From an uncultured Erysipelotrichaceae bacterium (GTDB taxonomy: Bacteria; Bacillota_I; Bacilli_A; Erysipelotrichales; Erysipelotrichaceae): a stretch of 32,000 nucleotides of DNA. Below, piece by piece: positions 1 to 32,000 of this stretch. The translations under genes and the position numbers were made by a program. The stretch is taken from contig CAYNZZ010000006.1 of assembly GCA_964401865.1 (NCBI GenBank), forward strand, positions 33,398 to 65,397, given 5' to 3'. The notes under the pieces are model-generated. The model made no database searches. It saw only the letters and a program-made list of their open reading frames with translations, and had not been told where the DNA came from. Each line of letters starts with the position of its first letter. Position 1 is the first letter of the stretch.

Positions 1-125
1 ACCTCGTTATACCATTTTTCAGGTTCAACTAATTCATGAGTAATAAATTTCTTAAATACTTCAGTCAGTAAACTATCGCGATACAGAGTTCCATCTATAT
101 CAAAAAATGCTGCTATTTTTTTCAT
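1..125 (-). CDS. HAD-superfamily hydrolase, N-terminal fragment (gene continues beyond left edge)
   Basis: My own translation of the reverse strand from the ATG at 125-123 gives MKKIAAFFDIDGTLYRDSLLTEVFKKFITHELVEPEKWYNE. DIDGT is HAD motif I (DxDxT). It is not in the ORF track because the window truncates it. Confidence 0.6.
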   Translation of the reverse strand, partial: MKKIAAFFDIDGTLYRDSLLTEVFKKFITHELVEPEKWYNE

Positions 126-140
126 ATTTATATCATAGCA

Positions 141-168
141 TAAAAAGACTGCCATTTAGGCAGTCTTT
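141..168 (-). terminator. Rho-independent terminator candidate after the lctP/small-ORF unit
   Basis: The stem AAAGACTGCC (144-153) pairs with GGCAGTCTTT (159-168) around a 5-nt loop. On the minus strand the hairpin runs into CTTTTTAT. Confidence 0.5.
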
Positions 169-193
169 AAATTATAAACTAATTTGTTTCTGA

Positions 194-349
194 TTAGCAG
201 TTCATGTAAGCAAATCCACAACCAACAGCACAGATTGCTAAAGCAGCCCATTGGAAAGTTGCAGTTTGATTTAATGAAAGATATAGAATAACAACACAAA
301 TTGTGATCACTAATACAGAAAGCAGTTTCATTTTTACAGCTTTTGGCAT
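194..349 (-). CDS. 51-aa small membrane protein, translationally coupled to the lactate permease
   Basis: Own translation: MPKAVKMKLLSVLVITICVVILYLSLNQTATFQWAALAICAVGCGFAYMNC, with two hydrophobic segments. A GGAGG Shine-Dalgarno (SD) sequence lies 7 nt upstream of the ATG and overlaps the lctP TAG stop (TATAGGAGGTAACTAAATG). It is below the ORF-track size cutoff. Confidence 0.5.
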   Translation of the reverse strand: MPKAVKMKLLSVLVITICVVILYLSLNQTATFQWAALAICAVGCGFAYMNC

Positions 350-360
350 TTAGTTACCTC

Positions 361-1992
361 CTATAAACCAAGACCCATAGAAATTAGTAAGTATGATACT
401 AGACCAATTACTAAACCCTGGATAGCATTGTACATACCAGTTCTTGCAAGGATTTCTCCTTCTTTACCAGCCTGTCCAGATACACCTGTACCAAGAGCAG
501 CGTTTCCTGGAGAGAATGAGTTAGATAATGCAGCAGCAGCTGATTGTTCACCTAAGATGATTGGAGCAGAAATTCCTAATGCATCAGCAACACTGTATTG
601 TAAACCTGTGAATAGTAAGTTAGAAGATGTACCAGATGAAGTTACGAAACCACCTAGGATAGCTACGAATGGAGCCAAGATTGGATAGAATCCACCAGCA
701 ACCATAGCAATACCGTAAGCGATGTATTCAGTCATACCAGTTTCAGTTAATAATACAGCCATCATTGTTAATGGGATGATTGTAGTTGTAGAACCGATAG
801 ATTGTTTAATTGTCTTACCCCAAGCTTCTTTTACAGCACCTGTAGGAAGCATACCTTGAGATTTGTAGAATAAACCAGCTAAAGCAGCAGATAAGAAAAT
901 TAATGTACCAGGAGCAGTGAAGATTGCAATTGAAGAATATTTTGCAACAGCAGCTCTAGTATAACCCCAACCAGTAACTGTTTCAGCAAATGGTAAACCA
1001 ATCTTAACAGTATCAAGAGTTGATTTGATTGGACCTACTAAGTAGATAACGAATACAACAACTAGAAGGATTAAGTAAGCAGAGAATGCTTTTAAGAAAT
1101 CGCCCCAAGAAGTTGTAGATTCTTGTTTAGCATCAGCAGCTGGTTTGTACATTGGAAGAATTGGAAGTACAACTACACCAAGAATTAGACCAACAGCACC
1201 AGCGATGAAACATGCTAAGTAAGGAGCAACGAAGCTTACGCCGACTAATGTAGCACCCATAACAACTGATAAGAATGCAACAGCGATGAAACCTTGAGCA
1301 AATGCTTGTCCAACGTTATTGATACCTTTAGTACCATAGTTATGTAAGATACAGAAACCAACTAGTAAACCACCTAATGCAACTAGGATAGCACCCCAAA
1401 GAGCGATAGTTCCTTCATTAGCAACAGCCCATTCTTGGTTAGGAATGTTCTTCATCAATGTAGAGTACATTGAACCTAAAGAACCAAACGCAATACCCCA
1501 AGAGTGACCTAATAATGCAGTAACTACTGATAATAATGGGTCAAAACCTAGACCGATTAATAGTGGAGTAGCAACAGCTACTGGAACACCGAAACCACAA
1601 ACACCTTGAATGAATGTAGGGAAAGCCCAACCTAAAATCAAGATTTGAAGAATACGGTTACCATTTGTCATTTCAGTGAACTTGTCAGCGATAGTTTTGA
1701 AACTTCCTGTTTCATTAACTAGATTGTACAAGAACATTGAAGACCAAATGATATACAATACGAATAATGTAGACCAGAATCCCTTAACTGTACCAGCAAC
1801 TAGTACTTCAGGACCTGCTTTGAAGACAAAATAAGCGATTACGCAGGCTATTACCCAACCGATGATACCTGATTTAGCTCCACTTAATTTAAGTGCTAGC
1901 ATCAATACTAGGATTACAACGATAGGCAGAATTGCAAGTACCCAAGTTAGGATACCCATTTCAGGCAAGCCTTTTGCAACGACATCAAGCAT
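361..1992 (-). CDS. lctP: L-lactate permease (LctP/LldP family)
   Basis: A polytopic membrane protein of about 543 aa with LctP-family blocks such as GWAFPTFIQGVCGFGVPVAVATPLLIGLGF and LLGHSWGIAFGS. I moved the start to the ATG at 1992 (MLDVVAKG) because AAGGAGGAA lies 7 nt upstream. The track's upstream ATG sits inside that SD. Confidence 0.85.
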   Translation of the reverse strand: MLDVVAKGLPEMGILTWVLAILPIVVILVLMLALKLSGAKSGIIGWVIACVIAYFVFKAGPEVLVAGTVKGFWSTLFVLYIIWSSMFLYNLVNETGSFKTIADKFTEMTNGNRILQILILGWAFPTFIQGVCGFGVPVAVATPLLIGLGFDPLLSVVTALLGHSWGIAFGSLGSMYSTLMKNIPNQEWAVANEGTIALWGAILVALGGLLVGFCILHNYGTKGINNVGQAFAQGFIAVAFLSVVMGATLVGVSFVAPYLACFIAGAVGLILGVVVLPILPMYKPAADAKQESTTSWGDFLKAFSAYLILLVVVFVIYLVGPIKSTLDTVKIGLPFAETVTGWGYTRAAVAKYSSIAIFTAPGTLIFLSAALAGLFYKSQGMLPTGAVKEAWGKTIKQSIGSTTTIIPLTMMAVLLTETGMTEYIAYGIAMVAGGFYPILAPFVAILGGFVTSSGTSSNLLFTGLQYSVADALGISAPIILGEQSAAAALSNSFSPGNAALGTGVSGQAGKEGEILARTGMYNAIQGLVIGLVSYLLISMGLGL

Positions 1993-2027
1993 GAAATATT
2001 CCTCCTTCATTCACATAATGTACCTTC

Positions 2028-2036
2028 ATTCTAACA
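2028..2036 (-). promoter_or_regulatory. Extended -10 promoter candidate for lctP (TGtTAGAAT)
   Basis: The minus strand reads TGTTAGAAT about 35 nt upstream of the lctP start. No convincing -35 was found. Confidence 0.3.
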
Positions 2037-2080
2037 TATAATTGTTAAAAAATACACTAAATTGTGTTAAATTATGTGAT

Positions 2081-2108
2081 AAATAAAGAAAACCCCTTAT
2101 ATAAGGGG
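2081..2108 (-). terminator. Rho-independent terminator after the YeeE/YedE-like pair
   Basis: The GC-rich palindrome CCCCTTATATAAGGGG (2093-2108) is followed on the minus strand by TTTTCTTTATTT. Confidence 0.7.
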
Positions 2109-2128
2109 CTAAACTAAGATAAATTATT

Positions 2129-2671
2129 TTACTTTTTTTCGCTTTTGGCACTTAATTTGTAATAAATTGGACGTGCTAGAGCAATTCCAATGCAAATAAA
2201 TGGAATAATAATCCATCCCGATAAAGACATCATTGAAATGGCTCCATATACTTCGCCAATATTTGCTCCATAAATACCTTGCACACCGAATCCAACAGCT
2301 AAACCACCAATGACATACATTAAAGTATTCTTGAAACCTTTTGGGCCTTCAATCTTATATTGCCCCTGAAACAAGACTGTAATAACTGCTCCAAGAGCAT
2401 ATCCAACAATCAATACAAGTGTTGGACTCTCCAAGATACTTCTTTGGATCGAAGCTGTCAATTCAGGATTATTCAATATCGAGATAATATCAATCCCTAA
2501 AGCATTTAAACCTTTATATCCAAATATACTTAAAGGCATAGCAGTCGCAATCAAGGCTTCATTGACATAGAAGTACAAAATAGCTAGAAAGGCAATGAAC
2601 ATAATGCCCACAAATGGCGTCACATCAAAGACAAACAATACTTTTAAGGTCTTTTTAACTTTCTTTTTCAT
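2129..2671 (-). CDS. YeeE/YedE-family membrane protein, C-terminal-half homologue
   Basis: 180 aa and multi-TM. GFGVQGIYGANIGEVYGAISMMSLSGWI aligns by eye with the E. coli YeeE block GFGASIAGGCSIGNGLVMTAMMTWQGWI (recalled from memory). It overlaps the upstream partner by 17 nt. Confidence 0.5.
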   Translation of the reverse strand: MKKKVKKTLKVLFVFDVTPFVGIMFIAFLAILYFYVNEALIATAMPLSIFGYKGLNALGIDIISILNNPELTASIQRSILESPTLVLIVGYALGAVITVLFQGQYKIEGPKGFKNTLMYVIGGLAVGFGVQGIYGANIGEVYGAISMMSLSGWIIIPFICIGIALARPIYYKLSAKSEKK

Positions 2672-3299
2672 TCTTTTCCACCTTACTGCTCTTTATTTTG
2701 ATAATGAAATAACTTATTACGATTAAAATTCCTTGAATTGTTATAGCGATTGGCCAGCCAAACATCTCTGGCATATATAAGCTGCGCTCTTTAAAGATTG
2801 TAATAGCGTGATCTCGTACCACAACACCTAATACTGAGCCAATAAAATAAAATACAGCCGCAACAATAAAATCGAATTTCCCATTGACTACTTTTCTAAT
2901 AATGCCAGAACCGGCAGAGCCAAGTAAGCAGATACCAAAACCAAAGATAATAGCTGCGAATAAGAAATAAACAGAAACTCTTGTCGGTCTTGCCAAGAAA
3001 GCCTCATAATCAAAAGTTCCATTGTATAGTCCTAAAATAATAATTAAATTGATACCTATACAGGTAATAACCGTCATGATGAAGAATAATTTAGTAAAAG
3101 AATAATCCTTATCCATGATTGGTGAGCGTAAATTACCTGTAAAACTGAATTCAGTTCTTGACATAATCATGCCAAAAAATAATCCAATTATTAAATTTAT
3201 GCACAATCTCGCCGATGTCTTGGATAAGTAAAAAGCCAAGGCAATAGCTAGCACCAATAAAGAATAGGCAATAGTTTTTTCGATCTGTCTTTTTGTCAT
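2655..3299 (-). CDS. YeeE/YedE-family membrane protein, N-terminal-half homologue
   Basis: 214 aa and multi-TM. GMIMSRTEFSFTGNLR resembles YeeE GFVMQRGRFCLTGGFR, and GFGICLLGSAGSG resembles GLGIVLAGGCATG. Confidence 0.5.
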   Translation of the reverse strand: MTKRQIEKTIAYSLLVLAIALAFYLSKTSARLCINLIIGLFFGMIMSRTEFSFTGNLRSPIMDKDYSFTKLFFIMTVITCIGINLIIILGLYNGTFDYEAFLARPTRVSVYFLFAAIIFGFGICLLGSAGSGIIRKVVNGKFDFIVAAVFYFIGSVLGVVVRDHAITIFKERSLYMPEMFGWPIAITIQGILIVISYFIIKIKSSKVEKNEKES

Positions 3300-3401
3300 A
3301 ACTTGCCCTCCCTTAAATTTAATTTAAGAAGTATTATACTCTTTTGTAAAAGCGTTTTAAAGTGGTTTTTAATAAGTTATAAAATTAACAACATAAACAC
3401 A

Positions 3402-3431
3402 TAAAAAGAGCGTTTTCACGCCCTTTTTATG
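3402..3431 (-). terminator. Terminator candidate after ppdK
   Basis: The minus strand reads AAAAAGGGCGTGAAAACGCTCTTTTTAT. This is a short GC stem (one G-U pair) followed by a T-run, 16 nt after the ppdK stop. Confidence 0.5.
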
Positions 3432-3446
3432 TGTTTTGTAATTTAT

Positions 3447-6077
3447 TTATTTTTCGCTATCGTTGATGATGCTGGCTTGTGCGGCAGCAAGACGAGCGAT
3501 AGGTACTAGATATGGTGAACAAGATACATAGTTGAATCCAACTTTATCTAAGAAATTGATAGTAGTAGGATCAGCTGAATGTTCTCCACAGATACCAACC
3601 TTCAAATCAGGTCTTACAGAACGACCGCGTTGGATACCGATTTCAACTAATTCACCAACACCTTCGATATCCATTCTTTGGAATGGATCGTATTCAAGAA
3701 TTTGACGATCATAGTAATATTGCAAGAATTTACCAGCATCATCTCTAGAGAAACCGAAACTCAATTGAGTTAAGTCATTAGTTCCGAACGAGAAGAATGT
3801 TGATTTCTCAGCAATATCATCTGCAATTAAGCAAGAACGAGGAGTTTCCATACATGTACCGATCTTATAGCTTACACTAACGCCTTCTTCAGCAATTCTC
3901 TTTTCAGCCGTTTCTTTCATGATGTCATAGATGAACTCGAATTCTTTCTTAATATTTACAAGCGGTACCATCAACTCAACATGAACATCATATCCACATT
4001 CTTTCTTAACATTGATGGCAGCTTGGATGATAGCTTCAGTCTGCATAACAGCGATTTCTGGATAAGAGATATCCAAACGGCATCCACGGTGACCCATCAT
4101 TGGATTTTGTTCATGAAGTGTAGATACTTTATCTTGAATGTCTTGCACTGAAACTCCTAAATCATCAGCGATTTCTTTTTGTGTTTCAAGAGTCTTAGGT
4201 AAGAATTCATGTAAAGGTGGATCTAAGTAACGAATTGTAACAGGTAATTCTTTTGTCTCACGGAAGATTTCTTCAAAGTTTTCACGGTGAAGCGGTAATA
4301 CTTTTTCTAAAGCAACCTTTCTCTCTTCGGTTGTCTTAGCAAGAATCATCTCACGGATTGCACGAATTCTCTTCTTTTCAAAGAACATATGTTCGGTTCT
4401 GACAAGACCGATACCACCAGCGCCAAACTCAATGCCTTGTTTAGCATCAGCAGCAGTATCACCGTTAATCATGACGCCTAATTTTCTTCTTTCATCAGCC
4501 CAAGTCATAAATTTAGCAAAATTACCAGAAATTTGAGCTGGAATAGTCTTAATTTGACCATCATAAACACTACCAGTATCACCATCTAGTGAAATCCAGT
4601 CACCTTCCTTGTATGATCTGCCACCAAGAATAAATTCATCTTCACCATGGAATACGATTTCGCCACATCCGGCAACACAAGTAGTTCCCATACCTCTAGC
4701 AACTACGGCAGCGTGAGAAGTCATACCACCGCGAGCAGTTAAGATACCTTCGGATACATGCATACCTTCAATATCTTCAGCAGATGTCTCAAGACGAACT
4801 AATATAACTTTCTTGCCATCTTTTGCCCATGCAGAAGCAGTTTGTTGGTTAAATACAACTTGACCTGTAGCTGCACCTGGAGAAGCAGGTAAACCTTTAG
4901 CAATCGGAGTCTTAGCTTTTAAATCTTCAGGATCGAATGTAGGATGTAGTAATGACGATAATTGTTTAGGTTCAACTTGCATCAAAGCTTCATCTTTAGT
5001 AACCATTCCTTCCTCGTATAAATCAACGGCAATCTTTAAAGCAGCGCGAGCAGTTCTCTTGCCGTTACGAGTTTGAAGAATAAACAGTTTTCTTTTTTCA
5101 ATTGTATATTCAAGGTCTTGCATGTTGTGGAAACGATCTTCAAGTTTCTTACAAATTGCAACGAATTGTTCATATACTTCTGGCATATCTTTTTCAAGTT
5201 CTTCGATGTGTTTAGGTGTTCTAACACCAGCAACAACGTCTTCACCTTGAGCATTTAATAGATATTCACCATAAATAGCATTTTCACCAGTAGATGGGTT
5301 ACGAGTAAAGGCAACACCTGTACCACTGTCATCACCCATGTTACCAAATACCATCTCTTGAACGTTAACAGCAGTACCCCATGCCGAAGGAATATCGTTC
5401 ATACGGCGGTAGTAAATTGCACGTTCGTTCATCCAAGAACGGAAAACAGCTTCGATAGCATTCAATAATTGTTCTTTTGGTTCAGTAGGGAATTCCTTAC
5501 CCAAAGTATCTTTGTAGATTGTTTTAAATTCACTAACTAGACGTTTCAAATCATCAACATCTAATTCGCTGTCTAACTTAACGCCTTTTTCTTCTTTCAA
5601 ACGATCGATATGGGCCTCAAATTCGCTCTTTGAAACGCCCATAACAACGTCAGAATACATTTGAACAAAACGACGATAGCTATCATAAGCAAAACGTTCA
5701 TCATTAGTAAGTTTAGCCAATGAAGCAGCTACTTCATCATTAATACCTAAGTTTAGAATAGTATCCATCATACCTGGCATACTAGCGCGAGCACCAGAAC
5801 GAACAGAAACTAATAGGGGATTTTCTAAATCGCCAAATTTCTTACCAGTAAGAGCTTCTAACTTTTCAACATATTCAAAAACCTGTTCTTTTAAAGTTTC
5901 TGAAATTTTTTCACCATCATCAAAGTAAGAATTGCATGCTTCAGTTGTAATTGTGAAGCCTTGAGGAACTGGAAGTCCAAGGTTTGTCATCTCAGCTAGG
6001 TTTGCGCCTTTACCACCTAGAAGATTACGCATTGAGCCGTTACCTTCAGAGAATAAATACACTAATTTGTTGCTCAT
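3447..6077 (-). CDS. ppdK: Pyruvate, phosphate dikinase
   Basis: N-terminal ATP-grasp motif LLGGKGANLAEM, phosphohistidine motif GGMTSHAAVVARGMG, C-terminal PEP/pyruvate domain motif VGICGEHSADP, and a length of about 876 aa. The start is set to the ATG at 6077 (MSNKLVY), which is preceded by AAAGGAGGA. The track's TTG extension contains that SD. Confidence 0.95.
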   Translation of the reverse strand: MSNKLVYLFSEGNGSMRNLLGGKGANLAEMTNLGLPVPQGFTITTEACNSYFDDGEKISETLKEQVFEYVEKLEALTGKKFGDLENPLLVSVRSGARASMPGMMDTILNLGINDEVAASLAKLTNDERFAYDSYRRFVQMYSDVVMGVSKSEFEAHIDRLKEEKGVKLDSELDVDDLKRLVSEFKTIYKDTLGKEFPTEPKEQLLNAIEAVFRSWMNERAIYYRRMNDIPSAWGTAVNVQEMVFGNMGDDSGTGVAFTRNPSTGENAIYGEYLLNAQGEDVVAGVRTPKHIEELEKDMPEVYEQFVAICKKLEDRFHNMQDLEYTIEKRKLFILQTRNGKRTARAALKIAVDLYEEGMVTKDEALMQVEPKQLSSLLHPTFDPEDLKAKTPIAKGLPASPGAATGQVVFNQQTASAWAKDGKKVILVRLETSAEDIEGMHVSEGILTARGGMTSHAAVVARGMGTTCVAGCGEIVFHGEDEFILGGRSYKEGDWISLDGDTGSVYDGQIKTIPAQISGNFAKFMTWADERRKLGVMINGDTAADAKQGIEFGAGGIGLVRTEHMFFEKKRIRAIREMILAKTTEERKVALEKVLPLHRENFEEIFRETKELPVTIRYLDPPLHEFLPKTLETQKEIADDLGVSVQDIQDKVSTLHEQNPMMGHRGCRLDISYPEIAVMQTEAIIQAAINVKKECGYDVHVELMVPLVNIKKEFEFIYDIMKETAEKRIAEEGVSVSYKIGTCMETPRSCLIADDIAEKSTFFSFGTNDLTQLSFGFSRDDAGKFLQYYYDRQILEYDPFQRMDIEGVGELVEIGIQRGRSVRPDLKVGICGEHSADPTTINFLDKVGFNYVSCSPYLVPIARLAAAQASIINDSEK

Positions 6078-6124
6078 ATGTCCTCCTTTAGTCAACAAAG
6101 CGATTTTAATAACCGCTTACATTC

Positions 6125-6133
6125 ATTTTAACA
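6125..6133 (-). promoter_or_regulatory. Extended -10 promoter candidate for ppdK (TGtTAAAAT)
   Basis: The minus strand reads TGTTAAAAT about 48 nt upstream of the ppdK ATG. Confidence 0.3.
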
Positions 6134-6163
6134 CATATCATTTAAATGCACACCATAATTGCT

Positions 6164-6547
6164 TTATTTCTTTTTGCTAATGTTAATCTTAAAATAATCA
6201 AACAGGTAGATAGGCAAATATCTAAATACTTCTTGTCTTTTGACCATCTTTTCGTATTTTTCTTTAACTAAAATACATATCATCTCCACTATCAAAGAAA
6301 TATTTAAAATCAGTTCAATCAAGAATAAATAATCGGCAATCTCATCGCTTTTAAAACCCATAAAAATAAAGGTTGCAGTCATTAATAATAAAGAAACAAC
6401 TAAATAACGCAAAATTTTAATTTTCTCTTGAATAATAAAAACAAATAAAAATGTAGATAAAAGCAAGAATAAAGATACTTCACTCATGTTAAAAATAAAT
6501 AGTGCCCACCCTGTAAAAGTCGATAGAAACAACATTGTTAAACTCAT
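6164..6547 (-). CDS. Hypothetical small integral membrane protein (about 4 TM)
   Basis: 127 aa, strongly hydrophobic, with a good SD (AGGAGGG 7 nt upstream of the ATG). No family recognised. Confidence 0.55.
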   Translation of the reverse strand: MSLTMLFLSTFTGWALFIFNMSEVSLFLLLSTFLFVFIIQEKIKILRYLVVSLLLMTATFIFMGFKSDEIADYLFLIELILNISLIVEMICILVKEKYEKMVKRQEVFRYLPIYLFDYFKINISKKK

Positions 6548-6596
6548 AATCTTACCCTCCTGACATCTAAATAATATGCTTCAAAGTATAAAGATA

Positions 6597-6614
6597 TGTC
6601 CAAATATTTGGACA
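6597..6614. promoter_or_regulatory. Perfect 18-bp palindrome, probable operator in the divergent promoter region
   Basis: TGTCCAAATATTTGGACA is its own reverse complement. It sits 8 nt upstream of a TATAAT box and 20 nt upstream of the WYL-regulator ATG. Confidence 0.5.
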
Positions 6615-6621
6615 GTTATTA

Positions 6622-6627
6622 TATAAT
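6622..6627 (+). promoter_or_regulatory. -10 box (TATAAT) for the WYL regulator gene; the spacing implies a leaderless mRNA
   Basis: A consensus TATAAT ends 6 nt before the ATG at 6634, and there is no SD in between (TTAGTT). Confidence 0.35.
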
Positions 6628-6633
6628 TTAGTT

Positions 6634-7572
6634 ATGAATAAAAAACGTGTTTTAGCATTGCTATTTATTTTTATTAAGTATAGTGATGATACCAATCATT
6701 TAAGTATTACTGATATTTTAAATATCTTAGCCAAAGAATACGATATTTTTGATGCCAATAGAAAAACCATCTACAACGATATCAAGACATTAAATAATTT
6801 TGAGAACATCGATATTAAACTAGAGAAAAACGGCTACTATTTAGTTTCTTTTTTAAATATAGCCGAATTAAAACTTTTAAATGATGCGCTTTCAAATATC
6901 AAACACATCAATAAAAAAGACAAAGATAAATTTCAGGATAAGCTTAACCAATTATGTTCTATCTATAATAGAAAGATTATTAATGAACTATCATATGTAA
7001 CAAATGATAAACAAAATAGTAACTTCATCCAAAATTTAAACATTATTTTATCAGCGATCAAAAAACAAAGAATCTTAAATATTAGTATCAAAAAAAATAA
7101 GTCTTCAATAAAACCTTATTTTCTATATCGTGACAATGGTTTCTATTATCTTTTCTATTCCTACACTAGCAGTGATAATCTATATAAAGTGCGTTTCGAC
7201 CGCATCAAAGATTTAACGATGAGTGATGAAACTTTCATATCATCAATATCAAAAGATAAAATACTCGAAAGTATTGCCGAAAGCACCAATATATTCCACT
7301 CTAAAGATGTCAAAAGGGTAAAAATACAAATATTAGATGACAATTTAGATGTTTACTCAAGACTCCAAGATGACTTTTTAAATATCATTATCAATCAGAC
7401 TAAAAAAGAAGCTTATTTAAAAGTGAGTATTAATAATGCTCTGTTTTCTAAATTAGCCTCTTACCAAAACAAAATAAAAGTCTTGGAACCAATTGAAGTA
7501 TCAACTATGTACCAAGACTATTTACAGTCAATTATTAATGTCTATTTGCCAGAAAATCTATTGGTATCATAA
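6634..7572 (+). CDS. WYL-domain transcriptional regulator (N-terminal wHTH, YafY/BrxR/CapW-like architecture)
   Basis: The N-terminal HTH-like segment is LSITDILNILAKEYDIFDANRKTIYNDIKTL. The central WYL-type block is RILNISIKKNKSSIKPYFLYRDNGFYYLFYSY...YKVRFDRIKDL. Confidence 0.7.
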   Translation: MNKKRVLALLFIFIKYSDDTNHLSITDILNILAKEYDIFDANRKTIYNDIKTLNNFENIDIKLEKNGYYLVSFLNIAELKLLNDALSNIKHINKKDKDKFQDKLNQLCSIYNRKIINELSYVTNDKQNSNFIQNLNIILSAIKKQRILNISIKKNKSSIKPYFLYRDNGFYYLFYSYTSSDNLYKVRFDRIKDLTMSDETFISSISKDKILESIAESTNIFHSKDVKRVKIQILDDNLDVYSRLQDDFLNIIINQTKKEAYLKVSINNALFSKLASYQNKIKVLEPIEVSTMYQDYLQSIINVYLPENLLVS

Positions 7573-8786
7573 CCAACATCTAATGCATTCATCAATTCAC
7601 TGACAGTTACCAGCTGATAACCACTGGAAATCAGTTCTGGTACTATCTCACTCATTGCATCGGCTGTCGTTTGATAAATGTCGTGAAATAAAACGATATC
7701 ATTTTCATCTACACTTCCATATACAACTTCTTTAATTGCAGATGGATTTCTGCTTTTCCAGTCTTCACTATCTACATTCCATAAAATAGCCGGAAATGGT
7801 TGTGCCTCATAAACAGAGTCACTGAGTGAGCCATATGGTGGACGATATAGCCTCATTTCATAACCAAAACCATCTTTTAAATCGTTATATGGAGTCAGTA
7901 TTTCCTCTTTAATACTGTCGTAATCAAGCTTAGTTAAATTTAAATGCGATTGAGTATGCGACGCGTATTCATTGCCTTGTTCAACTACTTCTTTAATAAA
8001 AGGCACTTCCTTATCTAATCTTAAATTTGATCCCAAACAAAAGAAAGTTGCGACCGAATCATAATAAGATAGAGTATCAACAATCTGAGAAGTGGTCGGA
8101 ATGTAGGGACCATCATCAAAAGTAATAGCCACCATCGGACGATTTGGATCGATATATCGTGGTTTAACATATAATTCGTTTGGATAGCCTAGATTTTTAT
8201 GAATAATAGCTTGCATATACTTTAACGGTACATTGACATCAATATCAAAAGAAGGAAGACTAACAACTAGATTTTCACCGTCAACATGATACTCTGAGTC
8301 TGACAAATCTAAGTTATCAACATATGACTTTTCATAAAAATCAGTTGTATAAGCTTCATCACGGCCCTCTTTTTTATATTGGTAGCGTAAATAATCAGAA
8401 ATTATCTGTTTGGCACTACCATCGATATCTTCATTAGAGATAGTGAGTTCCTTTCCTTCACTATCAATAAAATATTTGGTCCCTTGTCCGTAATCAACCA
8501 ATTTATAATCACCATAAGGTTTTAAAGTATAATCATAAATTCTATCATCTTTAACGCCTTTGCATAATGATTCAGCCACTTTTCCGCCATTATCTGTTCC
8601 ATTTGGATAAAAAACCAAACAATGAGCATTCTGATATTTTGCCGAATTCTCATGAATGCTTTTTTTGCCAATGAATTTAAAATTAAAACTCGTGAATAAA
8701 AAAAGCAGTAATCCAATAATACAAATAATTATAATTAAAAGTACAATAAGTGCACTCTTACGAACTTTCCTTACTTTTTTAGCCAT
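7542..8786 (-). CDS. Membrane-anchored polysaccharide (peptidoglycan) deacetylase, NodB homology domain
   Basis: An N-terminal TM anchor, then NodB motifs TFDDGP, HTQSH and RPPYG, plus LFHD. The 3' end overlaps the convergent WYL gene by 31 nt. Confidence 0.85.
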   Translation of the reverse strand: MAKKVRKVRKSALIVLLIIIICIIGLLLFLFTSFNFKFIGKKSIHENSAKYQNAHCLVFYPNGTDNGGKVAESLCKGVKDDRIYDYTLKPYGDYKLVDYGQGTKYFIDSEGKELTISNEDIDGSAKQIISDYLRYQYKKEGRDEAYTTDFYEKSYVDNLDLSDSEYHVDGENLVVSLPSFDIDVNVPLKYMQAIIHKNLGYPNELYVKPRYIDPNRPMVAITFDDGPYIPTTSQIVDTLSYYDSVATFFCLGSNLRLDKEVPFIKEVVEQGNEYASHTQSHLNLTKLDYDSIKEEILTPYNDLKDGFGYEMRLYRPPYGSLSDSVYEAQPFPAILWNVDSEDWKSRNPSAIKEVVYGSVDENDIVLFHDIYQTTADAMSEIVPELISSGYQLVTVSELMNALDVGYDTNRFSGK

Positions 8787-8841
8787 TATATATCACCACA
8801 ATTAACATTATACTATTTATTTAATAATAATGTAATCCAAG

Positions 8842-8850
8842 TGGTATAAT
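8842..8850 (+). promoter_or_regulatory. Extended -10 promoter (TGgTATAAT) for the aldolase/rluF unit
   Basis: TGGTATAAT lies 24 nt upstream of the ATG at 8874, with SD AAGAGGTGA in between. Confidence 0.45.
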
Positions 8851-8873
8851 CATAAATTATAAGAGGTGAATTT

Positions 8874-9908
8874 ATGCATTATTTTGTCAATGATTACAGC
8901 GAAGGCGCACATAGTACTATTCTAGAAGCTCTTTCAAATAGTAACTACGATTTCTGTGATGGTTATGGAAATGATATATACTCAAAAAGAGCTGGTGAAA
9001 AAATAAAGAAAATAATTGAAAATCCAAATGTCGATATTCATTATGTATCAGGCGGTACTCAAGCTAACCGCCTATGTCTAGATGCTTTCTTAAAAGGTTA
9101 TGAAGCCATTATTGCAGTTGATAGCGCCCATATTAATGTCCACGAAGCAGGAGCTATCGAAGCGACCGGACACAAAATTATTCAAGTTCGTGGCAAAGAT
9201 GGGAAAATTAGCAAAGAAGAAATATTAAGAGTTTTAAGTATCCATCAGGATGAACATATGGTTAAACCAAAATTGGTATTTATCACCGATGCAACAGAAG
9301 TAGGAACAGTATATACCAAACAAGAATTAGTAGAAATATCTAATGTCTGCCACCAAAACAATCTATACCTTTATCTAGATGGCGCAAGATTATCTAATGC
9401 TCTTTGTGTGAAGGATACCGATTTAAATTTAAAAGATATTGCTAAACTGTGTGATGCCTTCTATTTGGGCGGAACTAAAAATGGTGCTTTGCTTGGAGAA
9501 GCAATTGTTATCACAAACGATGAACTAAAAAAAGACTTCCGCTACATCATGAAACAAAATGGTGCTATGTTAGCGAAAGGAAGATTAATCGGTATTCAAT
9601 TCGATACTCTTTTAAATGATGGATTATATTTAGAATTAGCTAATCATGCCAACACTATGGCTCAAATGATACAAGACGCAATAATTGATTTAAATATTCC
9701 ATTATATGTCAAATCAGCAACTAATCAAATATTCCCGATATTAACAAATGATGTAGTTGAGGAATTGAGTAAAGATTTTGCTTTCTCTAATTGGGAAAAG
9801 ATCGATCAATACCACACAATAGTAAGGTTTGTTTGCTCATGGGCAACAAAAAAAGAGGATATCTTAGCGCTGATTGATAAACTAAAGACAATTTATGCGA
9901 ATAAATAA
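8874..9908 (+). CDS. Threonine aldolase family / beta-eliminating-lyase-type PLP enzyme
   Basis: The N-terminus NDYSEGAHSTILEAL...GYGND, the block SGGTQANRLCL and a putative PLP-lysine context GGTKNGALLGEA are typical of clostridial low-specificity threonine aldolase-like proteins. Confidence 0.7.
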   Translation: MHYFVNDYSEGAHSTILEALSNSNYDFCDGYGNDIYSKRAGEKIKKIIENPNVDIHYVSGGTQANRLCLDAFLKGYEAIIAVDSAHINVHEAGAIEATGHKIIQVRGKDGKISKEEILRVLSIHQDEHMVKPKLVFITDATEVGTVYTKQELVEISNVCHQNNLYLYLDGARLSNALCVKDTDLNLKDIAKLCDAFYLGGTKNGALLGEAIVITNDELKKDFRYIMKQNGAMLAKGRLIGIQFDTLLNDGLYLELANHANTMAQMIQDAIIDLNIPLYVKSATNQIFPILTNDVVEELSKDFAFSNWEKIDQYHTIVRFVCSWATKKEDILALIDKLKTIYANK

Positions 9909-10602
9909 ATTTATAGCTTCAACCGGTATATGTTCTAGAAGAAAAGCTGAAGAATATATCAATGGCAAAAGAGTTAAGATCAATGGCGAAATAGCATATC
10001 TTCACTCAACTGTCGATGAAACAAAAGACATCGTCACTTTGGATGATAAAGCAATAGAATTAAAAGAAGATAAGATTTATATATTATTTAACAAGCCAGT
10101 CGGGATAATTTGTACAACCGAAAGGCACATTAAGCATAATATTATCGACTATATAAACTACCCAATTAGAATATTTCCTATTGGCAGACTAGATCAAGAC
10201 AGCCATGGATTAATTGTGCTCACTAATGATGGTGATATAGTAAATAAAGCTCTTCGTTCTGAAAACAATCATTCCAAAGAATATGTAGTTACTGTCAATA
10301 AAGATATTGATGATAACTTTATTCAAAAGATGCAAAACGGCGTAACTATATATAATCCAGTCCATGATACAATGGTAAAAACCAAAAGATGTGAATTGAT
10401 GAAAATTACTAACCGTAAATTTAAAATCATTTTGACGCAAGGGTATAATCGTCAAATTAGAAGAATGTGCAAAGCCTTAGGCTATGATGTCATCGATTTA
10501 TGTCGCACACGTTTTTTAACTTTAAAAGATTCTAAATTAAAGACAGGAAAATGGCGTTTAATAAGTGGTGAAGAATTAAATATTTTTCTAGACTCTCTAT
10601 AA
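9895..10602 (+). CDS. rluF: 23S rRNA pseudouridine synthase, RluF-like (RsuA family)
   Basis: S4 domain MRINKFIASTGICSRRKAEEYI, catalytic motif GRLDQDSHGLIVLTNDG, and the RluF-like blocks HSKEYVVTVNKDIDDNFIQKMQNGV and GYNRQIRRMC. Confidence 0.85.
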   Translation: MRINKFIASTGICSRRKAEEYINGKRVKINGEIAYLHSTVDETKDIVTLDDKAIELKEDKIYILFNKPVGIICTTERHIKHNIIDYINYPIRIFPIGRLDQDSHGLIVLTNDGDIVNKALRSENNHSKEYVVTVNKDIDDNFIQKMQNGVTIYNPVHDTMVKTKRCELMKITNRKFKIILTQGYNRQIRRMCKALGYDVIDLCRTRFLTLKDSKLKTGKWRLISGEELNIFLDSL

Positions 10603-10608
10603 GTACAT

Positions 10609-10635
10609 AAAAAGGCAATTTTATCTTGCCTTTTT
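10609..10635. terminator. Bidirectional terminator between convergent rluF and srtB
   Basis: AAAAAGGCAA-ttttatc-TTGCCTTTTT, a hairpin flanked by an A-run and a T-run. Confidence 0.7.
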
Positions 10636-10639
10636 ATGT

Positions 10640-11404
10640 TTATTTTATTCTTCTAGCCACGACTACAAAACGACCATTTTCCTTATGATAACTACATGTA
10701 GAAAGAGTTAGTATCTGGTCGCCATATTCAGCAGTAATGCCTGTATCGTATAATGAAGAACTAAGTGCTGCAGCAATATAATAATCAAAAGTATCAGGAT
10801 CACTCAAATCAGGATAATTATAATATCTGAAATATCCCACATCATAGGAAGTATATACTTCGCTATAAAACACGGACATTATTTCATATTCTCCCTTTTG
10901 TTCTAAGGTATCATATTTAATAGTCGGATGATTTTTAAAATAATTATAACTATCATAGTTTAATAGATAGCCAAACATCGAACCGTCCGCTTTAACATTA
11001 TGACCATATATTATTACATGATTACCATTTGGTGTACAACCATCAGATATGAATAAACTACCACTGAAAGCATATTTTTTATCAAAACCTCTTCGCATAT
11101 AATATTCCGGATTATTTGGAGTATACATTACCGGGTAGTCTAAACCAGTTCCTTCAATACTAATCCATCCTGCCATATCCTCATTTTGTTTGTGAAGTTC
11201 TTCATATACCATATCAAGAGCTAAATCAGCAGCAAAGGGCGCATCATCTCTAACATTTTTAACTAAATCGGCAATTTGGTCATTTGCTCGATGTTCTTTA
11301 ATTGTAAAATAATAGTCTTTCATTACGAAGAAAGCGAAAATTAAAAACAATGACAAAAATACAATCATTAAAATTTTTAATTTGATATCTCGTTTTGTTT
11401 TCAT
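10640..11404 (-). CDS. srtB: Class B sortase
   Basis: An N-terminal TM anchor, the His motif VIIYGHN, and the catalytic Cys motif LTLSTCSYHKENGRFVVVARRI. The start is set to the ATG at 11404 (MKTKRD) because the track's longer version runs through the upstream terminator hairpin. Confidence 0.8.
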   Translation of the reverse strand: MKTKRDIKLKILMIVFLSLFLIFAFFVMKDYYFTIKEHRANDQIADLVKNVRDDAPFAADLALDMVYEELHKQNEDMAGWISIEGTGLDYPVMYTPNNPEYYMRRGFDKKYAFSGSLFISDGCTPNGNHVIIYGHNVKADGSMFGYLLNYDSYNYFKNHPTIKYDTLEQKGEYEIMSVFYSEVYTSYDVGYFRYYNYPDLSDPDTFDYYIAAALSSSLYDTGITAEYGDQILTLSTCSYHKENGRFVVVARRIK

Positions 11405-11432
11405 ATTAAACAACCACCAATCTAAATATTTA

Positions 11433-11475
11433 AGAAAAAACTGTAAGTACAGAATTTTCCACACTTACAGTTTTT
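11433..11475 (-). terminator. Terminator/attenuator hairpin between the adhesin gene and srtB
   Basis: AACTGTAAGT (11439-11448) pairs with ACTTACAGTT (11463-11472) across a 14-nt loop, followed on the minus strand by TTTTTTCTT. Confidence 0.55.
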
Positions 11476-11480
11476 ATTTA

Positions 11481-14400
11481 TTACTGTACTTTATAATTTC
11501 TACGTTTTTTTACTACAAAGTATGCAGTTAGAGAAGTAATCATTCCGAGCATCATCCAAGGTGTCATTGAATCATCACCAGTATTCGGAGAATAATCACT
11601 CACCGGATCACCTGTAGATGGTGTATTTGGTTTGATATATACGGTATCATATCCAGGGTTTGCTTCGCCGTTTGGATAGATATTCTTATCAGGTTTCCAT
11701 CTATCATCAACACCATTGCCGTCTTCGTCAACAGGCTTGCTTCTGTCACTGCTGACAGGTCCTCTGCCATCACCCTTATCGATATTAGTATCAGGCTTCC
11801 AAATACCATCGGCATTACCACCTTCGTTACTAGGTTTCCAAATACCAGTATTATCAGTATCGATATTAATATCAGGATATCCATCGCCATCAATATCAAT
11901 ATTTACATCAGGGAATCCATCGCCATCAGTATCGATGTTCAAATCAGGCTTTCCATCGTAGATGTAATTTGGATTATCTGGGTCAGGACTATCAGGGTCT
12001 GGATATGGAATATCGATATTTGTTTTAAATACATCACCAATAACAACTACAATACTGTGATTAGCTTGCACATCTTTGAATGTGAATGTACTCTTTCCTA
12101 CCAAATCAGGTCTTGATACACCATCAATAATTACATCCTTAACTTTATAATCATGTCCAGCTTCCGGAGTTACTTTCCAATCGACCTTATAATCATTGCC
12201 AGCCATTACCGAACCACCAGAAGTAATTGTACCTGTAGCCCCTTTAATAGCAGTTGAGATTGTGTATGGATCTTCATGGAATTCTTTATCAACAGGAACA
12301 TCTTTATCATTTGTAACTTCTTTTTGAACATAGATCACTACATTCTTATCAGAGTCGATGTTATCCAATGGTAATTCACTTCCGATAAACGTAACAGGAT
12401 TACCATCAATTTCCACTTTAACAATCTTGTAGTTTGAAGGTATTCCATTCCATTTAATTGTAGTGCTTTCACCGTCTTCAAAAATTCCGTTGCCTTCAAC
12501 ATTACTTGGAACTTTTACAGAATCATCTTTAATATCCTTAATTGTCGCTGTAACATTCCACAATTCTTTGTCATTAATATCAATAATTACCGGAATTTCT
12601 GGGCCAGTTGGATTATCTGGATCTGGAGTTGTAATTGGATTTCCGGTTTCAGGATCGACTGCTTGCTTTGCAAAATATGCAGTTATTTCATGGTCGTTAG
12701 AAATGTTTGTAATGGCCATTGTAAATCCAGATGTATCAGCAGTACCTAGTGAAACTTCAGGTGTTTCTTCAGCAACTATTCTAAATGCGCCAAATAGATT
12801 ATTGAACAAACTAGATTCTGATGTTTCCTCATTTAGTTCTTCAGTACTTTCAGAAACTTGAGGCTCACTTATTTCTGGAGTCTCGATTATTTCTATATCA
12901 TTTGAAACTTCATTATTTGTATCAGATTCTTCACTATTCTCAGGACTAGATACATTATTATTTTCTGTTTCATCTGTTGGCTCTGGAGTTGGCTCGACCG
13001 GTACCTGAACTTGCAATTTATCTGCACCACTTACTTCAACTTCTTCACCATCGACTACTAATTTAACTAAATAGCTTCCAGCATTCGGTTGAGCTTTAAT
13101 ATCTATATAACTTTGTCCTTTATATAAAGTCTTAGATACTGAAATTGAGCCATCACCATATTTTTGAGTTGCTACATCATATAATACTGGTTTTACTTCA
13201 ACGACTACTCGTGTATCTTCGTTAACTTTACCTAAATCAACTTTATTATCTTCGCTGATTTCAACTTCTTTGCCATTTACGGTTACGCTCGTAATCTCGT
13301 AGTATTTGTAATCGTCAGAATCAGGATCTACCCAAGTAGGAAGTTCCCATTCAACATCGTATTCACTGCCTTTTTCAATGATTGCGCCGCCAGTAATAGT
13401 TCCAGGACCACCGACAACCTGTGTATCTACTTTAACAGATTCTTCATTGAATATAGGTTCTTTAATATCTTCGCCCTCTTTAGGTTTTTCAGCATAGTAA
13501 ATATCAACTACATGATTACCATGCATATTTTTAAGTAGATTGAAACCCTTAGTTGCACCATCGACATCTTTACTTCTTAAAGTAATTTCTTTACCATCAA
13601 CTAGAACTTTATATACTTGATAATTATCGTTTTCAACATCCCATAGAACTTCATAATTATCACCTTTATTAACAACCTTAGAAGGTGATACTACTAAGCT
13701 ACCATCACCACCATATTTATTAACAGTGACTGTGTAATAACCATCTGTATGGTCACCACCAATAGTTGGTAATTTTTCAACCTTGACAACAATTACGTGA
13801 TTAGAAGCTATTGAATTAAAATCCATTGAAGTTTCACTGATATTTGGATAATCAATGCCATCAACAGTAATTGATGTAACTCTATATCCACTAGATACAG
13901 TCCAATTAACCGTTACGTTTTCACCAGCATTAACTCTTGTAGTAGGAGTTATTGAACATGTACCATCTGTGCATCCTTCAAAATAAGTTTCGACAGAATA
14001 TTGTTTAGGAGTATCATCAGGATTTGTTGGTTCGCTTGGTGTGCTACCAATTCCAAATTCAACATAAACTGTATGATTACCACTGATATTTGTAAATTCT
14101 ATTCCACCCTCATTGATTAAATCATCACGAACCGTACCATCGACTAATACTCTAGTTACATGATAGCCAGTAGCTGGTGTCCATGATGCAACCGGATTTG
14201 TGCCTTCCTTGACATTTTCTAAGCTATTACCGGTTCCGTTACCTTTGGTAATAACACGAACATTCAGATAACGGTCGTAATAAAGTTTCAAGGCTAATGC
14301 AGGGCTTCCAGTAATTTCGCCACTTAATACATTGCTAGTGTTCGCTTCATTAAACCAATATTTAGTGCCATCAATTTCTAATTCTGGCAATTTGTTTTCA

Positions 14401-17400
14401 TTTGGCAATGTAACATTTGCCCCAGTAGTACCAGTATGAGTAGCACCCATATCACTTACTTTTCTATAAATGAATGAACCGGTTGGGGTCTTTTCACCCG
14501 TATTATACCAATACTCAATTGTGTACTTAGTATCATTTCTTGGAGTCCAAATAGCACGGAAACCATGATCGTTGTTATTAGTAATGTTAGTACCAACTGC
14601 AGGATACTTAGAACTTGTAATATTATTACCGTCAAGTAAACGCCATTCTACAAAATCATAACCAGGTTTTGTTGGTGTTGGTGCTTCAGGATATACATTA
14701 TTTGCTGTCTTATTGAACGCAATGTCCTTTATAGTATTTCCACCATCGGTATCAAAACTAATAACAAATCTAGCTGGGTCTTCTGCCCATATTGCATAGA
14801 CTGTCATATCACTAGCTGGCATTTTTACATCTTTTGCAGTTCCGCTAACTGGTTTAAACATACCAGATGCATCTCTAGTTGTTGACCAACCTTTGAAAAT
14901 ATATCCTGGTTTTGTCGGAATACCTCTACCAGTTACCGGAATGGCTTGAACGCCAGTATCATCACTGATATCAGTCGCAATTATACTCTGCTGATATTCT
15001 ACATTTTCAAAAGATCTAACATTACCTAATGAACCACCATTGGCATCAAAGCGTAATGTATATTTAGAAATATCATATTGAGCAATTAAATAATAGTAAT
15101 CGTCTGCAACAAAATTCTCTTGTTTACCTTGGTTAGCTGAAGCACTAGCTTTTTGATCGGATATTACTTCAACATTAGCTGCATTGTTGATATACGAACT
15201 ATTGTTTGCATTATTTGCATCATGTGATTTCAATAATTTCCAACCAGTAAATGTATATCCTTCTCTTTCAGGAACAACATCTTGATCTCCTACTTTTTGT
15301 AAGATAGAAGCACCAGCAGTGACGTAGAAAGTTTCTTCACCTTTTTCAATTGTTCCGCCATTAGCCTTATAAACAAGAACTGCTTGGTCTTTAGAATAGT
15401 TTGGTCTGATTATAATTTCGTGATTATCATCAGGATCGGGAGTTGTACCAGGAGTAACAGGATCTTTATCTGGAGTTTCCCATCCGCTGAAATAATCGTC
15501 ATCGTCATCACTAGGTGGTACATCCTCATCAGGAGGCAATACGATAATAGGTTTATCACCAATTACATAATAATCATCAATCGGATTACCATCAGGGTCT
15601 TCAACTCTTACATGAGTAGGTTGGAATACTGCTTTATTACCAATATTTCCACATTCATCTTTTACCCATACTACGATTGGATCAGTAGAAGTAATAGGAA
15701 CATTTATTTCTTGCGTATGATTCAATTCCCCAAAGTATTCCCAATCAGTTTCTTCAGGAGTAAGTGTAGTGCTGTTTGTAATCCAATATGCTGCTACACC
15801 AGAACCACGATTATCGCTAACGAAAGTAATACCATCTTCGTCGATACCTTCACCTGTATCAGTGAATACGACTTTAAACTTATTCTTTTCGCTATTTTCT
15901 GCTTCAATATATGGCTCTTTATTGTCAAGATAAGCAGTTAAATATGTTTGGAATGTCTTTGATTTTTCTCCATCATCATCTTCAACAGTTAATTCAAATA
16001 CATAAGTACCTGAAATACTATTTTTGGTAAAAGTGTAATTTGGAACTTTCTTAATATCGTCATATGTTCCATTAAATATTTCGGTTCCATTAGGATCGTA
16101 TAACTTACAATAATATTTTACAATTTTTGCTCCAGATGAAGCCGGCATTGATTTATCGACAATATTGACGCTAACAGTTTCATTTGTCTTTACTAAATGT
16201 TGTAGGTGTAAAGTCATCAATTGTTTTCCATCGGCTTTATTGACAACGTGGAAGTTTGCTAAAGGTATTTCACTTACAATTTCTTGAGGAACAAAATGAT
16301 TTTTCTCAAAGTAGTTCTTAGCAATGTATTCAGCCATCTGCGATGCATAATCATCTTGAGTAGCAATTATGCCATTAGAAGCACCTAAGCCTTGGCTGAT
16401 TACTTTTCCATTTTCGTCTTTGACATTATCGCGAACAATTTGACCATCTTGAACATTTGAAATATAGAATATTTCATCTTGTGTCATTTGGTTAATACCA
16501 TCGTTAAAGTCCTTTGTTGTATCTTTAGGCACATTTGGATTGCCACTATCACCAACTAAATTAATGAAATATTTCCATTCAGCACCTTGATAGTATTGAA
16601 CATATTTAAGAGCATCAAATGCGCTTGCCTCATATGACATTTCTAGATCGGTATAAATAATGGCTGAGAAAGCATTACAACCATGTGAAGAATAACCAAC
16701 CCAAGGTCCTAAACCATTTAATGTACCGCTACTAGCAAATTGTGGAATTGCAAAATTACGCAAGACATCAACCGGATCACTCAAGTTTCCATTTGCATCG
16801 TATGCCTGCTGTTGGATAGTTAAACTATCTTTCTTTAATTCAACGGTTAAACGTACTTTCTTTTGTGTGCCTAAGCTAAAAGACTTAGCACTACCCGACA
16901 TATCGGTGCCACCTGTAAATGTAGAAGTTGATGAATCTGCTACTACATTATTAACTTTTTTAATTACAACATTACCAGTACCGTTTGCCGCACTGCTTGC
17001 ATTAAAATATAACAAATAACCAGACACCATATCATCACTGGCAGTAGGAGTGCTTGAACCAGCAGTTATTCCAGCATTCATCCAAAAACCAAAAGCGGTT
17101 AATGTATGAGTATTAATAACTGAAGCATCAATATTAAAACTAAATGTTCTGGTTGTTGAGCTTGGTGCTGGATAAATCATATAGTCAGAATATGCAGGTT
17201 TACCATAACCGGCAAAAGCCATATTACTTGCACCTGTATCACTTTGATAGATACCAATATGTCTATTAAATTGAATACAAGCTGTATTAATAAATTTATT
17301 AGTAACCTTATTGATATAATTCAAAATATTTGCATTGGCTGGAGCATCCATCGATGAGGTACCTGCATTACGATATGGTTGCAGACCTCTTTGATCAGCA

Positions 17401-17738
17401 GGTACTAATGAATCATATCCTCCTGACTTGGTATGATAGTGGTCATATACATGCCATCCATCCATACTGGTTGTATCAATAGAAACAGCCGTACTTGTGA
17501 TACGGAAAGTAGAAGGATCCATACCTTGATCCACTAATTTTTGTGTTAATTCTTTTTTGAAGTCTAGGAATGTTCCTGGATAATCAGATGGAACATTTAC
17601 TGCAATATCGATCACTGGTGTTGGGTTGTTACCAACATCGACTGCGGCATAAACTTCTTTTGCGTTACTTTGAGCATAAGCGAAACATCCAATCAGCATC
17701 GAAAAAACTAATAGGATGTTTAAAATTTTGCGTTTCAC
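11481..17738 (-). CDS. Giant (2085 aa) cell-wall-anchored surface protein/adhesin with an SPNTG sorting signal
   Basis: GTG start with SD AAGGAGGAGAG and signal peptide MKRKILNILLVFSMLIGCFAYAQSNA. It has a PKD-like segment (YYCKLYDPNG...GTYVFELTVEDDDGEKS) and Listeria-Bacteroides-type repeats (GYTFTGWKLL, GYIFKGWSTT, GYDFVEWRLL). There are at least 7 beta-rich modules of about 80 aa ending in NHxVxVxF-like strands, an acidic linker, and DxDxDG repeats. The C-terminus is SPNTG + hydrophobic helix + KKRR. Confidence 0.9.
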   Translation of the reverse strand: MKRKILNILLVFSMLIGCFAYAQSNAKEVYAAVDVGNNPTPVIDIAVNVPSDYPGTFLDFKKELTQKLVDQGMDPSTFRITSTAVSIDTTSMDGWHVYDHYHTKSGGYDSLVPADQRGLQPYRNAGTSSMDAPANANILNYINKVTNKFINTACIQFNRHIGIYQSDTGASNMAFAGYGKPAYSDYMIYPAPSSTTRTFSFNIDASVINTHTLTAFGFWMNAGITAGSSTPTASDDMVSGYLLYFNASSAANGTGNVVIKKVNNVVADSSTSTFTGGTDMSGSAKSFSLGTQKKVRLTVELKKDSLTIQQQAYDANGNLSDPVDVLRNFAIPQFASSGTLNGLGPWVGYSSHGCNAFSAIIYTDLEMSYEASAFDALKYVQYYQGAEWKYFINLVGDSGNPNVPKDTTKDFNDGINQMTQDEIFYISNVQDGQIVRDNVKDENGKVISQGLGASNGIIATQDDYASQMAEYIAKNYFEKNHFVPQEIVSEIPLANFHVVNKADGKQLMTLHLQHLVKTNETVSVNIVDKSMPASSGAKIVKYYCKLYDPNGTEIFNGTYDDIKKVPNYTFTKNSISGTYVFELTVEDDDGEKSKTFQTYLTAYLDNKEPYIEAENSEKNKFKVVFTDTGEGIDEDGITFVSDNRGSGVAAYWITNSTTLTPEETDWEYFGELNHTQEINVPITSTDPIVVWVKDECGNIGNKAVFQPTHVRVEDPDGNPIDDYYVIGDKPIIVLPPDEDVPPSDDDDDYFSGWETPDKDPVTPGTTPDPDDNHEIIIRPNYSKDQAVLVYKANGGTIEKGEETFYVTAGASILQKVGDQDVVPEREGYTFTGWKLLKSHDANNANNSSYINNAANVEVISDQKASASANQGKQENFVADDYYYLIAQYDISKYTLRFDANGGSLGNVRSFENVEYQQSIIATDISDDTGVQAIPVTGRGIPTKPGYIFKGWSTTRDASGMFKPVSGTAKDVKMPASDMTVYAIWAEDPARFVISFDTDGGNTIKDIAFNKTANNVYPEAPTPTKPGYDFVEWRLLDGNNITSSKYPAVGTNITNNNDHGFRAIWTPRNDTKYTIEYWYNTGEKTPTGSFIYRKVSDMGATHTGTTGANVTLPNENKLPELEIDGTKYWFNEANTSNVLSGEITGSPALALKLYYDRYLNVRVITKGNGTGNSLENVKEGTNPVASWTPATGYHVTRVLVDGTVRDDLINEGGIEFTNISGNHTVYVEFGIGSTPSEPTNPDDTPKQYSVETYFEGCTDGTCSITPTTRVNAGENVTVNWTVSSGYRVTSITVDGIDYPNISETSMDFNSIASNHVIVVKVEKLPTIGGDHTDGYYTVTVNKYGGDGSLVVSPSKVVNKGDNYEVLWDVENDNYQVYKVLVDGKEITLRSKDVDGATKGFNLLKNMHGNHVVDIYYAEKPKEGEDIKEPIFNEESVKVDTQVVGGPGTITGGAIIEKGSEYDVEWELPTWVDPDSDDYKYYEITSVTVNGKEVEISEDNKVDLGKVNEDTRVVVEVKPVLYDVATQKYGDGSISVSKTLYKGQSYIDIKAQPNAGSYLVKLVVDGEEVEVSGADKLQVQVPVEPTPEPTDETENNNVSSPENSEESDTNNEVSNDIEIIETPEISEPQVSESTEELNEETSESSLFNNLFGAFRIVAEETPEVSLGTADTSGFTMAITNISNDHEITAYFAKQAVDPETGNPITTPDPDNPTGPEIPVIIDINDKELWNVTATIKDIKDDSVKVPSNVEGNGIFEDGESTTIKWNGIPSNYKIVKVEIDGNPVTFIGSELPLDNIDSDKNVVIYVQKEVTNDKDVPVDKEFHEDPYTISTAIKGATGTITSGGSVMAGNDYKVDWKVTPEAGHDYKVKDVIIDGVSRPDLVGKSTFTFKDVQANHSIVVVIGDVFKTNIDIPYPDPDSPDPDNPNYIYDGKPDLNIDTDGDGFPDVNIDIDGDGYPDINIDTDNTGIWKPSNEGGNADGIWKPDTNIDKGDGRGPVSSDRSKPVDEDGNGVDDRWKPDKNIYPNGEANPGYDTVYIKPNTPSTGDPVSDYSPNTGDDSMTPWMMLGMITSLTAYFVVKKRRNYKVQ
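11685..11945 (-). repeat. Coding tandem repeats: thrombospondin-type-3-like DxDxDG calcium-binding motifs
   Basis: Protein residues about 1932-2018 read DLNIDTDGDGFPDVNIDIDGDGYPDINIDTDNTGIWKP...ADGIWKPDTNIDKGDG...DEDGNGVDDRWKPDKN. The nucleotide level shows the matching periodicity. Confidence 0.6.
12030..14270 (-). repeat. Array of divergent Ig-like modules of about 80 aa in the adhesin, interrupted by an acidic low-complexity linker (about 12810-13010)
   Basis: The recurrent pattern is (K/T)xGxGxI..G..V..G.DY.V.W....GY.V..V.VDG.....NH.V.V.F. Examples are NHTVYVEF, NHVIVVKVE, NHVVDIYYAE and NHSIVVVIGD. Confidence 0.6.
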
Positions 17739-17805
17739 TTAATCTCTCCTCCTTTTCTAAATAAAGAGAAAAACAAAAAAAAATAATTCTCATTTATACG
17801 CAATT

Positions 17806-17835
17806 ATTTTACCCCCTCCCCGGTCATTTTGTAAA
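17806..17835 (-). promoter_or_regulatory. Sigma-A-type promoter candidate for the adhesin gene
   Basis: The minus strand reads TTTACA - 18 nt (AAATGACCGGGGAGGGGG) - TAAAAT, about 70 nt upstream of the GTG start. Confidence 0.3.
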
Positions 17836-17952
17836 GGCTTGCATTCCGTTTTTTAAACTTTTCCATATAAAAAGTGAACCTTATTAATTTGCTTGCCCAA
17901 ACTTTAAGATTCACTTCAACCTGCATCACATTTTATCTATATTAATTTTTAT

Positions 17953-19137
17953 CTATATTAAATTAAAAAATTCTTCTACCACTTCAGTGAAATCACCACA
18001 TACGATTAAATGGTGATTACCGATAGGATCGTTCAAGAAATAATCAACACCATCATCTAAATGTACCATAATTTGCGTGCGGCACAAATTATTTTCATTT
18101 AAGTTCTTAATGATTTCGCCCTTTTGAACATAGTATCTCGATAAATCACCAGCACATTTAAACATGGTACATTTTCCTAATGGAATCTCACCTGCAATTG
18201 CCACTCCTAAATTAGATTCAAAGTGCGTGTTTAATTTATAGCTACACGGCATATTTAATGGAAGCGTACAATGAGCCAATGTGATATTTTTATCAGTCGT
18301 GCTTATCCTTGAAGGATTGCACATAAATACCGGTTTGTCGCTCAATTCTCCAAGCAATACCATCGAAACAAGTGTTTGCATGTCTCCTTCGCATCCACCA
18401 TAAATTCCACAAGCATTTAAAATGGCTAATCCTAAGCAACCAGTAGTCTTGAATGGTTTTAATAAATCAAAGCATCTAACGGTTATTGCCTTTAAATTGT
18501 ATTCATCTTTTATTCTCTTGAATGCTCCATAAACATATAAAGCATTTTCCAACTCATCTCTATCAAAATCATGGTTTTTCAAATCAAGAGTAAATTCATC
18601 ATCTTCATATTGATTCTTAGATATTTCTTCAAATACTTCCTGCATTGAAACATGCACAACTTCCATACCTAGTGTATCATTGATTTTTTCTTCATCAACA
18701 TCAGAAGCAATCAACCAATCAGAAGCTTCTCCTAATTTGCCTAAACGCATACCCTTTAAATTATGTAACACCATCTTTACTTTAACTAAATTATTTAAGC
18801 GTTTTGCAACATCATCAACATCACCATGAAGAATAAGACCTTTCTTACCCATTTTCTTGAAATAAGATAAAATCTCTAAACTGGCTGCCAAGGAATTATT
18901 TTCGCCAGTAGTCAATAGAATAACAGGTTCCTGAAATTTATTAATCAACGCTTTTAATTTTCCTTCGGTGCCACCACCACCAATTAATATAACTTCACTC
19001 GCATTATCGACATGATTATCTATATGAAATCTCATTCCTGTCTTTAAACTTAACTCATTTAAAAATACTTCATTATGTTCTTTATGAATTTCTTCATTTT
19101 CATTATCACTTAGAAAAAAATGTACATTTACATCCAT
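17953..19137 (-). CDS. L-fucose/L-arabinose isomerase-family-like protein (function unknown)
   Basis: 394 aa from the ATG at 19137 (SD GGAGGAAC 4 nt upstream). The motifs GCEGDMQT and GNHHLIVCGD resemble the metal-binding blocks of the FucI/AraA superfamily. This is a by-eye assignment only. Confidence 0.4.
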   Translation of the reverse strand: MDVNVHFFLSDNENEEIHKEHNEVFLNELSLKTGMRFHIDNHVDNASEVILIGGGGTEGKLKALINKFQEPVILLTTGENNSLAASLEILSYFKKMGKKGLILHGDVDDVAKRLNNLVKVKMVLHNLKGMRLGKLGEASDWLIASDVDEEKINDTLGMEVVHVSMQEVFEEISKNQYEDDEFTLDLKNHDFDRDELENALYVYGAFKRIKDEYNLKAITVRCFDLLKPFKTTGCLGLAILNACGIYGGCEGDMQTLVSMVLLGELSDKPVFMCNPSRISTTDKNITLAHCTLPLNMPCSYKLNTHFESNLGVAIAGEIPLGKCTMFKCAGDLSRYYVQKGEIIKNLNENNLCRTQIMVHLDDGVDYFLNDPIGNHHLIVCGDFTEVVEEFFNLI

Positions 19138-19189
19138 AAAAGTTCCTCCACATTCAATTTTATATGATAAATCTTCTATAAACAAATAC

Positions 19190-19226
19190 AAAAAAATGGC
19201 TTGGTAGCTATTTAGCCATCAAGCCA
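19190..19226 (-). terminator. Rho-independent terminator after bsh
   Basis: The minus strand reads TGGCTTGATGGCTAAATAGCTACCAAGCCA followed by TTTTTTT. Confidence 0.7.
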
Positions 19227-19243
19227 CATTTAATAGATTGAAT

Positions 19244-20221
19244 TCATTTATTGATAAAATTAAATTTTTCAACATCTTTAATAGGGTAGCTAATCATTTC
19301 ATTTCCATCTAGATTCTCAGCATGCATATCAAGCGCATTAATTTGATGATTATTGTATGTAGTATAGTAATAAATACCCTTATCTAAGTTGCAACAAGAT
19401 GTATAAATAGTATATTCATATGCACCTTTTCTAACTTCGCAACAACCCTTTTGCTGCTCAACAGATGCAAGAATATGGAAAAACTGACTAACACTTTCCA
19501 TTTCATTATCGTAAGTAAAAGAATTGACTTTCGTAAATGCCGCCTTGATAAAGCGTGATTGCGAAGATAAATCACCCGGCAAACCAATGCCGCCCATTCC
19601 TCGACTATATATTTTTAGCGGTACTCCAAAATGATTTTCAGGATCCTTATTAGAAACATTAATATAATTATTCAAATTGAACATTTGATAATCAAATGGT
19701 GGATTATTAGTCAATATGCCAATTGTATTATCATAAATATTCAAGCCGTCTTTTGTTGCCTCAACCGTGATTGTTTCTCTGTTATCGGAAATTAACCAAT
19801 GCAAAGCGGCAATAGGAAGTTTATCACTATATGGTTCATCAAGCAAATTTATGCGTGCCAATAATCTTTTAACTTCTTCAATATTTGCGCATTGTCCTAA
19901 AACCCACGGAATAAACTCAAATTGAGTAATATTGTCTACATCATCATTTTCATTAAGCTTATTATATTTCGCATTACCAACAAAATTAAGCCCCGCCATA
20001 CCTAAGCCAGCCTCATTGATTGCATCATAAAATAATGGATCTTCATCTATAACACAAGCCATTCCGATTATCGAATAATGATTATCATTTAAACCAGCAT
20101 GTCTGAAATGAAACGGATATTTCCTAGGTGTGATTACAACTTTTTCACCATAAGAAAAATCATAATCTAAATTTCTTCCAAAATAAGCATCCTTTGAAAA
20201 ATAAGTCGCTGCAGTACACAT
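19244..20221 (-). CDS. bsh: Choloylglycine (bile salt) hydrolase, Ntn-hydrolase family
   Basis: The N-terminus is MCTAATYF...FGRNLD (Cys2 nucleophile, Arg/Asp pair). It is 325 aa with the typical blocks NEAGL and LTNNPPFDYQ. SD AAGAGGTGA. Confidence 0.9.
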   Translation of the reverse strand: MCTAATYFSKDAYFGRNLDYDFSYGEKVVITPRKYPFHFRHAGLNDNHYSIIGMACVIDEDPLFYDAINEAGLGMAGLNFVGNAKYNKLNENDDVDNITQFEFIPWVLGQCANIEEVKRLLARINLLDEPYSDKLPIAALHWLISDNRETITVEATKDGLNIYDNTIGILTNNPPFDYQMFNLNNYINVSNKDPENHFGVPLKIYSRGMGGIGLPGDLSSQSRFIKAAFTKVNSFTYDNEMESVSQFFHILASVEQQKGCCEVRKGAYEYTIYTSCCNLDKGIYYYTTYNNHQINALDMHAENLDGNEMISYPIKDVEKFNFINK

Positions 20222-20427
20222 ATTATCACCTCTTAGCTTCTATACTTTCAGTGTAATCTTTAAAATCTAAAAATACAATAATGGATATTTTCGCACCATC
20301 TAAAGAATACACTTTGATCTACAGTATTGGAATATTAAGATATTTGATGTCTTATGATTAAATATTCTTTATAATGTGTGTGAATTAATAACGTCAAATT
20401 GTAATTTTATGCTCTGTAAACTTCTAA

Positions 20428-20751
20428 TTATTTATATTCTTCAATAAATTCTTTTTCGATAAATTCCATAGTTGAAGACAAGTCACTATATCCTTTATAG
20501 CATGGCCATCCTTCAGGATTATTATTAGAATACGTCAAATGATATATCCTATATTCACCATCAAACAAAAACAGAACGTCATCTTTGGACTCGCATTTTG
20601 CTATTGAGGCGATTGTTTTGTCATGCGCTTTGTCACCTAATTCTTTTTTTAACTCTTCAATGAAATAATGATTTGAAAAAGGGATCATCGTCCAATTGAA
20701 ATCATCCCCGTATTTTTCATCAAAAACGGAAAACCAGTCTTCTGCAGTCAT
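20428..20751 (-). CDS. Hypothetical cytoplasmic protein (107 aa), orphan at the island edge
   Basis: Good SD (AAGGAGAT), acidic, no TM segment and no recognised motif. Confidence 0.5.
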   Translation of the reverse strand: MTAEDWFSVFDEKYGDDFNWTMIPFSNHYFIEELKKELGDKAHDKTIASIAKCESKDDVLFLFDGEYRIYHLTYSNNNPEGWPCYKGYSDLSSTMEFIEKEFIEEYK

Positions 20752-20801
20752 ATTTTTAATCTCCTTTAGAATCCTTAGATTAGTGCAACAAATTAATCTC
20801 T

Positions 20802-21485
20802 CTATTTATTAATATCACTGGAAACGACCTTAGCATACTTGGAGAAGGTGTTTCTAGAGATATGATGCTTTCTTAAAAGTTCTGCAATGGAAATAGTCTT
20901 TTCACCAACATTCTGGCAAAGGTACTTCCTTATATCCTCTTTAAGTTCATCATTCATCTTATCTAAATGACCAATAGCTCTTCCTGGCTTTTTGTCAGAG
21001 GCAGCCATGCCATCTTTTGTACGCTTGGATAATGTCAATCTTTCCTGTTCTGCTCTATTGAGTTCAACAATCAGCAAAAGCTTAACAGTTGATTCTAAAG
21101 ATACCTGCGCAACAAGATCCTGCTGCTCAGCAACACGAAGCAATTCTTTAATATACGCAGTAGAAACTGTTGGATTATCAATGAAGACAAGCTCTATGCC
21201 CTTCTTCATTAAACTCATGTATTTGTCATAACCATTAAGGGCTTCTCTTGTAAACCTTGAGATGTCTTTAAAGACGATGGTATCTCCAACTCTCGCCAAT
21301 GCTTCCAGTTTTTGCCATTCTTTTCTGTTTTCAAAAGACTTGCCTGATTCATCTTCCATATAGCTTACAGAATAGATGATGTTATTATCCCTGGCATACT
21401 GCTCTAAAGCTTTTTGCTGTCTGGCATACTTCTGTTTCTGTCTTTCTTCTTTTGTTGATATTCTCATGTAAGCAAAATAAGCCAT
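20802..21485 (-). CDS. Small serine recombinase (resolvase/invertase family) with C-terminal HTH
   Basis: The N-terminus AYMRISTKE carries the catalytic Ser context. DISRFTRE is the conserved DRxxR-like block. The C-terminal HTH is ISIAELLRKHHISRNTFSKY. The start overlaps the upstream stop (TAATG). Confidence 0.8.
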   Translation of the reverse strand: MAYFAYMRISTKEERQKQKYARQQKALEQYARDNNIIYSVSYMEDESGKSFENRKEWQKLEALARVGDTIVFKDISRFTREALNGYDKYMSLMKKGIELVFIDNPTVSTAYIKELLRVAEQQDLVAQVSLESTVKLLLIVELNRAEQERLTLSKRTKDGMAASDKKPGRAIGHLDKMNDELKEDIRKYLCQNVGEKTISIAELLRKHHISRNTFSKYAKVVSSDINK

Positions 21486-22432
21486 TAGTCATGACCTCCC
21501 AGGAAATTCATGATCAATGTTACCATTGTTTCCTTCTCTTCTGGCCTGCTCTCTGCCACCATCAAAGTAATTGCCACTAAAGCACTATTAGAAATGACCT
21601 GGCTTCCATTTCTTCTTAATGCATTATTCTTATTTAAAAACTCAAGGAATATTGAAGCACCAATTCTCTTGCAGCCATCCGCAAAAGGGTGGTCCTTGAT
21701 AAGGAAATAGAGAAGATTGGCAGCCTTCTCTTCAATGCTTGGATATACTTCCGTACCAAAGACATTCTGATAAACTGCTTCCAAAATACCATTCAGTTTG
21801 CCCTTCTCCTTTTCAACGCCAAATACATCAGAGTTAAACTTCATAGAATCAATCAGTTTTCTGCATTCCTCATAGTTAAGACGATAAAGGGTATCATTGC
21901 CTTCTGGACGGTTTAAACTCTGATGATCATAGTCATCTAGAAGATCCAAGGCCTTTGTATATTCAATTACAACCTTATAGACATCTTCCCCTTCAAACTC
22001 TAGTGCAGAAGCCAGCATCTTGGACTGAATCTCAATTGTCTTATTCAAAGACTCGAGTCTTTTCTCGTTGATGGCATAACCCTTGAGAATGTAATCTTTC
22101 AAAACTGAACTTGCCCATCTTCTGAAGGCAATGCCCTGTTTTGACTTGACACGATATCCAACAGAAATGATCATATCCAAGTTATAATGTTCTACCATTC
22201 GAGTTACGTCTCTTGTTCCTTCAGCTTGAACTGTCGCAAATTTTGCGACAGTTGAAAGTTCCGCCTCTTCCTTAAGAGCATTGTTGATATGTTTACCTAT
22301 TGTTTTGATGTCTCTTCCGAATAATTGAGCCAACTGTTCACGATTTAGCCATACAGTTTCCTGCTTTGGATCAATCTGAACTTCTATTTCGAGTTCACCA
22401 TCTTTATAAATAACTATTTCATTTCTATCCAT
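21485..22432 (-). CDS. RhuM-family N-terminal domain fused to a Fic/Doc-like domain
   Basis: The N-terminus IVIYKDGELEIEVQIDPKQETVWLNREQLAQLFGRDIKTIGKHINN...YNLDMIISVGYRVKS is RhuM-family-like. The C-terminus has a Fic/Doc core motif, HPFADGCKRIG. Confidence 0.7.
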   Translation of the reverse strand: MDRNEIVIYKDGELEIEVQIDPKQETVWLNREQLAQLFGRDIKTIGKHINNALKEEAELSTVAKFATVQAEGTRDVTRMVEHYNLDMIISVGYRVKSKQGIAFRRWASSVLKDYILKGYAINEKRLESLNKTIEIQSKMLASALEFEGEDVYKVVIEYTKALDLLDDYDHQSLNRPEGNDTLYRLNYEECRKLIDSMKFNSDVFGVEKEKGKLNGILEAVYQNVFGTEVYPSIEEKAANLLYFLIKDHPFADGCKRIGASIFLEFLNKNNALRRNGSQVISNSALVAITLMVAESRPEEKETMVTLIMNFLGGHD

Positions 22433-22485
22433 GTTTAGTTGTCTCCTTATAAAGTAGTATATCGTGCGATATATTGATTACCCAG

Positions 22486-22491
22486 ATTATA
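22486..22491 (-). promoter_or_regulatory. -10 box (TATAAT) for the RhuM/Fic-recombinase unit
   Basis: The minus strand reads AGTATAATCT 54 nt upstream of the ATG at 22432. The -35 position falls in the loop of the 13-bp inverted repeat and matches weakly (TGGATT). Confidence 0.35.
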
Positions 22492-22498
22492 CTATTCA

Positions 22499-22529
22499 AA
22501 ATAGTCAAAATCCATTATTTTGACTATTT
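22499..22529. repeat. Perfect 13-bp inverted repeat (AAATAGTCAAAAT / ATTTTGACTATTT, 5-nt spacer), candidate operator
   Basis: Read directly. The arms are 22499-22511 and 22517-22529. It is nested inside a second 10-bp inverted repeat, 22471-22480 / 22529-22538. Confidence 0.6.
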
Positions 22530-22551
22530 AATCAATATCGATTATTTATTT

Positions 22552-22587
22552 TTAAAAAATGACCATCCTTTTTCAGAATTGGCCATT
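22552..22587 (-). terminator. Terminator candidate ending the six-gene operon
   Basis: The minus strand reads AATGGCCA-attctgaaaaagga-TGGTCATT followed by TTTT (8-bp stem with one G-U pair), about 170 nt after the XRE stop. Confidence 0.4.
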
Positions 22588-22755
22588 TTTAGGCATTTTA
22601 AGCAACGTTTTGTGTTGGATGATGAGTATCATTAACTGAACGAATTTAACCGGTCAATTTTGGATCACTTTTCTCATTCTACAAAACGTTATGAAAATGA
22701 AACAGCATGCCATATCACGCCAATTCATTCCTTAGTCCAATCACAGATAAGTGTA

Positions 22756-22965
22756 TTATTGGTTTTCTGGAAGGACTTCCATAACATCATCTATACTACA
22801 TTCAAAATGTTTGCATATTTTGACCATTACTTCCATAGATACAATTTCATTCTTGCCAAGTTTTGCTAGAGTAGGACCACTGATTCCAACTTGCTTTGCA
22901 AACTGTGTTTTGCTTAATCCTTTATCAACGAGAAGTTTAAACAGATTGTTGTATTTGACATCCAT
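22756..22965 (-). CDS. XRE-family helix-turn-helix transcriptional regulator (69 aa)
   Basis: LSKTQFAKQVGISGPTLAKLGKNEIVSMEVMVKICKHF is a Cro/C1-type HTH. SD AAGGAG. It starts 11 nt after the DGQHR gene stop. Confidence 0.8.
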   Translation of the reverse strand: MDVKYNNLFKLLVDKGLSKTQFAKQVGISGPTLAKLGKNEIVSMEVMVKICKHFECSIDDVMEVLPENQ

Positions 22966-22976
22966 ATCCTGACTCC

Positions 22977-25283
22977 TTACAAAGTTAAAATGTTCATAAT
23001 CCAGTCATAGATAGACTTAACATAGCTGTATTCATCAACAGGAACACTGTAGCTATCTTTTGCAAGCTTATTATGGATAGAATTGACCTTAATAATCCAA
23101 TCTGTCTTAACATCTTTTCCGCCTTTTAACTTTTCTTCTTCAGGGCGAACAAAGGTATCTTCGAAATGCATCGACCAGTTATTACCATTCAATAAGATTG
23201 GCTTACATTCAGAGAACGGAACATAATCCCAAATTGGAATTTCTACATCTTCACCATCATTGCTAATTAGCTCATACATAGCCTCATCAGCAAGACCTTT
23301 TGCCTTTGTATAGATGTTCTTCGGTACTCCTTTGACTAACCAACTATCTCCGTAATAGTCTTGCAATCTTTCGGAAATAATTGACTTTACCTTGCTTTCA
23401 ATATCTTCAATCATTGCTTTAGTCTCGTCGTTGTAAATCTTCGTTTCATTTAACCAGTATTCCTCTAAACCAACCGGTTTGAAATCCGGTCTAGCGTCAG
23501 CGATTGCCTTTTGATATGCTCTCCAGAACCTAGTGTCTGCTCCACCACCAAAATAACCTCTTAAGTCTTTCTTTTGTTCAGCAGTCATTTTATTGATATA
23601 GTCCGATAGTGGCTTTAGATAATAACTTATCAAACCGAACATATCGTCTGCATCTTGTTTCTTTGGTTCGATCATTCCTTTGTCAACAAGCATGCACACA
23701 ACATCATCCAACACCCTAATTACAGCTTGCATGCCTCTATTCATTGTCAACATACCACTGTCTTTATCGCCCTTGTCCCATTCATCCAGACATGCCTCTC
23801 TGAGGTATAAAAGGCATTTTTCTAGGAAAGGATAGAAAAGATCACACGTCTCTTGATTTTGCCCACAATCAAAAGTTCCTTCTTTTTGAAGGACATTCTT
23901 TTTGCCATATGTATTGAAGAAATTGCTTTTCTTTAATGCAACTTGGATAGCTTCAACAGTAATACATCTTTCAGGCGTTACTTCATTTTCACCTATTACA
24001 ACTCTGCCATGTAAAGGAGATGTGGGTTCTTCGCCAAGCATCTGTGCAATTTTTGATCTTAGCGCCTGTCTCTGTTCACCTAAATCGCTCGATTCCCATA
24101 ACATATCTGCATTCAATGTTACACGCAATGACTTCGGAACAGCTTTTTGGTTTTCATTGATATCCATGAACAGCTTTATTTGTTCTGTTCTTTCCAAATC
24201 AACAAATGCAACGACAGGTATCGTGTTAGTTGAGGCATATTTAGAATCTGAGTAACCATAAAGACGATGTTGCCCATCAATGATATACGCAGATCTATAT
24301 CTCTTAGGAATATGTAAGACACCAATTTTAGATAAAGTTCCTTCTACTCTAGTAGATGATTGATCAAAAGTTAATCCCTTTCCGTTAGCGTCAATGCTGA
24401 TGATGATTGAGTTTGGGAAATACCCTCCATTGTCAATAAATGATTTAACATCTTGTAATCTTTTCTTCTTAATAATTCTTTGATAAGTAGGCATCATATT
24501 CTGGTTAGCTTCAGAGCGATGCAGCACATAGCCAATCTTTAATAATCTCTCCGGCTCAATCGAAAATGAGTAATATGTATATCCACCCATTTTTCCTTGA
24601 ATCGCAGGAACTCTGTCATCCATGTTTTTAATTTCCTGATTGGCAAATAGATTACCCAATAACTGGTATCTTGAACTTGAACCCAAATGTTTTGATAATT
24701 CTGAGTAGTACTCAACGGCAGAGTTATCAAAAAAGGTAATTCCATATTTATCAAGCTGAGCTAAGTCACGTCTATTTGTTATAAAGTTTCGTGATGCCCA
24801 GATAAATTTTATTTTTCTTCCTGGATATTGTTGGAGTATCTCCTTCCTCATGCCTTGTAGTTTGTTTCCGAAATCATTTATTTCCTCATAGAAGCTCTTT
24901 TCAACGACAACATCAGAAGCTTTACATACAACTGCCAGTATTGTCTCGTCATCCGCTGCGATAATATCAATGTTTTCCTTTAATTTTGGATCATGAAAAT
25001 CATAAGCAACCCTAACGCTTTCAAGAGAATTCATATTTGTAAAACCCATACTCAAAAAGAGTATCCATAGCTGATCTGTAAACTGTTCAATAGCTGGTTT
25101 TTCTTTTGAAACTGCAACAAACTTCGGATTCTTGAATTCCTTGGTTTTTTCCCAACCGAGGTCCACATATTTCGGAAGTTCAGATGCTAAGACCTTCTGG
25201 GTAACATCTTTCTTTTTTCTAGAATTCTTAATCGGCACTAAATCTTTTCCAGATACCATTACATCCCAATTAGTTCTTTCCAT
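22977..25283 (-). CDS. DGQHR-domain (DndB/DpdB-like, ParB/Srx-fold) protein with large N- and C-terminal extensions
   Basis: An exact DGQHR signature lies in SAYIIDGQHRLYGYS (codons at 24264-24278). At 768 aa it is roughly twice the length of a stand-alone DndB. Strong SD GAAGGAGG. The start overlaps the methylase gene by 14 nt. Confidence 0.75.
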   Translation of the reverse strand: MERTNWDVMVSGKDLVPIKNSRKKKDVTQKVLASELPKYVDLGWEKTKEFKNPKFVAVSKEKPAIEQFTDQLWILFLSMGFTNMNSLESVRVAYDFHDPKLKENIDIIAADDETILAVVCKASDVVVEKSFYEEINDFGNKLQGMRKEILQQYPGRKIKFIWASRNFITNRRDLAQLDKYGITFFDNSAVEYYSELSKHLGSSSRYQLLGNLFANQEIKNMDDRVPAIQGKMGGYTYYSFSIEPERLLKIGYVLHRSEANQNMMPTYQRIIKKKRLQDVKSFIDNGGYFPNSIIISIDANGKGLTFDQSSTRVEGTLSKIGVLHIPKRYRSAYIIDGQHRLYGYSDSKYASTNTIPVVAFVDLERTEQIKLFMDINENQKAVPKSLRVTLNADMLWESSDLGEQRQALRSKIAQMLGEEPTSPLHGRVVIGENEVTPERCITVEAIQVALKKSNFFNTYGKKNVLQKEGTFDCGQNQETCDLFYPFLEKCLLYLREACLDEWDKGDKDSGMLTMNRGMQAVIRVLDDVVCMLVDKGMIEPKKQDADDMFGLISYYLKPLSDYINKMTAEQKKDLRGYFGGGADTRFWRAYQKAIADARPDFKPVGLEEYWLNETKIYNDETKAMIEDIESKVKSIISERLQDYYGDSWLVKGVPKNIYTKAKGLADEAMYELISNDGEDVEIPIWDYVPFSECKPILLNGNNWSMHFEDTFVRPEEEKLKGGKDVKTDWIIKVNSIHNKLAKDSYSVPVDEYSYVKSIYDWIMNILTL

Positions 25284-26100
25284 CCTTTACCTCCTTCTCT
25301 GGTATGTTAGTGAATATGTATTCTTTTACTAACCCTCTTCTAGCGTTTCGGCCACCAATAACACTGTTTCTATTTTCGACTATCAGTCTTCCTTTGCTTG
25401 CAAATATATCAACAATTGTTTCGTGTGCCGCATTTGTCATAATGTAGTACGCTCCAACGCTATTTATATGGTCAATTAATTCCCCTAACCTTCTTTGATC
25501 GTCCATTGAGAATAATTTAGCGTTGTATTGAAGAAAGCCGTTTTTTACTTCCGCAACAACATATGGAGGATCAAGAAACACCAAATCTCCTTTTTTTATA
25601 TTCTTTTTTGAATCGGAAAAATCACCAGTACTAATTGTTGTGTTTTGTAGTTTACAACTTGCCCATTTTAATTTATCTATGTCGTGTGTATAATTTCGAT
25701 GCCCATACGGAACGTTGTATTTACCTTGACGATTGACGCGATATATTCCGTTAAACGACGTTGCGTTCAAGTAGATGAACTTTGCGGCTTTCTCACATAA
25801 AGTGTTTGGTTCAGATGATCGCATTGCATAATAGGCATCCTCTCCATTTTCATAGTTTTCTAAAACACCGGAAACACCATCTAAATCATCCCTTATTTGA
25901 ACATAAGCATTAATTAAATCCTCATTTATATCAGATAAATACGCTTGCTTATCTCGCTCTAATGAAAAGAAAATAGATGCACCACCTAAAAATGGTTCAA
26001 TATAATTATTAAACTCCAATCCATCGATTAGTTCTTTCACAAAAGGGATCAGCCATTTTTTCCCTCCGGCCCAACGCAAAAAAGAATGATTATTCATCAT
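25270..26100 (-). CDS. N6-adenine DNA methyltransferase, D12 class (Dam family)
   Basis: FLRWAGGKKWL and EPFLGGASIFF form the Dam-type SAM-binding region, and VFLDPPYV is catalytic motif IV (DPPY). 276 aa. Target sequence unknown. Confidence 0.85.
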   Translation of the reverse strand: MMNNHSFLRWAGGKKWLIPFVKELIDGLEFNNYIEPFLGGASIFFSLERDKQAYLSDINEDLINAYVQIRDDLDGVSGVLENYENGEDAYYAMRSSEPNTLCEKAAKFIYLNATSFNGIYRVNRQGKYNVPYGHRNYTHDIDKLKWASCKLQNTTISTGDFSDSKKNIKKGDLVFLDPPYVVAEVKNGFLQYNAKLFSMDDQRRLGELIDHINSVGAYYIMTNAAHETIVDIFASKGRLIVENRNSVIGGRNARRGLVKEYIFTNIPEKEVKDGKN

Positions 26101-27683
26101 TAATACCCCCTTACTAACTCAAGCAGATAATACTTAGCCCTTGTGTAGGCTATGTAATTCATGTTATCGGTTGTACTTGGTGAATGTATATATACAACCA
26201 TATCTGCTTCCAATCCTTTATATTCAAGAATTGATGCAACCCTGATTTCAGAACCAGAGGAAATTTTGTCACCAACGAAAGACCATTTCGCAATGCCGTT
26301 CTTGTATTGTTCCATAAATTCTTCCTTATTATCAACAATCAAAATCATAGAAGAATTAGGCAAATGCTCATCGTCAATATACCTTTTAAACAGGATTTCT
26401 AAACGTTGAGTCATTAAATTATGACTGTTGATGGTTTCTGTTTGTGGTGTAGGACCTTCTACAGGGTTTGATACCATATCAGTACCTAAATTTGTTTTCT
26501 CTGCTGTCCAATTATAAATGTTGGATGTATTTCGTATATTTTCGTGAAGAAGGAATGGGGGAGTAGAAATTCCAAAACCCTCACCAAAACTATCCTGTCT
26601 TAATATCTGAACATCATCATAAAAAACTCCAAGAATAGATTTTTCACTATCTTTAAGAAGATGTTTTATTGTCTTTGCGCATTCTTCAGAAAAGTCCTGA
26701 GCCTCATCAACAAATATTGCATCGTATTTATTTAGGTCATTTTTTAGATTGCTATAAACCCCAATATAATACGGGCCTTGCAGCATCTCAAAATCAGTTA
26801 TTATTTCTTCAAATAACGACCTTATATCTCTTACCTCAACGCTATTCTCTGTTATTTCTCTTAAATATTCCGCAAGACATTTCGAAGCGCATAAGAAAAG
26901 TGTCTTTTTTCCAAAAGAAGCCTCTTTTTCGGCCATTTTCTTAGCAATCCATGTTTTCCCGGTTCCAGCTCCACCTTTCATATAAAATTGGCGAATATTT
27001 TGGAGCAAATATACATAATTGTCTTGGACTCTATTTATTACGTTAAGTTGTTGGTCTTTGTATTGTACTAAAGCTCCTGCAGCAGCACTTATGGCCAATC
27101 GTTCTCTTACTAGTTCAAGAAAGGTTTTGTGTTGATTTGCAGGATAATACCAGCCGTATGGTTTCTTGTTGTAGAATTTAAAAATTCTTTTTATCTTACT
27201 GTAAAGGTTGTTTAAATCGTGTTGATCGATTGTAATCTCACGATGTCTATTATCTATTGCGTCTTCTTCGCCAATAGCGTGAAAAGGAAAGACCGCTGCA
27301 GCACCAAAAATGCCAGGGTAATCAATATAATTACGATTAGAATACTGATTTTTGAAATAATACATGCTTTCTTCTGCTTGATCATATGGAGATCTGTGTA
27401 GCTTTCTATCTCCATGAAGAGTATCCCCCACATACCAGACATTGTCTTTAATTGATAAATTACTGCCCCCCTTGACCTCTAAACAAAGAAAACCATATTC
27501 CGACGAAGTCACAACAAAATCCGATTCTGACTTAACAATCTTTCCATCTTTAATATCCGTCCATTTAACCGAATAAAAAACTTCAAAAGAATCTGGCAAT
27601 TGATTTTTCAATTCATAGTAAACTAATCTTTCCGAATCGGTTGGCATGTATTCTGCAATACTTTTGGGATACATAATAGCCAT
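26100..27683 (-). CDS. NERD-domain nuclease fused to a compact SF1 (UvrD/RecD-like) helicase/ATPase
   Basis: The N-terminal NERD pattern is SERLVYYELKNQLP...ESDFVVTSSEYGFLCLEVKGG. Walker A is GGAGTGKT and Walker B is AIFVDEAQDF. Late SF1 motifs are YKGLEADMVVYI and YIAYTRAKYYL. Confidence 0.75.
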   Translation of the reverse strand: MAIMYPKSIAEYMPTDSERLVYYELKNQLPDSFEVFYSVKWTDIKDGKIVKSESDFVVTSSEYGFLCLEVKGGSNLSIKDNVWYVGDTLHGDRKLHRSPYDQAEESMYYFKNQYSNRNYIDYPGIFGAAAVFPFHAIGEEDAIDNRHREITIDQHDLNNLYSKIKRIFKFYNKKPYGWYYPANQHKTFLELVRERLAISAAAGALVQYKDQQLNVINRVQDNYVYLLQNIRQFYMKGGAGTGKTWIAKKMAEKEASFGKKTLFLCASKCLAEYLREITENSVEVRDIRSLFEEIITDFEMLQGPYYIGVYSNLKNDLNKYDAIFVDEAQDFSEECAKTIKHLLKDSEKSILGVFYDDVQILRQDSFGEGFGISTPPFLLHENIRNTSNIYNWTAEKTNLGTDMVSNPVEGPTPQTETINSHNLMTQRLEILFKRYIDDEHLPNSSMILIVDNKEEFMEQYKNGIAKWSFVGDKISSGSEIRVASILEYKGLEADMVVYIHSPSTTDNMNYIAYTRAKYYLLELVRGY

Positions 27684-27685
27684 AT

Positions 27686-29590
27686 TTACATCTCCCAGAA
27701 GCCAACTTTTATTTCTTTGGCTCCATCAATTGAATATAGATACTTTCTACCTAGTTCCAGATTAAAATGGTTACATGAGATTTCAGGGAGAATAAGGCAT
27801 GCGCTACATGCAGTATCGTCTCTTTCTGTGCAAATAGGATCAAAAACACAGTTCTTTGATTCGTCAAATGTTTTCTTTAAGTAATATAAATATCTCGATT
27901 CCGCCATGCCAGATAATGCACCTAATGGGATACCTTGGCTTGTCTGTGCATAAATAAAGATGCTAGCAGTTTCTACAATTATTATTTCGGTTAATGAATT
28001 GCTAGACAAACCACTTATTTCACCTGCAGATTCGATAAACGCATGTGACATAGAATGTAAAAGCGAATAAACGTTTTTTGTAATTTCCTCGCTGTTATCG
28101 ATGCTGCCAAACATCGGAATAGCATCACTATGAACATATTCTGCAAACCATTTCTTTACAGAGATTTCGTCATCTAGATCTGGTACCATTTCTTCTCTGA
28201 TGACACCATTTGCTAATAACCATTCAATGATTTTCCTTTGGTCAATCTCAAATAAAATACCTTCAGTATCTAACCTAGAGCCAAAAACTAGATTAGTGTT
28301 TGAATTCTTGCTCCTGTCATATGCGTTTAGTTTCAACCTACAATTTTTATTAGTAGAATTGCTAGGATCAACTGATCTTCTAGTATATCCATACGTACAA
28401 TTTACGATTTGTGAGTCACAGGTAACTTGCATATTCTTGATACCAAGTTTTTTATTCATATCATACACTTCATCCACAGAATCAATGAATTCCATATCCA
28501 ATTGTCTCTGGATGGAGTCCTCTAAAGTGATGACTCGTTTAGCATCTTTTATCGTGTTGTATTGCATCAACTTAAAAGAGAAATTATTGATCCATTCATT
28601 ATATGCGTTCGGATCATCTGATTTTCTTTTAGAAAATAGTTCATCACATGCAGTGACATAACGTTCAACACCTTTATCATTGGATTTGGTTTTCATTATC
28701 TGTGCAACCGTTTCATCAAATTTCTCAGGTGCAATAAGTCCAATAGCGATCAACCCATTAGCTTGATTTTCAGCCTCTTTTCTTACTGACTCGTCTTTAT
28801 ATTCGTCGCTAAAAGCAAGCTCAACATTATTTAATATGAAATCAAAATTTGATGGCGTAATTTTGTCGAACCATTTAGATACTAAAACTTTTTGGGCGTC
28901 TAATCCTTTTTCATAAAACTTTCCACTTTGTGTATCAACTAGATTAATAATTCTTAATGTGAATGGTTTGTAATTCTTTCCTGAGCTAGCATTATCTGGA
29001 CGTAGATGTGAATTACAATTCGGACAAACTTGGATAAATTCAGCTGTTTTTTCACTATTCCCATTTCTATATATCATCTTATATGGGTTATCATTTGGAC
29101 GATATTTGAAATCTTTGACATTTTTAACATAGGGAATCTTGATTGGCTGGGCATAGCCACATTCGCATGTATAAATCATCTGTAGCTGCTTAACAGAATT
29201 CTTTTTGCATTCTGGACATCTCCATGTATATTTATCAACAGCGCCTGCACTTTTCTTTTCAAACGCGGTTCCGCATGAACCGCAATAAAAAACCAAAGGC
29301 GAAATTTCTCCCATAATATCTGGAGTGTTTTCAATACAAGCGGTCTCTACTATTTCAAATGATGGGGTGTTTTCTTGCAAATTGAATGCGGATATATCAC
29401 CATTTCTATTCTCAAACAATCTTATTTGTCGCTTGATTTCACTGTCTATGAACTTGTCGTAAATGCCTTCCATCTTTCTATAATTCCAATTTTTGATCTT
29501 GGCAGTTACCACTTCACTTGTATCATTCCTCTCAGAGATCCACATTTCCGGAAGGAATCTATATACTGCCTGATTTTTGCTTCTTTTCAT
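27686..29590 (-). CDS. DUF1998-domain zinc protein (DISARM DrmB-like)
   Basis: The C-terminal Cys cluster is CVFDPICTERDDTACSACLILPEISCNHFNLELGRKYL, a DUF1998/MZB-type signature. N-terminal CxxC pairs are CGSC...CPEC and CEC...CPNC. It starts 10 nt after the helicase stop, with SD AAGGAGAGG. Confidence 0.7.
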   Translation of the reverse strand: MKRSKNQAVYRFLPEMWISERNDTSEVVTAKIKNWNYRKMEGIYDKFIDSEIKRQIRLFENRNGDISAFNLQENTPSFEIVETACIENTPDIMGEISPLVFYCGSCGTAFEKKSAGAVDKYTWRCPECKKNSVKQLQMIYTCECGYAQPIKIPYVKNVKDFKYRPNDNPYKMIYRNGNSEKTAEFIQVCPNCNSHLRPDNASSGKNYKPFTLRIINLVDTQSGKFYEKGLDAQKVLVSKWFDKITPSNFDFILNNVELAFSDEYKDESVRKEAENQANGLIAIGLIAPEKFDETVAQIMKTKSNDKGVERYVTACDELFSKRKSDDPNAYNEWINNFSFKLMQYNTIKDAKRVITLEDSIQRQLDMEFIDSVDEVYDMNKKLGIKNMQVTCDSQIVNCTYGYTRRSVDPSNSTNKNCRLKLNAYDRSKNSNTNLVFGSRLDTEGILFEIDQRKIIEWLLANGVIREEMVPDLDDEISVKKWFAEYVHSDAIPMFGSIDNSEEITKNVYSLLHSMSHAFIESAGEISGLSSNSLTEIIIVETASIFIYAQTSQGIPLGALSGMAESRYLYYLKKTFDESKNCVFDPICTERDDTACSACLILPEISCNHFNLELGRKYLYSIDGAKEIKVGFWEM

Positions 29591-29600
29591 GTACCTCTCC

Positions 29601-32000
29601 TTAATTTATTTTTATTTCAATCTGTTCTTCTGTGTCTCTCAAACTTCTCATTGGTTTCTTATTGCCTTTTGAGAATTTTGCGATTACATCTGATAGGAAC
29701 TCATCTTTAGTGAAATTTCCTGTCTGAATACCAGTAAGAATATTAGTCGCTTCTTCATTAATTATTTCTGCATAAGCAATAGACAATTTTTCCTGGCTAT
29801 TACATCCATAAATTCCAATTAACTTTTCAACCACATCATCAACTCTGATTTTTCCATCGGCAAGTAACTTCTTGACTTTTGTTGCAAAGTATAAATTATC
29901 TTCGCCAGTCAAAACCGTATAATACTGCATCAATAAACCAGATAATAGGCCCGGCAATGTACTGTAAATAGCATTTTTTGCCCATCTATTAATCGGAACT
30001 GACTCTACTAAATCATCTTTATTCTGGTGGAACACGACGAAATTCTTGAGGTATGACCTATCTCTTACTCTCATTAGTCTGATGATATCTATAACAATTC
30101 CGGTGTACTTTCTGCCAGTTCTTGAATACGCCTGGATATACTCGGCATTATTATTTGGCATTCCAAAGAAATACATAATGTTAAAAGAATCTTCATCAAC
30201 ACCATGCGAAATAGTGCTTGTTGCCAACAACAAATTGGTGCTTTCAACATTCTTTCGATTAGCTTGAATATTAAACAGCGTTTGTCGAACAGATTGGAAG
30301 TCCGTGTCACTTGTCATCTGACTAATTACAAATTTAGGAACATTTTTGGCCTCTAGGAAGTTATTGCCCTGATTCTGAAATGCATTTTCCAATTCCATGG
30401 CATCTTGTTTCCTGTTGTTATAAACAAGCTCAATCCAGTAATCAAACAGCTTTTCTTTAAGTTCTTCTTCTGAACCATTAAATCCTTTTTCCTGTAAATC
30501 TTTTAATACAGAATTTGTATTCTTCATCATGTAATGGATTAATAGCCTCATAAAATAAACCGATTCCCACATTCCATCAGTGATTGAACGACCATATGGA
30601 GCATATCCTAACAAGATTCTTGAAATATCGTTTCCGTCGGTGTAGGAATAAAAATCTTCATCTGATTTTGTTGACGGATATTCACAAGGGAATCTTCTTC
30701 CCTGCATATGATACAGGTTGAGAATATGATCTTTGTACATGGAAATTGTTGCCGTAGCACCTATAAAACGAATCTGTTTCTGTTGACTCTTAGGAACAAG
30801 ATTTTTTGCATAATAACTCATAAATGACTCGTAATGCGAATCGAAAGTACCTAAGCTTTCCTTAACAAGATGCATTTCATCCTGAATAAATAATGTTGGA
30901 ATAGGATCCTTTAGAACGCCCACATCTTCTAAGGCGTCTCTGTTTAAACAACTTGAGCACGTACATTTTCCAGTGGCAGAAAAGCCATGAATCTTACACT
31001 TTTTCTTTACTTGTCCAAAAAGCATTTTGAATTCATTGGTCGTGCCTAACATAGCCATCTTGTCAATCGTACTAACCACAATAGATGGCAAATAACGATA
31101 GATTTCGCTATCCACAATAAGCAACGGTAACACTCCTGCTTTACAGTCAGGATTGTCACAAACATGTTCTAGTTTCCACGTACTCTTGTTAAATCGAACA
31201 TTAACCATTTTTTTGCCACAGCACGGGCATGTATCGATAAATCTATAATATTCATTTAACGTATCTTGATCGCTCTCAAGAATTAAGTTTGTGTCTTTGC
31301 CAGCGCCTCTATCGCTTAATTTCTCATGTTCGTTAATTCTGTTTGGTGTGTTTTCTTTGCCCACAAAGAAACCAACAGAAAATGGATTTGTCAGAGACAA
31401 ATCGCTGTTATCCTTAACGATATTTGCTTTCATTACGATGTTTAATACTCTGTCTAACTGTTGAACCGCCAATAAACGCAAAGGATACTTAAGAATTGCT
31501 GTGATTCCTTCGTCTTTGCCTCTTAAACGATCGAAGAACATAGCGAAAACGCTTATGCCCAAGAATGCCTCTGTCTTTCCGCCACCTGTTGGGAAATATA
31601 AAAGATTTGCGATTTCATTATCAGCTTCTTTTATAGTCGTATCATCTTTATATTCACTTCGTATGATTTCACAAATCATCGATACTATAAATACTATCTG
31701 GAATAAACGCCATCCAACTATTGGCCTTTGATTATTGCCGAGCTTGGTCATAAAGGTTTGGTTGGTAAATACAAACGCACGTTTTACATAATCTTTGTAC
31801 TTAATCTGATCAATACCCTTTCTGAAACGTTTAATTTCTCTTTGGTATTCCTCTAACGACTCTTTGAACTTTGCTTTGGCTGCAGGCGATAATGTATGAG
31901 TATTCTTAAATTCTTTTTCACACTCGTTATAGTCAGATATCATCTCATCATATATAAAAGTCAAATTTGTAACTGGATCTTCTATAAGTTTTTCGAACAG
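29601..32000 (-). CDS. SF2 DExH-box helicase (DISARM DrmA-like), 5'-truncated by the window edge
   Basis: Motif I YFPTGGGKTEAFLG, Ia PLRLLAVQQ, II FIQDEMHLV, III IGATATIS and V/VI LLATSTISHGVDE...YIQAYSRTGRK. The reading frame has no stop between 31964 and 32000 (LFEKLIEDPVTN precedes the track's TTG), so the true start is outside the window. Confidence 0.75.
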   Translation of the reverse strand: MFEKLIEDPVTNLTFIYDEMISDYNECEKEFKNTHTLSPAAKAKFKESLEEYQREIKRFRKGIDQIKYKDYVKRAFVFTNQTFMTKLGNNQRPIVGWRLFQIVFIVSMICEIIRSEYKDDTTIKEADNEIANLLYFPTGGGKTEAFLGISVFAMFFDRLRGKDEGITAILKYPLRLLAVQQLDRVLNIVMKANIVKDNSDLSLTNPFSVGFFVGKENTPNRINEHEKLSDRGAGKDTNLILESDQDTLNEYYRFIDTCPCCGKKMVNVRFNKSTWKLEHVCDNPDCKAGVLPLLIVDSEIYRYLPSIVVSTIDKMAMLGTTNEFKMLFGQVKKKCKIHGFSATGKCTCSSCLNRDALEDVGVLKDPIPTLFIQDEMHLVKESLGTFDSHYESFMSYYAKNLVPKSQQKQIRFIGATATISMYKDHILNLYHMQGRRFPCEYPSTKSDEDFYSYTDGNDISRILLGYAPYGRSITDGMWESVYFMRLLIHYMMKNTNSVLKDLQEKGFNGSEEELKEKLFDYWIELVYNNRKQDAMELENAFQNQGNNFLEAKNVPKFVISQMTSDTDFQSVRQTLFNIQANRKNVESTNLLLATSTISHGVDEDSFNIMYFFGMPNNNAEYIQAYSRTGRKYTGIVIDIIRLMRVRDRSYLKNFVVFHQNKDDLVESVPINRWAKNAIYSTLPGLLSGLLMQYYTVLTGEDNLYFATKVKKLLADGKIRVDDVVEKLIGIYGCNSQEKLSIAYAEIINEEATNILTGIQTGNFTKDEFLSDVIAKFSKGNKKPMRSLRDTEEQIEIKIN

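What the first reader, a model, noticed from the sequence alone, without database searches (positions are those of the whole stretch)
22756..32000. Six-gene coupled operon combining the DISARM helicase/DUF1998 core with a NERD-SF1 helicase, a Dam-class methylase, a giant DGQHR protein and an XRE regulator: candidate undescribed defence architecture
Seen in the sequence: all six ORFs are on the minus strand and each has its own SD. The junctions are a 10-nt gap (29601/29590), a 2-nt gap (27686/27683), a 1-nt TAATG overlap (26100), a 14-nt overlap (25270-25283) and an 11-nt gap (22977/22965). The first gene is open at the window edge, and the only terminator candidate is at 22552-22587. Established knowledge: DISARM is defined by DrmA (SF2 helicase), DrmB (DUF1998) and DrmC (PLD nuclease). 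These come with either DrmD plus the adenine methylase DrmMI, or DrmE plus the cytosine methylase DrmMII. DGQHR proteins are the DndB/DpdB-type ParB-like components of phosphorothioate and 7-deazaguanine DNA-modification islands. NERD is a PD-(D/E)xK-type nuclease domain. Inference: the nuclease slot is filled here by a NERD-nuclease/SF1-helicase fusion. The methylase is a small D12/Dam enzyme. A DndB-like protein from a different family of modification systems has also been recruited. I know of no named system with this composition. The logic (methylase for self-marking, two helicases and a nuclease as effector, ParB-like and XRE proteins for control) fits a modification-dependent self/non-self defence system.
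Basis: partly seen in the sequence, partly recalled or inferred. Interest (0 to 1): 0.9.

Follow-up and report, generated by a model that had tools for sequence, protein, structure and literature searches.

The report
DISARM-like defence operon with captured methylase module
This gut-bacterial operon is a real, undescribed relative of the DISARM anti-phage system. A helicase pair works with two extra helicase-nucleases and an adenine methylase. In this lineage the methylase came from a separate, widespread two-gene module, and its large partner protein appears to have lost its nuclease activity.

Summary
Six tightly packed minus-strand genes encode the C-terminal part of DrmA, DrmB, a NERD+SF1 helicase, a D12/Dam methylase, a 768-aa DGQHR protein and an XRE-type HTH.

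An almost identical contig extends the operon upstream. It adds the rest of DrmA (1131 aa), a UvrD/GajB-like helicase and a second HTH. There is no PLD DrmC, SNF2 DrmD or DrmE.

Comparing about 170 related loci splits the operon into two units.
- **Unit 1:** UvrD-like, DrmA, DrmB and NERD-helicase always occur together in this order. A D12 methylase sits next to them in 65 of 66 informative loci, in three arrangements. Only one arrangement includes the DGQHR gene.
- **Unit 2:** Dam plus the giant DGQHR protein is an independent pair. It occurs in more than 500 species across many phyla, with no other conserved neighbour.

The DGQHR protein has three domains: PD-(D/E)xK nuclease, ParB-like DGQHR and Swt1-type HEPN. 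The nuclease motif is intact in about 77% of stand-alone copies. It is degenerate in all 44 copies joined to DrmAB, including this one.

Verdict: a new variant of DISARM that captured a restriction-modification-like module. All functions are inferred and untested.

The parts
29601..32000 (-). C-terminal 799 aa of DrmA, a split YprA-family SF2 helicase. The full gene encodes 1131 aa and continues 996 nt beyond the window edge.
   Evidence: PADLOC DrmA 2.1e-136, Pfam DEAD and Helicase_C. The full-length gene on L001 gives NCBIfam DISARM_DrmAS 2e-103, below the cut-off. GGGKT and DEMH motifs are present.
27686..29590 (-). DrmB, the separately encoded zinc-binding OB-CON-DUF1998 'canopy' partner of DrmA.
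   Evidence: PADLOC DrmB 9e-48 and NCBIfam DrmB_fam 7e-22, below the cut-off. The Cys cluster is invariant in an alignment with a haloarchaeal DUF1998 protein from a canonical class 2 DISARM operon.
26100..27683 (-). NERD (PD-(D/E)xK) nuclease fused to an SF1 helicase. It is the predicted DNA-cutting effector and occupies the DrmC slot.
   Evidence: Pfam NERD 4.7e-8 plus SF1 P-loop families. PADLOC RT-associated NERD-helicase 1.8e-45 over the full length. E18, D55 and E69 are conserved in 62/62 and K71 in 61/62 distinct homologues; Walker A and the Walker B aspartate in 62/62.
25270..26100 (-). D12-class N6-adenine DNA methyltransferase (Dam family), the predicted self-marking enzyme.
   Evidence: Pfam MethyltransfD12 1.4e-46, TIGR00571 dam 5.5e-56 (above the cut-off), PADLOC MTase_II 7.9e-84. 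The closest solved structure is DpnM (M.DpnII, GATC) at 4e-43, followed by E. coli and T4 Dam. The DPPY motif is present.
22977..25283 (-). 768-aa three-domain protein. Residues ~40-215 are PD-(D/E)xK-like, 225-530 are the DGQHR ParB/DndB-like NTPase domain, and ~600-768 are Swt1-type HEPN. Both nuclease-type motifs are degenerate in this copy.
   Evidence: TIGR03187 DGQHR 7.5e-49 and PADLOC DpdB 1.9e-24. The AF2 model has pLDDT 90. Foldseek returns ParB-N plus many PD-(D/E)xK nucleases. Family members hit HEPN_Swt1, Hjc, NERD, Card1_endonuc and Mrr_cat. Here the family's E119 is V, HEPN R737 is H and H742 is K.
22756..22965 (-). XRE/Cro-type HTH protein (69 aa). This trailing gene is found in the window's own lineage, with one possible parallel in a variant B locus.
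   Evidence: Pfam HTH_26 1.4e-15, HTH_3 1.4e-7. It is absent after the DGQHR gene in 70%-identity operons. A different HTH gene opens the operon on L001.
22552..22722 (-). Intergenic stretch with two terminator-like hairpins: 22703-22722, and 22553-22591 followed by a T-run.
   Evidence: Terminator scan, inverted repeats I2/I4 and the sequence itself. These are consensus matches only.

Best explanation
The operon is one methylation-based self/non-self defence system of the DISARM lineage, assembled from two modules.

**Core module.** It consists of a D12 adenine methylase, a UvrD/GajB-like helicase, the split YprA helicase DrmA+DrmB and a NERD-SF1 helicase-nuclease.

**Inferred mechanism.** This follows from what has been shown for DISARM DrmAB.
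1. The methylase marks host DNA. The motif is probably GATC or similar.
2. DrmAB loads on single-stranded 5' ends of incoming or replicating foreign DNA. Unmethylated DNA stimulates its ATPase.
3. The NERD-helicase takes the place of the PLD nuclease DrmC and cuts the DNA. The UvrD-like helicase occupies the position that DrmE holds in class 2 DISARM and assists.

**Captured module.** In the window's lineage the methylase was supplied by a pre-existing two-gene Dam+DGQHR module. On its own, that module looks like a restriction-modification pair. Its 'restriction' protein combines a PD-(D/E)xK nuclease, a ParB-like NTPase and a HEPN domain.

After capture, the DGQHR protein kept its NTPase core but lost its nuclease catalytic residues. 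It most likely now acts as a DNA- or methylation-state sensor, or as a helper or regulator of the methylase, and not as an effector.

**Regulation.** The HTH proteins probably control transcription.

**Shown versus inferred.** Gene content, order, conservation, motif states and the fold model are shown. All biochemical roles and the defence function are inferred.
For: **Operon extent.** L001 is the same sequence as the window (2 mismatches in 14,315 nt). It shows HTH - UvrD-like - DrmA(1131 aa) - DrmB - NERD-helicase - Dam - DGQHR - HTH, with no PLD, SNF2 or DrmE.

**A linked core.** Across DrmB homologues of 54-100% identity, UvrD-like/DrmA/DrmB/NERD-helicase keep the same order. A D12 methylase is adjacent in 65 of 66 informative loci. 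There are three arrangements: 52 core-Dam-DGQHR, 7 core-Dam and 5 Dam-core. The core therefore always has a methylase, and DGQHR is optional.

**An independent Dam+DGQHR pair.**
- The giant DGQHR family has 500 50%-identity clusters at E<=1e-30.
- More than 509 loci were confirmed in species-representative genomes.
- Dam is the only conserved neighbour: 71 of 80 loci, 64 of them directly upstream.
- DrmAB genes appear only beside the closest DGQHR relatives, those at >=70% identity.

**Nuclease decay.**
- The D106/D111/E113/E119/K121 motif is intact in about 56 of 73 stand-alone copies. It is intact in 0 of 44 DrmAB-linked copies, which fall into 14 motif classes.
- The DGQHR pentapeptide is invariant in the DrmAB-linked copies and changed in only one stand-alone copy (DSQHR, L044).
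- The ratio of N-terminal to DGQHR-domain identity is 0.72 in linked copies and 0.87 in stand-alone copies.
- By contrast, the NERD catalytic residues are conserved in 62/62 sequences (K71 in 61/62).

**Coupling.** The NERD-helicase stop and the Dam start overlap by 1 nt here and in 70% homologues.

**Placement near DISARM.** The closest plasmid-borne full-length DrmB lies in a canonical DrmE-DrmA-DrmB-PLD-C5 methylase operon.

**Published mechanism.** The DrmAB mechanism and the dispensability of DrmC are described in PMC9142583.
Against: - There are no experimental data for any of these genes.
- All composite operons form one clade, mostly gut Clostridia. The link between joining DrmAB and nuclease-motif decay may therefore rest on a single evolutionary event.
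- About 23% of stand-alone DGQHR proteins also carry degenerate motifs, and no partner explains this.
- DrmA and DrmB score far below the curated DISARM cut-offs. The Serratia DrmAB mechanism may not transfer.
- The GATC assignment rests only on similarity to DpnM and Dam.
- Tight packing and overlapping stop/start codons also occur between independent neighbouring systems in defence islands.
Confidence: 0.6

Rival explanations
1. Two independent defence systems sit side by side. One is a Dam+DGQHR restriction-modification-like pair that works alone, as it does elsewhere. The other is a methylase-less helicase/nuclease system (UvrD-like, DrmA, DrmB, NERD-helicase) that senses DNA structure and not methylation. 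They are co-transcribed only because defence genes cluster and embed in one another.
For: Dam+DGQHR is self-contained in most of the 80 genome loci. Nesting of defence systems in the same orientation is common (10.1101/2024.01.29.577857). DISARM can act on DNA that lacks methylation sites, and DrmAB recognises 5' overhangs (PMC9142583).
Against: Lineages whose core lacks DGQHR still carry their own D12 methylase directly attached: 12 loci in two different positions. The core therefore seems to need a methylase, and in the window the only one is the DGQHR-linked Dam. All 44 DGQHR proteins in composite operons have degenerate nuclease motifs, so the pair could hardly restrict DNA by itself.
Confidence: 0.2
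2. The DGQHR protein is not a former restriction enzyme. It is a modification accessory in all contexts, helping or limiting the methylase. This would parallel DpdB, which drives base insertion by DpdA, and DndB, which limits phosphorothioation. On this view Dam+DGQHR is a modification-only module, and its nuclease-like domains bind DNA or RNA.
For: The best defence-model match is DpdB at 1.9e-24. DpdB is a ParB-like ATPase needed for DNA modification, and DndB is a proposed negative regulator (PMC12839542; PMC10853773). The DGQHR motif is the only part that never varies in linked copies.
Against: About 77% of stand-alone copies keep a complete D...D.E...ExK motif. In the 50-sequence family alignment about two-thirds keep the HEPN R and H residues. 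This pattern points to catalysis, not mere binding. The pair spreads widely by horizontal transfer, as restriction-modification systems do.
Confidence: 0.15
3. It is an ordinary class 1 or class 2 DISARM. The remaining genes (drmC with drmD or drmE) lie elsewhere, and the NERD-helicase, Dam and DGQHR genes are passengers.
For: DrmA and DrmB hit the DISARM models. In one related lineage a PLD-helicase-DUF3427 gene follows the operon.
Against: No PLD, SNF2 or DrmE gene occurs within 5.3 kb upstream or 22 kb downstream in this genome. None is conserved across about 70 loci with 10-kb flanks. The PLD-helicase-DUF3427 gene is a 1051-aa fusion unlike DrmC, and it is absent here.
Confidence: 0.03

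Closest known systems
DISARM class 2 (DrmE-DrmA-DrmB-DrmC-DrmMII)
   Same: The YprA helicase is split into DrmA and an adjacent DrmB. A DNA methylase is in the operon, and a nuclease gene follows DrmB directly. The closest plasmid-borne DrmB relative lies in exactly such an operon. NCBIfam's short-form DrmA model scores best.
   Different: There is no PLD DrmC, no DrmE and no C5 methylase. Their places are taken by a NERD-SF1 helicase, a UvrD-like helicase and a D12 adenine methylase. DrmA and DrmB fall far below the curated family cut-offs.
ARMADA type II (ArmA-D) and TALON (PMC12458937)
   Same: These are methylase-plus-multi-helicase systems built around a YprA-family helicase. ARMADA II also contains a GajB/UvrD-like helicase with an extra N-terminal domain. 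TALON pairs a YprA helicase with a NERD nuclease.
   Different: The ARMADA and TALON helicases are unsplit and carry BrxA-like inserts and C-terminal nucleases. ARMADA needs a BrxHII-like helicase and a PglX-like methylase. TALON has TPR-CSD and TBP genes. None of these is present here.
Dpd (7-deazaguanine) system, DpdB component
   Same: A DGQHR ParB-like protein is encoded together with a DISARM-branch YprA helicase. DpdB is the best defence-model match for the DGQHR domain.
   Different: There is no DpdA transglycosylase and no preQ0 pathway genes. The modification enzyme is a Dam methylase. The protein is twice the size of DpdB and has extra PD-(D/E)xK and HEPN domains.
DpnII-type GATC restriction-modification (DpnM methylase)
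   Same: The methylase is most similar to DpnM at 4e-43. In stand-alone loci it is paired with a protein that carries a restriction-endonuclease fold.
   Different: The partner is not a DpnII/MboI-type enzyme. It is a 750-780-aa fusion of nuclease, ParB-NTPase and HEPN domains. The specificity has not been tested.
GmrSD / SspE (ParB-like DUF262 NTPase fused to a nuclease) and the 'ParB (Saro_3948)' Swt1-HEPN fusion listed in PMC3710099
   Same: A ParB/Srx-fold NTPase with a DGQ(H/Q)R motif is fused to nuclease domains in a defence context. Saro_3948 is from Novosphingobium aromaticivorans DSM 12444, the organism whose plasmid pNL1 carries the giant DGQHR gene matched here, so it is probably a member of this family. 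The locus tag itself was not verified.
   Different: GmrSD and SspE use an HNH nuclease and attack modified DNA, or sense phosphorothioate. Here the partner is a methylase, which implies protection by modification. The papers searched do not describe the pairing with Dam or the N-terminal PD-(D/E)xK domain.
Nhi and RT-associated NERD-helicases (PADLOC RTasNERD-Hel)
   Same: They have the same two-part build, a nuclease followed by an SF1 helicase. The full-length match to the RT-associated model is 1.8e-45.
   Different: Here the protein is always found with DrmAB and a UvrD-like helicase, not with a reverse transcriptase or on its own.

Membership tests
DISARM | DrmA SF2 (YprA-family) helicase | tested here: met
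   PADLOC DrmA 2.1e-136. NCBIfam DISARM_DrmAS 2e-103, but 347 bits against a 950-bit cut-off.
DISARM | DrmB (OB-CON-DUF1998) encoded as a separate gene next to DrmA | tested here: met
   PADLOC DrmB 9e-48 and NCBIfam DrmB_fam 7e-22, below the cut-off. There is a 10-nt gap after drmA. The Cys cluster is conserved.
DISARM | DrmC PLD-family nuclease | tested here: not met
   No PLD domain occurs in any of the eight operon genes or their neighbours. A NERD-helicase occupies the slot.
DISARM | Class-specific pair: DrmD (SNF2) + DrmMI, or DrmE + DrmMII (C5 methylase) | tested here: not met
   The upstream genes are an HTH and a UvrD-like helicase. The methylase is D12 class.
DISARM | Protection against phage that depends on DrmA and DrmB | not testable with these tools
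   This needs expression and phage challenge.
Dpd system | DpdA transglycosylase and 7-deazaguanine synthesis genes alongside DpdB | tested here: not met
   Only the DGQHR domain matches DpdB, at 82 bits against a 300-bit cut-off. No such genes are in the operon.
Dnd phosphorothioation | DndC, DndD and DndE alongside DndB | tested here: not met
   DndB model 3.3e-10, far below the cut-off. No Dnd genes are in the window.
Type II-like restriction-modification (Dam + DGQHR pair) | Methyltransferase with SAM-binding and DPPY catalytic motifs | tested here: met
Type II-like restriction-modification (Dam + DGQHR pair) | Partner protein with a catalytically competent endonuclease domain | tested here: not met
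   The family has a PD-(D/E)xK fold and motif. The window copy has V at the E119 position, and HEPN R737 is H and H742 is K.
ARMADA | [quoted passage not shown] | tested here: not met
   The helicase is split into DrmA and DrmB, and no BrxHII or PglX hits were found. The definition is from PMC12458937.

The most novel reading that the evidence does not exclude
Dam plus the PD-(D/E)xK-ParB(DGQHR)-HEPN protein is an unnamed, widespread class of NTP-dependent restriction-modification system. In gut Clostridia its nuclease-dead DGQHR protein has been re-used as the methylation-state sensor or licensing factor. In that role it couples a Dam mark to a DISARM-like helicase/NERD-nuclease machine. This would be a documented case of one defence system capturing another and dividing the work between them.
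Probability: 0.3. Interest if true: 0.75.

Novelty: new variant of a known kind. Interest (0 to 1): 0.58.

Why it matters
**For DISARM.** How activated DrmAB leads to DNA destruction is still unclear, because the PLD nuclease DrmC is dispensable. This natural variant swaps DrmC for a NERD-helicase with strictly conserved catalytic residues and adds a UvrD-like helicase. It offers a cleaner system for asking what the effector step is.

**For human gut bacteria.** The variant is common in human gut metagenomes. One DrmB variant alone is indexed in 148 blocks of the assembly collection. It may therefore affect phage and plasmid traffic in abundant gut Clostridia.

**For the Dam+DGQHR pair.** The pair occurs in more than 500 species across many phyla, and PADLOC-DB v2 has no dedicated model for it. 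If it is a restriction system, it adds a new enzyme architecture. It would also extend the ParB-NTPase-plus-nuclease theme of GmrSD and SspE to protection by methylation.

**For evolution.** The contrast between intact and decayed nuclease motifs gives a testable example of how defence modules merge.

Tried and rejected
- **Standard DISARM with passengers: rejected.** The extended contig and about 70 related loci show no PLD, SNF2 or DrmE.
- **A single conserved six-family system: rejected.** DGQHR is absent from variants B and C, and the trailing HTH gene is lineage-specific.
- **A third conserved gene beside Dam+DGQHR.** All-against-all clustering of the flanks found none.
- **Extra effector genes beside stand-alone DGQHR copies with degenerate motifs.** No pattern emerged.
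- **Structure prediction of the N-terminal domain of the UvrD-like protein.** Pfam and a PDB profile search found nothing, so the domain remains unassigned.
- **PDB sequence search with the NERD-helicase.** No hits.
- **Viral contig scan with DrmB.** No relatives, so there is no evidence of phage carriage.
- **Literature.** Searches on DISARM, DrmA, DndB, DGQHR, NERD, DUF1998, Swt1 and HEPN found no description of this operon or of the Dam+DGQHR pairing. They found only the general remark that many uncharacterised DISARM-like classes exist and a 2013 listing of the ParB-HEPN fusion.
- **Not available here.** DefenseFinder, PADLOC system-level rules and REBASE could not be run.


Full report
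**1. The observation**

The ORF listing reproduces every coordinate and junction in the finding. The five starts that lie inside the window are each preceded by a Shine-Dalgarno-like run.

The first gene is open at the window edge. Its reading frame continues through base 32000.

| Gene | Best evidence |
|---|---|
| DrmA | PADLOC 2e-136 |
| DrmB | PADLOC 9e-48 |
| NERD + SF1 helicase | Pfam NERD 4.7e-8; PADLOC 'RT-associated NERD-helicase' 1.8e-45 over the full length |
| D12/Dam methylase | Pfam 1.4e-46; TIGR00571 above its cut-off |
| DGQHR protein | TIGR03187 7.5e-49, above its cut-off |
| HTH | HTH_26 1.4e-15 |

There are two caveats.
- Pfam's DUF1998/MZB model does not hit the window DrmB at E<=0.01.
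- DrmA and DrmB score far below NCBI's curated DISARM thresholds: 347 against 950 bits and 78 against 240 bits. These are divergent relatives, not ordinary members.

**2. Beyond the window**

An exact-protein look-up found Logan contigs that carry the same DrmB. Contig L001 matches the window with 2 mismatches over 14,315 nt and adds 5,355 nt upstream.

The operon there reads HTH (67 aa) - UvrD/GajB-like helicase (647 aa) - DrmA (1131 aa) - DrmB - NERD-helicase - Dam - DGQHR - HTH. None of the upstream genes is a PLD nuclease, an SNF2 helicase or DrmE.

The rest of the window holds ordinary chromosomal genes of a Gram-positive gut bacterium: lactate permease, pyruvate phosphate dikinase, sortase and choloylglycine hydrolase. 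A serine resolvase and a RhuM/Fic gene lie next to the operon. This suggests a small mobile island.

**3. Is the gene set conserved?**

A DrmB search returned 1081 homologues. The best 120 are all at >=69% identity. The contexts of two 70% homologues show the same genes in the same order, with a leading HTH gene visible in the longer of the two contigs and no trailing HTH. One of them lies beside conjugative-element genes.

I then asked the question from both ends.

*Starting from the DGQHR protein.*
- An exhaustive search of 1.84 billion cluster representatives found 500 clusters at E<=1e-30. Most are full-length proteins of 750-780 aa at 26-58% identity.
- A scan of one genome per species with an alignment of 50 of these proteins matched more than 600 stretches. 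Of these, 509 were confirmed, in Bacillota, Bacteroidota, Actinomycetota, Pseudomonadota, Chloroflexota, Nitrospirota and others.
- In the 80 loci returned with 10-kb flanks, phmmer with the window's proteins found a D12 methylase in 71. In 64 it lies directly upstream on the same strand.
- DrmA, DrmB, the NERD-helicase and the UvrD-like helicase appeared only in the three loci closest to the window, at >=70% identity. One further locus, L015, carries a UvrD-like fragment joined directly to the DGQHR gene.
- Clustering all flanking ORFs found no other conserved neighbour.
- Dam plus the giant DGQHR protein is therefore an independent two-gene module.

*Starting from DrmB.* A metagenome scan gave 80 loci at 54-71% identity.
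- UvrD-like, DrmA, DrmB and NERD-helicase are always together and in the same order.
- Of 68 loci with the complete four-gene core, 65 have an adjacent D12 methylase. Two end at the contig edge, and one has an internal deletion.
- The methylase occurs in three arrangements:

| Variant | Gene order | Loci |
|---|---|---|
| A | core - Dam - DGQHR (the window type) | 52 |
| B | a different D12 methylase upstream of the core, no DGQHR | 5 |
| C | core followed by yet another D12 methylase, no DGQHR | 7 |

- The genes that follow in variants B and C are unrelated to one another.
- The conserved system is thus five genes: a D12 methylase plus the four-gene core. DGQHR arrived together with its own Dam in one sub-lineage.

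**4. What the DGQHR protein is**

The family alignment shows three conserved blocks.
- An N-terminal D106...D111-x-E113...E119-x-K121 pattern.
- The invariant DGQHR motif.
- A C-terminal R-N-x3-H pattern.

An AlphaFold2 model built from this alignment has a mean pLDDT of 90. Foldseek against the PDB returns a ParB N-terminal domain. It also returns a series of PD-(D/E)xK enzymes: AF1548, Card1/Cdn1, NucS/EndoMS, McrC, N.BspD6I and XisH. The whole-chain E-values are weak, at >=3e-3, but the local probabilities are near 1.

Scanning the 50 family members one by one gives DndB in 49, HEPN_Swt1 in 10, Hjc in 7, NERD in 3, Card1_endonuc in 2 and Mrr_cat in 1. The architecture is therefore PD-(D/E)xK nuclease - ParB-like DGQHR NTPase - Swt1-type HEPN.

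A 2013 survey lists a Swt1-HEPN fusion to ParB, typified by Saro_3948 from Novosphingobium aromaticivorans DSM 12444 (PMC3710099). The plasmid pNL1 of that organism carries a giant DGQHR gene that matches the window protein at 31% identity. Saro_3948 is therefore probably a member of this family. The record shown here uses different locus tags, so that identity was not checked. I found no description of the pairing with Dam. PADLOC-DB v2 has no dedicated model for the family, only domain-level DpdB/DndB hits.

**5. Motif states**

The window copy reads D-D-E-V-K at the nuclease positions, so E119 is V. At the HEPN positions, R737 is H and H742 is K.

- Among stand-alone loci, about 56 of 73 keep the full nuclease motif.
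- Among operons that contain DrmAB, none of 44 does. They fall into 14 different degenerate states, such as GDELH, SDESH, DDEER and DDEVK.
- The DGQHR pentapeptide is unchanged in all linked copies. Only one stand-alone copy departs from it (DSQHR in L044).
- The HEPN arginine is missing both from all the linked copies and from their nearest stand-alone Firmicutes relatives. That loss therefore came earlier.
- At comparable divergence, the N-terminal domain is relatively less conserved in linked copies. The identity ratio to the DGQHR domain is 0.72 against 0.87.
- In contrast, the NERD residues E18, D55 and E69 are conserved in 62/62 and K71 in 61/62 distinct NERD-helicases. Walker A and the Walker B aspartate are conserved in all 62.

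These comparisons are not phylogenetically independent, because the linked copies form one clade. The variety of substitutions nevertheless indicates continuing relaxed constraint on the nuclease site, while the protein as a whole stays intact.

**6. The most likely mechanism**

Cryo-EM and in vivo work on Serratia DISARM shows several things (PMC9142583).
- DrmAB is auto-inhibited and loads on DNA with a 5' overhang.
- Unmethylated DNA strongly stimulates its ATPase, and methylated DNA much less.
- DrmC is dispensable.

By analogy, I propose the following. The D12 methylase marks the host genome. DrmAB detects unmethylated single-stranded ends of invaders. The NERD-helicase sits in the position held by PLD in the nearest canonical operon and provides the cut. 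The UvrD/GajB-like helicase assists. A GajB-like helicase is also essential in the related ARMADA II system.

The methylase is closest to DpnM, followed by E. coli and T4 Dam, all of which are GATC enzymes. GATC is also depleted in the window, with an observed/expected ratio of 0.60. That depletion is only a hint.

The captured DGQHR protein keeps its NTP-binding core but lacks catalytic residues. It is best read as a sensor, clamp or methylase helper. Two precedents point the same way. DpdB is an ATPase needed for DNA modification. A DndB-like protein has been shown to bind ATP and GTP (PMC12704722).

The gene content and motif states are shown. Every functional step is inferred.

**7. Rival explanations**

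- *Two independent neighbouring systems.* This is the main alternative. It is weakened by two facts. The core always carries a methylase of its own when DGQHR is absent. The DGQHR nuclease motif is degenerate in every linked copy.
- *DGQHR is a modification accessory everywhere.* This would fit DpdB and DndB. It does not explain why most stand-alone copies keep complete nuclease and HEPN motifs.
- *Ordinary DISARM with passenger genes.* This is effectively excluded.

**8. Comparison with known systems and novelty**

The system shares DISARM's defining split helicase and a methylase. It fails the DrmC and DrmD/DrmE criteria.

It also differs from ARMADA, BRIGADE and TALON as defined in PMC12458937. 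[quoted passage not shown] This operon is best filed as one of them, so I rate it a new variant of a known kind.

The stand-alone Dam+DGQHR pair may be the more novel element. I could not check it against REBASE or current DefenseFinder models.

**9. Limits**

- There are no experiments.
- No system-level PADLOC or DefenseFinder run was possible.
- The N-terminal 230 aa of the UvrD-like protein remain unassigned.
- No relatives were found in viral contigs.

Noticed in passing
window 22499-22529: A perfect 13-nt inverted repeat (AAATAGTCAAAAT / ATTTTGACTATTT, 5-nt spacer) lies just upstream of the RhuM/Fic gene. It looks like an operator site.
   Followed up: no
window 20802-22432: A RhuM/Fic-family gene (21485-22432; PADLOC candidate PDC-S23, 1.8e-129) shares one base (21485) with the start of a serine resolvase gene (20802-21485). 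Together with the operon they may form a small mobile defence island.
   Followed up: partly
whole window: GATC is among the three most depleted 4-base palindromes: 82 observed against 137 expected, a ratio of 0.60. CGCG and GGCC are lower still.
   Followed up: no
L002, L003, L004 (Logan contigs): Contigs of exactly 15,129 bp carrying the operon recur in several independent samples. Assemblies seem to break at the same island borders, which suggests a strain-variable insert.
   Followed up: no
L171:13152-15062, L172:10390-12300, L173:11715-13610: In variant C a conserved ORF of 632-637 aa with no Pfam hit follows the methylase. It may be a functional stand-in for the DGQHR protein.
   Followed up: partly
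L003, L005, L140, L135, L015: Some metagenomic copies are decaying or rearranged. DrmA or the UvrD-like gene is split by frameshifts, and L140 has many frameshifts. In L135 a deletion joins the NERD-helicase to the DGQHR gene. In L015 a UvrD-like fragment abuts the DGQHR gene.
   Followed up: no
L007-L009: In the 70%-identity lineage the operon lies beside RepA_N, NikA-like and Cys_rich_VLP genes, which are typical of conjugative elements. It is followed by a PLD-helicase-DUF3427 fusion, a HAD-family gene and a TIR gene. This is a defence island on a mobile element.
   Followed up: no
L093 (Novosphingobium aromaticivorans plasmid pNL1, 5992-12490): A giant DGQHR family member (31% identity) has no Dam neighbour here. 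It sits next to a radical SAM gene, a small 335-aa DGQHR gene and two ATP-binding genes, possibly a different modification system.
   Followed up: no
L001:2404-3108 (outside the window): The first ~230 aa of the UvrD-like helicase form a well-conserved domain with invariant D41-P42, E88 and K112-F-P-Y-K-H117. It has no Pfam or PDB match.
   Followed up: partly
window 10640-17738: A 2085-aa protein with Flg_new (Listeria-Bacteroides) repeats lies next to a sortase gene. It is a large cell-wall-anchored surface protein, unrelated to the finding.
   Followed up: no

What the first reader, a model, noticed from the sequence alone, without database searches (positions are those of the whole stretch)
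22977..25283. 768-aa DGQHR protein: a DndB-like core flanked by two uncharacterised domains
The exact DGQHR signature sits at about residue 336-340. About 230 residues lie upstream of the core. They include IDIIAADDETILAVVCKAS, which loosely resembles a restriction-endonuclease-like beta-strand pair, although the usual acidic residue of (D/E)xK is not evident. About 250 residues lie downstream of the core. They include IEDIESKVKSIISERLQDYYGDSWLVKGVPKNIY, which resembles the helix-W-P pattern I associate with Swt1-like HEPN-type C-terminal modules. DndB acts as a regulator of its modification genes, and DpdB is an ATPase partner of a DNA-modifying enzyme. A double-size version overlapping a Dam gene by 14 nt suggests a direct functional partnership with the methylase, for example targeting, regulation or sensing.
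Basis: partly seen in the sequence, partly recalled or inferred. Interest (0 to 1): 0.65.

Follow-up and report, generated by a model that had tools for sequence, protein, structure and literature searches.

The report
Dead-nuclease DGQHR protein in DISARM-like operon
The 768-residue protein is a real three-part fusion (restriction-nuclease fold, DndB-type nucleotide-binding core, HEPN RNase fold) from a widespread family that almost always sits next to a Dam methylase, but in this lineage both nuclease active sites are lost and the gene pair sits inside a DISARM-like phage-defence operon.

Summary
The ORF at 22977..25283 (-) encodes 768 aa, has DGQHR at residues 336-340, and overlaps the Dam gene by 14 nt.

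- **Fold.** The flanks are confidently folded domains (AF2 pLDDT 92), not disorder.
- **N-terminus.** It has a PD-(D/E)xK restriction-endonuclease fold.
- **C-terminus.** It is a Swt1-like HEPN domain, recognisable through homologues.
- **Family.** It is large (at least 500 clusters at 50% identity, many phyla). Dam was adjacent in 72 of 80 genomic loci (3 others lacked upstream flank), so the pair is a two-gene, R-M-like cassette.
- **Catalytic motifs.** 120 of 123 diverse members keep E..D..ExK and/or RNxxxH. All 120 members of the window's clade (at least 72% identity) have lost both; the window has T69/D106/V119/K121 and H737..K742. The DGQHR, QR and FxxxN motifs stay intact.
- **Context.** Only this clade lies in a conserved operon: UvrD-like helicase, DrmA, DrmB, NERD-SF1 helicase, Dam, DGQHR protein.

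Inferred mechanism: an NTP-binding DNA or methylation-state sensor/adaptor whose cleavage function has passed to the intact NERD helicase-nuclease and DrmAB. It is not DndB or DpdB proper. I rate it a new variant of known kinds, of moderate-to-high interest.

The parts
22977..25283 (-). 768-aa DGQHR-domain protein (whole ORF including the stop codon)
   Evidence: ORF list. TIGR03187 at 7.5e-49. AF2 model with pLDDT 92.2 and pTM 0.80.
24612..25283 (-). Residues 1-224: N-terminal PD-(D/E)xK restriction-endonuclease-fold domain. The core alpha-beta-beta-beta-alpha-beta spans about residues 64-185. The catalytic tetrad is eroded (T69, D106, V119, K121).
   Evidence: Secondary structure of the model. 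PDB Foldseek top hits are Cdn1, AF1548, Card1, VC1899, NucS/EndoMS, McrC and Can2. The family consensus is E69/D106/E119/K121. Family members hit Pfam Hjc, Card1_endonuc, NERD and Mrr_cat. The window protein has a weak Hjc hit at residues 89-161.
23694..24611 (-). Residues 225-530: DGQHR/DndB-type ParB-like (NTP-binding) core. The Y267-Q268-R269, D336-G-Q-H-R340 and F372..N376 motifs are intact.
   Evidence: Family-library hits. Every invariant column of the family alignment lies at residues 207-379 (a smaller alignment, adds G469). Foldseek hits to ParB/Noc and to viral DndB-like, GmrSD_N and ParB-like proteins down to E=2.4e-9.
24264..24278 (-). DGQHR pentapeptide (residues 336-340)
   Evidence: Position confirmed. 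The motif is DGQHR in 242 of 243 full-length family members and DGQQR in the other one.
23433..23693 (-). Residues 531-617: helical linker bundle with a conserved LRxxxGxxG...FxPxGLxE motif
   Evidence: Models and alignments.
22980..23432 (-). Residues 618-768: Swt1-like HEPN-fold domain. The Rx4H motif is eroded (H737-N-K-L-A-K742 where the family has R-N-x-x-x-H).
   Evidence: Column counts and alignment. PF18731 matches 17 of 64 homologues, mapping to about residues 628-759. Structure support is weak only: yeast Swt1 C-terminal domain 4pqz ranks 6th at E=2.2.
25270..26100 (-). Dam-family (D12 class) N6-adenine DNA methyltransferase with the DPPY motif present. It overlaps the DGQHR gene by 14 nt.
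   Evidence: Pfam MethyltransfD12 at 1.4e-46. TIGR00571 at 5.5e-56, above its cutoff. Sequence.
26100..27683 (-). NERD nuclease domain fused to an SF1 helicase. The NERD motif is intact (E18, D55, E69-V-K71), as are Walker A and B.
   Evidence: Pfam NERD and helicase families. PADLOC RTasNERD-Hel at 1.8e-45. Sequence.
27686..29590 (-). DrmB-like (DUF1998-type, zinc-ribbon/Cys-rich) protein
   Evidence: PADLOC DrmB at 9e-48. NCBIfam DrmB_fam gives 78 bits, below its 240-bit cutoff.
29601..32000 (-). DrmA-like DExH helicase. Its N-terminus is cut off by the window end.
   Evidence: PADLOC DrmA at 2.3e-136. NCBIfam DISARM_DrmAS at 1e-101, but below the equivalog cutoff. Full-length orthologues of 1126-1133 aa occur in L001-L009.
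22756..22965 (-). 69-aa Cro/C1-type HTH gene, 11 nt after the DGQHR stop codon and followed by a terminator-like hairpin at 22703-22722. It is the operon's last gene here but is not conserved at this position in related loci.

Best explanation
**Anatomy (shown).** The protein has four modules:
- a PD-(D/E)xK restriction-endonuclease fold (residues 1-224);
- a DGQHR/DndB-type ParB-like nucleotide-binding core (225-530);
- a helical linker (531-617);
- a Swt1-like HEPN fold (618-768).

**Family (shown, role inferred).** It belongs to a large family spread across phyla. The gene almost always lies directly downstream of, and often overlaps, a Dam-class methyltransferase gene. Nearly all members keep an intact DNase motif (E..D..ExK), an intact RNase motif (RNxxxH), or both. 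I therefore read the ancestral pair as a two-gene, R-M-like cassette. Dam marks self DNA, and the fusion protein is the restriction/effector subunit. By analogy with DpdB, DndB, SspE and GmrSD, its ParB-like core would act as the NTP-dependent switch or DNA sensor.

**This clade (shown).** The Dam-DGQHR pair is embedded in a conserved, tightly spaced operon: UvrD-like helicase, DrmA, DrmB, NERD-SF1 helicase, Dam, DGQHR protein. Every sampled clade member has lost the catalytic residues of both nuclease heads. The folds and all DGQHR-core motifs remain conserved.

**Mechanism (inferred).** Here the protein no longer cuts with its REase or HEPN heads. It most likely works as an NTP-binding sensor or adaptor for DNA or methylation state. 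It would link Dam marking to the DISARM-like motor (DrmAB plus the UvrD-like helicase). The intact NERD helicase-nuclease would be the cutter, filling the role that the PLD nuclease DrmC has in canonical DISARM.
For: **Fold.** The full-length AF2 model has pLDDT 92.2 and pTM 0.80, with a canonical REase topology at residues 64-185. The top PDB Foldseek hits are PD-(D/E)xK nucleases plus ParB/Noc. Viral-library hits are DndB-like, GmrSD_N and ParB-like proteins.

**Family profiles.** Of 64 diverse members, 64 hit DndB, 17 HEPN_Swt1, 9 Hjc, 4 Card1_endonuc, 4 NERD and 1 Mrr_cat. The HEPN_Swt1 hits map to about residues 628-759.

**Motif census.**
- 123 diverse full-length members: 53 keep both motifs, 41 keep REase only, 26 keep HEPN only, 3 keep neither.
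- Window clade: 120 of 120 keep neither.
- DGQHR is present in 242 of 243 (the other has DGQQR).

**Relaxed constraint at the former active sites.** Positions 119 and 737 rank 15th and 11th most variable of 768 within the clade, while the domains as a whole stay conserved. dN is 0.10-0.26 per domain against saturated dS. The deepest operon-linked branch, L009, still has D..E-C-H, which suggests erosion followed recruitment.

**Context.**
- Dam lies upstream on the same strand in 66 of 80 loci, downstream in 4 and divergent in 2.
- Neighbours beyond Dam are not conserved.
- Dam and DGQHR distances correlate: Mantel r=0.50, with 0 of 1000 permutations reaching it.
- DrmA, DrmB, NERD-helicase and UvrD-like genes occur only in the loci at 70% identity or more. 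All 10 such loci with enough upstream flank have them.
- Genes in the window are spaced by -14, -1, +2 and +10 nt.
- The NERD catalytic motif is intact.

**Literature.** DpdB is an ATPase needed for DpdA-mediated DNA modification (PMC10164549; PMC12839542 as read). A DndB-like protein binds ATP and GTP (PMC12704722). DrmC is often absent from DISARM operons and is dispensable (PMC9142583).
Against: - No biochemical or genetic data exist for any family member.
- The sensor/adaptor role and any contact with Dam, DrmAB or the NERD helicase are inference from gene order and motif loss.
- The link between operon capture and double motif loss rests on a single clade, so it is one evolutionary event.
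- ParB/Srx-fold domains can themselves nick DNA or hydrolyse NTPs (PMC12839542). The protein may therefore still be an enzyme through its DGQHR core.
- The window protein keeps D106 and K121, so residual or non-canonical REase activity is not excluded.
- The window protein itself gives no Pfam HEPN hit. Foldseek on the C-terminal model found nothing significant.
- The Dam target sequence is unknown. GATC is only mildly depleted, with observed/expected 0.60.
Confidence: 0.5

Rival explanations
1. The protein is still an active restriction endonuclease (and/or RNase) partnered with Dam, as in an ordinary Type II-like R-M pair. That pair merely sits beside an independent DrmAB/helicase system in a defence island.
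For: The family-wide Dam adjacency and intact nuclease motifs in 120 of 123 diverse members fit an R-M pair. The window protein keeps D106 and K121. Defence genes do cluster by chance in islands; L002 has unrelated systems downstream.
Against: All 120 clade members lack both E..D..ExK and Rx4H, and the former catalytic positions are among the most variable in the clade. The window protein lacks both acidic residues, E69 and E119. The six-gene order and tight spacing are conserved in all 10 related loci with enough flank, and double motif loss is confined to that clade.
Confidence: 0.12
2. The protein is a modification accessory, like DpdB for DpdA. Its ParB-like NTPase would load Dam onto DNA or stimulate it, so the protein belongs to the marking half of the system, not the sensing or restriction half.
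For: The best defence-library hit is DpdB at 1.9e-24. DpdB's ATPase activity is required for DpdA to insert preQ0 into DNA (PMC10164549). The gene is translationally coupled to Dam in most loci. The DGQHR motifs are invariant.
Against: Dam-class enzymes are known to work alone (general knowledge). Conserved DNase and RNase heads in the wider family point to an effector, not a helper. The DpdB score of 81.7 bits is far below the equivalog cutoff of 300.
Confidence: 0.18
3. The protein is a DndB-like, NTP-modulated transcriptional repressor. It would tune expression of Dam or the operon, using the dead nuclease fold as a DNA-binding domain.
For: DndB is reported as an ATP-dependent repressor of the dnd operon (PMC4507180; PMC12704722). 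Catalytically dead nuclease folds are often kept as DNA-binding modules (general knowledge).
Against: The protein is not DndB: TIGR03233 gives 39.6 bits against a cutoff of 328, and there are no dnd genes nearby. The gene is last in the operon and is 768 aa with three large conserved domains. Most relatives carry active nuclease motifs. Separate small HTH genes accompany the operon in this window and in two related loci.
Confidence: 0.1
4. The gene is a decaying remnant: a restriction gene that lost function while the Dam gene persists as an orphan methylase.
For: Both active sites are eroded, and the former catalytic positions vary freely.
Against: Full-length ORFs of 753-769 aa are kept in the 120 listed clusters of the clade. 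dN of 0.10-0.26 lies far below saturated dS in every domain. The invariant motifs of the core are retained. The AF2 model is confident throughout.
Confidence: 0.05

Closest known systems
DGQHR-domain proteins DndB (Dnd phosphorothioation) and DpdB (Dpd 7-deazaguanine system)
   Same: The ParB-like core is the same, with the QR, DGQHR and FxxxN motifs. TIGR03187 is matched above its cutoff. The genes are linked to a DNA-modifying enzyme. DpdB and DndB are reported to bind or hydrolyse NTP.
   Different: This protein is twice the size, with an added N-terminal REase fold and a C-terminal Swt1-like HEPN fold. Its partner is a Dam methyltransferase, not DndACDE or DpdA. Scores are far below both equivalog cutoffs: DndB 39.6 against 328 bits, DpdB 81.7 against 300 bits.
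ParB (Saro_3948)-type fusion to Swt1-like HEPN, listed in the HEPN survey of Anantharaman et al. 2013 (PMC3710099, Table 1)
   Same: It has a ParB-like domain fused to a Swt1-clade HEPN and is described as 'mostly active', which fits the census here. A full-length family member lies on Novosphingobium aromaticivorans plasmid pNL1.
   Different: I could not verify that Saro_3948 is that pNL1 gene. In the text I read, the survey does not mention the N-terminal REase domain, the near-universal Dam linkage, or the dead-nuclease clade in a DrmAB operon.
DISARM (DrmA, DrmB, DrmC plus DrmMI/MII, with or without DrmD/DrmE)
   Same: DrmA and DrmB homologues (PADLOC 2.3e-136 and 9e-48) sit in one operon with a DNA methyltransferase.
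   Different: There is no PLD nuclease DrmC in the operon. The methylase is a small Dam/D12 enzyme. The extra genes are a UvrD-like helicase, a NERD-SF1 helicase and the DGQHR protein. NCBIfam DrmA and DrmB scores are below the curated cutoffs.
DUF262 (DGQQR) defence nucleases: GmrSD/BrxU and SspE
   Same: A ParB-like NTPase head is fused to a nuclease domain and acts on DNA according to its modification state. One family member hits GmrSD_N, and viral GmrSD_N proteins are structural matches.
   Different: Those proteins carry an HNH/DUF1524 nuclease and (from general knowledge) are triggered by modification: modified DNA for GmrSD, phosphorothioate sensing for SspE. This family carries REase and HEPN heads and is paired with a protective-looking Dam.
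Nhi-like / NERD-helicase defence proteins (neighbouring gene)
   Same: The neighbouring gene has a NERD nuclease plus an SF1 helicase (PADLOC RTasNERD-Hel 1.8e-45, Nhi 1.7e-11). It is a plausible cutter for the system.
   Different: This comparison concerns the neighbour, not the DGQHR protein. Nhi acts alone, whereas this gene is embedded in a six-gene operon.

Membership tests
DGQHR domain (TIGR03187 / Pfam DndB PF14072 superfamily) | Profile match above the curated cutoff | tested here: met
   TIGR03187 gives 166.9 bits against a cutoff of 58.85, covering residues 227-528 and profile positions 1-275 of 276. PF14072 gives 66.8 bits against 29.1.
DGQHR domain (TIGR03187 / Pfam DndB PF14072 superfamily) | QR pair, DGQHR pentapeptide and FxxxN motif (as defined in PMC4619093) | tested here: met
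   Q268-R269, D336-G-Q-H-R340 and F372..N376 are present and are invariant or nearly invariant in the family.
DndB proper (TIGR03233 equivalog) | Equivalog-level score and dndCDE neighbours | tested here: not met
   The score is 39.6 bits against a cutoff of 328. None of the ORFs scanned in the window hit a Dnd family.
DpdB proper (NF041060 equivalog) | Equivalog-level score and a dpdA (TGT) neighbour | tested here: not met
   The score is 81.7 bits against a cutoff of 300. No DpdA/TGT-type gene was found in the operon here or in L001-L009.
PD-(D/E)xK restriction-endonuclease fold | Alpha-beta-beta-beta-alpha-beta core fold | tested here: met
   The AF2 secondary-structure order at residues 64-185 fits. 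Foldseek hits to AF1548, Card1, Cdn1, NucS, McrC and Can2 have probability 0.84-1.00. The tool does not report aligned coordinates, so assigning these hits to the N-terminus rests on topology plus the family's Pfam hits.
PD-(D/E)xK restriction-endonuclease fold | Catalytic D...(D/E)xK residues, plus the helix glutamate | tested here: not met
   The window has T69, D106, V119 and K121. In the 70-member alignment the family has E69 (55 of 70), D106 (65 of 70), E119 (58 of 70) and K121 (50 of 70). All 120 clade members are degenerate.
Swt1-like HEPN (PF18731) | Profile match | tested here: inconclusive
   The window protein has no hit even at E<=10. Seventeen of 64 homologues hit, the best at 1.2e-7. 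P0130 scores 27.8 bits against the gathering cutoff of 27.5. Homology is transferred through a full-length alignment. Foldseek support is not significant.
Swt1-like HEPN (PF18731) | Rx4-6H catalytic motif | tested here: not met
   The window has H737-N-K-L-A-K742. In the 70-member alignment the family has R737 (51 of 70) and H742 (49 of 70).
DISARM | DrmA helicase and DrmB (DUF1998) core pair | tested here: met
   PADLOC gives DrmA 2.3e-136 and DrmB 9e-48. NCBIfam scores are below the curated cutoffs: DrmAS 341.7 against 950 bits, DrmB_fam 78 against 240 bits. These are therefore divergent members.
DISARM | PLD-domain nuclease DrmC in the operon | tested here: not met
   There is no PLD protein among the operon genes here or in L001-L009. 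PMC9142583 notes that DrmC is often missing and is dispensable.
DISARM | Associated DNA methyltransferase (DrmMI or DrmMII) | tested here: inconclusive
   A methyltransferase is present, but it is a 276-aa Dam/D12 enzyme. It matches generic Type II and orphan MTase models, and no DrmM model was among the 20 hits listed.
Type II-like restriction-modification pair | Adjacent methyltransferase and nuclease genes inherited together | tested here: met
   Dam is adjacent in 72 of 80 loci. Mantel r=0.50, with 0 of 1000 permutations reaching it.
Type II-like restriction-modification pair | Nuclease cleaves unmethylated target, and methylation protects | not testable with these tools
   This needs biochemistry or genetics. 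In this clade the catalytic residues are absent.

The most novel reading that the evidence does not exclude
The Dam + REase-DGQHR(ParB NTPase)-HEPN pair is a previously unrecognised, phylum-spanning class of NTP-gated two-gene restriction-modification system with DNase and RNase heads. The window's clade would then define a third kind of DISARM. In it, a catalytically dead copy of that restriction protein has been repurposed as the methylation-state sensor that licenses DrmAB and a NERD helicase-nuclease.
Probability: 0.35. Interest if true: 0.75.

Novelty: new variant of a known kind. Interest (0 to 1): 0.6.

Why it matters
How DISARM tells self from non-self, and what does the cutting when DrmC is absent, are open questions (PMC9142583). 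This operon offers a natural variant with three useful features:
- the methylase comes with a dedicated ParB-like partner;
- the nuclease is a NERD helicase;
- the partner's own nuclease heads have been switched off.

That makes a sensor role directly testable.

The clade looks abundant. The homology search found more than 4,181 family hits, and one clade cluster alone has 1,142 member sequences. The related genomes are mostly animal-gut or rumen Clostridia. It may therefore shape phage and plasmid traffic in that niche.

The wider family gives matched active and dead versions for experiments. It has at least 500 clusters at 50% identity in Bacillota, Bacteroidota, Actinomycetota, Pseudomonadota and others. 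It would add a new architecture to the ParB-fold NTPase switches now being explored (PMC12704722).

Tried and rejected
- **PDB sequence searches.** Searches with the protein and with a 70-sequence profile found nothing meaningful.
- **Foldseek on the C-terminal model (530-768).** No significant match. Swt1 (4pqz) and a HEPN toxin (7bxo) appear only at E>2. The HEPN call therefore rests on sequence profiles of homologues and on the family motif.
- **dN/dS per domain.** Synonymous sites are saturated (dS defined for 1-2 of 21 pairs), so only dN and a qualitative statement of purifying selection can be given.
- **The small HTH gene after the DGQHR gene.** It is not a conserved member at that position. 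Homologues lie upstream of the UvrD-like gene in L001 and L010.
- **Conserved third partners of the two-gene cassette.** Clustering 368 neighbour ORFs gave only small clade-specific groups.
- **Phage carriage.** Only 7 near-full-length matches turned up in 2.9 million viral contigs.
- **Literature.** Searches for DGQHR, DndB-like, and DrmA+DrmB+DndB found no description of this operon. The first search was too broad to be useful.
- **DndB, DpdB and canonical DISARM.** All considered and rejected as family assignments because defining features were tested and not met.
- **GATC depletion as a clue to Dam specificity.** The value (observed/expected 0.60) is too weak, and other palindromes are lower still.
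- **DrmAB/NERD-helicase modules with other modification modules.** I could not survey these. The listing tools return only the best 120 hits, which this abundant clade would fill.
Full report
**1. The observation**

The ORF at 22977..25283 on the minus strand is 768 aa. It starts at an ATG 7 nt after an AGGAGG ribosome-binding site. The upstream Dam ORF is 25270..26100, so the overlap is 14 nt.

The DGQHR core is unambiguous:
- NCBIfam TIGR03187 covers residues 227-528 at E=7.5e-49, well above its cutoff.
- Pfam DndB gives 2.3e-18.
- PADLOC DpdB gives 1.9e-24.

About 225 residues lie before the core and about 240 after it.

**2. What the flanks are**

A phmmer scan of 1.84 billion cluster representatives found 2,108 relatives, 500 of them at E<=1e-30. 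Nearly all of the best 150 are full-length proteins of 745-810 aa, aligned end to end down to about 26% identity. The three-part architecture is therefore the family norm, not a local fusion.

An AlphaFold2 model built on 70 diverse members is confident throughout: pLDDT 92.2, pTM 0.80, and only residues 264-266 below 50. This rules out disordered flanks.

*N-terminal domain.* Residues 64-185 have the classic restriction-endonuclease order alpha-beta-beta-beta-alpha-beta. The best PDB Foldseek matches to the model are PD-(D/E)xK nucleases, followed by ParB/Noc for the core. They are:
- Cdn1;
- AF1548, with TM-score 0.50 normalised to the target and rmsd 2.7 A;
- Card1, VC1899, NucS/EndoMS, McrC and Can2.

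The viral structure library returns DndB-like, GmrSD_N and ParB-like nuclease proteins (E down to 2.4e-9) and some 'restriction endonuclease' entries.

*Pfam on family members.* Scanning 64 family members one by one gave DndB in 64, HEPN_Swt1 in 17 (best 1.2e-7), Hjc in 9, Card1_endonuc in 4, NERD in 4 and Mrr_cat in 1. The HEPN_Swt1 hits cover about residues 628-759. One of them (P0130, 27.8 bits) just passes Pfam's gathering score of 27.5.

*C-terminal domain.* The window protein gives no Pfam hit for its C-terminal part. A separate model of residues 530-768 (pLDDT 92.9) found nothing significant in the PDB. Yeast Swt1 C-terminal domain ranks 6th at E=2.2. The HEPN assignment therefore rests on homology through the family alignment, not on structure.

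**3. Catalytic motifs**

The family consensus contains a textbook REase tetrad. In the 70-member alignment it reads E69 (55 of 70), D106 (65), E119 (58) and K121 (50), as QIDVxAxDDExxxxxECK. It also contains a textbook HEPN motif, LNxIRNxxxH, with R737 in 51 of 70 and H742 in 49 of 70.

The window protein has T69, D106, V119 and K121, and H737-N-K-L-A-K742. Both sites are eroded.

A census of 243 full-length proteins makes this a property of the clade:

| Group | Both motifs | REase only | HEPN only | Neither |
|---|---|---|---|---|
| 123 diverse members | 53 | 41 | 26 | 3 |
| 120 members at >=72% identity to the window | 0 | 0 | 0 | 120 |

One of the three 'neither' cases in the diverse group has E-C-R, a conservative K-to-R change. 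DGQHR is present in 242 of the 243 proteins, and the other has DGQQR.

Within the clade, the former catalytic positions 119 and 737 are the 15th and 11th most variable of 768 positions. The domains as a whole stay conserved: mean column entropy is 0.91 for the N-domain and 0.74 for the HEPN domain, against 2.5 and 2.9 in the wider family.

Non-synonymous divergence among seven clade genes is 0.26 (N-domain), 0.10 (core), 0.15 (linker) and 0.25 (HEPN). Synonymous sites are saturated, so the folds are kept under purifying selection, although a ratio cannot be computed.

The QR, DGQHR and FxxxN motifs that define the DGQHR domain (PMC4619093) are all intact. Every invariant column of the 70-member alignment lies at residues 207-379.

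**4. Gene neighbourhood**

In the window the minus-strand operon reads as follows:
- DrmA-like helicase, 29601 to beyond 32000, cut by the window end;
- DrmB-like protein, 27686..29590;
- NERD + SF1 helicase, 26100..27683;
- Dam, 25270..26100;
- the DGQHR protein;
- a 69-aa HTH gene, 22756..22965, followed by a terminator-like hairpin.

Spacings are +10, +2, -1, -14 and +11 nt.

Contigs carrying close homologues show the same order, preceded by a UvrD-like SF1 helicase. All 10 related loci with enough upstream sequence have the full set.

A scan of one genome per species returned 80 loci from Bacillota, Bacteroidota, Actinomycetota, Pseudomonadota and other phyla. Dam placement in those loci was:

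| Dam position relative to the DGQHR gene | Loci |
|---|---|
| Immediately upstream, same strand | 66 |
| Immediately downstream | 4 |
| Divergent | 2 |
| No upstream flank available | 3 |
| No adjacent Dam detected (one has a Dam further off) | 5 |

Genes beyond Dam are not conserved. Dam and DGQHR-protein distances correlate: Mantel r=0.50, with 0 of 1000 permutations reaching that value. The Dams nearest to the window clade's Dam belong to the nearest DGQHR relatives. The pair therefore travels as a cassette and entered the DrmAB operon together.

DrmA, DrmB, the NERD helicase and the UvrD-like gene were found only in the loci at 70% identity or more.

The order of events suggested by the alignment is:
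- HEPN loss in the Bacillota relatives at 53-59% identity, which are still EDEK two-gene cassettes.
- Capture into the DrmAB operon.
- REase erosion. The deepest operon-linked branch, L009, still has D..E-C-H, and the crown group shows many different residues.

**5. Mechanism**

*Shown:* the fold assignments, the motif states, the Dam linkage, and the clade-specific operon.

*Inferred for the family:* a two-gene R-M-like system. Dam marks self DNA and the fusion protein is the effector, with DNase and RNase heads. This fits the 'two-pronged' R-M plus HEPN idea of Anantharaman et al. 2013 (PMC3710099). The ParB-like core would be an NTP-dependent switch or sensor. The analogies are DpdB's ATPase role (PMC10164549), ATP/GTP binding by a DndB-like protein (PMC12704722), and DUF262 heads in GmrSD-type enzymes (PMC4619093).

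*Inferred for this window:* cutting by the REase and HEPN heads has been given up. The protein would act as an NTP-binding sensor or adaptor for DNA or methylation state, for a DISARM-like machine. The candidate nuclease of that machine is the NERD domain of the neighbouring helicase, whose E18/D55/E69-x-K71 motif is intact. Canonical DISARM uses the PLD nuclease DrmC, which is often absent and is dispensable (PMC9142583).

*Caveat:* ParB/Srx folds can themselves nick DNA or hydrolyse nucleotides. 'Dead nuclease heads' therefore does not mean 'no enzymatic activity'.

**6. Comparison with known families**

- **DGQHR domain.** The protein is a bona fide DGQHR-domain protein.
- **DndB and DpdB.** It is not either. 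Equivalog scores are 39.6 against 328 bits and 81.7 against 300 bits, and there are no dnd or dpd neighbours.
- **DISARM.** The operon has the DrmA/DrmB core but lacks DrmC, uses a Dam-class methylase, and adds three genes not in the DISARM definition. I call it DISARM-like.
- **Prior listing.** A ParB-Swt1-like-HEPN fusion, 'ParB (Saro_3948), mostly active', appears in Table 1 of the 2013 HEPN survey. A full-length family member lies on Novosphingobium aromaticivorans plasmid pNL1. I could not verify that the two are the same gene.
- **Literature.** I found no paper in the held library describing the REase domain, the Dam linkage, or the DrmAB-linked dead-nuclease clade.

**7. Verdict**

The work here adds three points:
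- The family is a Dam-coupled cassette that occurs across phyla.
- Both nuclease heads are specifically and completely eroded in this clade.
- That clade alone is wired into a conserved DrmAB/NERD-helicase operon.

Novelty is a new variant of known kinds (R-M and DISARM-like defence). Interest is 0.6. Confidence in the anatomy is about 0.9, and in the sensor/adaptor mechanism about 0.4-0.5.

Noticed in passing
window 22756-22965 (-), hairpin 22703-22722: A 69-aa Cro/C1-type HTH gene (Pfam HTH_26, 1.4e-15) starts 11 nt after the DGQHR stop codon and is followed by a terminator-like hairpin. In related loci L001 and L010 its homologues lie at the other end of the operon, upstream of the UvrD-like helicase. 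It may be a mobile regulator of the system.
   Followed up: partly
window 20802-22432 (-): A RhuM + Fic/DOC protein (PADLOC candidate PDC-S23, 1.8e-129) overlaps a serine resolvase gene by 1 nt, just downstream of the defence operon. This suggests a defence island or mobile-element boundary.
   Followed up: no
window 29601-32000 (-): The DrmA-like gene runs off the window end. Orthologues are 1126-1133 aa and are preceded by a 650-850-aa UvrD-like helicase that is probably present just outside the window.
   Followed up: partly
window 10640-17738 (-) and 19244-20221 (-): A 2085-aa protein with Listeria-Bacteroides repeats lies next to a sortase gene, and a choloylglycine (bile-salt) hydrolase gene is nearby. 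This fits a gut Bacillota host (35% GC).
   Followed up: no
whole window: GATC is moderately under-represented (82 observed against 137 expected, ratio 0.60). CGCG and GGCC are lower still, so this says little about the Dam target.
   Followed up: partly
L088 8996-13140: One of the rare family members outside the window clade with both motifs degenerate (P0126, 43% identity) sits after its Dam. It is followed by a RelA/SpoT-like gene, with a 1611-aa DEAD+UvrD helicase and an HNH-HIT gene upstream. This may be a second case of effector delegation.
   Followed up: partly
L086 5992-12490 (N. aromaticivorans pNL1): A 769-aa family member with no annotated adjacent Dam lies next to an ATP-binding protein, a radical SAM protein and a second, short (336-aa) DGQHR protein. 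This may be a different modification context.
   Followed up: no
L055, L068, L075, L080: A subclade, mostly Bacteroidota, has an extra gene of about 300 aa between Dam and the DGQHR gene. Another conserved gene of about 293 aa lies downstream. In L085 homologues of both genes lie downstream of the DGQHR gene on the opposite strand. Neither gene was annotated.
   Followed up: no
L002/L003/L004 12338-18677: Downstream of the operon in Pseudoflavonifractor-type contigs lie a WYL protein, a PLD + SF2 helicase + DUF3427 protein, a NUDIX-methyltransferase and an HNH protein. This is a dense defence island that is not conserved in the window.
   Followed up: no
L010 455-3484: In a Staphylococcaceae MAG, a UvrD-like ORF abuts a DGQHR ORF that matches only residues 150-768 (83% identity), with no DrmA, DrmB or Dam between them. 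This could be a rearranged or decayed copy of the operon.
   Followed up: no
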